Assembly (NCBI GenBank): GCA_964553915.1
Contig: CAZKMM010000001.1
Location: forward strand, 1-52,482
Source: an uncultured bacterium
GTDB lineage: Bacteria > RBG-13-61-14 > DRUE01
Reading direction: 5' to 3'
DNA length: 52,482 nt
Made by a program: the position numbers and the translations under genes. Positions within the stretch are counted from its first letter, which is position 1. Each line of letters begins with the position of its first letter. A model generated the notes under the pieces. It had not been told where the DNA came from. It saw only the letters and a program-made list of their open reading frames with translations, and did not search any database. Below, piece by piece: positions 1 to 52,482 of this stretch.

Positions 1-2
1 AC

Positions 3-371
3 TGTGGATATGAATTCCAAACCAGCGGTCCTCACGAGTTTTATCGGGACCGTGAAGGAAAAATCAAACCCTATGGACATCCGGTGCCAATCAGCAAAGA
101 AGCAGAAGAAATTGGAGTCTGTGGCTTTTTAGGAGATGTTTACTGCCCCAACTGCGACCAGGTCTATAAGGATATAATTCTGGCAGAATTCACCCAGTCG
201 GTTAAAAATTCTTTAAAATTGTGGGCAGGGGATTGGGCTCCCAAAGACCCTAAACCTGCCTCCTGCCCCAGATGTGGAAATACTAACTTAATTCTAGAGC
301 CGGTTAAGGGAATGAAGTGCCCAAGATGTAAGAAAGGATATATTGAGGGATTTTTAGAATTGATAACTTGA
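3..371 (+). CDS. Zinc-ribbon protein, 5'-truncated by the window edge
   Basis: Frame 3 is open from base 3 (..CGYEFQTSGPHEFYRDREGK..) through the track's GTG at 84 to the TGA at 369-371. It has three CxxC pairs (CPNC, CPRC, CPRC) plus a leading ..CGYEF, suggesting tandem zinc ribbons. No family recognised. Confidence 0.45.
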   Translation, partial: CGYEFQTSGPHEFYRDREGKIKPYGHPVPISKEAEEIGVCGFLGDVYCPNCDQVYKDIILAEFTQSVKNSLKLWAGDWAPKDPKPASCPRCGNTNLILEPVKGMKCPRCKKGYIEGFLELIT

Positions 372-407
372 CCATTTCCCTAGCTATTTTTATTAACCTA
401 AAAGATT

Positions 408-436
408 TTGAGAAATTCTTCCTTATCTGCTAAATT
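408..436 (+). promoter_or_regulatory. Candidate sigma70-type promoter upstream of araB
   Basis: TTGAGA (408-413), 17-nt spacer, TAAATT (431-436). AGGAG Shine-Dalgarno at 451-455, 8 nt before the ATG at 464. Confidence 0.3.
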
Positions 437-463
437 TTTTCAAAACATTCAGGAGTAGCGAAA

Positions 464-2164
464 ATGAGGCAAGAAGTTTATGTTCTGGGTCTAGATTTCG
501 GCACTAATTCAGTTCGGGCGCTTCTGGTGGATTTAACCAGTGGAGAAGAAATTACCGATGCGGTGGCAAACTATCCCAGCGGGGAGCAGGGAGTAATTTT
601 AGATGAAAAGAATGACCTGGTTGCCCGCCAGCATCCCAATGACTGGCTGGTTTCTATGAGCCGGGCAGTAAAAAAAGCCCTTAGCCAGGCTAAAAAGCAG
701 AGAAAAAACTTTTCTGCAGAAAAAATTATCGGCATTGGGATAGACACCACTGGTTCTACTCCTCTCCCTCTGGATAAAAATCTTACTCCCCTGGCTTTTC
801 ATTCAGAATTTTCCGGGGAGCTTAATGCCCTAGCCTGGCTCTGGAAAGACCACTCCAGCTATGCGGAAGCAGAAGAAATTATGGAAAAAGCCAGGAAATA
901 TCGTCCGGAATATCTGGAAATGTATGGCGGGGTTTATTCTTCAGAGTGGTTCTGGTCTAAGATTCTCCACTGCAGAAGGGTGGCTCCCCGGGTGTTCAGG
1001 TCTGCCTACACCTGGGCAGAGGCTTCGGACTGGATTCCTGCCCTGCTCTGCGGGATAAAAGACCCGAACCAGATGAAAAGAAACATCTGCTCCGCAGGAC
1101 ATAAAGGAATGTTTAATCCTCGCTGGGGAGGATATCCAGATAAAAAATTCCTCTCCCGGCTTGACCCTGGGCTTGCTTCTTTAAGAGAACCGCTCCCGGA
1201 CCAGGCTTATCCCTCAGACCAGAAAGCTGGTGAACTTTCAAAAGAATGGGCAAAAAGACTCGGATTAAAAGCAGGAATCCCGGTTGCAGTCGGCGCCCTG
1301 GATGCTCACTTCGGCGCGGTAGGCTCTGGAATCAAACCCAAAAGGCTTGTGAAAATCATCGGCACCTCCACCTGCGATATGATGGTGGTTCCCAAACCAG
1401 CGAGCCTCAGGGGGATTCCGGGCATTGCTGGAGTGGTAGGAGATTCCATCCTTCCCGGTTATATCGGGATAGAAGCGGGACAGAGCGCAGTAGGAGATAT
1501 TTTTAACTGGTTTGTCAGCCAGCTTGCTCCTTTCAAAATGAATCACGACCAGCTCACAATGCAGGCAAAAAGATTGGCTCCGGGAGAAAGCGGTTTAATT
1601 GCCCTGGACTGGAATAACGGCAACCGCTGTATTTTAATGGATGCCCGGCTGAGCGGTCTATTGCTCGGTCAGACTCTTCTCACCAGCCCGGCAGAAATAT
1701 ACCGGGCTTTAATAGAAGCCACTGCTTTTGGAGCCCGGGTGATTATTGAACAGATGGAAAAATTCGGGCTGGAGGTGAAAGAAATTGTCTGCACCGGGGG
1801 AATCTCAGAAAAAAATGATTTACTGCTTCAAATTTATGCGGATGTTTTAGGAAGACCAATGAAGCTGGCAAAAAGCCCGCAGGCTTGTGCCCTGGGCGGA
1901 GCGATTTTCGCCAGTGTGGTAGCTGGTAAAAAAGCTGGGGGATTTTCCAGCCCGGAGCAAGCCCAGAAAAAACTCTGTGGACTAAAAGAAAATGTCTTTC
2001 GTCCTCGCCCAGCTCATCATTCGGTTTATCAGGAGCTTTATCAGATTTATCTGGCTTTGCATAATGCTTTTGGTGGAATTGAAAAAAAAGCAGACTTAGG
2101 CTGGGTAATGAAAAAACTTATGGAAATAAAAGAGCGAGCAGGTAAAATAAAATCAGGGAGATGA
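464..2164 (+). CDS. araB: Ribulokinase (FGGY carbohydrate kinase family)
   Basis: 566-aa ORF, the same length I recall for E. coli AraB. AraB-like motifs: LGLDFGTNSVRAL, GIDTTGSTP, YSSEWFWSKILH, CSAGHKGMF, KIIGTSTCDM, GIEAGQSAVGDIF, ATAFGARVI, ALGGAIFA. Confidence 0.85.
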   Translation: MRQEVYVLGLDFGTNSVRALLVDLTSGEEITDAVANYPSGEQGVILDEKNDLVARQHPNDWLVSMSRAVKKALSQAKKQRKNFSAEKIIGIGIDTTGSTPLPLDKNLTPLAFHSEFSGELNALAWLWKDHSSYAEAEEIMEKARKYRPEYLEMYGGVYSSEWFWSKILHCRRVAPRVFRSAYTWAEASDWIPALLCGIKDPNQMKRNICSAGHKGMFNPRWGGYPDKKFLSRLDPGLASLREPLPDQAYPSDQKAGELSKEWAKRLGLKAGIPVAVGALDAHFGAVGSGIKPKRLVKIIGTSTCDMMVVPKPASLRGIPGIAGVVGDSILPGYIGIEAGQSAVGDIFNWFVSQLAPFKMNHDQLTMQAKRLAPGESGLIALDWNNGNRCILMDARLSGLLLGQTLLTSPAEIYRALIEATAFGARVIIEQMEKFGLEVKEIVCTGGISEKNDLLLQIYADVLGRPMKLAKSPQACALGGAIFASVVAGKKAGGFSSPEQAQKKLCGLKENVFRPRPAHHSVYQELYQIYLALHNAFGGIEKKADLGWVMKKLMEIKERAGKIKSGR

Positions 2165-2436
2165 GACCCGGGGAAACCAGATTAGAAGATTATAAAATCA
2201 GCCAGCTCAAACAAAGAGTGGATGAGCTCTGCGAGAAAATTAAAGCGGGAATTTCCTTGGAAAAATTTTTTCAGCAAGAAAAACGGCTCAGGGGTTATTG
2301 TTATCGGCTTTTCCCGGAAAAAATCTCTCTTTATGATTTAATTTACCGTTCTCGCTTCAGGCGTATCTGGGAGCAGTTCCGAGCAGAAACCATAGAGTTT
2401 GAGGAGGAAGAGGTTGAAAAAACAGACAAATATTAA
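2161..2436 (+). CDS. Hypothetical small protein (91 aa)
   Basis: The ATG overlaps the araB stop (ATGA, 2161-2164). Glu/Arg/Lys-rich and probably helical. No family recognised; could be spurious. Confidence 0.4.
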   Translation: MRPGETRLEDYKISQLKQRVDELCEKIKAGISLEKFFQQEKRLRGYCYRLFPEKISLYDLIYRSRFRRIWEQFRAETIEFEEEEVEKTDKY

Positions 2437-3193
2437 AGACCTGGTAGAGCTGATGCAGAGACTTCGGGGAGAGGATGGATGCCCCTGGGATAAAAAGCAA
2501 ACCCCTCAAAGCCTTACTACCTATATCATTGAAGAAGCCTATGAACTGGTAGAAGCTATTGAACAGGGTGAGCCGGAAAAAATCTGTGAGGAGCTTGGGG
2601 ATTTGCTTTTTCAGATTATTTTTCAGGCGCAGATATTTTCTGAGCGAGGTCAATTTAATCTTGATGATGTTATTGAGCGGATTTATCAGAAGATGATTTA
2701 CCGCCATCCTCATGTTTTTGGTGATAAGCGGGTGGAAAAGCCCGAGGAAGTAAAAAAACAATGGGTGGAATTAAAACAAAAATCCCATCCCCAAAAATCT
2801 GTTTTAGGAGATGTTCCCCGTTCCCTTCCCGCTTTGCTCCGGGCAAGAAAAATTACCGATAATGCCAGCCAGGTGGGATTTGACTGGGAGAACACCGAGC
2901 AGGTGCTGGGAAAAGTGGAGGAAGAATGGCAGGAACTGACAAAAGCCTTTCAGAGTAAAGAGCAGAGCAGAATTGAACAGGAGTTTGGCGACCTGCTTTT
3001 TGCTCTGGTCAATCTGAGCCGGTTCGTGGGAGTAAATCCAGAGACCGCCTTAAAACAGGCAACCGAAAAGTTTGAAAAACGGTTTGCCTATATAGAGGAG
3101 CAAGCTCAAAAACAGGGCAAAAATCTAAAAGAAATGACCCTGAAAGAAATGGACGCCCTCTGGGAGGAAGCTAAAAACAAAGGGATTGCCTGA
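2414..3193 (+). CDS. mazG: Nucleoside triphosphate pyrophosphohydrolase MazG
   Basis: Tandem MazG domains: CPWDKKQT..IIEEAYELVEAIE..LGDLLFQIIF and EEEWQELT..EFGDLLFALVNL. I prefer TTG 2414 (GAGGAGG at 2401-2407, 6-nt spacing) over the track's in-frame TTG at 2399. The stop is fixed at 3193. Confidence 0.85.
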   Translation: MKKQTNIKDLVELMQRLRGEDGCPWDKKQTPQSLTTYIIEEAYELVEAIEQGEPEKICEELGDLLFQIIFQAQIFSERGQFNLDDVIERIYQKMIYRHPHVFGDKRVEKPEEVKKQWVELKQKSHPQKSVLGDVPRSLPALLRARKITDNASQVGFDWENTEQVLGKVEEEWQELTKAFQSKEQSRIEQEFGDLLFALVNLSRFVGVNPETALKQATEKFEKRFAYIEEQAQKQGKNLKEMTLKEMDALWEEAKNKGIA

Positions 3194-3210
3194 AATAAAC
3201 CCTTTAAAAT

Positions 3211-3241
3211 TTGACTTTATCTTTTGATATGTCAATATAAA
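3211..3241 (+). promoter_or_regulatory. Candidate sigma70-type promoter for yceD-rpmF-fab genes
   Basis: TTGACT (3211-3216) followed after 18-19 nt by ATATAA/TATAAA (3235-3241). The spacer is longer than optimal. Confidence 0.25.
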
Positions 3242-3269
3242 AATAAACCTCCCGAAAAGGAGCCTTCCA

Positions 3270-3815
3270 ATGTCCTTAATCGTCAATATAGAAAATCTAC
3301 CAGAAGAAGGTTTAGAGATTGAAGAAGAGTTTGAACGGAGCTGGCTTACCAATATCCCGGAATACACCGAAGTAAATGAGCAGGGATATGTTAAAGATAA
3401 AATTTTTATTTCTGGAAAACTCTCCCGGGAAGGAAATAACCTTCATCTGCGGGGAAAAGTAAAGCTCACCATTCATACCCTCTGCTCTCGCTGTGGAGAT
3501 GAGTTAGATTATTTAATTGATTCTGATTTTGAGCTGGTTTTAATGCCCGGTCCGGAAAGAATCTCCGAACTGGAAAAAGAACTCACCCCAGAAGACCTGG
3601 ACCATATTTATTATACCGGACCCGAGCTAGACCTTACCGGATATTTTAAGGAACAAATTGCTCTGGAAATTCCCATTCAGTTCCTGTGCAAACCAGACTG
3701 TAAGGGATTATGTCCGGGATGCGGAGCAAATCTTAATTATGAAAATTGCCGATGCCAGCAACAAGAAGGCGACCCCAGACTGACAATCCTTCGCCAGTTG
3801 AAAATTAACAAATAA
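3270..3815 (+). CDS. yceD: DUF177 / YceD-family protein (23S rRNA accumulation protein)
   Basis: Acidic 181-aa protein with Cys pairs (CSRCGDE; CKGLCPGCG..CRC). It lies immediately upstream of rpmF, the conserved yceD-rpmF arrangement. Confidence 0.7.
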   Translation: MSLIVNIENLPEEGLEIEEEFERSWLTNIPEYTEVNEQGYVKDKIFISGKLSREGNNLHLRGKVKLTIHTLCSRCGDELDYLIDSDFELVLMPGPERISELEKELTPEDLDHIYYTGPELDLTGYFKEQIALEIPIQFLCKPDCKGLCPGCGANLNYENCRCQQQEGDPRLTILRQLKINK

Positions 3816-3854
3816 TTCTTTAAACTTAACCAAAAATTTTCAGGAGCAGGGAAA

Positions 3855-4037
3855 ATGCCGGTTCCAAAAAGAAAAACCAGTAAATCCAGAAGAAATAAGC
3901 GCAGAGCCCATCATCACCTGGAAATCCCCAGCTTCAGCGTATGTCCGAACTGCGGGGAAAGAATTCTTCCTCACCGGATGTGTCCTTATTGCGGACATTA
4001 TAAGGGCAAACAAATTAAAGAGGTTGAAGAGGTTTGA
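3855..4037 (+). CDS. rpmF: 50S ribosomal protein L32
   Basis: MPVPKRKTSKSRRNKRRAHH N-terminus plus CPNCGE..CPYCGHY zinc ribbon. 60 aa. GGAG-type SD upstream. Confidence 0.95.
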   Translation: MPVPKRKTSKSRRNKRRAHHHLEIPSFSVCPNCGERILPHRMCPYCGHYKGKQIKEVEEV

Positions 4038-4074
4038 TTCAACGAATAGTTAGGTTCTGCCTGAAGGAAAAAAG

Positions 4075-5004
4075 ATGGGCTGGATAGCTCTTTTCCCCGG
4101 TCAGGGCTCCCAGCACCCCGGAATGGGAAAATCCTGGTATGAGGATTTTCCCCTGGTTCGGGAGTTATTTGAGCTGGCAAGTGATACCCTGAAAATAGAT
4201 TTTAAAAAGCTCTGCTTTGACGCTTCTGAAAGCGAGCTCACCCGCACCGAGAATGCCCAGCCTTCTCTTTTCCTGGTCTCTTATGTGGGCTATAAAATTC
4301 TGGAAACCGAGCTGGGATTTTCACCCCTGGCAGGAGCCGGACACAGCCTGGGAGAATACACCGCTTTGGTTTCTGCTCAGGCACTGGAATTTACTGATGG
4401 CATAAAACTTACCCGCAGGCGGGGAGAGTTGATGGCAAAAGCCTGTGCGGCTCAATCCGGCGGAATGCTGGCGGTTCTGGGCTTGAGCCCGGAGGAGGTG
4501 AAGGAGCTGTGTCAGGAAGCCTCGGAGAGCAAGATTTTAGTCCCGGCTAATTTCAATGCTCCCGGGCAGATTGTTATTTCTGGAGAGTTGGAAGCTATTG
4601 AGCGAGCCCGGGAAATTTTGAAAGAAAGAAAAAAACGGGCAATCCCTTTAAAAGTCAGCGGGGCATTCCATTCTCTTTTAATGGAATCTGCAAAAAAAGG
4701 GCTGGAAGAAGTGCTGGCAGAAGTAAAATTTGCTAACCCTAAATTCCCGGTGATTTCCAATCTAGAAGCCAAGCCTTATCCCTCAGGAGATTCTGCTCCT
4801 CATCTGCTCGCCAGTCAAATTATCTCTCCGGTTCGCTGGGAAGAATCCCTTTATTATTTAAAAGCAATGAAACCCGAGGGGTTTATTGAAATAGGTCCGG
4901 GAAAGGTTCTGGCAGGGCTGGTAAAAAGAACCCTTCCAGAAATGAGCATTTTGAATTTTTCTGAACCCAAGGACTTAAAAGAACTGGAAAAAATCCTCCA
5001 ATGA
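4075..5004 (+). CDS. fabD: Malonyl-CoA:ACP transacylase
   Basis: FPGQGSQ and GHSLGEY (active-site Ser) motifs. 309 aa. Located in a fab cluster. Confidence 0.9.
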
Positions 5005-5759
5005 TTCAAGGAAAGCCCCTTTCTGGTCAAAAAGCCCTCATCACGGGAGCAAGCAGGGGGATTGGTCGAGCAATTACGCTCAAACTGGCAGAGCTGGGAG
5101 CCCTGGTGGTGATAAATTATTCTCAGGATGATGTCGGGGCAGAAAACACCCTGAAGCTGATTAAAGAAATCGGGGCAGAGGCACGGATAGAAAAATTTTC
5201 TGTCGCAAACTATCAAGAGGTAAAAGAGCATTTAAAAAAACTGGAAAAGGAGCTGGGAGGAATTGATATTCTGGTGAACAATGCTGGCATCACCCGGGAC
5301 CAGATTCTTCCCAGAATGAGCCCGGAGCAGTGGCAGGAGGTGATTTCTGTGAATCTTACCGGAGCATTTAATTGCTCCCGGTTCGTCAGTCGGCAGATGG
5401 TAAAAAAACATTATGGAAGAATTATCAATCTCAGTTCCGTGGTAGCACATCTGGGCAGGGTGGGGCAGGCAAATTATTCTGCAAGTAAAGCCGGACTGGA
5501 GGGATTAACCAGAAGCCTGGCACTGGAGCTGGCTCCTTATGGCATCACGGTTAATGCGGTGGCTCCGGGATTGATTGAAACAGATATGACCCAAAGCCTT
5601 CCTCAAAAACAGCTTGATGAAATTATCTCCCGAATTCCGGTAAAAAGAACTGGCAAGCCCGAAGAGGTTGCAGAGCTGGTGGCTTTTCTGGCTCTTCCTT
5701 CCAGCTCTTATATCACCGGACAGGTCATCCATATAAATGGCGGATTGTTTTTGGGATAA
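5001..5759 (+). CDS. fabG: 3-oxoacyl-ACP reductase (SDR family)
   Basis: [11 protein letters not shown] Rossmann motif, NNAG, YSASKAG catalytic Tyr/Lys. The ATG overlaps the fabD stop (ATGA). Confidence 0.9.
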
Positions 5760-5801
5760 GTTTTTGTTAAAATTTATAAAAATTTTAAGGAGCTAAAAAA
5801 G

Positions 5802-6050
5802 ATGCTGGTTAAAGATAAGGTAATCCAGTTAATTATTGAACATCTTGACCTGGAGCCAGAAAAAGTGGTGCCCGAAGCTCATTTTATTGATGACCTGGGA
5901 ATCAGCTCTATGGACCTCTGGGAACTGGTCTTGATTATGGAAGATGAATTTGACCTGGAAGTGCCAGATGAAGACCTGGAAAAAATCCAGACCATTAAAA
6001 ACGCGATTGAATACATAGAAGCCCGGGTCGGCAAGGAAATTCCTGATTAG
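5802..6050 (+). CDS. acpP: Acyl carrier protein
   Basis: 82-aa acidic protein. Its phosphopantetheine-site region DDLGISSMDLWELV is a variant of the usual DSLD. It follows fabG. Confidence 0.8.
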   Translation: MLVKDKVIQLIIEHLDLEPEKVVPEAHFIDDLGISSMDLWELVLIMEDEFDLEVPDEDLEKIQTIKNAIEYIEARVGKEIPD

Positions 6051-6083
6051 CCATCCTCTTTCCCTTTAAAATAATCTAAATAT

Positions 6084-6112
6084 TTGCGATACCCCCCAGC
6101 CTGAGTTATGAT
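6084..6112 (+). promoter_or_regulatory. Candidate sigma70-type promoter placing the transcription start at or next to the cyclase ATG (leaderless)
   Basis: TTGCGA (6084-6089), 17-nt spacer, TATGAT (6107-6112), then AAAAAA and the ATG at 6119. No Shine-Dalgarno sequence. Confidence 0.4.
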
Positions 6113-6118
6113 AAAAAA

Positions 6119-8665
6119 ATGAAATCCAGTCCCGGGCTAAAAAAGCTCCTCCGGATAAATTCCTTTCGGGTAGGTTTAATTCTCACCCTGATTATGACCT
6201 ATATCACCTTTCGCCAGCCCGGATTTATGGAGCAAATAGAAGCCAAAGCTTATGACCTTCGCTTTCGGGCAAGAGGCGAGCAGAAGGGAACCGATAAAAT
6301 CGTAGTGGTTGCCATTGATGAACATAGTATAGAAAAACTGGGGCGATGGCCCTGGCCAAGAATTTACTGGGCGCAATTTTTAAAAAACCTTGCCAGCTAC
6401 AATCCCCGGGTAATTACAATGGATGTAATCTTCTCTGAGCCAGACCAGAATCTTAACCTTCAGATTTTAAAAGAGCTTAAAAAGATTTACCAGAGTCAAA
6501 ATTTAAAATCCATAAAAGAAAAAATAAACTCCGCATTAAAATTTATTGAAGATGAGCAGAATCTTCTGGATACAAAAATCTCTCAGCTTAAAAAACGCCT
6601 GAAAAAATCTCCTGCTGGACAGGGGAAAAAATATCTTCAAAGCCAGCTCCAGGGTCTTAAAAACCAGAAAGCTGAACTTGATAAGCTTAAAACCGAGCTT
6701 GAAAACCTTTTCAGCGAGGAGCAAGACCAGTTCCTTAAAACTATCTCCTTAATGGAAAAACAGGCAAACACAGACCAGATTTTTGCTCAAGCCCTGGATG
6801 AGGTGGACAATGAGGTTCTGGGCTGGTTCTTTTTCCGCTATCCCCGGGAAGCCCAACTGCTCACTCCAGAAGAAAATCTCCGGAGACTGGAACTGGTTAA
6901 ACCCTTTTCTATAAAAGTTATTAAATATCTTTTCGGAGCAACTCCGGAAATGCTTTCCCGGGTGGTCCATCCGATTTACGGCTTTCAGGTAAACCTGCCG
7001 ATTTTTTCCGAGCGGACCAGTGGAGCTGGATTTTTTACTGCGGTCTCGGATCCGGATGGAATCTACCGTCATTCTCTTTTGGTTGCCGGTTATCCTCCTC
7101 CGAAAAATTTTAACTCCGGAGATGACTACTATCTTTTCCCCAGCCTTTCTCTGGAGACACTTCGTTTATACTTAAATCAGGAGCCGGTAGTGGTGGTGAA
7201 TAAAATCAACCCCACCCAGGGAATGATTGAAAAAATCCAGCTTGGAAAATATAACATTCCTGTAGATGAATTCGGAAGGATGCTGATCAACTATCAGGGC
7301 GGATATGGATATTTCCCCACTTACAGCTTTTATGAAATTTATTCTGACTTTGCGGAAAAAAGAAAAAAAGGATTTAATCCCGAGCAGGTCTTTAAAGATA
7401 AAATTGTCCTGGTCGGAGCTACCGCCATTGCCATTTATGACGTCCGCACCACTCCCTTTGGCTCTATGCCCGGAGTTTATATGCACGCAAATGTTATTGA
7501 TAATGTGCTTCAGCAAAGAGCCCTGTTCCGACCAAGCTGGATGCGAGCTTTTGACCTGATGGTGGTTTTAGCTCTGGGAATTATCATCAGCCTGCTTTAT
7601 CCCCGGCTCCGTCCGATTTTTAGTGCCGGATTGGTGGCAATTCTGGTCGCCGGTTATCTCTGGTTTAATTTTTATATGTTTGACCAGCTACATTATTCTT
7701 TAACCCTGAGCTATCAGATTTTAAGTATTTTCTTCATTTATCTGGGAATTACCCTTTATCATTACACGATGGAGGAACGAGAAAAGCGGTTTATCCGCAG
7801 TGCCTTCAGTTATTATCTATCTCAGGAGGTAATTGACCAGCTTTTAGCTCATCCGGAAAAGCTCAAACTGGGAGGAGAACGAAAATATATGACGATATTT
7901 TTCTCTGACCTCCAGGGCTTTACTTCTATCAGCGAAAAGATGGAACCAGAAGAACTGGTCAGCCTGTTAAATCACTATTTGACCGAAATGAGCGAGATTA
8001 TCCTTAAAAATCGGGGAACCATAGACAAATTTGAAGGCGATGCCATTATGGCTTTTTTTGGCGCTCCTCTGGACTATCCGGACCATTCCCAGAGCGCCTG
8101 CTTAACCGCTCTGGAAATGCAAACCCGCCTCCAAGAACTTAATCAACAATGGAGGAAGCAGGGTCTTCCTCAACTCACGGTCCGAATCGGTCTTAACACT
8201 GGCTATGCCCTGGTAGGAAATATGGGCAGTGAAAAAAGAATGGATTATACCGTAATCGGAGATGAGGTTAATCTTGCCAGCCGGCTGGAAGGAGCTAACA
8301 AAATTTATGGCACAAAAATAATGCTCAGCGAGTCCACCTATCAAAAGGCAAAAGAGGTTATAGAAGCCAGGGAACTTGATTTAATTCAGGTGGTGGGAAA
8401 GGAAAAACCGGTTCGGGTTTATGAGCTCTGGGCAAAAAAGGGAGAATTGACTCCCGAGCAAATCCGGTTAAGAGATACCTTTCATCAGGCTCTGGAACTT
8501 TACCGGAAGAGAGATTTCATTCAGGCAAAAGAAAAGTTTGAGCAGTGCTTAAAAATTGAGCCAGAAGACCATCCCAGCAAGGTCTTTATTGAAAGATGCC
8601 AGCAATACCTCATCTCTCCTCTTCCAATGGATTGGGATGGGGTTTACCGGCTAACCCGAAAATAA
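6119..8665 (+). CDS. CHASE2-sensor class III adenylate/guanylate cyclase
   Basis: Contains an N-terminal TM helix and a large extracytoplasmic CHASE2-like region with a coiled-coil insert. Three TM helices follow (about residues 470-545). The class III cyclase domain shows MTIFFSDLQGFTS, KFEGDAIMAFFGAP, RIGLNTGYALVGNMG and DYTVIGDEVNLASRLEG. The C-terminal tail is TPR-like. Confidence 0.85.
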   Translation: MKSSPGLKKLLRINSFRVGLILTLIMTYITFRQPGFMEQIEAKAYDLRFRARGEQKGTDKIVVVAIDEHSIEKLGRWPWPRIYWAQFLKNLASYNPRVITMDVIFSEPDQNLNLQILKELKKIYQSQNLKSIKEKINSALKFIEDEQNLLDTKISQLKKRLKKSPAGQGKKYLQSQLQGLKNQKAELDKLKTELENLFSEEQDQFLKTISLMEKQANTDQIFAQALDEVDNEVLGWFFFRYPREAQLLTPEENLRRLELVKPFSIKVIKYLFGATPEMLSRVVHPIYGFQVNLPIFSERTSGAGFFTAVSDPDGIYRHSLLVAGYPPPKNFNSGDDYYLFPSLSLETLRLYLNQEPVVVVNKINPTQGMIEKIQLGKYNIPVDEFGRMLINYQGGYGYFPTYSFYEIYSDFAEKRKKGFNPEQVFKDKIVLVGATAIAIYDVRTTPFGSMPGVYMHANVIDNVLQQRALFRPSWMRAFDLMVVLALGIIISLLYPRLRPIFSAGLVAILVAGYLWFNFYMFDQLHYSLTLSYQILSIFFIYLGITLYHYTMEEREKRFIRSAFSYYLSQEVIDQLLAHPEKLKLGGERKYMTIFFSDLQGFTSISEKMEPEELVSLLNHYLTEMSEIILKNRGTIDKFEGDAIMAFFGAPLDYPDHSQSACLTALEMQTRLQELNQQWRKQGLPQLTVRIGLNTGYALVGNMGSEKRMDYTVIGDEVNLASRLEGANKIYGTKIMLSESTYQKAKEVIEARELDLIQVVGKEKPVRVYELWAKKGELTPEQIRLRDTFHQALELYRKRDFIQAKEKFEQCLKIEPEDHPSKVFIERCQQYLISPLPMDWDGVYRLTRK

Positions 8666-8676
8666 GAGGCAAAAAA

Positions 8677-9945
8677 ATGGCAAAGCTGGATGTAAAAAAG
8701 CTAAAGAGTCAGGCGGAAAAATATCGGGGGAAAGGTAAGCTGGAGAAAGCCCTGGAAATCTATCAGGAAATAGAAGATGCAGGACAGGCTGATGCCAAAG
8801 TTCTTCAAAGAATGGCAGAAATTTTAATTCGGCTGGGTGAAGAGGAAGAAGCGAGCCAGAAATACCGCCGGGCAATGAAAAAATATCTGGAAGATGGCTT
8901 TTTGATTCGGGCGGTAGCTGTGGGAAAAATTCTTCAGGAATTAGCCCCTGATGATCAAGATTTACAAAAAGAAGTTCAAGAGGTTCTTTCCAGACGCCAT
9001 CCCAAACCAATTGGGAAGATTCAACCGGTTAAGATACCAGCAGATAAGCTGGAAACTCAGCAGACAGCAGAGGTCTCTGCTCCAGAGGAGCGGAAAGAGG
9101 AAGCTGAAGAAGAAATCCGGGCAGAAAGAAAAATAGAGTCGCTTCTCTTTGAACCTCTGGGGGGAGAGGAATTTTCCCAAATTTATCAGATGCTCCGCTC
9201 AGTAAAGGTTCCCAAAGGGGTGAAAATCTGCCGGGAAGGGGAGGAAGGAGATTCTATTTTTATTATTGTGGACGGCGAGGTAGAAGTGAGTAAAACTGAG
9301 CCTGAGACCGGAGAAGAAAAAGTTCTTGCCCGGCTTGGTCCGGGAGATTTCTTTGGAGAATTCGGATATTTCATAGATGGAAGAAGGCACGCAAGCGTGA
9401 CCGCACTCAGCGACCTTGAGCTTTTAGAAATCGCCAAAGCGGATATGGACGAAATTACTCAGCAATATCCTCAGGTAAAAGAGGTGATGCTCAAATTTTA
9501 CAAAGAGCGGGTATTGGATAATCTTTTAGCCTTCAGCCCGCTTACTAAAGGGTTTTCCCAAGAGGAAAGAAAAAAGCTGATTGAGAAATTCAAATTTCAG
9601 GAATATCAGGCGGGAGAGGTGGTGGTAGCAGAGGGAGAAGAAGGAGATGCGATGTTCTTGATTAAAAGTGGAAAAACAGAAGTCACCACCATTGACCCCA
9701 GGGACAAAAGAAGGCTCACCCTTGCCCGTCTGGGTCCTGGAGATTTCTTCGGAGAAGTAAGCTTAATTAAAAACAAACCCAGAACCGCGACGGTTTCTGC
9801 CCTTACCCCGCTGGAGGTAATGGTTATAGACCGAGCCAGCTTTCAGGAGCTGGCTCAGGAGCATCCAGAGATTGTTAACCTGCTGGAGCAGACCATTGAA
9901 AAAAGAGTGGAAGATACTATCAAGCGAATTCGGGAAAAAGGATGA
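8677..9945 (+). CDS. TPR-like N-terminal domain + two cyclic-nucleotide-binding (CAP-type) domains, no recognisable output domain
   Basis: Two CNB motifs: GDFFGEFGYF..RRHASVTA and GDFFGEVSLI..PRTATVSA. I use ATG 8677 (GAGG 8 nt upstream, 11 nt after the cyclase stop) rather than the track's 8596, which overlaps the cyclase by 70 nt. Confidence 0.8.
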   Translation: MAKLDVKKLKSQAEKYRGKGKLEKALEIYQEIEDAGQADAKVLQRMAEILIRLGEEEEASQKYRRAMKKYLEDGFLIRAVAVGKILQELAPDDQDLQKEVQEVLSRRHPKPIGKIQPVKIPADKLETQQTAEVSAPEERKEEAEEEIRAERKIESLLFEPLGGEEFSQIYQMLRSVKVPKGVKICREGEEGDSIFIIVDGEVEVSKTEPETGEEKVLARLGPGDFFGEFGYFIDGRRHASVTALSDLELLEIAKADMDEITQQYPQVKEVMLKFYKERVLDNLLAFSPLTKGFSQEERKKLIEKFKFQEYQAGEVVVAEGEEGDAMFLIKSGKTEVTTIDPRDKRRLTLARLGPGDFFGEVSLIKNKPRTATVSALTPLEVMVIDRASFQELAQEHPEIVNLLEQTIEKRVEDTIKRIREKG

Positions 9946-11654
9946 ACGAAAAAAAACCCAGGGCTATTCCTAAATCCACCCCCGAGGAAAAGCTTACCCG
10001 AAGCATTTTCCAGCTGGTGCAACTGGGAGCTCACCCCAAAACCATTTTAGAAAAATTTGCAGAAAAAACCCTTAAGCTTTTTAATCTTGATGCTCTAATG
10101 TTCATTTATCATCTTGCCCAGGAAGACTATAAATTGCTTTTTGTTAACCGAAAAGAAAAAAAATGGCAGGAAGTTCCAAAAAAACATCTGGAATTTTTAA
10201 ACTGGTTCTCTGGCTCGGACTGGCTCAGCTCCTCAAATCTGAAAAAGTCAAAAGAGATACAAAAGCTCCTGACTTCTCTTTCTTACCAGCCGGACTCATT
10301 CCTGGGATTTGTCAGAAAGAAAAGAGGAAAACCCGAGCTGGCTCTTTTTGTTTTTGGAAAAAATAAAAATTCACTAAAAAACCTGGAATTTCTGGGCACG
10401 CTCTTAAAAAAAGAGCTGGGGTTCGTATGTGAAAATGCTCGCCTGGAAGAAATGAACCAGCAGATGGAACAGCGCTCTCAGACTATTCTTACCATCAGCC
10501 AGATTTTAAATTCTTCTCTTTCTCCGAAAATCGTGCGCACCCGGGCAATGGAAGCAGTGGTTCAACTTTTAGGGTGCGAAGCCGGCTCGCTTTACCTGAT
10601 TGATGAAGAAAGAGGAGAGTTATTTTTTGAGGTAGCTTTAGGAGAAGGAGCAGATAGGGTTAAAGAAATTCGGCTGAAAATCGGAGAAGGTGTTGCTGGC
10701 TGGGTGGCAAAAACCGGAAAACCAGCTCTAATTCCAGATGTAAGCAAAGACCCCAGATGGTTCAGAAAAGCAGATAAAAAATCCAAATGGCAAACCAGAA
10801 ATATGATTACGGTTCCGGTAAAAAGTAAAGGGAAGGTTATCGGCGTGCTTCAGGCTCTGAACAAGCTCGGAGGCAAATCCTTTGATGAGCAGGATTTAAA
10901 ATTGATGCAAAGCCTGGCAGACCAGGTTGCTATTGCCCTGGAAAATGCCCGACTTTATGAGGAGCAAAAACAAACCTTTTTCCAGACCGCAGAAGCTCTT
11001 GCCACTGCCATTGAAAAACGAGACCCCTACACTGGCGGTCATACCAAGCGGGTAAGCGATTTTTCAATAGCAATTGGCGAGGAGATGGGCTTGAGCCCGG
11101 AGGAGCTTGAGAACCTAAAGCTTTCTGCCATTCTCCATGATATTGGTAAAATTGGAGTGGAAGACAGAATTTTAAGAAAGCCGGGGAAATTGACCAAAGA
11201 GGAATTCCTCCAGATGAGCACTCATCCAGAGCAGGGCTATGAAATTATCTCCCATATTCGCTCTCTGGAGCCGGTTATTCCGGGGATGCGATACCATCAT
11301 GAACGACCGGATGGTAAGGGATATCCTGCTCATTTAAAAGGGAAGGAAATTCCGCTTCTGGCAAGAATTATTGCGGTGGCAGACTGCTGGGATGCCCTCA
11401 CTTCAGACCGTCCCTATCGTCCGGCACTGGATGAAGCCCGGGCAATCAAAGAAATGCTGGAAAACCGGGGTAAACAGCTTGATTCCCAGACCCTGGAGGC
11501 ATTCTTTCAGGCATATTTAAAAGGAAAAATTTACACTCAGCACCGCCCCCCGGGAACCCTACCTCCAAAAAATGTGATAAAAATTTTGACAGCCCCAGCT
11601 AATCAGAATAAACTAAAAACAAACTCCCGAGCAAAAGGAGGAAAAAATGACTGA
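9942..11654 (+). CDS. GAF-domain HD-GYP phosphohydrolase
   Basis: GAF region (GSLYLIDEERGELFFEVALGE..KGKVIGVLQALNK), then HD-GYP motifs HTKRVSDF, ILHDIGKIGV, HHERPDGKGYP. The first ~170 residues are unassigned. The ATG overlaps the upstream stop (ATGA). Confidence 0.85.
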   Translation: MNEKKPRAIPKSTPEEKLTRSIFQLVQLGAHPKTILEKFAEKTLKLFNLDALMFIYHLAQEDYKLLFVNRKEKKWQEVPKKHLEFLNWFSGSDWLSSSNLKKSKEIQKLLTSLSYQPDSFLGFVRKKRGKPELALFVFGKNKNSLKNLEFLGTLLKKELGFVCENARLEEMNQQMEQRSQTILTISQILNSSLSPKIVRTRAMEAVVQLLGCEAGSLYLIDEERGELFFEVALGEGADRVKEIRLKIGEGVAGWVAKTGKPALIPDVSKDPRWFRKADKKSKWQTRNMITVPVKSKGKVIGVLQALNKLGGKSFDEQDLKLMQSLADQVAIALENARLYEEQKQTFFQTAEALATAIEKRDPYTGGHTKRVSDFSIAIGEEMGLSPEELENLKLSAILHDIGKIGVEDRILRKPGKLTKEEFLQMSTHPEQGYEIISHIRSLEPVIPGMRYHHERPDGKGYPAHLKGKEIPLLARIIAVADCWDALTSDRPYRPALDEARAIKEMLENRGKQLDSQTLEAFFQAYLKGKIYTQHRPPGTLPPKNVIKILTAPANQNKLKTNSRAKGGKND

Positions 11655-12300
11655 GGAACAAGCTCTCTTCGCAAAGTTAGGAAAAGTATTTCCCGCAGGA
11701 ACCGTGCTTTTTAAAGAAGGCGAGACCGGAAGGGAAATGTATGTAATTCAAAGCGGAAAGGTAAAAATTTCCAAACAGGTCAGAGGCGAGGAGCAGGTGC
11801 TGGCAATTCTCGGACCGGGAGAATTCTTCGGAGAAATGGCAATTTTGAACAATAAGCCCCGCTCTGCCACTGCTACAGTGGTAGAAGAAAGTGAAATGCT
11901 GGTCATAGACCCTAAAACCTTTGAATTACTTTTGAAAAATAATATTGAAATTGCCATCCGGATGATTAAAAAACTTGCCCAACGGCTCCAGGAAGCAGAT
12001 GACCAGATTGAAAGCCTGCTTTATAAAGATACCAATAGCCGGGTGGTGCATACCCTTACCAGAAGTGCTGACCATTATGGAAAACCTGTAGAGGGCGGAG
12101 TGAAAGTTGGTCTTACAGACAAAGACCTGGCAGGGAAAACCGGACTAGCCCAGAAACAGGTAGAAGAGATTCTCTCCCGACTGGAAAAAGCAAAACTTAT
12201 CCAGCGAGTTGAAGATGGGATTATCATTGCTGATGTTAATCGGCTTCGTAAATATCTGGAATATCTCAGTATGAAGGAGCAGTTTGAAGGACTGGAATAG
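11647..12300 (+). CDS. Crp/Fnr-family transcriptional regulator (cNMP-binding + wHTH)
   Basis: GEFFGEMAILNNKPRSATATV CNB motif and a C-terminal HTH (DKDLAGKTGLAQKQVEEILSRLEKAKLI). AAGGAGG SD. 8-nt overlap with the upstream gene. Confidence 0.85.
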   Translation: MTEEQALFAKLGKVFPAGTVLFKEGETGREMYVIQSGKVKISKQVRGEEQVLAILGPGEFFGEMAILNNKPRSATATVVEESEMLVIDPKTFELLLKNNIEIAIRMIKKLAQRLQEADDQIESLLYKDTNSRVVHTLTRSADHYGKPVEGGVKVGLTDKDLAGKTGLAQKQVEEILSRLEKAKLIQRVEDGIIIADVNRLRKYLEYLSMKEQFEGLE

Positions 12301-12311
12301 GAGCAAATTTT

Positions 12312-13073
12312 ATGAAAGTTCGGGTATTAGGAGCTTATGGCGGGGAAGGACCGGACCTTCGCACCAGTTGCCTTTTAATTAACGACCGGCTGGCAGTAGA
12401 TGCTGGTGCTCTCACCAGTGCTCTGAGTTTGAGAGAACAGGCAAAGGTTTCGGGAATCTTAATCAGTCATACTCACCTGGACCATATTCATGACCTCGGT
12501 TTTCTGGCAGATAACATTTTTGGAAAAAGAGACACTCCTGTGGAAATTTTAGGCACAGAAAAAAGCATTCAGGTATTAAAAAAGCATTTTTTTAACAACC
12601 GAATCTGGCCGGATTTCACCCAGATTCCCAATTCGGACCATCCGATTCTGGTTTGTCGGGCTTTTAAGCCCGGGCAGGAGATAGATATTGCTGGACTAAA
12701 AGTAAAGCCCATTCCAGTTAATCACCCTATTCCCTCGGTGGGATTTATCATTAGTGATGGGAAGAATTCTCTGCTCTATTCTGGGGATACTGGTCCCACG
12801 GAACGGCTCTGGAAAGAGGCAGACAAATTAAATAACCTCAAGCTGGTAATAATTGAAGTAAGCTTTCCCAACCAGATGGAGGAAGTGGCAAAACTTAGCG
12901 GGCATCTTACTCCGAAAATGGCAGAAGCAGAGCTGGCTAAATTAAAAGAACCACCTGCAATGGTTCGGGCATTTCATATGAAGCCTGCTTTTATCAAGGA
13001 GCTGGAGCGAGAAATGGCTCGGCTGAAAATAAAAATCACCCCGCTCAAACAGGGAGAAGTAATTGAGGTCTAG
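12312..13073 (+). CDS. MBL-fold hydrolase, class II 3',5'-cyclic-nucleotide phosphodiesterase-like
   Basis: SHTHLDHIHDLGF matches the HxHLDH core of class II cAMP phosphodiesterases. Also has YSGDTGP. 253 aa, no signal peptide. Confidence 0.7.
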   Translation: MKVRVLGAYGGEGPDLRTSCLLINDRLAVDAGALTSALSLREQAKVSGILISHTHLDHIHDLGFLADNIFGKRDTPVEILGTEKSIQVLKKHFFNNRIWPDFTQIPNSDHPILVCRAFKPGQEIDIAGLKVKPIPVNHPIPSVGFIISDGKNSLLYSGDTGPTERLWKEADKLNNLKLVIIEVSFPNQMEEVAKLSGHLTPKMAEAELAKLKEPPAMVRAFHMKPAFIKELEREMARLKIKITPLKQGEVIEV

Positions 13074-13083
13074 GTAGTGCTGG

Positions 13084-15270
13084 ATGCCTAAATCTTTTAA
13101 GCCCCCACTGGCTTTCTTGATATTCTGGCTGGCATTTAAAATCTCCGCACAAGCCCTTCCTCAAATCAATTCCCAATTACCCGTTAAAATTCAGGCAGAA
13201 AAACTAATCTATCAAAGAGAGCAAAACCTGATTATCCTGAGTGGGAATGTAGAAATAATATCCCCTCCCTGGCAAATTTTGGCACCAAAGCTGGAGCTGG
13301 ATTTAAAAACCCAGACCATCCGGGCAGAACAGGGAATAAAAATCATTCAAGCCCGAAAAAAAGGGATAAAAGAAATCCTTTCAGCCCAGAAAGCAGAGCT
13401 TAACCTGGAATCTCAAACCGGATATTTAATCTCAGCCCAGCTGATTCTTCCCACAGAAAAAACCGAGCTGAGAATTGAAGGAGATAGGCTGGAAAAAATC
13501 GGAGAAAATCTCTATTACCTGAAAAGTGGCTCCTTTACCAGCTGTCAGTGTCCGGCAGAAAAAACCCCGGATTGGGAGGTGAGGGGAAAAGAAATCCAGG
13601 CAGATACCAGTGAAAATCTAAGGATGAAGCAGGCAAGAATTTTAATCCGGGGCAGAACCATATTTTTCCTGCCTTATTTTGAATACCCTATCTCTTCGGA
13701 GCGAAGAAGCGGATTTTTACCCCCGGAATTTACCTATACCAGCCGGAGTGGGTATCAGTTCGGGGTGCCGATTTATCTGGTTCTTTCCTCCTGGTCTGAT
13801 TTAACCATCTATCCTTACTGGCTGGAGCAGAGAGGAATTCTGGGAGGAGCAGAATATCGGTATAATTTGGGACCGCTTTCCCGGGCAGAGCTGAGGGGAT
13901 TTCTTATTAACGACCGCAAGGAAGAGCAAATTAGATGGTCCGGGCAAATTTCCGGAGAATCTTCCTGGAAATCTGGCTGGCTCCGGGCAGACCTGAAAGC
14001 TATCAGCGATAATGAGTATATCCTAGACTTTGACCAGAACCTGGCAGAAAGATGGGAGCGGGCAATGGAAAGCAGATTGGTTTTTTCTCAAAATCTTCCC
14101 CGCTCCTCGCTGGCAGGGGAGTTCAACTGGCTGGATGACCTTGCCGGCTGGGAAATCCGCACCTGGGGGGAGAGAGAAGACCAGGATGAAAAAATTATTC
14201 AGCGCCTGCCCTCAATCTATTACCAGCTTTATAATCAGGAACTGGGAGCAGGCTTCGGCGCAGACCTGGGAGGCGAAATTAATTATTACTGGCGGGAAGA
14301 TAAACAACTGGGAAGAGGAATAGAAGCGAGTTTATTCCCTCGTTTAAATTATTCTCCTCGCCTGGGCTCCGGGTTAAGATTTTTTAGCTTTGCTGGCTGG
14401 CAGGCTTATGCACTGCATCCGGATTTTGAAGGGGCAGAAAATAGTTTTTTAGGACGGACTCGGGCAGGAATCAATTTGGGAGTGGGGCTGGAGCGAATCT
14501 TCTCTTCGGAAAAAACTGGAAACCGCTACCGGCATTTGTTTTATCCGGAGCTGATGGTTAATTACTATGGCAAAAGTCCTGCTCCCCGGGACTGGTTTTT
14601 TGAGCAGATTATCAATACCGAGGAATCTGGAGAAGTCGGAATCTCTCTGTTTAATTATCTTTTTGAGAAACCCTCCCAGCCTGCCTCTCCGGTCCGATTA
14701 ACCAGTGAGTTTGAATTAAGGCAGTTCTATAACTGGACTGATGAGGAATTTTCCGACCTGGAATTTCGGGGAAAGTTTAAGATGGGAAAGGCTTTAGCAA
14801 TGAATCTTCATCTCTTTTACAATCTGGAAAACTGGCAGTGGCATCGGGCACAGGCTCGGCTTTCTTATCAGGACCCCAAAAATCGCAAGGTATGGCTGGG
14901 ATATTTGTATTCTCAGGGAGAGATAAAAACCAGCTGGTATCAATATTTTCAACAGGAAGCAGAGAACTATGATTTTGGCTTGAGCCTGCCGGTATCCCAT
15001 AGGCTTGGTTTGGAATACCGGCTGAGTTATTCTGGCTATTATCAATCCCTGGTTCGCCAGAGTTTAAAGTTTGACTATCTGGCAAAGCAGAGGTGCTGGA
15101 AATTTACTCTTTATTTAACTCAAAGACTGAATCCCGAAAAGCCTGACAAGCCTCCAGAATACTCTGCCAGCGTATTCTTTCAGATTATCTCCAGCACTGA
15201 TTTTAAACTCGGGATGAATGTTCCGGACCTGGGAAGCCCGACCCTGGATTCTGCCCGGCTCAATAAATAA
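13084..15270 (+). CDS. lptD: LPS-assembly outer-membrane protein LptD (OstA)
   Basis: Signal peptide (LAFLIFWLAFKISAQA). N-terminal OstA-like region (KIQAEKLIYQREQNLIILSGNVEI..). This is followed by about 550 aa of aromatic-rich beta-barrel-type sequence. Confidence 0.8.
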   Translation: MPKSFKPPLAFLIFWLAFKISAQALPQINSQLPVKIQAEKLIYQREQNLIILSGNVEIISPPWQILAPKLELDLKTQTIRAEQGIKIIQARKKGIKEILSAQKAELNLESQTGYLISAQLILPTEKTELRIEGDRLEKIGENLYYLKSGSFTSCQCPAEKTPDWEVRGKEIQADTSENLRMKQARILIRGRTIFFLPYFEYPISSERRSGFLPPEFTYTSRSGYQFGVPIYLVLSSWSDLTIYPYWLEQRGILGGAEYRYNLGPLSRAELRGFLINDRKEEQIRWSGQISGESSWKSGWLRADLKAISDNEYILDFDQNLAERWERAMESRLVFSQNLPRSSLAGEFNWLDDLAGWEIRTWGEREDQDEKIIQRLPSIYYQLYNQELGAGFGADLGGEINYYWREDKQLGRGIEASLFPRLNYSPRLGSGLRFFSFAGWQAYALHPDFEGAENSFLGRTRAGINLGVGLERIFSSEKTGNRYRHLFYPELMVNYYGKSPAPRDWFFEQIINTEESGEVGISLFNYLFEKPSQPASPVRLTSEFELRQFYNWTDEEFSDLEFRGKFKMGKALAMNLHLFYNLENWQWHRAQARLSYQDPKNRKVWLGYLYSQGEIKTSWYQYFQQEAENYDFGLSLPVSHRLGLEYRLSYSGYYQSLVRQSLKFDYLAKQRCWKFTLYLTQRLNPEKPDKPPEYSASVFFQIISSTDFKLGMNVPDLGSPTLDSARLNK

Positions 15271-17668
15271 TCTCCCAGATATTTTCCCCTTCATCTAAAA
15301 CCGTTTTTATTTCCAGAATTTTTTTCTCCTTAATAATCTTTGCAGGAATCTTTTTCTGGTTGTGGTGAATTTCTCCGGGCAAATCCTTCAGATGAAACCG
15401 AAGCAGGCAGGAACGGGGCTTGAGCTCCATCTTGCCTTCCCGGGCAGATATGAGAAATTGATGCCCCTTTTCCGTTTTCTTTAGAATCAGCTTCCGCAGA
15501 GAATAAACACCTTTTTCATAATCTGGGCTTATCCCGTCATCTTCATAAAGAATAAATTCTCCCTGCCGGTCTCCAGGATAAAGCTCAAAAATCAGCTCCT
15601 GCCAGGGAATTTTTAAAACCGGCTCTGGTTGAAAAATCAGGATTCCTCCCTCACGAACCAGCATTGGCAAAGCAGAAAGTTCTGCCTCCAGCTCAATCCA
15701 GCCCGGTCCATAAAATGATAAATCCTGCCAGAAATCTATCCATCTTCCCTCAGGCAGATAAACCTTTCTTTTTCGCTCACCCTGCTCCACCACCGGGGCA
15801 AGCAAAAGGGAATCTCCGGTCAGCAATTGGTCTTTAATCTTTTTGGCTTGAACATCAAAGGGAAACTCTAAAAAGAGCGGTCGCCAGATGGGAAGACCGG
15901 TTTGATAAGCCAGCCAGAACAAAGAATAAAGCGTGGGCATAAACCGATAGCGGAGCTTTAAATACTTCCGGGCAATATTTAAAACCTCCTCGCCAAATTG
16001 ATATGGTTCCTGAGCCCGGGTTTTAATCGCGGTATGATTTCGGCAGAAAGGATAAAATGCTCCCAGCTCTATCCAGCGAGCAAATAGCTCCGGAGAGCAG
16101 TTTAAAGCAAAGCCTCCTATATCTGCTCCGGAAAAGCTCACGCCACAAAGCCCCAGACTAACAATCTGAGCTATGCTGGAGGCAAGATATCCAAACTGGC
16201 TGAGATTATCCCCGGTCCATATCCCGGCATATCTTTGTATCCCGGCAAAACCGCTTCTGCTTAATATAAAATGCCTTTTCCCCGGCTTGAACTTCTGAAA
16301 AGCCCGAAGTGTTGCCTGAGCCTGTTTTTGCCCATAAAGATTCCGGCAATAAGAATGAGCCACCTTCTGATTATTTATCCTGTGATACATTTTAGGATTT
16401 TCCTCGCCCCGAAGAGGAATAACCAGGTCTTTAAACCTCAATTCGCTTTTCCAGAAGCTCGGCTCATTCATATCGTTCCAGATGCCCTCTATCCCCTGCT
16501 CAAACAAAAATTTATGCTCATCTGCCCAGAATTCCTGTGCCTCAGGCTGGAAAAAATCTGGAAAAACACTTACCCCGGGCCAGAGCTTTGCCCGATATTC
16601 CCTGCCTTTCTCATCAGCAGATAAAATTCCTTTTCCCCGAGTCCTTTGGTAGGGCAAATAACCAGCATCCACTTTTAAGCCCGGGTCAACTATCGCCACC
16701 AGATATATCCCCTTTTCTTTTAATCTATCGCTTAATCCTTTTAAATCCGGAAAGCGATTTTTATCCACAGTAAAAACCTTGAAATCCTGCATATAATGGA
16801 TGTCTAAATGAATGGCACTTAAAGGAAGGTCATTCTTCTCAAATTCTTCTACCAGCTCCTCAATCTCCATCTGAGAAAAGTAGGAATAACGAGATTGATG
16901 ATACCCTAATGCCCAGAGAGGTGGTAAATAACTGGTGCCTACTAATTGAACATAAAGCTTAATTAAACCCTTAAGTGAGGGACCATAAAGAAAATAAAAA
17001 TCCAGCTCCTCTCCTCTGCCATAAATGCTGAACAGAGAAGAAAACCGCCTTCCCAGGTCAAGTTGAAGCCAGCCAGGATGGTCAAAAAACCAGCCGGTTG
17101 CCAGCCCACCCCGAAGCGAGATTAAAAAAGGAATTGAAGTGTATCTCGGGTCTTTTTTAAATCTCCTCCATCCAACATCCCGATTCCAGAAAGTCCAGAC
17201 CTTCCCCCTCCGATTAAGAGAACCATATTTATCTCCCAGACCATAAAATTCCTCTTCCGGGGAAATGTAGCGGTGAAGCTGAAATTCACCGGGAGCAAAC
17301 CTCACCCCGGCTCCGGGAAAATCCTGGCTTAATAATTTCCCTTCCTGGTCATAGATTTCAAACCGAAATTCTCCTTCGGGAATAATTACCCGGAGCTGAG
17401 AGGTGGAGATAATCAACCGCTCCGGCTCATTTTTGACCTGAAAATCTGCCCCGGGCTTTAAAATTACCGCATCCGAGATTTTTTCCTCCCACTCAGATTT
17501 AGAAGTAAGCCGAAAGCGGAAAATTCTTTTATCTATCGCCTCAATCAGCGCTCTTCCAGAAAAATAACCAAGTTCCAGTCCAAAATCCTTCTGCTCAACC
17601 GCTTCCAGCCCTAAAAAAGGCTGAGAGAAAATTCTCTTATCTTTCCGATTTAATCTTATCCTGACCAT
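15260..17668 (-). CDS. Glycoside hydrolase family 31 alpha-glucosidase
   Basis: GH31 catalytic region EGIWNDMNEPSFW and GADIGGF. About 800 aa. I start at ATG 17668 (MVRIRL..); the track's TTG at 17695 would overlap the upstream gene by 59 nt. Confidence 0.8.
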   Translation of the reverse strand: MVRIRLNRKDKRIFSQPFLGLEAVEQKDFGLELGYFSGRALIEAIDKRIFRFRLTSKSEWEEKISDAVILKPGADFQVKNEPERLIISTSQLRVIIPEGEFRFEIYDQEGKLLSQDFPGAGVRFAPGEFQLHRYISPEEEFYGLGDKYGSLNRRGKVWTFWNRDVGWRRFKKDPRYTSIPFLISLRGGLATGWFFDHPGWLQLDLGRRFSSLFSIYGRGEELDFYFLYGPSLKGLIKLYVQLVGTSYLPPLWALGYHQSRYSYFSQMEIEELVEEFEKNDLPLSAIHLDIHYMQDFKVFTVDKNRFPDLKGLSDRLKEKGIYLVAIVDPGLKVDAGYLPYQRTRGKGILSADEKGREYRAKLWPGVSVFPDFFQPEAQEFWADEHKFLFEQGIEGIWNDMNEPSFWKSELRFKDLVIPLRGEENPKMYHRINNQKVAHSYCRNLYGQKQAQATLRAFQKFKPGKRHFILSRSGFAGIQRYAGIWTGDNLSQFGYLASSIAQIVSLGLCGVSFSGADIGGFALNCSPELFARWIELGAFYPFCRNHTAIKTRAQEPYQFGEEVLNIARKYLKLRYRFMPTLYSLFWLAYQTGLPIWRPLFLEFPFDVQAKKIKDQLLTGDSLLLAPVVEQGERKRKVYLPEGRWIDFWQDLSFYGPGWIELEAELSALPMLVREGGILIFQPEPVLKIPWQELIFELYPGDRQGEFILYEDDGISPDYEKGVYSLRKLILKKTEKGHQFLISAREGKMELKPRSCLLRFHLKDLPGEIHHNQKKIPAKIIKEKKILEIKTVLDEGENIWEIIY

Positions 17669-18845
17669 AACAGCGCAACGGTTTTTCTCTGGCAATTAAA
17701 ATAAAACATCGGTTGCAGTTTAAACAACTGGCAGGAGAGGTATCTCCGCTTAAAATTTTTTGGGGAAAATCCGGCTGGCGAATCAGGGGTCTTCCCAGAG
17801 CAACCAAATCCGCACTTCCCTCTCTTAATATCTCTTCCATCACTAAAGGAGTGCGAATTCCTCCCACCAAGATTAAGGGAATTTTTATTCTTGGTTTTAT
17901 TTTTCGGGCGTTTTCCAGAAAATATGCCTCCTGGAACTGGAATCTCTTTCTCATTGCCCGAATAATCAATTTATAGCGAAATCGCTTAAAACCTCTGATT
18001 CCTTCCAGAACCTCCTCCTCGGGAATATCTCCCCGGCTGATATTCAAACCGGATTCAAAAGTCCCGCCGGTAAGTTTAATGGCATCAACTCCCAGCTCCT
18101 CCAACCGCTCTACCACCCATCCGCATTCCTCCACACTGAAACCATCTTTAATCTGGTCTTCACTGTTGATTTTGACCAGAAGAGGAAAATCCCTTCCCAC
18201 TTCCTGGCGAATTGCCCTGATTATCTCAAAAAGAAACCGAGACCTTGCTGGTAGGTCTCCACCCCACCGGTCAATTCGTTTATTGGTTCTTCGGGCAAGA
18301 AATTGACTGAGCAAATATCCGTGCCCGGCTAACACCTCTACTCCGTCAAATCCAGCAGATTTTGCCCGACGAGCCCCTAAAGCAAATGCTCTGATGGTTT
18401 CTTCTATCTCTCTTTCGGTCATTGCCCGAGGTATAATCCCGGTCAGGCGGTCTTTAACCGGACTGGGGGCAATTACATCACCACCTACCAGTTCCGGCTG
18501 GGTCTGACGACCGCAGTGATAGATTTGAAGAACTATCTTTGCTCCAAGCTTATGAACCTCCTCTGCCAGACGGGAAAGCCCGGGAATCAGGCTATCATCA
18601 TAAACCCCGATTAAATACCTGACCGACCTGCCATTTCTCTGAACATAGGCTCCTCCAGTGATTAAAAGCCCGGCACCACCCTGAGCCTGCTTTTGATAAA
18701 ATTTAATCAGCTTCTCAGTAACCTCCCCCTGTTCGGTTGCCATATTTTCTACCATTGCAGCTTTGACAATTCGGTTGGGAAGCTGGAGGCTACCAATTTT
18801 TATTGGCTGGGAAATTAAAAGAGAATCAGGGCTGGCTTCTGACAT
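17637..18845 (-). CDS. Old Yellow Enzyme-family NADH:flavin oxidoreductase with a C-terminal Cys cluster
   Basis: OYE TIM-barrel motifs: GGAGLLITGG, QIYHCGRQ, GFDGVEVLAGHGYLLSQFL, RWGG. C-terminal CLNCNRC..C resembles the Fe-S site of 2,4-dienoyl-CoA reductase, but the protein stops at 402 aa. Confidence 0.8.
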   Translation of the reverse strand: MSEASPDSLLISQPIKIGSLQLPNRIVKAAMVENMATEQGEVTEKLIKFYQKQAQGGAGLLITGGAYVQRNGRSVRYLIGVYDDSLIPGLSRLAEEVHKLGAKIVLQIYHCGRQTQPELVGGDVIAPSPVKDRLTGIIPRAMTEREIEETIRAFALGARRAKSAGFDGVEVLAGHGYLLSQFLARRTNKRIDRWGGDLPARSRFLFEIIRAIRQEVGRDFPLLVKINSEDQIKDGFSVEECGWVVERLEELGVDAIKLTGGTFESGLNISRGDIPEEEVLEGIRGFKRFRYKLIIRAMRKRFQFQEAYFLENARKIKPRIKIPLILVGGIRTPLVMEEILREGSADLVALGRPLIRQPDFPQKILSGDTSPASCLNCNRCFILIAREKPLRCYGQDKIKSER

Positions 18846-18899
18846 TGTTGACCTCGCTTTCAGGAGAAAAGAATTTCAGGCTAAAAACCAGATACCCGT

Positions 18900-20156
18900 T
18901 CAAGTACCCAGCTCCCAGCTGGAAAGATATTTCTTTTGCTCAGGAGTAAGCCGGTCTATTTTTATCCCCATACTTTTCAGCTTGAGCCGGGCAATCTCCC
19001 GGTCTATCTCGCCGGGAACACCATAAACCTCTTTTTCCAGCTTCTTTCCTTCCCTGACCAGATACCGCACTGCCAGTGCCTGATTGGCAAAGCTCATATC
19101 CATTACCACCGAAGGATGCCCCTCGGCTGAAGCAAGATTGATTAATCTACCCTCCCCTAAAAGATAAATTCTTCTGCCATCTCTTAACTGATATTCATCA
19201 ACAAAGGGACGAATTCTTCTGGTCCGGCGGGAAAGCCTTTTTAGAGCCTTTTTATTTATCTCCACATCAAAATGACCGCTATTAGCTAAAACCGCACCGT
19301 CCTTCATTAGTTTCAGGGCCGGCTCATCAATCGCATTAATATCTCCGGTGACCGTGACGAAAATATCTCCCTGCCGAGCCGCCTCCCTTACCGGCATTAC
19401 CCGAAATCCATCCATCACCGCTTCCAGTGCCCGTAGCGGGTCCACCTCGCAAATAATCACATTTGCTCCCATTCCCCGGGCACGATTTGCCACTCCTCTT
19501 CCACACTGTCCATAGCCGACCACCACAAAATTTTTTCCAGCAAGGAGAATATTGGTGGCACGAAGAATTCCATCAATTGTGCTCTGCCCGGTTCCATAGC
19601 GGTTATCAAAAAAGTGTTTGGTCTGAGCATCGTTCACCGCGATTACCGGGAAGAGAAGTTTTTTTTGCTCCGCCAGACTTCGGAGACGAATCACCCCGGT
19701 GGTGGTTTCTTCGGTTCCACCCAGCATCCCTTGTGCCAGCTTCCGGCGCTGGCTGTGAATTGTCCCCACCAGGTCCGCACCATCATCCATAGTAATATGA
19801 GGCTTTATATCCAGAACAGAATTTATGTGCTGGTAATAAGTTTTTCGGTCCTCACCTTTGATGGCAAAAACGCTTATCCCCAGCTTCTTTACCAGCCAGC
19901 TGGCAACATCATCCTGGGTGCTGAGGGGATTACTGGCACAGAGAGCAAGCTGGGCGCCCCCTGCTTTTAAAGTCTTCATCAAAACCGCGGTCTCCGTCGT
20001 GACATGAAGACAGGCTCCAATCCGAATTCCCTTTAAAGGTTTCTCCTTTTCAAAACGCTTGCGAATTAATCCCAGAACCGGCATCTGCCTTTCCGCCCAT
20101 TCAACTCTTCCTTCTCCCGGCTTTGCCAGACTCAAATCACGAACATCATATTTCAT
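18900..20156 (-). CDS. ahcY: Adenosylhomocysteinase
   Basis: 418 aa. [14 protein letters not shown] and the NAD fold [13 protein letters not shown]. Adjacent to metK. Confidence 0.9.
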
Positions 20157-20174
20157 CCTTCACCTCCAGAAAAT

Positions 20175-21347
20175 TTATCCTGCCAGCACCTCTTTTAATT
20201 TTTGGGCAAGGTCGGTTTTTTCCCAGCTAAATTCCGCTCCAGAACGACCAAAATGACCATAAGCCGCGGTTTTCTCATAAATAGGTCGGAGCAGGTTTAA
20301 ATGCTCAATAATCTCCCGGGGACGGAGAGGAAAAACCTTTCTTACCGCCCGGGCGAGCTTTTCTTCTGAAACCTTGCTGGTGCCAAAGGTCTGAATCTCA
20401 ATCATAACCGAAACCGGCTCTGCCACGCCAATCGCGTAAGCAAGCTGAACCTCACAGCGATTTGCCAGTCTGGCTTTAACAATGTTTTTAGCAATATAAC
20501 GAGCCATATAAGCTGCGCTCCGGTCCACCTTGCTCGGGTCTTTTCCGGAAAAACATCCTCCACCGTGTCTTCCCATTCCTCCATAGGTATCAACAATAAT
20601 CTTTCTCCCGGTCAAGCCAGTATCTGCCCAGGGACCGCCTTTTTCAAATCTCCCGGTAGGATTAATGTAATATTTAACCCGGGGGCTGAGATATTTTTTC
20701 GGGATAACTTTCTTTATCACCTCTTCAATAATTCCCTCTTCCAGGCTCTTTTGCTTTACCTCCGGGGTATGCTGAGCCGCAATAACTACCGCGGTAACTT
20801 CCTGGGGACGATAATCTTTATATCTGACCGTCACCTGGCTTTTTCCATCCGGACGAAGAAAATTTAAGATGCCTTTCTTTCTTACCTCTGCTAATCTTCG
20901 GGTAAGACGATGAGCAAACATAATGGGCATTGGCATTAGCTCCGGAGTTTCATCACAGGCATAGCCGAACATCATTCCCTGGTCGCCAGCTCCCTGAGTT
21001 TTTTTATTTTTCTTTACCACTCCCCGACGGATATCCGGAGATTGCTCATGAACAAAGGTAAGGATAGAACAGCCCTTATAATCAAATCCTACCTCCGGGT
21101 CATCATAACCAATTCTTTTAATCACCTTCCGGGCAACTTCCGGAATGGCTACCCGGCTGAACCCCTCGCTGGTAATCTCTCCGGCGATGAGTACCGTGTT
21201 AGTTGTAACCAGGGTCTCGCAGGCAACTTTTGATTCCGGGTCCCAGTTGATCATTGCATCCAGCACCGCATCAGAAATCTGGTCAGCAATTTTATCCGGA
21301 TGCCCCTCGGTAACAGACTCACTGCTAAACAAAAATTCCCTGCTCAC
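20175..21347 (-). CDS. metK: S-adenosylmethionine synthetase
   Basis: [48 protein letters not shown]. Confidence 0.95.
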
Positions 21348-21375
21348 CTCTTTACCCTCCTCAAATTTAAATTTT

Positions 21376-23199
21376 TTAAACCTGGTCTTCTCTCTGACAA
21401 ATAAACTTTTGGTCTGAAGTGGCTGATTTTTTTATCCCAAAACTATAAATCTCTTTCCATTCTTTTTCAATCTGGCTCTGGAGAAAATCCTTGACCTGTT
21501 GAGCGGTAGAGAATTTTAGTAATTCCTCTACCATTGGTTCAAGCTCGCTGGCTTTTAATCCCCGAAGCACCCTTCTTACCCTGGGAATCAGCCGGGCAGG
21601 CATACTCAACTGGTCCAGACCCAAACCTACCAAAACTGGCAGATAAAAAACATCTCCTGCCATTTCCCCGCACATTGCCACTCTGATCCCGGCTTGATGA
21701 GCGCAATCCACGGTATGCTTGACCATCTTTAAAATAGAAGGATGCAGAGGCTGGTAAAGATAAGACACATATTCATTCACCCGGTCAATAGCAAGAACAT
21801 ATTGAATCAAATCATTGGTGCCAATGCTGAAAAAATCCACCTCCTCTGCCAGCTGGTCTGCAAGCATCACCGCGCTGGGAACTTCTATCATTATTCCCAC
21901 CGGAATTTCGGGATTAAATTTAATACCTTCCCGGTCCAGTTCCTCCATTGCTTCCTGAAGAATTCTTTTTGCTTCCCGAACCTCTTCCAGTCCAGAAATT
22001 AAGGGGAACATTATTTCAACTTTTCCAAAGGCACTTGCCCGAAGAATTCCTCTTAACTGGGTTTTAAAAATTTCCGGTCTTTTCAGGCAGAAACGAATTG
22101 CCCGCAAACCAAGGGCAGGATTCATTTCTTCCGCCAGCTCCAGTTGACTGGCAAATTTATCTCCCCCCAGGTCAAAAGTGCGGATGGTTGCCTGATAAGG
22201 AGCAACCGCCTCTGCCAGCTTGCGATAGTTTTCAAAATGGTCTTCTTCATCAGGAAGTCGCTCCCGGTCCAGATAAAGGTATTCTGTGCGATAAAGCCCA
22301 ACCCCTTCCGCTCCGTATTTCTTGAGGATGTTTATCTCTGCCAGAACCTCCAGATTGGCAGAAAGCTGAATCTTTCTCCCATCTTTTGTCACGCTTGGAG
22401 GAGTGGCATATTCTTGAAGAAAAATCCGAATATTCTCCAGCTCTGCTTTTCGCTCCTGGTAGCGGGCACAAAAATCCGAAGCAGGATTGATAATAACTTC
22501 CCCTGCCCCACCATCCACAATCAGAATATCTCCATCCCCCACCAGCTCGGTAATTCTCTCCAAGCCTACCACCGCAGGAATCTCTAACGAACGAGCTACA
22601 ATCGCGGTATGGGAGGTGCGACTGCCCACATCTGTAGCGAACCCCAGCACCTTGGAAAAAATCATCCTCGCGGTCTGGTCCGGGCGAAGGTCCGGAGCCA
22701 CCACAATCACTGGCTCGGTAATTTGAGAAAAATCCAGCTCTTTATACCCCACCAGTTTATCTAAAAGCCTCTGCCCCACCAGTTCAATATCTCTTCCTCT
22801 TTCTCTCAGGTAGGGGTCACGCAAAGAGGCAAAAACCTTAAGCCAATCATCTATCACCTTGCGGATTGCCCACTCACAATTAATCTGCTCAGTCCGTATC
22901 CTCTCTTTTACCTCCTCCCAGAGAGTCTGGTCCTTCATAATTAAAAGATGAGCCTCAACAATTAAAAATGGCTCCCGATGTTTATGTTTATCTAGGTCTT
23001 GTTTTAATTCCTCCAGCTCCTTGATTATCTCGCTAACCGTCTGGTCTAAACGGGTTATTTCTCCATCTATCTCCGAGTCACTCAGCTTTCGCTTGGGAAT
23101 TGGAGAAAGGGCAGTCCTTAAAACATAAGCCGGACCGGCAACAATTCCCTCACTGGCAGGTATCCCTTTTAGTTTGAGATTGACTGGTTTTTCCTCCAT
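21376..23199 (-). CDS. ptsI: Phosphoenolpyruvate-protein phosphotransferase (PTS Enzyme I)
   Basis: [21 protein letters not shown] phospho-His motif, PEP-utilising domain ([15 protein letters not shown]). 607 aa. The start abuts the ptsH stop (TAAATG). Confidence 0.9.
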
Positions 23200-23499
23200 T
23201 TATTCTTCCTCACCAAATCGTTCTTCAATTAACTGAGCCAGGGCGTGAATCGCTTCTTCCGCGTCCTCTCCCTGAGCTCGTAAAATTAACTCAGAGCCCT
23301 TGCTCGCTTCTAAAGCCATTAGTCCCAAAATGCTTTTGGCATCTGCCTCAATGTTTCCTTTGACCACCTTTATTTGAGAGTTAAATTGTGCTGCTAAGTT
23401 GCGAAATTTTCCCGCAGCTCGGGCATGCATTCCCAGTCGGTTACAGATTTTAACCTTCCTTTCTACTACCCTCTCGCCCAAACTAACCGCCTTGCTCAT
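23200..23499 (-). CDS. ptsH: Phosphocarrier protein HPr/NPr
   Basis: GMHARAAG (His-15 equivalent) and AKSILGLM (Ser-46 equivalent). 99 aa. Confidence 0.85.
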   Translation of the reverse strand: MSKAVSLGERVVERKVKICNRLGMHARAAGKFRNLAAQFNSQIKVVKGNIEADAKSILGLMALEASKGSELILRAQGEDAEEAIHALAQLIEERFGEEE

Positions 23500-23501
23500 C
23501 T

Positions 23502-23906
23502 CTAGACTTTCTTCTTCATTATTTCACTGGCAACCGCAATGTTCTTTCTACCCGCATCCCGAGCCTGGCGAGCAATTTCCTTTAAATCTTTTCCCTGCCT
23601 GCCCACACTGATCTTCAAAAGCATGGGAAGGTTGACCCCACTCACTACTTCTACCTTTTTATCTTGAAGAAAACTCAAACTGACATTGCTTGGAGTTCCT
23701 CCAAATAAATCTGTCAGAATCAAAATCCCATCTCCCTGGTCAACACTGATAATCGCCTGCTCCAGCCTCTCCGCTATGCTCTCCAGTTTCTCCTCCGGGT
23801 CTATGCTGATGGCAATGCAAGCGGGAATTTCCCCCACAATTAAACTTGCCGCTTTTACCAGTTCATCTGCGATTTGACAATGGGTGACAATAACAATCCC
23901 GACCAT
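23502..23906 (-). CDS. PTS EIIA component, mannose/fructose/sorbose family
   Basis: MVGIVIVTHCQIADEL N-terminus with the phospho-His position. 134 aa. Confidence 0.75.
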   Translation of the reverse strand: MVGIVIVTHCQIADELVKAASLIVGEIPACIAISIDPEEKLESIAERLEQAIISVDQGDGILILTDLFGGTPSNVSLSFLQDKKVEVVSGVNLPMLLKISVGRQGKDLKEIARQARDAGRKNIAVASEIMKKKV

Positions 23907-23915
23907 TCTTCCTCC

Positions 23916-24884
23916 TTATTCTATCTCCTCACTAAAAGAGCTTTCATCTGCTTCCTTCTGTAAAAGCTCCTCTAAAAGCCGACGCTGAAAATCCCGGGCA
24001 GAATGATAGCCCTTAATCTTTAAAAGCTGATTGCGTGCCGCTACTTCAATAATCGTGGTCAGGTTCCTGCCCGGACGAACCGGGATGGTAAGGTGAGGAA
24101 CCTCCACCCCTAAAATGGTATAGGTTTCTTCTTCTAATCCCAGCCGGTCATAATCCTGGTCCGGCTCCCATTCCACCAGCTCAATTACCAGCTCTATTTT
24201 CTTCCGGTCCCGAATAGAAGCAATCCCGAATAAATCCTTAATATTGATAATTCCCAGCCCCCGAATCTCCATATGGTATTTGATCATCTCCGAACCTTTT
24301 CCGATCAGGGTGCGTTGACCTCGCTTGCGAATCTCCACAATGTCATCCGCAACCAACCGGTGCCCTCTTAAAACCAGGTCAAGAGCGGTTTCGCTTTTCC
24401 CGATTCCGCTCTGACCAAGAATCAAAACTCCAATTCCATAAACATCTATTAAAACTCCGTGAAGGCTAATACTTGGAGAAAGATGCTCTTCTAAAAACTG
24501 ATTAAGCCGAGAAATAAATTCCGCGGTTGCCAGCTCCGTGCTTAAAAGAGGGATTTTTTTCCGAAGAGAAATCCGAACCATCTCCGGATAAGGCTCTATC
24601 CCCCGGGTAATAATTAAACAGGGAAATTCAAAGCTGAACATTTTTTCTAAAACCTTTCTTCGCTCCAGGTCAGAAAGCATATCCAGGTATGCTTTTTCAC
24701 TCCCTCCAAAGATTTGAATCTGGTCCTCAGAAAGCTCAAATTTAATCCCTGCCAGAGTTAAACCAAGTTTGTGCACCTCGCTATCCTTTATCACCCGCTC
24801 CAGCCCTTCTTCACCAGAAATCAGATGAAGCCCCAGCTGATAGCTCTTTTCCTCCAGCAGTCGTGATACCTTTATTCCTTCCAT
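23916..24884 (-). CDS. hprK: HPr kinase/phosphorylase
   Basis: P-loop GQSGIGKSETALDLV, LVADD, MEIRGLGIINI. 322 aa. Confidence 0.9.
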   Translation of the reverse strand: MEGIKVSRLLEEKSYQLGLHLISGEEGLERVIKDSEVHKLGLTLAGIKFELSEDQIQIFGGSEKAYLDMLSDLERRKVLEKMFSFEFPCLIITRGIEPYPEMVRISLRKKIPLLSTELATAEFISRLNQFLEEHLSPSISLHGVLIDVYGIGVLILGQSGIGKSETALDLVLRGHRLVADDIVEIRKRGQRTLIGKGSEMIKYHMEIRGLGIINIKDLFGIASIRDRKKIELVIELVEWEPDQDYDRLGLEEETYTILGVEVPHLTIPVRPGRNLTTIIEVAARNQLLKIKGYHSARDFQRRLLEELLQKEADESSFSEEIE

Positions 24885-24887
24885 CTC

Positions 24888-25352
24888 CTATAACCGGTCA
24901 TCTTCTTCCGAAAGTATTTGATAAACTTCTTCTGGAGACCGAGCAGAAAGAAGCCGGGAAATCAAATCTGGAAGCTGGCAGAGCCGGGCAATTCTAGCTA
25001 AAACCCGAAGATGCTCAGAAGTTGCTTCCTGGGGAGCAAAAAGCAGAAAAAAGATATGAGTAGGCTTCTGGTCCGGCGCCCCGAAATCAACCCCGCTTTT
25101 GCTTACCCCAAGACTTAAAATTAATTTTTCCAGTCCCGCCACTCTTCCGTGAGGAACCGCCACCCCCCCACCAATCGCGGTGGAACTCTGCTCCTCTCTC
25201 TCCTTTAATATCCGAAACAACTTTTCCCGCTCCACTAAAAGTCCATCAGGAAGAGCATCAACCAATTCTTTTAAAACCTCTTCCCGGGTCCGTGCCCGAA
25301 GCTCGGAAATAATCGCTTCCTGACATAATATCTCCTTTAACCGCATCCTCAA
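24888..25352 (-). CDS. ptsN: PTS EIIA(Ntr), nitrogen-regulatory IIA
   Basis: EIIA type-2 fold with GGGVAVPHGRV phospho-His motif. Its position after rpoN-hpf matches the conserved synteny. Confidence 0.85.
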   Translation of the reverse strand: MRMRLKEILCQEAIISELRARTREEVLKELVDALPDGLLVEREKLFRILKEREEQSSTAIGGGVAVPHGRVAGLEKLILSLGVSKSGVDFGAPDQKPTHIFFLLFAPQEATSEHLRVLARIARLCQLPDLISRLLSARSPEEVYQILSEEDDRL

Positions 25353-25371
25353 CCCCCATCTCGCCTTCTCC

Positions 25372-25890
25372 TTATACTGATTCTACCAAACCATAATTGC
25401 CATCTTCTCTCCGGTATAAAACATAAATTTTCTCATTCTCCGCATTGCGAAAGACGATAAAGCCAGTCGGAGAATCTTCAAGATACAATAAAGCCTCATC
25501 CACCGTCACCGGCTTGGGCAAAAACAATTCCGGAGTGGAAATAATTTCTGGAGAAGATACACCCTCCCCTTCTTCTACCTGCTGGGCATTACCTCTTTTT
25601 CTTTTGGTTGGCTTGAACCGGTCCCGGTATTTTCTTACCTGGGTTTCCAGCTTGGAAAATGCCTGGTCAAATGCCAGATAAAAATTATCTGCCTGCTCCT
25701 GAGAAAAAAACTGAGCCCCATCCGCACTGATATTCATCTCTACTAAATAGCGATTCTTTTCCCTGGTAAAAATAACCTGAGCATCATTCGGGCGATGAAG
25801 AAGTTTTAAAAGACGAGCAATTTCTCGCTCCGCATAAGATTTTAATTCCGGCTCCGGTTCCGTATGCCGAAAAGTCACCCTTATCTCCAT
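25372..25890 (-). CDS. hpf: Ribosome hibernation promoting factor (long form)
   Basis: N-terminal S30AE/HPF fold (MEIRVTFRHTE..) plus a C-terminal dimerisation extension. 172 aa. Immediately downstream of rpoN. Confidence 0.85.
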   Translation of the reverse strand: MEIRVTFRHTEPEPELKSYAEREIARLLKLLHRPNDAQVIFTREKNRYLVEMNISADGAQFFSQEQADNFYLAFDQAFSKLETQVRKYRDRFKPTKRKRGNAQQVEEGEGVSSPEIISTPELFLPKPVTVDEALLYLEDSPTGFIVFRNAENEKIYVLYRREDGNYGLVESV

Positions 25891-25891
25891 C

Positions 25892-27316
25892 TTACCTCAC
25901 CTCTCGGTATTTTTTCCTTTTGCTACTCGGTAAAATCCCCATACTCTCCCGATACTTGCTCACGGTTCTTCGGGCTATCTCAATTCCATATTCCTCCCAC
26001 AAAATTTTAACAATCTCCCGGTCACTGTAAGGATGCTCTGGGGCTTCCCGATTGATTATCTGCCTGATTCTCTCCTTCACGCTTTCACTGGCAACCGGCT
26101 CCCCGCTTAAAGAATTAATTCGGGAATTAAAGAAAAATTTCATACTGAAAATTCCGTGAGGAGTATGAACCCATTTATTAGTGGTAACTCTGCTCACGGT
26201 GGATTCGTGCATTCCGATATCCTGAGCAACATCTTTGAGAATCAGGGGCTTGAGGTATGCAACTCCTTTGTCAAAAAACTCTTGCTGAAATTTAATGATA
26301 CTTTCCATTACCCGATATATGGTGCGCTGACGCTGATGTATGCTCCGAATCAACCACATAGCACTTTGAACCTTCTCCTTAATATATTCTTTAGTTGCCT
26401 CCGGGGTGTTGGAGCGAAGCAAACTCAAATAATAAGGACTGATCCGGAGTTTAGGAAGCCCATCCTCATTCAATACAATTGTATAACCATCACCGGAGCG
26501 AAACACATAGATATCTGGAGTAATATACTGCACCCGCTCCTCACCAAAAGGACGACCGGGCTTGGGCTCCAGCTCGCAGATTATCCGAACCGTTTCTTTA
26601 ACCTCTTCTAAAGAAACCTTTTCCCGACGAGCTATTTTTTTATAATCTTTGGCTTCCAGCTCCTTCAGGTAATTCTTGACAATTTTTTCTGCTAAAGGAT
26701 TGTTAACCTCCCACTGTTTTAACTGTAAAAGCAAACATTCCTGTAGATTTCTAGCTCCCACTCCAGCCGGGTCAAAATTCTGAACCCTTTTCAGCACCTG
26801 CTCTACTTCTTCCGGAGTTTTGCCAAACTCCTGAGCAATATGTTCAACCGGCATCTTTAAATAGCCATCATCATCAATATTGCCGATAATATACTCCGCG
26901 ATTTCTTCTTCCTCCCTGGTGAAATCACTTAAGCGTAGTTGCCAGAGCAGATGCTCGCTAAGCGTCACGCCTTTGGCAACTCTGGTTTCTAAAGGCGGAG
27001 GCTCCTCGGTCTGCTCGGAAAATCTAAAACCATATTCGCTGGTATTGAAACGATCAGTAAGCTCTTCCCAGTTAAGTTCATCATAGCTTTGCTCTCCAGA
27101 ATTTTCCCCTTCACCTTCTGAGTGAGAAGGAATCAACTCCGAAGGTAGTTCTTCTCCCCGTTCTTCTTCCAAAACCGGATTCTCCATCATCTCCTGATTA
27201 ATCAAGTCTGCCAGCTCCATCCGACTCAACTGCAAAAGCTTAATTGCCTGCTGGAGCTGGGGAGTCATTACCAGCTGTTGAACTAATCTCAGGCTTTGTT
27301 TTAAATCAATCGCCAT
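25892..27316 (-). CDS. rpoN: RNA polymerase sigma-54 factor
   Basis: Gln/Leu-rich region I (LVMTPQLQQAIKLLQLS), an acidic linker and an HTH. RpoN box ARRTVSKYRESMGI. Confidence 0.95.
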   Translation of the reverse strand: MAIDLKQSLRLVQQLVMTPQLQQAIKLLQLSRMELADLINQEMMENPVLEEERGEELPSELIPSHSEGEGENSGEQSYDELNWEELTDRFNTSEYGFRFSEQTEEPPPLETRVAKGVTLSEHLLWQLRLSDFTREEEEIAEYIIGNIDDDGYLKMPVEHIAQEFGKTPEEVEQVLKRVQNFDPAGVGARNLQECLLLQLKQWEVNNPLAEKIVKNYLKELEAKDYKKIARREKVSLEEVKETVRIICELEPKPGRPFGEERVQYITPDIYVFRSGDGYTIVLNEDGLPKLRISPYYLSLLRSNTPEATKEYIKEKVQSAMWLIRSIHQRQRTIYRVMESIIKFQQEFFDKGVAYLKPLILKDVAQDIGMHESTVSRVTTNKWVHTPHGIFSMKFFFNSRINSLSGEPVASESVKERIRQIINREAPEHPYSDREIVKILWEEYGIEIARRTVSKYRESMGILPSSKRKKYREVR

Positions 27317-27320
27317 TTTT

Positions 27321-28055
27321 TTATAAAGTAAACTCCTTGCCCAGATAAAATTTCTTTGCCAGCTCGCTTTCTACCAGTTGCTCTGGCGTGCCTTCAATCA
27401 GGCACCTTCCCTGATTGATGATTAAAGCCCGGTCGCAAATCTTCAAGGTCTCACGAACATTATGGTCCGTGATGACCACGCCAATTCCCCGGTCTTTCAG
27501 TCCCCGAACCAGCTCCTTTAAATCTGAAATCGCTAAAGGGTCTATGCCGGTAAAAGGCTCATCAAGGAGAATGAATAAAGGACTTAAAACCAAGCTCCGG
27601 GCTATCTCGCACCTTCTCCGCTCCCCACCAGAAAGGGTTAGAGCAGATTGATGTTCCAGATGCTTGAGCCCAAAATCTTTAAGTAAACCCTCCACCAGCA
27701 TCTTCTGCTCAGAAGGGCTTAAGCCAGAAATTTGAGCAATTGCCTCTAAATTTTCCCGCACGGTCAGTCCCCGAAAAATAGAAGACTCCTGAGGAAGATA
27801 AGTAATTCCCCTGCGTGCCCGTTCCCACATTGGAAGATGGTCAATCCGCTGATGATTTAAATAAATCTCTCCTGCCTCTGCCTGAATCAACCCGACTAAA
27901 AGATAAAAAGTGGTGGTCTTGCCCGCCCCATTGGGACCAAGCAAGCCGAAGACCTCGCCCGATGCCACTTCAAAACTAATCCCATCTACCACTCGTCTCT
28001 TTCGGTAGCTTTTTACCAGTCCAGATACCTTTAGTTTTGCTCTGGAATTATTCAT
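27321..28055 (-). CDS. lptB: LPS export ABC transporter ATPase LptB
   Basis: GPNGAGKTT, LSGGERRRCEIAR, ILLDEPF. Lies between lptA and rpoN. Confidence 0.9.
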   Translation of the reverse strand: MNNSRAKLKVSGLVKSYRKRRVVDGISFEVASGEVFGLLGPNGAGKTTTFYLLVGLIQAEAGEIYLNHQRIDHLPMWERARRGITYLPQESSIFRGLTVRENLEAIAQISGLSPSEQKMLVEGLLKDFGLKHLEHQSALTLSGGERRRCEIARSLVLSPLFILLDEPFTGIDPLAISDLKELVRGLKDRGIGVVITDHNVRETLKICDRALIINQGRCLIEGTPEQLVESELAKKFYLGKEFTL

Positions 28056-28534
28056 TTCTGCCTTTGAAATTGAATTTCTGGAGAAATCACCTCCAGCTGG
28101 GAGCTGGAAAGGTCAAAAATCATTTCTTTACCCAAAATAATTCTTCCCTGACTGACCAATCTTGGCTCTCCCCGAAGCCAGAATTTATTAGCAGATTTCA
28201 GATATTCCAGCTCTTCTCCGCTGGCAAAACTCTCTTTTTCTTTCAGCTTTACAGAACCATAAGCTTTAAGCCAGGTAATATTGCCCTGCGGGTCGTATTT
28301 CAACTTCAGTTCCTGACAATAAATTATGCTCTCCCCCTTTTTGATAACCACATCTCCCAAAAAGCGTGCATAATTTTCTTTTAATGCCAGCTCCATCTTC
28401 TTTGCCTGAATCTCCACTACCTCGCCCGGCTGCCATTGAAACCCGGTAAAAACCTGAGCCCGTTCCACTTTGGTCTGGGAAAGCAAAAATAAAACCAGAG
28501 CAAGCAAAAGCCATTCTTTGCGTTTTTTTCTCAT
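28052..28534 (-). CDS. lptA: LPS transport periplasmic protein LptA (OstA-like)
   Basis: Signal peptide (WLLLALVLFLLSQT), 160-aa OstA-type sequence. 4-nt overlaps with both lptC and lptB. Confidence 0.75.
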   Translation of the reverse strand: MRKKRKEWLLLALVLFLLSQTKVERAQVFTGFQWQPGEVVEIQAKKMELALKENYARFLGDVVIKKGESIIYCQELKLKYDPQGNITWLKAYGSVKLKEKESFASGEELEYLKSANKFWLRGEPRLVSQGRIILGKEMIFDLSSSQLEVISPEIQFQRQK

Positions 28535-29094
28535 CCCTTTCTTTCAAATTTTCCGCTCACCTGAGCATCTATCCCCAGCCGGGAATGGTTTAAATCAAAC
28601 CAGGCATTTTCACCTTTTAATTCCATTCCTGCTCCCTGCACTTTCAGGGAGCCGGGAATTTTTATCAAATTATCTTTCGGAAGATATTCCAGTTGCTCTG
28701 ATTCAATCAAATATTGAGAAAATCTCACCTGAACCCCACCAGAAAAAACCAAAAGTTCCGGAGAAACCTGATACTCAGCCCTCTCAGAGGTTATCCAGAC
28801 CAAACCAGAAGAAGTATAAAGCTGAATCCGGGGAGAGAAAAACTCTGCCTGTCCCTGCTGGCGAAAAAAAGAATAATCCCTTGCCCGAGCCTGAAGCTGA
28901 AGCTGGTCTTTTTCCAGCCGGGCAAGAAAAAATTCACCAGAAACCTCAAGGTCTGCTCGCAACTCAGATTCTGCTTCTGGTTGAGAAGCTGGTTTTCCCC
29001 AGAAATAAAGGAGAGGGAGAGATATAAACAGGCAAAAAATAAAAAATATCTCCAGCCATTGAATTCTCTTTTTCCCCTTGCTCTTGTTCCCCAT
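28531..29094 (-). CDS. lptC: LPS export system protein LptC
   Basis: Single N-terminal TM anchor (WLEIFFIFCLFISLPLLYFW) plus a periplasmic beta-rich domain. Conserved position upstream of lptA. Confidence 0.7.
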   Translation of the reverse strand: MGNKSKGKKRIQWLEIFFIFCLFISLPLLYFWGKPASQPEAESELRADLEVSGEFFLARLEKDQLQLQARARDYSFFRQQGQAEFFSPRIQLYTSSGLVWITSERAEYQVSPELLVFSGGVQVRFSQYLIESEQLEYLPKDNLIKIPGSLKVQGAGMELKGENAWFDLNHSRLGIDAQVSGKFERKG

Positions 29095-29165
29095 TCCCAG
29101 AATTTAATAATAACATCTATAACCCGGTGTGTAAAGATGAAGTTGCAAGTAAAGAGACTTAAGAT

Positions 29166-30344
29166 TTAAGACTTCAACAGCCTCTGATAAGCAGAAATTA
29201 TCCGGGAACATACCAGGCTTTCATCAAAATTCTCGCGGGCTCTCCGGCGAGCATTCTCTCCCAGCCTTTGGGCAAGCTCCGGATCATTCAACAGCTCCTC
29301 AATGGCACGGGCGAGATGAGAGGAAGATTTCAGCGGAACCAGAATCCCGCTCACCCGGTCTTCCACCACCACCCGACAGCCATCTATGTCCGTGGCAATA
29401 ATTGGCTTTGCCATTGCAGAGGCTTCAATCAGGCTTCGGGGAAAGCAGTCCCGATGGGTGGGAAGAACAAAAATATCCATCAGGGCGTAAATCCGCTCCA
29501 TATCTGAGCGATTCTCCAGCATAATTACCCGCTCGGATATACCCATCTTTTCTGGAAGCTCCCTGGGAATCGGGTCTCGCTCGCTGGGAAGAAAAAATCC
29601 CACGGTCAAAAGCCAGAGCTTGGGATATTTATCTTTAAGCAGACTAAAAGCTTCAAACAGCTCCTTGTATCCTTTCTCATAGACATATCTGGCAACACAT
29701 CCCAGCACCCGGGCATCTTCAGGCAGACCAATTTCTTTTCTGAGTGCTTCTATTTCCTCTGAAGAGATTTTTTCCGGATTGAACCTTTCCAAATCAATTC
29801 CATTTCCCTGAATTCGGAGCTTTTCTCTCTTTTCAATCCCCAGCTCCAGGTAAAGCTCTAAATCAAAAGGATTCTCAACCAGAACCAGATGACTTAGCCG
29901 GCAGGAAATCTTTTCTAAAAAAATAAAAAATTTTTTCTTTAAACCTCCGGGCATTTCCCGAAAAATTGGTCGCGCGGTATTGATGGTTGGTATTCCCAGA
30001 ATTCTGCCCGCTAAAGAGCCAAGCAGACAGGGTTTGGGGGTCTGGTTGTGAATCAGGTCAACTTTTTCCCGGGAAAGAATTTTAAGCAGTTTAATCAGGG
30101 TTTTAAGGTCAGCAAAAGGAGAAAATTCTCTTTTAATCTCTAGCGGGATAAACTTAATTCCCGTTTTCTGGAAAAATTCTAAATTCTCTGGATATTCCAG
30201 AGAAGAAATTGCCACCGGCTCTGCCCCAGCCTGTAAAATCGCCTGAAGCTGATTGGCAAACAAATTCTTAAAAGAGCTTTCCACCGAAGCAAGCATAGCT
30301 ATTCTTCTACCAGCTAAAGGTAAATTGGAACAATTCTTACCCAT
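29166..30344 (-). CDS. Glycosyltransferase family 4 (GT-B, group 1)
   Basis: C-terminal GT1/GT4 signature region FPRSLIEASAMAKPIIATDIDGCRVVVED. The start is uncertain (alternative Met 16 codons downstream). Confidence 0.75.
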   Translation of the reverse strand: MGKNCSNLPLAGRRIAMLASVESSFKNLFANQLQAILQAGAEPVAISSLEYPENLEFFQKTGIKFIPLEIKREFSPFADLKTLIKLLKILSREKVDLIHNQTPKPCLLGSLAGRILGIPTINTARPIFREMPGGLKKKFFIFLEKISCRLSHLVLVENPFDLELYLELGIEKREKLRIQGNGIDLERFNPEKISSEEIEALRKEIGLPEDARVLGCVARYVYEKGYKELFEAFSLLKDKYPKLWLLTVGFFLPSERDPIPRELPEKMGISERVIMLENRSDMERIYALMDIFVLPTHRDCFPRSLIEASAMAKPIIATDIDGCRVVVEDRVSGILVPLKSSSHLARAIEELLNDPELAQRLGENARRRARENFDESLVCSRIISAYQRLLKS

Positions 30345-30350
30345 AGCTTT

Positions 30351-31130
30351 TTATTTTAACATTACCAGGGAAAGCTGACGACCGGTTTTATCTTCCCGAC
30401 GGTAGGAGAAAAATTCTTTACTCTCATAAGTGCAGAGTTTGCTGGTTTCTATATTTTCTCGGGGAATTCCTGAGCTTAAAAGCACTTTAAGAATCAAACT
30501 TTCTAAATCTAAAAGCCAGGTTTGATTTTCCTTCCAGCAAACTTCGGAAAAATAATCCGGATAGGTGAATTTTACCTGTTCAATGATTTCCTCATTTACC
30601 TGATAGTGTCTGGAACAGATGCCCGGTCCCAGAGCAATACTTGTGCTTTTTCTTTTCCCGCCTTTTTTGAAAAAAGCCTTCAGGGTGTTTTCCACAATTC
30701 CTTTCAAAATTCCCGCTCTTCCACAATGAGCAATGGCGATAATTTTTTCTTCGGGCTCAGCAATAATCAGGGGATAACAATCCGCGGTCAATACTCCCAG
30801 AGCCAGATTTTTTCTTCTGGTAAGCAAAGCATCCCCTTCTCTTTTTTGGTAGCCGGGATTTTCTCCGGGTTCGCTATCTAAATCAATCACAATATCGCTG
30901 TGAATCTGTCGCAAAACCACCAGCTCAGGAATATCAAAGGTATTTTTCAGCAAGCTCAAATTTTTTTCTACTTCCTGCGGAGCATCTGTGCAGAGATAAC
31001 TCAAATTAAAGCTCTGAAAGCCGCCATTGCCGGTCCGGACCTGTCCGGTGAAAAAATAATGAGTAATTCCTTTTTTTAGCAAAAGCTCGGATTGATAAAA
31101 ACTTATCCCCTGCCTATTCCCTTTTATCAT
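30351..31130 (-). CDS. pgeF: YfiH/PgeF family (DUF152) purine nucleoside phosphorylase / peptidoglycan editing factor
   Basis: QIHSDIV, LTADCYPL and IAHCGRAG motifs. rluD-yfiH synteny as in E. coli. Confidence 0.8.
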   Translation of the reverse strand: MIKGNRQGISFYQSELLLKKGITHYFFTGQVRTGNGGFQSFNLSYLCTDAPQEVEKNLSLLKNTFDIPELVVLRQIHSDIVIDLDSEPGENPGYQKREGDALLTRRKNLALGVLTADCYPLIIAEPEEKIIAIAHCGRAGILKGIVENTLKAFFKKGGKRKSTSIALGPGICSRHYQVNEEIIEQVKFTYPDYFSEVCWKENQTWLLDLESLILKVLLSSGIPRENIETSKLCTYESKEFFSYRREDKTGRQLSLVMLK

Positions 31131-32092
31131 CGGTCATACTTCCGCACCACTGCTAAAAGCGAGCTAAAATCCTCTGGAAGCGGTGAGGTAAATTCCAGCC
31201 ATTTTCCAGAAATCGGGTGTTTAAATCCCAGCTTATAGGCGTGCAGGGCTTGTCTTTTTATTGCCCGGAGCCGGCTTCTTAGTTCTGGAGCTAGTTTTTC
31301 AGATAAGGCTCTTCCCCGACCATAAAGCGGGTCTCCCACCAGAGGATGCCCCATCTCGGTAAAATGCACCCGAATTTGATGAGTGCGACCGGTGAAAAGT
31401 CTGCATTCCAGCAAAGTAAAATGATTAAATTTTTCCAGCACTTTCCATTCAGTAATGGCGAGCTTGCCCTTCTCCGCCTTAGCGGTCATCTTCAGCCGAT
31501 GTCTGGGATTGCGGGCAATCAGCGTCTCAATTTTTCCCTGCTCCTTATCTATCCTGCCCCAGACCAGAGCCTGATATGCCCGGGTGATGCTGTGCTCCTT
31601 AAACTGCTGAGCTAAACCAATATGCGCCCGGTCATTTTTGGCGCAGACCATCACTCCACTGGTGAGTTTGTCCAGGCGGTGGACAATTCCCGGCTTGAGC
31701 ACTCCCCCCACTCCACTTAAATCCGAGCAGTGCCAGAGCAGAGCATTAACCAGAGTGCCTGAAAGCTTACCCGGGAGAGGATGGGTGATTAAACCTGCTG
31801 GTTTATCCACCACAATTATATGCTCATCCTCATAGAGAATCTTTAAAGGAATTGGCTCTGGCTCAGGCAGAGCTGGTTTGGGCGGAGGAATAATGATTTT
31901 GATTTTTTCTCCTGCCCGGACTTTTTTGCTGGGCTTGACCGCTTTTCCTTCAACCAGCACTCTGCCCTGTTCTATCAATCTTTTCAGCTGGGTTCGGCTG
32001 ACAAACTCCGGATAGCGAGAAAGAAAACTATCTATTCTTTCCGGCTCCTTTTGTTCGCTGGGAACAATGATTTCAATTTCCTTTTCCTTCAC
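31127..32092 (-). CDS. rluD: 23S rRNA pseudouridine synthase, RluD/RluA family
   Basis: N-terminal S4 domain (RIDSFLS..SRTQLKRLI) and catalytic HRLDKLTSGVMV motif. 321 aa. Confidence 0.85.
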   Translation of the reverse strand: MKEKEIEIIVPSEQKEPERIDSFLSRYPEFVSRTQLKRLIEQGRVLVEGKAVKPSKKVRAGEKIKIIIPPPKPALPEPEPIPLKILYEDEHIIVVDKPAGLITHPLPGKLSGTLVNALLWHCSDLSGVGGVLKPGIVHRLDKLTSGVMVCAKNDRAHIGLAQQFKEHSITRAYQALVWGRIDKEQGKIETLIARNPRHRLKMTAKAEKGKLAITEWKVLEKFNHFTLLECRLFTGRTHQIRVHFTEMGHPLVGDPLYGRGRALSEKLAPELRSRLRAIKRQALHAYKLGFKHPISGKWLEFTSPLPEDFSSLLAVVRKYDR

Positions 32093-32109
32093 CGCTTCCA
32101 GGAGAGAAT

Positions 32110-33036
32110 TTACCTTTTTAGCTGGACAAATTTTTTCCAGCGTTTCTTCCGAAGCTGAAAGCGTATCTCTCTTACTTTTACCATTGCGGAATGTCTTCCC
32201 CGCTCAATAATCAGATCCGGGTTGGAGAAATCTGCCCAGTGAATATCCATTACTGGTGGTTGAATTAAAACCTCAGCTTCCTCCAGTTGAAGTTCCCGCA
32301 GGGTTTTCATCATAATCTGGGCGGTGCGAAGGATTAAGTCCAATCCCCTTCGGAATTCAAAAATCTCCTCACTGCCCCGGGAAGTATCTACCGCAACCAC
32401 CAGTTCTGCCCCCAGCTTCCGGCAGGGACGCACCGGCACCGAATTGGTATAACCTCCATCTACCAGGATTTTATTCTCCACTACCATCGGAGGAAAAAAT
32501 CCGGGAATGGCACTGCTTGCCATTACCGCCTGTCGTAAGGAGCCTTGAGTCCAGACCACCTCCTGTCCGGAAAAAACATCCAGGCTTACCGCACAAAAAG
32601 GCTTGGGCAGGTCTTCAATTTTTATATCTGGCACCAGTTCTTCAATTATTTGGGTAAAAATCTCCCGGGGAATGATGGATTCCCGGGTGATAGAATAGGT
32701 ATACATAATTCCTTTTCTCAGGGTCTGGGCAACGGACTCTAAAATTCCTTCATTTTCCTCGGGTTTGGATTCTTTAAGCACATCAAACCGGGCTTTTTTA
32801 AATATTTCGCTTTTAATAAACTCATAAAGTCTCTCCCTCAGCCAGCTGGCAGGTTTTTGAGAGGAAAGATATATCGCAGAAATCAGGGCACCCATACTGG
32901 TTCCAGCATATACCTCGGGAACCAGGCCTTCTTCCTCTAAAACCTCCAGAACCCCAATATGAGCCAAGCCCCGAGCCGCGCCCCCGCCCAGAGCAATACC
33001 CAGCTTGATTTTCGCCATCAAGCGGGATTTTAACAT
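32110..33036 (-). CDS. Patatin-like phospholipase (RssA-like)
   Basis: GGGAARGLAHIGVL oxyanion motif, GTSMGA nucleophile, VDGG catalytic Asp. The true start may be Met-7 (33018). Confidence 0.8.
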   Translation of the reverse strand: MLKSRLMAKIKLGIALGGGAARGLAHIGVLEVLEEEGLVPEVYAGTSMGALISAIYLSSQKPASWLRERLYEFIKSEIFKKARFDVLKESKPEENEGILESVAQTLRKGIMYTYSITRESIIPREIFTQIIEELVPDIKIEDLPKPFCAVSLDVFSGQEVVWTQGSLRQAVMASSAIPGFFPPMVVENKILVDGGYTNSVPVRPCRKLGAELVVAVDTSRGSEEIFEFRRGLDLILRTAQIMMKTLRELQLEEAEVLIQPPVMDIHWADFSNPDLIIERGRHSAMVKVREIRFQLRKKRWKKFVQLKR

Positions 33037-33080
33037 TCAAGCCCCTGCTGTCAAGCAGGCTTCTGGACCAGAGCAGAAAT

Positions 33081-33920
33081 TTAACAACCTGCTTCTTTCA
33101 AATAAATTGAGTAAATTCTCTTAACCAGAGCAAGCGACTCCTGATGAGAAAAAATCTTCCCCTGATATTGTTCAACCACCGCCAGAGGCAAAACCGAGTT
33201 GGTGAGAAAAACCGCATCCGCAGACAAAAGCTCCTTCTCTTGATAAAAACTCTCTTCTACCTCCAGCCCGAGCGACTGAGCAATCTCTATCACTTTAGCT
33301 CTGGTTATGCCCGGAAGAATGGGAAGTTCAAGCGAGGGGGTTTTTAGCTTTTGCTCTTTAATAAAAAAGAGGTTTGCCCGGCTCGCTTCCAGGATAAAGC
33401 CACTACTGGAAAATAATAATCCTTCATCTGCTTTTTGGCTTCTTGCCTGCTGATAAGCATAAAGATAAGGCAGATAGCTTAAAGTCTTATGCCGGGCAAG
33501 AGGATAATCCGGGCTGAGGGTAAAATTTACCCGCACCAGTTTTAAATTTTCCGGCTCTTGCCCGGGTGGAGAAATTGCCCGGGCGGTTATTAAAAAGGTG
33601 GAAGAATTCTCTTCCAGCTCCAGCCTTCCTCCAAATCTTCCCCGGGAAAGAGTAATCCTGATTCGGGCATCTTTGAGCTGATTAGCTTCCAGAAGCTGGT
33701 GGCAGGCTTGCTCAATCTGTTCGGGAGAAAAACCCGGTTTTAGGTTCAGAGCTTTTGCGGAATTAAAAAGCCTTTCCAGATGCTCGGTGAGTAAAAAGAG
33801 CTTTCCATTATAAGAGCGAAGGGTCTCAAAAATGCCATCACCAAAAAGAAACCCTCGTTCCCAGATGCTGATTTGAGCTCTGGCTTCTTCAACCAGCTTT
33901 CCGTTCAGAAAGACATACAT
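33081..33920 (-). CDS. Class IV (fold type IV) PLP aminotransferase / aminodeoxychorismate lyase family
   Basis: N-terminus MYVFLNGKLVEEARAQISIWERGFLFGDGIFETLRSY is typical of Dat/IlvE/PabC enzymes. 279 aa. The subfamily cannot be resolved by eye. Confidence 0.75.
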   Translation of the reverse strand: MYVFLNGKLVEEARAQISIWERGFLFGDGIFETLRSYNGKLFLLTEHLERLFNSAKALNLKPGFSPEQIEQACHQLLEANQLKDARIRITLSRGRFGGRLELEENSSTFLITARAISPPGQEPENLKLVRVNFTLSPDYPLARHKTLSYLPYLYAYQQARSQKADEGLLFSSSGFILEASRANLFFIKEQKLKTPSLELPILPGITRAKVIEIAQSLGLEVEESFYQEKELLSADAVFLTNSVLPLAVVEQYQGKIFSHQESLALVKRIYSIYLKEAGC

Positions 33921-33926
33921 AGTTTT

Positions 33927-33935
33927 ATTATATCA
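33927..33935 (-). promoter_or_regulatory. Extended -10 promoter element (TGATATAAT) 6 nt upstream of the aminotransferase ATG
   Basis: The minus strand reads ..cccTGATATAATaaaactATG. There is no Shine-Dalgarno sequence, which implies a leaderless or near-leaderless mRNA. Confidence 0.4.
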
Positions 33936-33971
33936 GGGGAGCGGGAGATAGAAATCATCAATTCTTTTATA

Positions 33972-34000
33972 TTGATTATCAAAGTTAACTTGGCTATTAT
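33972..34000 (+). promoter_or_regulatory. Candidate sigma70-type promoter placing the transcription start at the aminopeptidase ATG (leaderless)
   Basis: TTGATT (33972-33977), 17-nt spacer, TATTAT (33995-34000), 7 nt, then the ATG at 34008. No Shine-Dalgarno sequence. Confidence 0.4.
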
Positions 34001-34007
34001 TATTTTG

Positions 34008-35072
34008 ATGGACTCAAGGGTAAAACGGCTGGCAGAAATACTGGTTCACTATTCAGTGCAGGCAAAAAAGGATGAGGTGGTTTTAATTCGGGGCAATGAC
34101 CTTGCTAAACCCCTGATTCTGGCAATATATGAACAGGTGCTTAAAGCCGGAGCACATCCCCGCCTGAGTCTGGGATTTGATGAGGTCAGTGAGCTGTTCT
34201 ACCGAAAGGCTCAATCTCATCACCTCAAGCATTTCCCAAAAATCTCTTATTATGAAGCAAAAAATATCAACTGCCTGATTTCCATCCATTCTCCTTTAAA
34301 TGTCAAAGGGCTTACCAGAGTAGAGCCTGCCCGATTGATAGAGCGTTCCCGGGTGCTGAAGCCAATTAATGAATGGATTATGAACAAAGTCCGCTGGGTA
34401 GTGGTAAATTATCCAACTCCAGCTTTAGCACAGGAAGCAGAGATGAGCCTGGCAGAGTATGAGGACTTTCTTTATCAAGCCTGTCTTCAGGACTGGGCAA
34501 AGAAAAAAAAGGAGATGGAACGAATTGCCCGGATTTTTGAAAAAGGGGATTTGGTTGAAATCAGAGGAAAAGATACTGAATTAAAATTGAGAATTAAAGG
34601 GAGAAAATTTGTAGTTGCCTGCGGGGAATACAATATGCCGGACGGCGAGATTTTTACTGCTCCTCTGGAAAATTCTCTGGAAGGAAGGATTTATTTTGAA
34701 TTTCCTGCTCTGCACGGTGGGAGAGAGGTGAGCGGGATTCAGCTCTGGTTTGAAAAAGGGAGAGTGGTAAAGGCAAAAGCAGAAAAGAACTACCCTTATT
34801 TAAAGTCAATGCTGGATACCGACGCAGGAGCTCGGCGAGTGGGCGAGCTGGGTATTGGGCTTAATTATAAAATTAAGAAATTCAGCAAAGATATTCTCTT
34901 TGATGAAAAGATCGGAGGCACCGTGCATCTGGCTCTGGGAAGGGCATATCCTGAGACCGGCGGAAAAAATCAAAGTGCCATTCACTGGGATTTAATTAAA
35001 GATTTGAGAAAAGGGGGCGAGCTTTATTTAGACCGCAAGCTGGTTCAAAAAAACGGAAAATTCTTAATCTAG
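34008..35072 (+). CDS. Aminopeptidase, peptidase family M29 (AmpS/PepS/aminopeptidase T-like)
   Basis: 355 aa starting MDSRVKRLAEILVHYSVQAKKDEVVLIRG. M29-like C-terminal region (MPDGEIFTAP, GGTVHLALGRAY). The track's 33873 start would overlap the divergent gene, so it was rejected. Confidence 0.65.
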   Translation: MDSRVKRLAEILVHYSVQAKKDEVVLIRGNDLAKPLILAIYEQVLKAGAHPRLSLGFDEVSELFYRKAQSHHLKHFPKISYYEAKNINCLISIHSPLNVKGLTRVEPARLIERSRVLKPINEWIMNKVRWVVVNYPTPALAQEAEMSLAEYEDFLYQACLQDWAKKKKEMERIARIFEKGDLVEIRGKDTELKLRIKGRKFVVACGEYNMPDGEIFTAPLENSLEGRIYFEFPALHGGREVSGIQLWFEKGRVVKAKAEKNYPYLKSMLDTDAGARRVGELGIGLNYKIKKFSKDILFDEKIGGTVHLALGRAYPETGGKNQSAIHWDLIKDLRKGGELYLDRKLVQKNGKFLI

Positions 35073-35082
35073 GAGGAAAAAA

Positions 35083-36153
35083 ATGCCTACCCGAATTTTA
35101 GAACGGGAATTCTGGCTCACCCCCAGGGATATTTATGAATATCTGGACCAGTATGTAATTGGTCAGGAGCGAGCCAAACGGATTGTTGCCATTGCCGCTT
35201 ATAATCATTTCAAGCGGGTTTATGCTAATCAGAATCAGGCTCAATATCGCTATCGGCAACCGCTTTTAAAAAAATCCAATATCTTGATGATAGGACCCAC
35301 TGGCTGTGGAAAAACCCATATCGCCCGAAATCTGGCAGAGGTTTTAAATGTGCCTTTTGTGGTGGTGGATGCCACGGAATACACGGAAGCTGGTTATTAT
35401 GGCAAGGATGTGGAGGTGATGATCGGCGAACTGCTTTATTCCGCGGATATGGATGTGGAGAAAGCAGAAAGGGGAATCGTTTTCATTGATGAAATAGATA
35501 AGATAGCCCGAAGATATAACGGAATGAAGGACGGCTCCAGTGGTAGAGACATCCGGGGAGAAGGAGTCCAGCAGGCTTTGCTCAAGCTTCTAGAGGGCTC
35601 TAAAATCTTTGTCCCCTACAATATCACCCAGCACTGGAACAAGCACGATTTTGTCCAGATGGACACCGCTAACATTCTTTTCATTTGTGCGGGAACTTTT
35701 ACTGATATCTATCGGGGAGGCAAGTCCCGCCCGGCAGGGTTTAAAAGAAAATCCAGCTCCAAGGAGGAGGTCAAGCCAATTGAGGAGCGAATTACCATAG
35801 AAGATTTAATGCGTTATGGGATGCTGGCAGAATTTTTGGGGCGAATCCCGGTAGTTGTGGAATTAGATGAGCTTACTGATGATGAGTTAATGCGAATCGT
35901 AACCGACCCGCCGGATTCCATTCTTCGGGAGTATCAGGCGTTATTATCTCTGGATGGTATTGAGCTGGAGCTGAGCGAATCTGCAATTCGGGAGATAGTT
36001 GGTGAAGCCAAGCGAAGGGGACTGGGAGCCCGGGGTTTGCGAACTATCTTTGAAGAAGTAATGCAGGATATAATGTTTGTTGCCCCGGAAATGGCAGGAA
36101 AACGGGTGGTGCTGAGCGCCCAAGATGTTAGAAAAAAACTGGGAAGAAGCTGA
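35083..36153 (+). CDS. ClpX-family AAA+ unfoldase paralog lacking the N-terminal zinc-binding domain
   Basis: LDQYVIGQERAKRIVAIAAYNHFKRV, Walker A GPTGCGKT, Walker B IVFIDEIDK, GEGVQQALLKLLEG, GARGLR. It starts at the position equivalent to about residue 55-60 of E. coli ClpX, so it has no C4 zinc finger. Confidence 0.8.
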   Translation: MPTRILEREFWLTPRDIYEYLDQYVIGQERAKRIVAIAAYNHFKRVYANQNQAQYRYRQPLLKKSNILMIGPTGCGKTHIARNLAEVLNVPFVVVDATEYTEAGYYGKDVEVMIGELLYSADMDVEKAERGIVFIDEIDKIARRYNGMKDGSSGRDIRGEGVQQALLKLLEGSKIFVPYNITQHWNKHDFVQMDTANILFICAGTFTDIYRGGKSRPAGFKRKSSSKEEVKPIEERITIEDLMRYGMLAEFLGRIPVVVELDELTDDELMRIVTDPPDSILREYQALLSLDGIELELSESAIREIVGEAKRRGLGARGLRTIFEEVMQDIMFVAPEMAGKRVVLSAQDVRKKLGRS

Positions 36154-36601
36154 AAATCCTCTCTCTCCAGCTCCTTTAACCATTGAGGATTTAGACCAGG
36201 TTTATCAGCTAGACCAGATTTGTTTTCCCGGAGAGGTTGCCTTTCCAAAGGAGTTCTTTTTTTATCTTCTTACTTCTCCGGACTGTCTGGGTTTTGGGAT
36301 AAAAAAACCGGGCAAGCTTTTGGGGTTTATTATTGTTCAGGCACAAAGCCCAACCAGGACGCAGTTAATAACCCTGGACATTGCTCCTGAGCACCGAAGA
36401 AAGGGGCTGGGAAGTTTTCTTCTGGAGTATATTCATAAATACCTGAAGGAGCGGGGCTTTAAACGGATTCGGCTGGAGGTAGCTTATAACAATCAACCTG
36501 CTTTGAATCTGTATCAAAAGTTTGGCTATCAGTGGCGAGGACAGAAAAAGAAATATTATCCTGATGGCACCGATGCAATTATTATGGAGAAGCTTCTTTA
36601 A
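36125..36601 (+). CDS. rimI: GNAT N-acetyltransferase, ribosomal-protein-alanine acetyltransferase-like
   Basis: LDIAPEHRRKGLGSFLLEY (acetyl-CoA site), RIRLEVAYNNQPALNLYQKFGY, KKYYPDGTDAIIMEK. The pattern resembles E. coli RimI. 29-nt overlap with the upstream gene. Confidence 0.65.
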   Translation: MLEKNWEEAENPLSPAPLTIEDLDQVYQLDQICFPGEVAFPKEFFFYLLTSPDCLGFGIKKPGKLLGFIIVQAQSPTRTQLITLDIAPEHRRKGLGSFLLEYIHKYLKERGFKRIRLEVAYNNQPALNLYQKFGYQWRGQKKKYYPDGTDAIIMEKLL

Positions 36602-36657
36602 ACCCCAAGCCTCAATTCTTAAGATAAACTTCTTCTGGTAAAATATTCCGAGGGCAA

Positions 36658-39312
36658 ATGCGAAAAATCTCTTGGGAAGAAAAACCCTGGCTCTATCCTT
36701 TGGCAGGGTTAATTCTAATCTGGCTTCCATTTATCATCCGTGCTGTCAATGGTCAGACCGCACTGGCTGGACTGCTGGAGTATGATATTGGCTTTCAGTG
36801 GATTCCTTTTAAAGAGTTCACCAGATTCTGCTACCAAAATGGATATTTTCCTCTCTGGTGCCCCTATGTATTTGCCGGGATGCCTTTTTTAGCTTTCAGC
36901 CATACCCAGGTGCTTTATCCATTTGGATTTCTCCTCACTTTTTTTGATTATGCCCGGGCGGTTAATTTTTTCTACCCGATTCATTTGAGCATTGGCTTTC
37001 TGGGGCTGTATCTTTTGCTCCGGAATCTTTCCCTTAGAGCCTTTTCCAGCTTCCTTGCTTCTCTGGGAATGATTTTAAGTGGAAAATTTTTTTATTTCAT
37101 TCATTTTCTTCCTTCTGCCAGTTCTAATTTCTGGGGAGTGTGGTTTTTTTATTTTTTAGTTAAGTTTGCCCGGAAAGAAAAGATTAATTATCTTTTGGGG
37201 GCGAGCTTTTCTCTTGGTCTCCAGTTTTTGGGAGGGGATTTTGAAAGCTCTGCTTATCAGCTTTTTTTTGCTCCCTTTTTTCTTCTTTTTCTCTGGAGCC
37301 GGGAAAAAAGGTTTAATCCAAAGCTCTGGCTAGGCTTTTTTTTCAGTATCTTTTTGGGGCTGGCTCTCGCTGGTGCCCAGTTTCTTCCTTTATTTGAATA
37401 CTCTGGATTTTTTCTGAGAAAAGTAGGTTATACTTTTTCTGGTTTTGAATGGCGAATCCATCCAATTAAGATAAGCTGGGGTTTAATTTTTCCTCTTGAG
37501 GAACTCCATACCATAGAAACGAAAAGTCTGGCATCTTATCTTTATCTAGGGTTATTAGGGATATTTCTCCCGATTTATGGGGCGATTCGGGAAAGGAAAT
37601 GGCTCGGGTTGTTTATTTTATCTCTTATAATTCTGCTTTTTTCTTTTGGAAGCCTTCGGTTTCTGGATTGGGTGGTTTATCATCTTCCTCTTTTAAATCG
37701 TTTTGGGGCTCAGGAGCACAGTTTTTTTCTTTTTCAGATTTTTTGGGCGATTTTAATTGGAGCTGGCTTGGAGCGGGCATTAAAAGATAATCGGGGAATT
37801 TTTTTCTTTTTTATTTTTTCGCTGGCGCTGGTGATGTTCGGAGAAATTTACTTCAAAAACTTGGGCTACCGGAAAATTTTGCTAATTATTCTGTTTTTGG
37901 GAAGCCTGATTTCTTTAAGAAACAAAACCGCTTTCTTGCTTACACCAGGATTGGTGCTTGTGGTTTTTCTGCTTGATATCTATCTACCCGCGTTAAAATA
38001 TCTTCCTAAAAATCCACCAGAGATTTACCAGCTCCCTATGGAGTTAAACCGCTTCCGGCTGGGTCAAAAATCTCCGGTCCGGGCAGTGATTATCTCTCGC
38101 CAGGGAATTAATGACCCGATTTTACTCCATCATCTGGGCTTGAGAATTCATTTAGGGACGATTGACGGCTGGATTACCACTCCACCCTTGAGCTATGCAA
38201 AATTTCTCAATTTGATTGAGCCGAGAAGCGTAATTTTTAAGGATGGGAAAATTAACAGCTATGACTTCAATCATTTTCGGAGGGGAGAGTTTATTCGGGC
38301 AGAAACCCTGCCTCTGATTGACCTGCTTTCTTTAAGATATTTTCTCGTGCGAGGAAAAAACCTGAAATTTGCTTCCCCTTATATCTTTCGGGCAGATGAG
38401 CAGTCTAAAACCGCTGAGCAGGATATAAGCCTCCCACCGAATTCTTATTTCCAGCAAAAGGTTTATATAGAAAAAGGAGATATTTTTAAAACCAAAACCC
38501 CGCTCCAAAAATCCAGCCCATTTTTCCTGCTCCTCTTTCAGAATTCAAAAACCAGCTCCCTGCTTTATGCCCGAGCACCTCTCCAGCCCAAAAATTCTAA
38601 AAAACCCAATTATCTGAAAATCTCCCTTCCCCTGAAAAGCCCCCAGGGTAAAACCGGAATTTTTCTCTTTCTCAATCTGAGCGTTTCCTCTTTTGAGAAA
38701 AAACTGGAACTAGGGGAACCGAGAATAGAAAATTCCAAAAAACGCATTCAAAAAATCTGGAGCAACGAATTTGAAATCTATGAAAATCGCAAAGCCTTTC
38801 CAATGGCTTATATGGTGCATAACTGCGAAGTGTTTGATGACCAGGAGCAAATCCTTGCCCGGCTGAAAAATTCTTACCGCTGGGAGCTGGAAAGAAAAAT
38901 TTATCTCTCCGCTTCCTCTCCCACTGCCAGGGTTATTCAGAAAGTGGCAGAGGAGCTGAAAAACCGGGGAATTGACCCCCTGGAGCTAAAAGAGCCGGTC
39001 TATTTAAAAACAAATCTTCCGGACCGAATGGTTTTTTTAGTCCGGCTGGCTCGTCCGGGCTATCTTTTTTTAAACCATCAATATCTTCCTGGCTGGAAGG
39101 TTTTTGTTGATGGAAGAGAATGGAGGATTGAGCGGGCAGATTATTGCTTTCGGGCGGTTTTTCTGGATAAAGGCACCCACCGGGTAGAATTTCGCTACCA
39201 GCCGGTGGGATTTGCCATTGGATTATATTTCAGCTTTGCCAGTTTCTTGGTTCAATTGATTTTTCTAGGGCTCTGGATAAAAAAAGACCGCGGAAAAATC
39301 CGCGGTCTTTAA
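36658..39312 (+). CDS. Large polytopic membrane protein, YfhO-like (GT-C-type glycosyltransferase candidate)
   Basis: 884 aa with 12 or more hydrophobic segments in the first ~450 residues. A soluble ~380-aa region follows, then a final TM helix (FAIGLYFSFASFLVQLIFLGLWI). This is the YfhO-type architecture; the assignment is by architecture only. Confidence 0.5.
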   Translation: MRKISWEEKPWLYPLAGLILIWLPFIIRAVNGQTALAGLLEYDIGFQWIPFKEFTRFCYQNGYFPLWCPYVFAGMPFLAFSHTQVLYPFGFLLTFFDYARAVNFFYPIHLSIGFLGLYLLLRNLSLRAFSSFLASLGMILSGKFFYFIHFLPSASSNFWGVWFFYFLVKFARKEKINYLLGASFSLGLQFLGGDFESSAYQLFFAPFFLLFLWSREKRFNPKLWLGFFFSIFLGLALAGAQFLPLFEYSGFFLRKVGYTFSGFEWRIHPIKISWGLIFPLEELHTIETKSLASYLYLGLLGIFLPIYGAIRERKWLGLFILSLIILLFSFGSLRFLDWVVYHLPLLNRFGAQEHSFFLFQIFWAILIGAGLERALKDNRGIFFFFIFSLALVMFGEIYFKNLGYRKILLIILFLGSLISLRNKTAFLLTPGLVLVVFLLDIYLPALKYLPKNPPEIYQLPMELNRFRLGQKSPVRAVIISRQGINDPILLHHLGLRIHLGTIDGWITTPPLSYAKFLNLIEPRSVIFKDGKINSYDFNHFRRGEFIRAETLPLIDLLSLRYFLVRGKNLKFASPYIFRADEQSKTAEQDISLPPNSYFQQKVYIEKGDIFKTKTPLQKSSPFFLLLFQNSKTSSLLYARAPLQPKNSKKPNYLKISLPLKSPQGKTGIFLFLNLSVSSFEKKLELGEPRIENSKKRIQKIWSNEFEIYENRKAFPMAYMVHNCEVFDDQEQILARLKNSYRWELERKIYLSASSPTARVIQKVAEELKNRGIDPLELKEPVYLKTNLPDRMVFLVRLARPGYLFLNHQYLPGWKVFVDGREWRIERADYCFRAVFLDKGTHRVEFRYQPVGFAIGLYFSFASFLVQLIFLGLWIKKDRGKIRGL

Positions 39313-39314
39313 TT
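39279..39314. terminator. Bidirectional intrinsic terminator between convergent yfhO-like gene and hydrogenase operon
   Basis: Perfect 8-bp GC-rich stem GACCGCGG (39286-39293) / CCGCGGTC (39300-39307) with a 6-nt loop. It is flanked by A7 (39279-39285) and TTTAATT (39308-39314). The hairpin lies inside the last codons of the + strand CDS. Confidence 0.65.
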
Positions 39315-39328
39315 AACACTTTTTAGCT

Positions 39329-39676
39329 TTATTTTTTCTCTGGCACCTGCCAGACCACCTGTTTCTTCACATAAGCCGGTGGGGTATATTCCACTACTGG
39401 CTTTAAAGCCTGATGAAAACAGCTCTCCACACAAATATGGCAGTAAATGCATTTAAACGGCTCCCAGGTCACGGTGCGGTTTTCTTCATCCACTTTTATT
39501 GCTTCACTGGGACAGAGCCTCTGGCAATCACCACACAGGTCGCATTTTTCTGAATCGTGCTCAAATCTCCCTCGGATATTCTCAAAAAGAAATGGCTCGC
39601 GCTTTTCAAAGGGATAGCGAATAGTGGCAGGACCGCCAAAGAGATTTTTCAAAATTCTTGGAATCATCCAGGGCAT
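39329..39676 (-). CDS. Hydrogenase 2x[4Fe-4S] ferredoxin-like subunit (EchF/NuoI-like)
   Basis: Two CxxCxxCxxxC motifs (CDLCGDCQRLCP; CIYCHICVESC). 115 aa. GGAGGAG SD. Confidence 0.85.
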   Translation of the reverse strand: MPWMIPRILKNLFGGPATIRYPFEKREPFLFENIRGRFEHDSEKCDLCGDCQRLCPSEAIKVDEENRTVTWEPFKCIYCHICVESCFHQALKPVVEYTPPAYVKKQVVWQVPEKK

Positions 39677-39691
39677 TTTCTCTCCTCCTTT

Positions 39692-40771
39692 TTATCTTTC
39701 CGTGCAGGCAATACACGGGTCTATGCTTAAAGTGATAATCGGCACATCTGCCATCTCACACCCGGGGAGCATTGCCAGAAGCGGGGGAATATTAGCAAAA
39801 GTGGGGGTGCGGATTTTGCACCGCTCCAGGTAGCGAGTTCCATTTCCTTTGACATAATAAGTCAGCTCCCCGCGGGGCTGTTCTATTCTGGAAAATGCCT
39901 CTTTCTCTGGCCAGTGGTCTGGCTTGATAAAAATCTCGGTATCCGGGATTTTACCAATTGCCTCCAAAATCAATTCAATAGACTGCAAAACCTCTTTTGC
40001 TCTGACCAATGCCCGGGCATAACTATCACCGTCTGGTTCCACCACCGGCTCAAAATCCAGCTCGCCATAAGCTGCGTGTCCGGTCAGGCGCATATCCTGA
40101 CGAAGTCCAGAACCCCGAGCTGTGGGACCAACAGCTCCCAGCTTATGAGCATCTTCCTTGCTTAAAACCCCTTTCCCTACACACCTTGCCTTAACCGTGG
40201 GGTCTTTAAGAAGAACTGGAAGCAGTTCCTCAACCTCTGCCTTTATCTCTTTCAATACCTTGGTGAACTCTCCCCGTAGATAATCATTGGGAATATCCTT
40301 ATTCACTCCCCCCACCACACAGGTGGAAAAAATAATCCGATTTCCCGTGGTTTTCTCAATTAAGAAAACACTTTTCTCCCGAATCCTCCAGAATTGCATA
40401 AACAGGCTCTCAAACCCAAAAGCATCTGCTAAAAGTCCGAGCCAGAGAAGATGCGAACGAATCCGATTAAGCTCCGCCCAGATTACCCGTAGATACTTTG
40501 CCCGGGGTGGAACCTCCATCTCCAGTGCCTTTTCCACTGCCTCACAATAAGCCTGCGCATGCATAAAATTGCAAATCCCACAAACATGCTCCACCAGGCG
40601 AGGATTCTTCCAGTAAGCATTCCGTTCACATCCTTTTTCTATCCCCCGATGACAGTATCCAATATTGGGAAGTACCTCCTGAACAATGTCATCTTCTAAA
40701 ACCAGCGTGAGATGAATTGGCTCCGGTAAAACCGGGTGCTGAGGTCCAAACGGCATTACGGTTTTAGGCAT
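39692..40771 (-). CDS. Group 4 [NiFe]-hydrogenase large subunit (EchE/NuoD-like)
   Basis: FGPQHP N-terminus, N-terminal Ni-Fe ligand motif VEHVCGICNFMH, C-terminal motif SIDPCIACTER immediately followed by the stop. 359 aa, about the size of Ech large subunits. Confidence 0.9.
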   Translation of the reverse strand: MPKTVMPFGPQHPVLPEPIHLTLVLEDDIVQEVLPNIGYCHRGIEKGCERNAYWKNPRLVEHVCGICNFMHAQAYCEAVEKALEMEVPPRAKYLRVIWAELNRIRSHLLWLGLLADAFGFESLFMQFWRIREKSVFLIEKTTGNRIIFSTCVVGGVNKDIPNDYLRGEFTKVLKEIKAEVEELLPVLLKDPTVKARCVGKGVLSKEDAHKLGAVGPTARGSGLRQDMRLTGHAAYGELDFEPVVEPDGDSYARALVRAKEVLQSIELILEAIGKIPDTEIFIKPDHWPEKEAFSRIEQPRGELTYYVKGNGTRYLERCKIRTPTFANIPPLLAMLPGCEMADVPIITLSIDPCIACTER

Positions 40772-40786
40772 TTTCCCACTCCTTTC

Positions 40787-42592
40787 TTATTCGTTCCAAT
40801 CACAGCGCCAGCAGCGCTTGGTCTCCTGAGCACTTTGCTCATCAGCAAATCCAAGCTCTACCTCGTTGAAATTCTTTACTCTTTCTTTGGGGTCTAATTT
40901 CTTTACCTCTACCCGAGGAATTTGTTTTCTAGCTTCTTTCATATCCCTTCTCATCACAAACTGCTGGGGATAAGGAACTTCGGGCACATAAAGTCTTCCA
41001 TCTCCACCCAGATATTTATCAATGGCAATGGCAGCTTTTCTTCCATCTGCTACCGCCTCCACCACCGAAGCAGGACCAGTGCGGACATCTCCCCCAGCAA
41101 AAACCCCATCCCGGCTGGTCTTCATACTCATTGCATCTGCCTCAATCCGATTGCCTCTGCCCAGATTAACTCCAAGCTTTTCCGAAACCTCAGGACGCTG
41201 ACCAATGGCAATGACCAAATTGTCCAGCTCCACAGTATATTCGCTTCCTTCAATCGGCACCGGTCTCCTTCTTCCACTCTCGTCCGGCTCCCCTAACTTC
41301 ATCTTGATATTGGTCACTGCCAGTTTATCTCCCTTGCGTTCAATCTTGGTGGGAGCACAGAGAAATTCTATCTTAATTCCTTCTTCAAGCGCCGCTTCCA
41401 CTTCTTCTGGACTTGCCGGCATCTCCGCCCGGGTCCGGCGATAGAAAACTGTAACTTCTTTGGCACCAAGCCGGAGCGCCACCCGAGCCGCATCTATAGC
41501 AGAATTTCCACCACCAACCACTCCGACCTTCTCTCCCACCTCAACCTTTTCTCCCAGATTAACCTTGCGGAGCATAGTCACACAGTTCAAAACCTTTTCA
41601 TCTTCTTCCCCGGGAATGCCCATTTCCACATTTTGATGAGCTCCCAGAGCCAGAAACACCGCATTAAAGCCCTGATTGAAAAGCTCATCCACTGATTCCA
41701 CCTTTTGATTGCACCTGATTTCCACTCCGAGGTCAGTAATGGTTTTAATCTCTGCATCAAGAATATCCTGAGGAAGTCTATAATCAGGTATTCCCACCCT
41801 CAGCATTCCGCCGGGCTTGGGAAGTGCCTCAAAAATCACCACCTGATGACCCAGTTTTGCCAGATAAAAGGCACAGGAAAGTCCCGCAGGACCACTTCCC
41901 ACAATTGCCACTTTTTTGCCGGTATCGGGTTTTTTACTTTTGTCCAGGTCAAAACCAGCTTTATCCGAGGCATATCTCTTGAGCAGGCGAATGCTTAACG
42001 GACTCTGCTCAATGGTCTGCCGGCATTTGGTCTCACAGGGAGCAAAGCATACCCGACCGGAAATTGCTACCAGAGGATTCTGCTGACGAATCAGCTCTAC
42101 CGCCTCTTTATATTTCCCTTCCTCAATCAATCTGATATAACCGGGAATATCAATCCCAGCCGGGCAGGCTTCCCGGCAGGGGGGAATTTTTCGCTCCGGA
42201 GCTGGCTCCTTATCCCAGCTCGGCTTTAAAAGAGGAATTTTAGGGGCTTCCTGATGAAGCAGGAGCTTGCTATCAAAATCTATTGCCATCCCTATAAACT
42301 TCACTCCAAACATATCTTTAATTTCGTTCTCAATTAGCAAGGCAGGAAAGAAAACTGGAGAGATGCTCGGAACCTCTCTTCCTTTTGGCACCTTAATCCG
42401 AATGTTCTCAACCTTATGGTCAATATCAAAATGATAAATGATTTCAAAACCTTCCTCACCCAGGTCCCGACAGCTGGCAGTAACAAACCGAGCTCCTCTA
42501 CCTGCCATCTTCTCTACTTCTGAGATAAACTCTTCTAAATCTACCAAAACCTCCTTCTCTACCCCTATGGTAGATATTCTTTCCTCCCTCAT
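40787..42592 (-). CDS. Fusion protein: EchD/NuoC-like hydrogenase subunit + GltD/SudA-type NAD(P)H-dependent FAD/Fe-S oxidoreductase
   Basis: Residues 1 to ~115 are NuoC/EchD-like (PALLIENEIKDMFGVKFIG). From about residue 135 there is a Cys-rich Fe-S region (CREACP..GRVCFAPCETKC). A FAD fold follows (KKVAIVGSGPAGLSCAFYLAKLG..GGMLRVGIPDYRLP), then an NAD(P)H fold (KVGVVGGGNSAIDAARVAL..TVFYRR). The C-terminus carries CWRC. Confidence 0.8.
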   Translation of the reverse strand: MREERISTIGVEKEVLVDLEEFISEVEKMAGRGARFVTASCRDLGEEGFEIIYHFDIDHKVENIRIKVPKGREVPSISPVFFPALLIENEIKDMFGVKFIGMAIDFDSKLLLHQEAPKIPLLKPSWDKEPAPERKIPPCREACPAGIDIPGYIRLIEEGKYKEAVELIRQQNPLVAISGRVCFAPCETKCRQTIEQSPLSIRLLKRYASDKAGFDLDKSKKPDTGKKVAIVGSGPAGLSCAFYLAKLGHQVVIFEALPKPGGMLRVGIPDYRLPQDILDAEIKTITDLGVEIRCNQKVESVDELFNQGFNAVFLALGAHQNVEMGIPGEEDEKVLNCVTMLRKVNLGEKVEVGEKVGVVGGGNSAIDAARVALRLGAKEVTVFYRRTRAEMPASPEEVEAALEEGIKIEFLCAPTKIERKGDKLAVTNIKMKLGEPDESGRRRPVPIEGSEYTVELDNLVIAIGQRPEVSEKLGVNLGRGNRIEADAMSMKTSRDGVFAGGDVRTGPASVVEAVADGRKAAIAIDKYLGGDGRLYVPEVPYPQQFVMRRDMKEARKQIPRVEVKKLDPKERVKNFNEVELGFADEQSAQETKRCWRCDWNE

Positions 42593-42603
42593 TGAAATCC
42601 TCC

Positions 42604-43062
42604 TTACTTGGACTCGGCACTTTGCAATTCTTCAGGCGGAACCTTGCCTGCCAGCTTATTCAAGGCATAAATCACCGCATCAATAATTGCCTCAGGACGA
42701 GCTGCACATCCCGGAACATAAACATCCACCGGCACCACCTTGTCCACCCCACCAAGAATATTCGGGCAATTATGAAACACTCCGCCGGTGCAGGCACAGG
42801 TTCCTACCGCAATTACCATCTTTGGCTCAGGAATCTGCTCGTATAAATTTCGCAAGACCCTGGCATTCCGGCGATTTGCCGGACCAGTAATCACCAGCAC
42901 ATCCGCATGCTTGGGATTGCCCATATTCACAATCCCGAACCGCTCCACATCAAAAAGCGGGGTAAGACAAGCGAGAATCTCAATATCACAGCCATTACAA
43001 CTCCCGCAGTCAAAATGCATAATCCAGGGACTTTTTAGCTGAGAAGTCTTAATTAAACCCAT
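42604..43062 (-). CDS. Group 4 [NiFe]-hydrogenase small subunit (EchC/NuoB-like)
   Basis: NuoB-type cluster ligands: FDCGSCNGCDIE, GTCACTGG, VPGCAARPE. 152 aa. Confidence 0.9.
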   Translation of the reverse strand: MGLIKTSQLKSPWIMHFDCGSCNGCDIEILACLTPLFDVERFGIVNMGNPKHADVLVITGPANRRNARVLRNLYEQIPEPKMVIAVGTCACTGGVFHNCPNILGGVDKVVPVDVYVPGCAARPEAIIDAVIYALNKLAGKVPPEELQSAESK

Positions 43063-43064
43063 TT

Positions 43065-43937
43065 TTAACCTCCTCTCTTAAACAGATAAAGAACCGCCAG
43101 GTTTAAAATCACCATTCCTACCCCTACCGCCCAGCTAATTCTTACCATCCAGCGCCAGGTGAGACGAGCGGTAGCATTATCAATAACGATTTCCAGAAGA
43201 AAACATCCCAGAGCAATTAAAATCCCCACCCAGAGGGGATGAGCAAAAAAGATGCTGAGCAAAGCCAGAACCAATATCAGCTCATACCAGTGGGTAAGCT
43301 CTACCATTGCCAGATAGGGTCCGCTGATTTCTGTGGTCACGCCCTTGACCAGTTCTTGGTGAGCATGATGGGAGGTAGAAATATCAAACGGGCTTTTTCT
43401 CATTTTAATGGTCAGAGCTACCAAAAGAGCCAGAAATACCAACGGAAGACTTACCAGCAAAGGTTGGGAATATGCCAGCACCTCTTTTACCCGAAAACTT
43501 CCAGTTTTCAAATAAATCGCCACGACAGATAAAATCAATATCGGCTCATAGCTCAATAACTGCATCATCTCCCGCTGACTGCCTATATAACTGTAAGGAG
43601 AGCGGACACTAAACCCGGCAAGCACCAGACAAATCGTGCCAAAGCCCAGAACAAACACCATCATTAAAAGGTCCTGCCCCACCGCAAAAATTACCAGCGC
43701 CGCCATTGCCATAATCAAATATCCCCAGACCCAGAGAATCTGAAGCTTATGGGCAACAAATCCTTTTTTCCCAAAGAGTTTGAACAGGTCATAGAAAGGC
43801 TGAATCAAAGGTGGACCCACCCTGCCCTGAAGCCGGGCGGTAAGCCTGCGGTCTATTCCGCTTAAAATTCCTCCAACAATCGGCGCCCCCACCAGGGCAA
43901 CAATTGCGGAAATCAGCATTTTTACTCCTTCGCTCAT
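43065..43937 (-). CDS. Hydrogenase membrane subunit (EchB/NuoH/HycD-like)
   Basis: 290 aa with about 8 TM segments. NuoH-like N-terminal region (RRLTARLQGRVGPPLIQPFYDLFKLF). Confidence 0.8.
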   Translation of the reverse strand: MSEGVKMLISAIVALVGAPIVGGILSGIDRRLTARLQGRVGPPLIQPFYDLFKLFGKKGFVAHKLQILWVWGYLIMAMAALVIFAVGQDLLMMVFVLGFGTICLVLAGFSVRSPYSYIGSQREMMQLLSYEPILILSVVAIYLKTGSFRVKEVLAYSQPLLVSLPLVFLALLVALTIKMRKSPFDISTSHHAHQELVKGVTTEISGPYLAMVELTHWYELILVLALLSIFFAHPLWVGILIALGCFLLEIVIDNATARLTWRWMVRISWAVGVGMVILNLAVLYLFKRGG

Positions 43938-43959
43938 CTTCTCTTCCCCTTTTTTGTTT

Positions 43960-45918
43960 TTACAAAAGAACTATCCCCAAACCAATAGCCAGCCCGAGCA
44001 AAAGCAGTCCCACCAGGTTGGAGCTTAAGTTAACCAACCGCTCGGAGCGGGTTTCTCCAAAGTAAAATCCCCGAAAGGTCTGCTCCATCGGGGTATCTGC
44101 AATACTGGAAAACCTGGGTTCATTGCCAATATTTTCTCCGCACATATAAGCAGGTCTAACCCTCTCACTCTGAACCCGGATAATAAAAGCAGGAATGAAC
44201 AAGAACAAGAAAGCAAAAAGAGCCAAAGGCCAGGTAGCAAATTCACCCGCTACCTTGCCCCCGAGCATCACCTGAATATTAAAAGCAACCACATTTATCA
44301 CATCCTGATACCCTGCCTGAGTCATATAGGGAACAACCAGCCGGTCCACCACCGGAGCGAAAAAGGCGCTTAAAACCACTATTCCAATTAACAACACCAA
44401 AAGACTGAAGCTGTAAAAGAATCCGAGCTTTTCTATTTTAAGCCTCTGGTCCGTGGGGCGAAGTGCAATAATCCTTCCCATCCATTTAATCCAGAAGATG
44501 ATGGTCACACTGCTTCCCAGGGTAAGCAGAAGAATTATGATAAACGCCCACCTGCTGGACATTGCCGGCACCGCCTCTATTGCCAGCCATTTGCTTACCA
44601 GCACTCCCAGAGGAGGTACCAGCATTGCCAGAGCTCCCATTAAGGTAATGGTGGTGAGCATAGGCAATCTCTCCATCAAGCCTTCCATCGCTTCTATATC
44701 TCTGCTTCCAATCTTGTTCTCAATTGCTCCCACGCAAAGGAAGAGAAGTCCCTTGGTCATTGCGTGGAAAATAAGTAAAGCGAGCCCGGCCGCAATTGCC
44801 AGGGAGCTATTGATTCCTGCGCACATAATCATCAATCCCAAGGAACCGATGGTAGAATAAGCCAGCACGCTCTTGGCATTGGTCCTCATCAAAGCCATTG
44901 TTGCGGTGACCAGAAGGACAAATGCTCCATAAACCGCTATTACCAGACTCAGGGCGGTTCCCTGAAAACCAGGAGCAAGCCGAAATACCAGATATACTCC
45001 TGCCTTAACCATCGTGGAGGAGTGAAGCAGGGCACTAACTGGAGTCGGAGCAACCATTGCTCCTAACAGCCAGCTCTGGAAGGGCACCTGAGCACTCTTG
45101 ATAACACCACCCAGAACCAAAAGAGCAATTGGAAGTAAAAGAGCTGTGCTTGCTCCGCTCTTTGCTAAAGCCTGAAGAGCCAGGGTCTGGGGACTGGTGT
45201 ATTTATAAGCCAGAATCATTGCCACCACCATTGCCAGCCCACCAATCAGGTTCATCCAGAGAGCACGAAGGGCATTATTGATCGCCTCATCAGTCAGGTC
45301 ATGAAGGATTAACAAATAACAGCAAGCGGTGGTCACTTCCCAGAAGAAATAGAGCCAGATAAGATGATTAGAAAAGACCAGAGCGTTCATTGCTCCCAAA
45401 AAAAGCACCAGCCAGAGAAAAAATCTGGGCTGACGGGATTTTTCCAGATGAAGATGCTCCTCATGGTCAGGCATATAATTGAGAGCATAGAGGACAATCA
45501 TAGAACCAACAATACAAATTACCAGCGCCATTATTATGCTCAGCCAGTCAATATAAAACAAAGGCTCAACCGCTTCTTCCTTTACCAAGCCAAATTCCAG
45601 CCAGGCTAAAAGCCCGATCTGAGCCAAACTAAGCAAGCTGATCAGCCAGCTCTTCCGTCTGATACCAATATAAAGGAAGTAAACTAAAAGCAGATAATCC
45701 AAAACCACCACAATCCAGTTCCAGATATGAAATCCGCTTTCGCCCAGACTCAACTCTATCGGTCCCTTGCTTAATAAAATCAGGCTCAGGGCAATTAAAA
45801 ATAAAGATTCCAGCACCACAATTAAAATCCGCAAAGCCCTGGGACGAATCAAATAAAGAATAATCCCTGTAATAATGGGAAGTAAGATTAAAAGCCCTAC
45901 CAACGCTACATTGCTCAT
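43960..45918 (-). CDS. Hydrogenase antiporter-like membrane subunit (EchA/NuoL/HyfB-like)
   Basis: About 650 aa, polytopic, with Mrp/NuoL-type core (LHSSTMVKAGVYL, AYSTIGSLG). I use ATG 45918 (AGGAGG at 45927-45932, 8-nt spacing); the track adds one TTG codon. Confidence 0.8.
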   Translation of the reverse strand: MSNVALVGLLILLPIITGIILYLIRPRALRILIVVLESLFLIALSLILLSKGPIELSLGESGFHIWNWIVVVLDYLLLVYFLYIGIRRKSWLISLLSLAQIGLLAWLEFGLVKEEAVEPLFYIDWLSIIMALVICIVGSMIVLYALNYMPDHEEHLHLEKSRQPRFFLWLVLFLGAMNALVFSNHLIWLYFFWEVTTACCYLLILHDLTDEAINNALRALWMNLIGGLAMVVAMILAYKYTSPQTLALQALAKSGASTALLLPIALLVLGGVIKSAQVPFQSWLLGAMVAPTPVSALLHSSTMVKAGVYLVFRLAPGFQGTALSLVIAVYGAFVLLVTATMALMRTNAKSVLAYSTIGSLGLMIMCAGINSSLAIAAGLALLIFHAMTKGLLFLCVGAIENKIGSRDIEAMEGLMERLPMLTTITLMGALAMLVPPLGVLVSKWLAIEAVPAMSSRWAFIIILLLTLGSSVTIIFWIKWMGRIIALRPTDQRLKIEKLGFFYSFSLLVLLIGIVVLSAFFAPVVDRLVVPYMTQAGYQDVINVVAFNIQVMLGGKVAGEFATWPLALFAFLFLFIPAFIIRVQSERVRPAYMCGENIGNEPRFSSIADTPMEQTFRGFYFGETRSERLVNLSSNLVGLLLLGLAIGLGIVLL

Positions 45919-46052
45919 CAATCTTTCCTCCTAATTTGTTCTTTTTGGGTTTCCTGACCCATAAATATAATTGTATAGATATATTTGGATATTGGAATAT
46001 AAAGAAATGAATAAAAAGGGGCTAAAAATTTTTGCTTGCTTGAAAACTTTGT

Positions 46053-46067
46053 GTGATTTAGTATCAC
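46053..46067. promoter_or_regulatory. Palindrome GTGAT-N5-ATCAC (Crp/Fnr-type half-sites) in the divergent control region
   Basis: tGTGATttagtATCACt equals TGTGA-N7-TCACT, one bp wider than the E. coli CRP consensus TGTGA-N6-TCACA. It is the only such palindrome I saw in an intergenic region here. Confidence 0.3.
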
Positions 46068-46142
46068 TTCTAACTGACTGCCAGAGAATTTTAGGTTAAC
46101 TGCTCGGAAGTCTTGTTAAAAATTTACTACATTTTTTCAAAT

Positions 46143-46171
46143 TTGTCAAGAACAAAATCATTGAATATAAT
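46143..46171 (+). promoter_or_regulatory. Candidate sigma70-type promoter for the alpha/beta hydrolase gene
   Basis: TTGTCA (46143-46148), 17-nt spacer, perfect TATAAT (46166-46171). GGGGG SD about 5 nt before the ATG at 46204. Confidence 0.5.
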
Positions 46172-46203
46172 TTTTTACCAAAAAATTAAAAAAGGGGGTT
46201 AAG

Positions 46204-47418
46204 ATGAAAAAATTTCATTTAATAGTCTTGGCTTTTATTGTGGCTTTTTCATGGGTCAGTACTGCTCATAAAAAAGAGAAAAAATCTTTGCTCGGAATTC
46301 GGATTTATGAATTTGAAATTGAAGGAAGACCGGCATCTGTTGCAGTCTGGTATCCTGCCATTGATAAAGGCGAAGGATTATTTGATTACAATAAGTTAAC
46401 CAAAGGAAGTGCCTATCTGGATGCCACTCCAGACCGCTCTCAGGCACCGTATCCTTTAATTGTCTTTTCCCATGGAATGGGCGGATGCGGGTTTCAATCG
46501 GTTTTTTATGTGGAGAACCTCGCCCGGGCAGGATATGTGGTAGGAGCGATGGACCATAAAGATTCCGGGATGTGTCTAATGCAGGGAAAACCCAAAATTA
46601 CTCAGGGAAAGGTTTTACTCGCTTTTCTGAAGGGAGGGGGAAACCTTACCAAAACCGTCACCCTCCTGTTTAAAGACCAGGTAAGGGATGTAGACTTCAC
46701 ATATCGTCCCCGAGAATTAAAGGAACTAATTGACCACCTGCTTGAGCTTAATCAGACCGACCCGGTACTCAAAGGTCTTTTCTCCCCGGAAAAAATCGGT
46801 GCCACCGGACACTCCTTAGGAGGATTTACAGCCCTGGCTATTGCCGGGGGAGAGTTTGACTGTCAGAGTCCGGAAAAATATAACCCGGAGCTATGTGCCC
46901 GGGTGGAGCAGGCACTTGCTCATCGGGAAGAGATAAGCGAAGAGAATATGGAGCTGATAAGAGAGCCAGATGTTATCTGTTGCCTTGAGCAATATAAAGG
47001 CAAGAAGGTTAGCTTTAAAGACCCAAGAGTAGATGCGGTTTTACCTCTTGGTCCTGCGGTTTTCTTCCCGGAGGGAGCTTTTAAAGAGGTATCTATTCCC
47101 ATAATGATTATTACCGGCTGGGGGAAATTTGAGGTTCCTTTTGAGCCTATCCAGAGAGTATATGATGAGCTGGCTGGTCCCAGGTATCTGCTCCATCTCA
47201 AAAAAGTGGACCATATGACCATCACCGATATGGCTTTAAAAATCCCCTTTGCCCGACTGGTGCTTCCCGGATACCGCTGGAAGTATAAAATGAAAAAGCA
47301 AATCTATGAAAACTATTCCCGAGGCTTTTTTGATGCCTATCTGAAAGGAGACCAGAAGGCAAAAGAATATATTAAAGAGGCACAGTACCCGATTATGGAG
47401 CTTCAGGCAAGCCCATAA
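46204..47418 (+). CDS. Secreted alpha/beta hydrolase (PAF-acetylhydrolase / dienelactone hydrolase-like lipase-esterase)
   Basis: Signal peptide MKKFHLIVLAFIVAFSWVSTA. YPLIVFSHGMGG oxyanion region, GHSLGG nucleophile elbow, late VDHM His. Confidence 0.65.
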   Translation: MKKFHLIVLAFIVAFSWVSTAHKKEKKSLLGIRIYEFEIEGRPASVAVWYPAIDKGEGLFDYNKLTKGSAYLDATPDRSQAPYPLIVFSHGMGGCGFQSVFYVENLARAGYVVGAMDHKDSGMCLMQGKPKITQGKVLLAFLKGGGNLTKTVTLLFKDQVRDVDFTYRPRELKELIDHLLELNQTDPVLKGLFSPEKIGATGHSLGGFTALAIAGGEFDCQSPEKYNPELCARVEQALAHREEISEENMELIREPDVICCLEQYKGKKVSFKDPRVDAVLPLGPAVFFPEGAFKEVSIPIMIITGWGKFEVPFEPIQRVYDELAGPRYLLHLKKVDHMTITDMALKIPFARLVLPGYRWKYKMKKQIYENYSRGFFDAYLKGDQKAKEYIKEAQYPIMELQASP

Positions 47419-47427
47419 GAGGATAAA

Positions 47428-47455
47428 TTGACAATCTTTTAAGATAAGATAAATT
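47428..47455 (+). promoter_or_regulatory. Candidate sigma70-type promoter close to the NhaC-family gene start
   Basis: TTGACA (47428-47433), 16-nt spacer, TAAATT (47450-47455), 11 nt, then the ATG at 47467 with no Shine-Dalgarno sequence. Confidence 0.25.
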
Positions 47456-47466
47456 ATTCCCGCCAG

Positions 47467-49398
47467 ATGCGGTATAAGTGGAAAAATTATCTGTGCTGGG
47501 GAGTGATTTTTTGGTTTTTCCCGGTTTGCGGGCTTGCCAGCTCCTTGAAAATTCAGGCTCCCAAGCTCTGGGTCAGCTCGGTTCCCTTTACCCTTGAATT
47601 AGAAAATCTTTCTAACCAAACCAGGGACTTTAAGCTTTTCTGGGGAGAGGAGCTGATTTTTCAGGGAAAGCTGGAGCCAAAAGAGAAAAAAGAGCTGAAA
47701 ATCTCCATTGAAAAAACCGGGAAAAAAGAGCTAATTTTAAAAGCCCAAGGCGAAGAAAAAATTTTGCCTTTTCGCCAGATACCCGGTCTGCTGAGCATTA
47801 TCCCTCCACTGTTAGCAATTGGGCTTTCTTTAATCTTCCGACAGGTGCTGGCAAGCCTCTGGCTGAGTATTTTTGTCGGAGCTTTAATTGTCTTTGACTA
47901 CAAGCCTCTTTCCGCCTTTGCCCGCACCATAGATTATTATCTGCTCAATTCTATGGCAGGAAAAGAAAACAGCCTGATGCTTTTATTTATTCTCTTTATG
48001 GGGGGATTGGTTGGAGTAATTTCCAAAGGCGGAGGAATTCACGGTCTGGTGGAAAAGGTGAGCAGGTGGGCAACCTCTGCCCGGAGAGGACAATTTGCCA
48101 CCTGGCTCCTTGGGCTGTTCATATTTTTTGATGATTATGCCAATACCATCATTGTTGGTAATGCGATGCGTCCGATCACGGACAAATTAAGAATCAGCCG
48201 GGAAAAGCTCTCTTATCTGGTGGATACTACCGCAGCTCCGGTTGCCAGCATCTTTCCCATCTCCACCTGGATTGGCTATGAGGTGGGATTGATTAACTCT
48301 GCCTTTCAGAGCCTGGGAATTAAAGCCAATGGATTTTTATGGTTTTTACAGTCCATTCCTTATCGTTTCTATCCGATTTTTAGCCTGATTATGCTTTTAT
48401 TTGTAATTGCCCTGAAAAGAGATTTAGGTCCGATGCACCGGGCAGAAAGCCGAGCCCGAAAAGAAGGAAAGGTGCTAAGGGACAATGCCCAGCCAATGGC
48501 AAATCTGGAGCCAGAACTGCTCAAGCCAGTCTCGGAACAAAAACTTCGCTGGTATAATGCCCTGGTCCCGATTCTTGCGGTAATTATTGTCACCTTTGTT
48601 GGGCTCTGGTTTGATGGGGTAAAGAATTTAGGAGTCTCTGGCTATCAGGAATTTCTGAAAAAATCTCAGGAACTGGGACCGCTCTGGGGAAAAATTTATC
48701 TGGTAGGAATGGTTTACAGCCAGGCAGGTGCAAACACGGTTTTAAGCTGGGCAAGTCTTTGCGGAGGAGCACTTGCGGTGGTGATGGTGGTTTCTCAGCG
48801 AATTATGAACCTGGCTCAGGCAATGGATGCCTGGCTGGGCGGTGCTAAATCTATGGTGATTGCGGTTTTAATTCTGCTTTTTGCCTGGGGGCTGGGCTCA
48901 GTCTGTGCAGAGCTTCATACCGCAGAATGGATTACCCATCAGCTTAAAGGAGTGCTCAACCCCCGGCTGGTGCCGGTGCTGGTTTTTATGGTTGCCTGCT
49001 TGATTAGCTTTTCCACCGGAACCAGCTATGGAACAATGGCGATTTTAATTCCTCTGGTAATTCCTATTGCTCATCATTTAAGCCTGCTGGCAAATTTTAA
49101 CCAGAGCCAGTATCATATAATAATGGTAGGGGCGATTTCATCAGTTCTGGCAGGAGCGGTATTTGGAGACCATTGCTCACCCATCAGCGATACCACCATT
49201 ATGTCCAGTATGGCGAGCAACGCAGACCATATTGACCATGTTCGCACCCAGTTGCCATACGCTTTAACTGTTGCCGGGATGGGAATGCTGGTAGGAGATA
49301 TTCCCACTGCTTATGGAATGCCTCCCTGGGCAAGCTGGATAATAGGGAGTATCATTCTTCTGGTAATTCTGGTAATCTTTGGTAAAAAAATAGAATAA
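47467..49398 (+). CDS. NhaC-family Na+/H+ antiporter-like transporter with an N-terminal extracytoplasmic extension
   Basis: 643 aa with at least 11 hydrophobic segments from about residue 105. The first ~100 residues are a signal/TM segment plus a Lys/Glu-rich beta-type domain. Family assignment is from overall pattern only. Confidence 0.55.
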   Translation: MRYKWKNYLCWGVIFWFFPVCGLASSLKIQAPKLWVSSVPFTLELENLSNQTRDFKLFWGEELIFQGKLEPKEKKELKISIEKTGKKELILKAQGEEKILPFRQIPGLLSIIPPLLAIGLSLIFRQVLASLWLSIFVGALIVFDYKPLSAFARTIDYYLLNSMAGKENSLMLLFILFMGGLVGVISKGGGIHGLVEKVSRWATSARRGQFATWLLGLFIFFDDYANTIIVGNAMRPITDKLRISREKLSYLVDTTAAPVASIFPISTWIGYEVGLINSAFQSLGIKANGFLWFLQSIPYRFYPIFSLIMLLFVIALKRDLGPMHRAESRARKEGKVLRDNAQPMANLEPELLKPVSEQKLRWYNALVPILAVIIVTFVGLWFDGVKNLGVSGYQEFLKKSQELGPLWGKIYLVGMVYSQAGANTVLSWASLCGGALAVVMVVSQRIMNLAQAMDAWLGGAKSMVIAVLILLFAWGLGSVCAELHTAEWITHQLKGVLNPRLVPVLVFMVACLISFSTGTSYGTMAILIPLVIPIAHHLSLLANFNQSQYHIIMVGAISSVLAGAVFGDHCSPISDTTIMSSMASNADHIDHVRTQLPYALTVAGMGMLVGDIPTAYGMPPWASWIIGSIILLVILVIFGKKIE

Positions 49399-52053
49399 AT
49401 GAAAAACAAAAATCTCAAAGCGGTTATTATCATTTTTGCGGTTCTTTTTCTTTTCAGTCTGGTCCAGATTCTTGTCTTCAATCAGATATTTGTTCAAACC
49501 CTCACTTCTTCAAGGTTTTTCTGGATTTTATTTTTTTCATTATGCTCCACCATTATTCTTACCCCGATAGTTATACTGGTTCTAAAATTCCTTTCCCCAA
49601 TTTCTTTTCTAGATTTAGACCAAACAAGGGCACTGGAAGCTTATCTTGCCTCGGCTCTGGAGGGAGATTTTACTCGCCCGACTCAAGATTTAACCTTAAA
49701 ACACCAAGGCAGGGAATTAAAGCTGGAATTCAACCATTTTCACAATATGCTGGTTCAGGTTTTAAGTCAGGCACAGCGACTGACTCAGGATTTAGGGGAG
49801 CTGGCGCAGGAAATTATCAATCAAAGTCAATCCCTATCTCAGGCAAGCACCTCTCAGGCACGCTCCGTGGAAGAGACTCTGGGAAGTCTGGAACAAATTG
49901 ACCGGGGAATTAGAGAAATTCTCTCCAATGTAGATGAGCTTAAGGGATTAAGCCAAAATACCTCCTCTGCCAGCTATCAAATGATGGGCAATATCCAGCA
50001 GGTCTCGGAAATGACCAATGACCTTGCAGGACTGGTCCGGGACCTGGTCACGATTATTAGTGAGATTGTTTCTAATATCCAGAGCGTTGCCCAGGCAACG
50101 GATAGCTTAAGCTCCTCCTCGGCTCAGACCGCTACCTCTATGAGAGAAATAGAACAGGCTACTCAGGAGATTCGGAGCCGGGCAGACGAATCCGCTAAAA
50201 TTGCTTCTCGTGCCCGGGAACGAGCGGTGCGAGCCGGTGCGTTGATTCGCTCCTGGGTGGAGGGGATGGAAAAAATTGAGCAAAGTGTGAGCCAGTCCAT
50301 CTCGGCAATGAACCAGCTGGTGGCTCAATCTGAGGCGATTGGAGAGATTGTCAGCGTAATCAATGACATAGCCAGCGAGACTCATCTTCTTTCTCTTAAT
50401 GCGTCAATTATGGCCGCCCGGGCTGGAGAGCACGGCAGAGGGTTTATGGTGGTGGCAGGGGAGATTAAGGAGCTGGCAAAAAGAACCAGCGAAAGCACCA
50501 AAGAGATAGAAACTTTAATTACCCGCACCAGAAAAGCGATTAAGGAAACCCAGCAGGCAGTTGCCCAGGCACACGAGCGAGCAAAGGAAGGAATCCAGCT
50601 CAGCTGGGAAGCAGACCAGGCAATCAAGCAGGTAATGCAGGAAATAGAATATACCAATAACTATGCCCAGGAGATAGCTCGTGCCACTGAAGAACAGGTA
50701 GAGCTTGCCCGCCAGGTGTATCAGTCTGGAGCAGAAGTTGATGAAAGGATTCGCCTGATCAAAACCGCAATGCGGGAGCAGGAAGATTCCAGCACTTATT
50801 TAAAAGAGCGAACCGGAAGAATGCATCAACTTACTGAAAAGCTCAAAATTGCCACCCAGGAGCAGGCAAAATCCAGCCAATTAGTGGCACAGGCAATGGA
50901 GGAGTTGACCAAATCAGTGGAGACCATCCGCCGAGCCACGGTAAATCAAAGTCAGGCAAGCGGAGAGATTTTAAATGCGGTCAAACAGGTAAAAAAGGCA
51001 TCAGACCTGGTCGCGGTAAGTGTCTCCTCAGTGGAGAATACTGCGGTGAGTATTTTAGATGAGTCTTTGATTTTAAAAAGTGAAATTAAACATTTACGCC
51101 TGCCGGAAATAAAAAGTGAAATAAAAATTGGACTGCTTTTGGATAATCTCCGGGAGGGAAGATGGAAGCGAGAACGAGAGGCTTTTGTCCGGCGCTGTCA
51201 GCAATTAGGGGCAGAGGTCTTGGAAGCGGTTGCAGAAGGAAAAAGCCAGAGGCAGATAGAACAGGCAGAAGAATTGATTGCTCGGCATCCTCAAATTTTA
51301 GTGGTAATTGCAGTGGACTCAGAGCGAGCCAGAAAAGTTATAGAGCTGGCAAAAAAACACCAGATTAAAGTAATTGCCTATGACCGCTTGATCAAAAATT
51401 CTCCCCTAGACCTTTTTATTACCTATGATTATGCAGAAATCGGCAGGCAGATGGTAAGATATGCACTTAGCCAGAAACCGCGGGGAAAATATTTTCTGGT
51501 TCTGGGCTCTCCTCAGGATGTCAACGCTCTCTGGCTTTATCAGGGGCAGAAAGAGGCTCTTCAGCCAGCTCTGGCTCGGGGAGAAGTAGAGCTATTGGGA
51601 GAAAGCTGGACTGCGAACTGGTTTCCTCAACGGGCATATCAAACTATTAAAGAGCTTTTAGAAGCAGGAAAAATTCCGGATGTAATTATTGCCAGTAATG
51701 ACGGCACTGCCGGGGGAGTGGTTCAGGCACTGGAAGAATTTAATCTTACCGGAAAGGTGCTGGTGACCGGGATGGATGCGGAGCTTTCTGCCATTAAAAG
51801 AATTGTTCAGGGAAAGCAAACAATAACCTTTTATATGCCGATTCAACTGCAGGCAGTAAGAGCCGCGGAAGCTTCTTTGCTTTTACTCCGCTCCGAGCCA
51901 ATTTTTGGCTCAGAGAATTTGATTGAAAATCAGGATTATCAGGTGCCTTCTATTCTTCTCAAGGCGGTGCTGGTAGATAGAGAGAATATCAAGGAAACGG
52001 TTATTGCTGGCGGTCTTTATTCAGAAAAGGAGATTTTCTCAGATTCAGATTAA
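49399..52053 (+). CDS. Methyl-accepting chemotaxis protein with a C-terminal XylF-like periplasmic-binding-protein (type I) domain
   Basis: Two N-terminal TM helices separated by a very short loop. MCP signalling hairpin [45 protein letters not shown]. From about nt 51124 there is a full PBP1 domain colinear with E. coli XylF as I recall it ([17 protein letters not shown].., [42 protein letters not shown]). Confidence 0.8.
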
Positions 52054-52232
52054 GTAGAGGCGATTCGCTTTTTCTTCTCCTCCTTTTCCAGTAGCTCCAT
52101 CCGCAAAATCGGTATATCGCTGGGAGCGGTAATTCCCAACCTTACCCTTCCCCCTTCCACTCGACGAACCGTGATAACTATGCTGTTGCCAATGATAATC
52201 TTTTCTCCTGGTCTCCGGCTTAATACTAGCAT
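52050..52232 (-). CDS. csrA: Carbon storage regulator CsrA
   Basis: [47 protein letters not shown] is a near-canonical CsrA. 60 aa. Confidence 0.95.
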
Positions 52233-52459
52233 TATTCCTGCTCCTGGTTGGATTTTAAATAAAGCTCTTCCCAGACCTCTTCCCAGAGAATCTTATGACT
52301 TAAATTTTTTAAATCCGGCTGGTAGGATTTCTTTTGAAATTTTTCTTTTAACTTCCGGAGCCAGGCTCGCCTTAAAATCAGAGCAAAAAATTCACTTCCA
52401 ACCCGGTTGCCTTTCAAGATTTTTTCTATCTCCTGCTCCAATTGATTTAAAAAATTCAT
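52232..52459 (-). CDS. Hypothetical small protein (75 aa) translationally coupled to csrA
   Basis: Complete ORF whose TAA overlaps the csrA ATG (TAATG). Helical, Lys/Glu-rich. It does not look like FliW, being half the length with no beta-rich pattern. Confidence 0.45.
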   Translation of the reverse strand: MNFLNQLEQEIEKILKGNRVGSEFFALILRRAWLRKLKEKFQKKSYQPDLKNLSHKILWEEVWEELYLKSNQEQE

Positions 52460-52482
52460 TTTCTCTTTTTAGATGCGGAGAG

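What the first reader, a model, noticed from the sequence alone, without database searches (positions are those of the whole stretch)
40787..42592. EchD/NuoC-like subunit fused in frame to a GltD/SudA-type NAD(P)H oxidoreductase inside an Ech-type [NiFe]-hydrogenase operon
Canonical Ech hydrogenases have six genes: A NuoL-like, B NuoH-like, C NuoB-like, D small NuoC-like, E large subunit, F 2x[4Fe-4S]. They use ferredoxin. This operon has the same order, but the fourth gene is 601 aa instead of about 120 aa.

Domain content of the fourth gene:
- Residues 1 to ~115 carry the NuoC/EchD signature (LIENEIKDMFGVKFIG).
- A Cys-rich Fe-S region follows (CREACP..GRVCFAPCETKC).
- Then a FAD dinucleotide fold (VAIVGSGPAGL..GGMLRVGIPDYRLP).
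- Then a second NAD(P)H fold (VGVVGGGNSAID..TVFYRR).
- The last three modules define the glutamate-synthase small-subunit / SudA / NfnB family.
- The usual first CxxC of GltD proteins is not obvious. A CxxC sits at the extreme C-terminus (CWRC) and might substitute for it.

A covalent link would attach a pyridine-nucleotide site to the peripheral arm of an ion-translocating hydrogenase. This suggests NAD(P)H-linked H2 evolution driven by the ion gradient, or H2-driven NAD(P)+ reduction coupled to ion pumping. I am not aware of a characterised enzyme with this architecture.
Basis: partly seen in the sequence, partly recalled or inferred. Interest (0 to 1): 0.85.

Follow-up and report, generated by a model that had tools for sequence, protein, structure and literature searches.

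The report
Ech hydrogenase with built-in NADPH module
A six-gene membrane-bound, ion-pumping [NiFe] hydrogenase operon of the Ech type carries, fused to its small EchD subunit, a complete NADPH-oxidising flavoprotein module, so it probably links NADPH, hydrogen gas and the membrane ion gradient directly; I found no description of this combination, although it occurs in many uncultured bacteria and archaea.

Summary
ORF 40787-42592 (-) encodes 601 aa. It has a NuoC/EchD domain (res 16-123), a low-confidence linker, and a GltD-type module with intact FAD and NADPH motifs. It is the fourth gene of an echA-F operon.

The fusion is not an artefact:
- The identical protein occurs on two other assemblies.
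- 109 clusters share the architecture.
- The same six-gene context occurs in Dehalococcoidia, Planctomycetota and archaeal MAGs.

New here: the GltD module is circularly permuted. The C-terminal tail is the missing first part of the Fe-S domain (Pfam Fer4_20 positions 1-28).

The closest solved structures are the non-bifurcating NADPH-input modules of NfnA (Bfu-type NfnABC) and StnC. They share the permutation and the Lys ligand (K205 here).

The large subunit is an ordinary Ech type, 59-63% identical to EchE of isolates. Surveys would therefore score this enzyme as ferredoxin-coupled.

Best explanation (inferred, untested): a reversible NADPH:H+/H2 oxidoreductase coupled to ion translocation.

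Nine literature searches found no description of it. I class it as a new variant of a known kind. Interest 0.7.

The parts
46121..46149 (-). Promoter-like site upstream of echA (TTGACA-17-TAAATT)
   Evidence: 10 of 12 matches. This is a consensus match only; the count of such sites in the region is not above the shuffle expectation.
43960..45921 (-). echA: NuoL/Mrp-antiporter-like membrane subunit (653 aa)
   Evidence: Proton_antipo_M E 5.3e-52, Proton_antipo_N E 6.5e-10.
43065..43937 (-). echB: NuoH-like membrane subunit (290 aa; 284 aa in another gene call)
   Evidence: NADHdh E 2.5e-44.
42604..43062 (-). echC: NuoB-like hydrogenase small subunit (152 aa), one [4Fe-4S] site
   Evidence: Oxidored_q6 E 3.7e-33; NuoB subfamily NF005012 147 bits against a cut-off of 116.
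40787..42592 (-). echD~gltD fusion gene (601 aa), the finding itself
42224..42547 (-). EchD/NuoC-like domain (res 16-123)
   Evidence: Complex1_30kDa E 4.8e-12; a profile of this domain finds mostly stand-alone EchD proteins of 86-200 aa; the best-scoring stand-alone EchD, P0122, lies in a canonical six-gene Ech operon.
42188..42223 (-). Linker between the EchD domain and the GltD module (res 124-135)
   Evidence: AlphaFold2 pLDDT below 50 for res 115-125; this stretch is poorly conserved in the family alignment.
41957..42187 (-). Fe-S domain, main part (res 136-212; Fer4_20 profile positions 29-108), carrying C139, C143, C182, C186, C190 and K205
   Evidence: all five Cys and K205 are invariant in 27 family members; by alignment with C. 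saccharolyticus NfnA, its A7 cluster ligands C108, C147, C151 and K170 correspond to C143, C182, C186 and K205.
41042..41917 (-). FAD- and NADPH-binding Rossmann domains (res 226-517): GSGPAG, GGM..GIP.YRLP, GGGNSAID, YRR, GGD
   Evidence: Pyr_redox_2 E 3.2e-39 over the full profile; the motifs are invariant. YRR[TS]..EMPA is shared with the NADPH-using NfnA, StnC and NfnB.
40799..40882 (-). Permuted first segment of the Fe-S domain (res 571-598; Fer4_20 profile positions 1-28), ending in C594-W-R-C597
   Evidence: the tail alone gives Fer4_20 positions 1-28, E 5.6e-4, the only family hit; it aligns to NfnB residues 3-46. E577, E579, E590, R593, C594, W595 and C597 are invariant.
39692..40771 (-). 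echE: [NiFe] large subunit (359 aa) with CGIC (N-terminal) and DPCIAC (C-terminal) metal-ligand motifs
   Evidence: best solved relatives are MbhL (6cfw_L, 223 bits) and HycE (7z0s_E); 59-63% identity to Ech large subunits of isolates.
39329..39676 (-). echF: NuoI-like 2x[4Fe-4S] subunit (115 aa)
   Evidence: Fer4 family hits; two CxxCxxCxxxC motifs.
39283..39310 (-). Intrinsic-terminator-like hairpin after echF (12-bp stem, 7 GC pairs, T-run)

Best explanation
The locus encodes a six-subunit Ech-type, membrane-bound [NiFe] hydrogenase with a pyridine-nucleotide input/output module built in. The small peripheral subunit EchD is extended at its C-terminus, through a flexible linker, by a circularly permuted GltD-type module.

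Proposed electron path:
1. NADPH donates a hydride to FAD.
2. Electrons leave one at a time through a proximal [4Fe-4S] cluster (C143, C182, C186, K205).
3. They pass to a distal [4Fe-4S] cluster (C139, C190, C594, C597).
4. They continue through the two clusters of the NuoI-like EchF and the single cluster of the NuoB-like EchC.
5. They reach the [NiFe] site of EchE, where protons are reduced to H2. The path can also run in reverse.

The EchD domain acts as the anchor that places the module on the peripheral arm. EchA and EchB couple the redox reaction to H+ or Na+ translocation.

Thermodynamics, from standard textbook potentials (NADP+/NADPH -320 mV, H+/H2 -414 mV):
- NADPH to H2 costs about +18 kJ/mol under standard conditions. 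H2 evolution therefore needs either a very low H2 partial pressure or energy from the ion gradient.
- H2-driven NADP+ reduction could pump about one ion.

What is shown: the architecture, the cofactor motifs, the permutation, and the conservation of the gene and operon. What is inferred: the wiring between subunits, the NADPH specificity, the direction of the reaction, and the ion coupling.
For: Domains and motifs:
- Domain content is above the curated cut-offs.
- All seven Fe-S cysteines, K205, and the FAD and NADPH motifs are invariant in 27 members that are 47-57% identical.

Permutation:
- It is shown three ways.

Solved relatives:
- The closest solved structures by sequence and fold are NfnA of C. 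saccharolyticus and T. sibiricus NfnABC, and StnC of S. ovata.
- In those enzymes this module binds FAD and NADPH, does not bifurcate, and feeds a chain of [4Fe-4S] clusters (PMC10482914).
- Its proximal cluster has 3 Cys + Lys (PMC11829005).
- The YRR[TS]..EMPA NADPH-site motif is shared with these NADPH enzymes.

Conservation:
- The operon echA-B-C-[D~GltD]-E-F is conserved in Dehalococcoidia, Planctomycetota and Odinarchaeia-labelled MAGs.
- One of these loci has hypA and a cobW-family (HypB-like) gene next to it.
- The NiFe ligands are intact.

Precedent for the wiring:
- The nearest non-EchD relatives of the module (P0110-P0113, 56-58% identical) have it inserted inside NuoI, between NuoI's two cluster motifs, in a complex-I-like operon.
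- This shows that the module's distal cluster can work next to NuoI/EchF-type clusters.

Other:
- No NfnA/PyrK-like or NuoE/F-like partner gene lies in any of the operons examined.
- A purified Ech translocates protons (PMC9356269 abstract).
Against: - No biochemical data exist for any member.
- Inter-subunit cluster distances were not modelled; only the single chain could be predicted.
- EchF, the usual ferredoxin entry point, is retained. Ferredoxin may therefore still be a partner, and NADPH may not be the only one.
- NADPH-to-H2 is uphill under standard conditions, so the physiological direction is open.
- All carriers are uncultured.
- NADPH versus NADH specificity rests on motif conservation only.
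Confidence: 0.6

Rival explanations
1. The complex is a three-partner redox hub. It keeps ferredoxin as a partner at EchF and adds NADPH at the GltD module. It would work either as a membrane-bound ferredoxin:NADP+ oxidoreductase with H2 as an overflow valve, or as a confurcating hydrogenase that needs both reduced ferredoxin and NADPH to make H2.
For: - EchF, with its two ferredoxin-type clusters, is retained unchanged in size.
- The large subunit is not separable from canonical ferredoxin-dependent Ech enzymes.
- GltD-family flavins can bifurcate in NfnB (PMC10482914).
- A three-branched group 4b complex with an NADPH-oxidising branch has been proposed from structure predictions (PMC13582414).
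Against: - The module carries the Lys ligand of the non-bifurcating StnC/NfnA(Bfu) type, not the Glu of bifurcating NfnB.
- No second acceptor branch is encoded in the operons (no NfnA/PyrK-like subunit and no HydB/C-like subunit).
- A simple shared Fe-S wire does not by itself give energetic coupling between two donors.
Confidence: 0.25
2. The flavoprotein module uses a different physiological substrate, such as NADH, or a sulfur compound as once proposed for SudA. Alternatively it serves mainly as a redox-sensing or regulatory appendage rather than as the main electron entry.
For: - Specificity was not tested.
- GltD-family modules serve many partners.
- Some family members carry an N-terminal response-regulator receiver domain, which hints at regulation.
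Against: - The second Rossmann fold keeps the invariant YRR motif shared with the solved NADPH-binding relatives.
- A full set of ligands for two clusters plus the FAD motifs is strictly conserved, as expected for a catalytic wire.
- The receiver domain is an extra addition found in a minority of members.
Confidence: 0.1
3. The fusion is an artefact: a frameshift, a mis-assembly, or a missed stop codon that joins echD to a separate gltD-like gene.
For: One related contig (L089) shows the gene split into a 78-aa and a 499-aa ORF.
Against: - That split is itself a frameshift inside the EchD domain, not a natural gene boundary.
- The identical 601-aa protein comes from separate assemblies.
- 109 sequence clusters from bacteria and archaea share the continuous architecture.
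Confidence: 0.01

Closest known systems
Ech-type (group 4e) energy-converting [NiFe] hydrogenase (EchABCDEF of Methanosarcina, Desulfovibrio, Thermoanaerobacter kivui)
   Same: - Same six genes in the same order.
- Same subunit sizes for A, B, C, E and F.
- Large subunit 59-63% identical to the EchE of isolates such as Thermacetogenium phaeum and Fundidesulfovibrio soli.
- The EchD domain scores best against stand-alone EchD proteins from canonical operons.
   Different: - EchD is 601 aa instead of about 120-140 aa.
- It carries FAD, an NADPH site and two [4Fe-4S] clusters.
- Canonical Ech uses only ferredoxin.
GltD-like NADPH module of StnC (Sporomusa ovata StnABC, 8oh5) and NfnA (Bfu-type NfnABC, 9bov and 9n5u)
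   Same: - Best sequence and fold matches (E 1e-112 to 1e-166; Foldseek probability 1.0).
- Same circular permutation, with the RCxxC tail after the flavin domains.
- Same 3 Cys + Lys proximal cluster.
- Same NADPH-site motif.
   Different: - In those proteins the module is embedded in a large NuoG/FdhF-like soluble subunit and feeds a HydBC-like bifurcating FMN module.
- Here it hangs on EchD of a membrane hydrogenase.
- No NuoE/F/G-like genes are present.
Complex-I-like / Mbx-like operons with a gltD-related flavoprotein in the NuoI position (noted for Thermotoga and proteobacteria by Degli Esposti 2015, PMC4758237; example L093 here)
   Same: - The same permuted GltD module (56-58% identical) is grafted onto the peripheral arm of a complex-I-family membrane enzyme.
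   Different: - There the module is inserted inside NuoI.
- The NuoD homologue has lost the NiFe cysteines, so the enzyme is not a hydrogenase.
- The membrane arm has many more subunits.
NfnAB/NfnSL (bifurcating NADH-dependent ferredoxin:NADP+ oxidoreductase), GltD and dihydropyrimidine dehydrogenase N-terminal domain
   Same: - Same fold and cofactor set: FAD, NADPH and 2x[4Fe-4S].
   Different: - Canonical, non-permuted order with the first CxxC at the N-terminus.
- In NfnB a Glu (in DPD, from memory, a Gln) replaces the Lys.
- NfnB needs the NfnA/S partner, which is absent here.
NAD(P)-coupled soluble [NiFe] hydrogenases (groups 3b and 3d) and respiratory complex I
   Same: - They couple H2 (group 3) or a membrane ion pump (complex I) to pyridine nucleotides through a flavin and an Fe-S wire.
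   Different: - Group 3 enzymes are soluble and not ion-coupled.
- Complex I uses NuoEFG with FMN and reduces quinone, not protons.
- The enzyme here would combine the two properties using an unrelated flavoprotein module.

Membership tests
Ech-type (group 4e) energy-converting [NiFe] hydrogenase | Six co-transcribed genes in the order NuoL-like, NuoH-like, NuoB-like, NuoC-like, large subunit, 2x[4Fe-4S] subunit | tested here: met
   The genes are on one strand with gaps of 2-22 nt. A terminator-like hairpin follows echF.
Ech-type (group 4e) energy-converting [NiFe] hydrogenase | Large subunit keeps both CxxC pairs that bind Ni-Fe | tested here: met
   CGICNFMH near the N-terminus and DPCIACTER at the C-terminus.
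Ech-type (group 4e) energy-converting [NiFe] hydrogenase | Large subunit groups by sequence with known Ech large subunits | tested here: met
   59-63% identity over the full length to Ech large subunits of isolates; JGI names the relatives 'ech hydrogenase subunit E'; in a neighbour-joining tree it interleaves with canonical Ech. A formal HydDB classification was not run.
Ech-type (group 4e) energy-converting [NiFe] hydrogenase | EchD is a small, cofactor-free subunit | tested here: not met
   601 aa, with Fer4_20 and Pyr_redox_2 domains appended.
Ech-type (group 4e) energy-converting [NiFe] hydrogenase | Reduced ferredoxin is the electron donor; H2 evolution is coupled to ion translocation | not testable with these tools
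   Needs biochemistry.
GltD / NfnB / DPD-type Fe-S flavoprotein (Fer4_20 + Pyr_redox_2) | FAD dinucleotide fold and a second NADPH Rossmann fold with intact motifs | tested here: met
   Pyr_redox_2 over profile positions 1-291 of 291. GxGxxG, GG, R272, GGGN, YRR and GD are invariant.
GltD / NfnB / DPD-type Fe-S flavoprotein (Fer4_20 + Pyr_redox_2) | Ligands for two [4Fe-4S] clusters | tested here: met
   seven invariant Cys plus K205, assigned by alignment to solved relatives. Cluster binding itself was not tested.
GltD / NfnB / DPD-type Fe-S flavoprotein (Fer4_20 + Pyr_redox_2) | First CxxC of the Fe-S domain lies N-terminal to the flavin domains (canonical order) | tested here: not met
   the main Fer4_20 hit starts at profile position 29; positions 1-28 are at res 571-598.
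StnC / NfnA(Bfu)-type NADPH input module | Permuted order with the RCxxC tail after the flavin domains | tested here: met
   res 137-598 align colinearly with 9bov_A 102-567 and 8oh5_C 102-566.
StnC / NfnA(Bfu)-type NADPH input module | Lysine as fourth ligand of the cluster next to FAD | tested here: met
   K205 aligns with K170 of 9bov_A and 8oh5_C. It is invariant in the family. NfnB has Glu there.
StnC / NfnA(Bfu)-type NADPH input module | Embedded in a NuoG/FdhF-like subunit and partnered with HydB/HydC-like bifurcating subunits | tested here: not met
   there is no such domain or gene in the operon or its flanks.
NfnAB/NfnSL bifurcating transhydrogenase | Glu ligand on the proximal cluster, and a PyrK-like [2Fe-2S]/FAD small subunit | tested here: not met
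   Lys instead of Glu; no NfnA/S-like gene nearby.
Respiratory complex I (NADH:quinone oxidoreductase) | NuoEFG N-module, a NuoD without NiFe ligands, and about 11-14 subunits | tested here: not met
   six genes, NiFe ligands present, no NuoE/F/G.

The most novel reading that the evidence does not exclude
This is a previously unrecognised subclass of energy-converting hydrogenase: a reversible, ion-translocating H2:NADP+ oxidoreductase. In effect it is a minimal 'complex I that reduces protons instead of quinone'. It gained its pyridine-nucleotide module independently of NuoEFG, by fusing a permuted, plug-in GltD cassette onto EchD.

It would let anaerobes either make NADPH from H2 while conserving energy, or spend the ion gradient to vent NADPH electrons as H2. 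It is spread by horizontal transfer across bacterial and archaeal phyla. It is currently hidden inside 'ferredoxin-coupled group 4e' in hydrogenase surveys.
Probability: 0.45. Interest if true: 0.85.

Novelty: new variant of a known kind. Interest (0 to 1): 0.7.

Why it matters
Energy-converting hydrogenases are thought to work only with low-potential ferredoxin, or with formate or CO modules. The known NAD(P)-linked [NiFe] hydrogenases are soluble and conserve no energy.

What a membrane-coupled NADPH:H2 enzyme would do:
- Add a new coupling site to anaerobic bioenergetics.
- Change how NADPH/H2 balance is modelled in sediments, digesters and syntrophic communities.

Consequence for surveys:
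- The large subunit looks like ordinary Ech, so metagenomic hydrogenase typing would score these enzymes as ferredoxin-coupled.

Evolutionary interest:
- It offers a living parallel to the step by which an Ech-like ancestor of complex I acquired a pyridine-nucleotide module.
- It shows that the permuted GltD module is a reusable 'NADPH plug'. It is found inside NuoG-like proteins, inside NuoI, next to NuoF-like genes, and here on EchD.

Practical interest:
- A compact six-gene H2/NADPH enzyme is attractive for cofactor regeneration.

Tried and rejected
1. Genome-collection scan with an alignment of the N-terminal 237 residues.
- In nearly all of them the best match covers only the GltD part (residues ~125-237). 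In a few it reaches back to residue 87-113.
- It found no fusion loci and gave no taxonomy for the family.

2. P0112 (499 aa, no NuoC domain) looked like a natural split version. The locus has a frameshift inside the EchD domain, so it is a broken fusion, not a two-gene variant.

3. P0367, an Ech large subunit, shares its longest-contig length with L093. I therefore suspected that the NuoI::GltD operon was also a hydrogenase. The NuoD of L093 lacks the NiFe cysteines and is a different protein.

4. Test of whether fusion-linked large subunits or GltD modules form clean clades.
- Neighbour-joining trees without support values show them interleaved with canonical Ech and with NuoI- or NuoG-linked modules.
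- The question of one or several origins is unresolved.

5. Nine literature searches found no paper describing this fusion. Several full-text look-ups also found none. Subscription-only literature was not searchable.

6. No hyp maturation genes, tRNAs or taxonomic markers lie in the window.
- MetK relatives with names are Deltaproteobacteria/Thermodesulfobacteriota MAGs and Deferrisoma, at only 66-70% identity.
- The host phylum stays uncertain.

7. Cluster-to-cluster distances could not be measured. The structure tool returns no coordinates and predicts single chains only.
Full report
**1. The observation**

ORF and ribosome-binding site:
- An uninterrupted ORF of 601 codons runs from 42592 to 40787 on the minus strand.
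- AAGGAGGA lies about 6 nt before its ATG.

Pfam places three domains above their curated cut-offs:
- Complex1_30kDa (NuoC/EchD), residues 16-123, E 4.8e-12.
- Fer4_20, residues 136-212, E 1.2e-23.
- Pyr_redox_2, residues 226-517, E 3.2e-39, covering the whole profile.

NCBIfam's best models are the 'putative NADPH-dependent glutamate synthase small subunit' families PRK12814 and PRK12771. The matches run to residue 599 and score below those families' equivalog cut-offs.

Operon:
- The five neighbouring genes on the same strand are NuoL-like (653 aa), NuoH-like (290 aa), NuoB-like (152 aa), a [NiFe] large subunit (359 aa, with CGIC and DPCIAC intact) and a 2x[4Fe-4S] protein (115 aa).
- The gaps are 2-22 nt. 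This is exactly the echA-F order, with the fusion in the echD slot.
- A promoter-like site (46149-46121) and a strong terminator-like hairpin (39310-39283) bracket the six genes.

**2. Not an artefact**

- The identical 601-aa protein was called on two other assemblies: an ENA contig of 52.4 kb that matches the window in gene order, and a 5.6-kb Logan contig from a sequencing run.
- Of the 120 best database hits, the first 109 clusters (90% identity level) carry the same three Pfam domains in one protein of about 592 aa.
- In an alignment of 27 members, 47-57% identical to the first sequence, the junction is continuous.
- The same six-gene context surrounds the fusion in a Dehalococcoidia MAG, a Planctomycetes MAG and an archaeal MAG labelled Odinarchaeia. 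The Dehalococcoidia locus is followed by NifU-like, hypA and cobW-family (HypB-like) genes.
- Named carriers are all MAGs: Planctomycetota, Ca. Brocadiia, Dehalococcoidia/-ales, Clostridia, Chloroflexota, Ca. Hecatellales B24 and Nitrososphaeria. They are annotated only as 'FAD-dependent oxidoreductase', 'hypothetical' or similar.
- One apparent split version (P0112) is a frameshifted copy.

**3. Anatomy of the fusion**

AlphaFold2, using the family alignment:
- The model is confident: mean pLDDT 87, pTM 0.76.
- It shows an alpha/beta EchD domain, a low-confidence linker (residues 115-125, pLDDT below 50), and a GltD-type body.

Circular permutation of the Fe-S domain:
- The main Fer4_20 hit covers only profile positions 29-108.
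- The last 54 residues, scanned alone, hit Fer4_20 positions 1-28 and nothing else (E 5.6e-4).
- A profile of the family aligns its C-terminal 40 positions (..F.EVELG...EA.RCWRC) to residues 3-46 of NfnB in 4ylf_B and 5jca_L. The body aligns to NfnB 46-462.

Closest solved relatives:
- They have the same permuted order and align colinearly with residues 137-598.
- They are NfnA of the Bfu-type NfnABC of Caldicellulosiruptor saccharolyticus (9bov_A), NfnA of Thermococcus sibiricus (9n5u_A), and StnC of Sporomusa ovata (8oh5_C).

Cluster ligands:
- In C. saccharolyticus NfnA the cluster next to FAD is held by C108, C147, C151 and K170 (PMC11829005).
- By alignment these are C143, C182, C186 and K205 here. 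All are invariant in the family.
- NfnB, whose flavin bifurcates, has Glu at the Lys position (PMC10482914).
- The remaining invariant cysteines C139, C190, C594 and C597 would hold the distal cluster. This assignment follows the DPD/NfnB pattern, which I recall from memory and did not test.

Flavin and nucleotide motifs:
- The FAD motifs (GSGPAG, GG, R272, GD) and the NADPH-fold motifs (GGGNSAID, YRR) are invariant.
- YRR[TS]..EMPA is shared with the NADPH-using relatives.

**4. Where the parts come from**

EchE:
- It is 59-63% identical over its full length to Ech large subunits of isolates: Thermacetogenium phaeum, Fundidesulfovibrio soli and Anaerobacterium chartisolvens.
- In a simple neighbour-joining tree, fusion-linked and canonical large subunits interleave.
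- By its catalytic subunit the enzyme is therefore an ordinary Ech.

EchD domain:
- A profile of this domain, searched against 1.84 billion representative proteins, gives 1812 hits.
- Among the best 150, only five are long proteins. The rest are stand-alone EchD proteins of 86-200 aa.
- The best-scoring stand-alone EchD, P0122, lies in a canonical six-gene Ech operon with the same subunit sizes.

GltD module:
- Its nearest non-EchD relatives are P0110-P0113 and P0120, 55-58% identical.
- They are NuoI homologues in which the permuted module is inserted between the two CxxCxxCxxxCP motifs.
- One example lies in a multi-gene Nuo-like operon whose NuoD has lost the NiFe cysteines.
- This matches the remark in PMC4758237 that in mbx-like operons of Thermotoga and proteobacteria NuoI is replaced by a gltD-related flavoprotein.
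- Other relatives have NuoG-type N-terminal Fe-S domains upstream of the module or are fused to NuoF-like domains, and one lies beside NuoF/NuoE-like, formate-dehydrogenase-like and Wood-Ljungdahl genes.
- The permuted module has both termini at its distal cluster. It behaves as an insertable NADPH 'plug' that has been attached repeatedly to complex-I-family and related Fe-S proteins.

**5. How it most likely works**

Shown:
- An Ech-type hydrogenase operon with intact NiFe and Fe-S ligands.
- A covalently attached module with all the residues needed for FAD, NADPH and two [4Fe-4S] clusters.
- Strict conservation of this arrangement across distant lineages.

Inferred:
- The electron path is NADPH, FAD, proximal cluster, distal cluster, EchF clusters, EchC cluster, NiFe site. 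It is reversible.
- The EchD domain serves as the docking anchor.
- EchA and EchB couple the reaction to ion movement. A purified Ech has been shown to translocate protons (PMC9356269 abstract).
- The NuoI-inserted relatives show that this module's distal cluster functions directly beside NuoI-type clusters. This makes hand-over to EchF plausible.
- The Lys ligand and the absence of any NfnA/PyrK-like or HydB/C-like partner argue for simple, non-bifurcating, one-electron delivery, as described for StnC.

Energetics, from standard potentials (-320 mV for NADP+/NADPH, -414 mV for H+/H2):
- NADPH-driven H2 evolution costs about +18 kJ/mol under standard conditions.
- It becomes favourable only at H2 pressures of the order of 10 Pa with a reduced NADP pool, or if driven by the ion gradient.
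- The reverse reaction could pump roughly one ion.
- Which direction dominates probably depends on the host. It cannot be decided here.

The main rival is that ferredoxin still docks at EchF, so the complex connects three redox partners. I give that 0.25.

**6. Known or new**

- Nine full-text searches and several targeted readings found no paper describing an EchD~GltD fusion or an NADPH-linked Ech.
- The nearest published ideas are three: the gltD-like flavoprotein in mbx-like operons (PMC4758237); a predicted NADPH-oxidising SHI-beta/gamma branch on some group 4b hydrogenases (PMC13582414); and the StnC/NfnA structures.
- The search covers only open-access papers and bioRxiv. A description in subscription literature cannot be excluded.
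- I class the finding as a new variant of a known kind: an Ech hydrogenase with a new electron-input module. It is widespread but unannotated.

**7. Limits**

- No biochemistry exists for any member.
- No multimer model was possible, and no cultured carrier is known.
- The trees are neighbour-joining without support values.
- The genome-collection scan was unproductive.
- The host of the window is an uncultured diderm bacterium: it has LptD and an lptB-rpoN-hpf-ptsN-hprK cluster. The MetK relatives that carry names are Deltaproteobacteria/Thermodesulfobacteriota MAGs and Deferrisoma, at only 66-70% identity.

Noticed in passing
L090:4538-6721 (P0044); also P0003, P0022, P0023: Some family members carry an additional N-terminal response-regulator receiver domain (PF00072) in front of EchD~GltD, giving proteins of 716-727 aa. 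A separate response-regulator gene lies just upstream of that operon. This suggests that the hydrogenase subunit itself may be controlled by phosphorylation.
   Followed up: partly
L093:5259-7142 (P0111) and its operon L093:1666-10047: This is a NuoI homologue with the whole permuted GltD module inserted between its two CxxCxxCxxxCP motifs. It lies in a complex-I-like operon with NuoA, B, C, D, H, J, K and L-like genes. The NuoD there lacks the NiFe cysteines. It is probably an NADPH-dependent complex-I-like enzyme with an unknown acceptor.
   Followed up: partly
L091:1-3675: Upstream of a canonical six-gene Ech operon lie four regulatory genes: a protein combining [FeFe]-hydrogenase-like domains (Fe_hyd_lg_C) with histidine-kinase domains, two response-regulator proteins, and a GAF protein. 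They look like an H2- or redox-sensing regulatory system for Ech.
   Followed up: no
window 6119-13073 (+): A cluster of cyclic-nucleotide signalling genes: a CHASE2-adenylate/guanylate cyclase (848 aa), a protein with two cNMP-binding domains, a GAF-HD phosphohydrolase, a Crp-like cNMP-binding regulator, and a class-II cAMP phosphodiesterase-like metallo-beta-lactamase-fold protein.
   Followed up: no
window 21376-28055 (-): A conserved lptB (ABC ATPase) - rpoN - hpf - ptsN (EIIA-Ntr) - hprK cluster, followed by PTS enzyme I. Together with LptD at 13084-15270, this marks the host as a diderm bacterium with a nitrogen-PTS-type regulatory system.
   Followed up: no
window 46204-52053 (+): Three genes are transcribed divergently from the hydrogenase operon: a PAF-acetylhydrolase-like hydrolase, an NhaC-type Na+/H+ antiporter (643 aa), and an 884-aa methyl-accepting chemotaxis protein with a periplasmic binding domain. 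The antiporter next to an ion-translocating hydrogenase could interconvert H+ and Na+ gradients. This is adjacency only.
   Followed up: no
P0093, P0094 (alignment A1 columns 744-761); P0107 (columns 581-600): Some members have lineage-specific insertions. P0093 and P0094 have about 18 residues (KREVEVSIVDGSVSVSV) in the segment between the flavin domains and the Fe-S tail. P0107 has a short tandem duplication inside the NADPH domain.
   Followed up: no
window 17637-18845 (-): An Old-Yellow-Enzyme-type NADH:flavin oxidoreductase (402 aa) lies next to S-adenosylhomocysteine hydrolase and SAM synthetase. It has no evident link to the hydrogenase operon.
   Followed up: no
P0001 versus window 40787-42592: The JGI cluster representative P0001 is listed as 100% identical but differs from the window protein at three positions: K343R, K298N and V381I. 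This indicates closely related population variants of the same gene in different samples.
   Followed up: no
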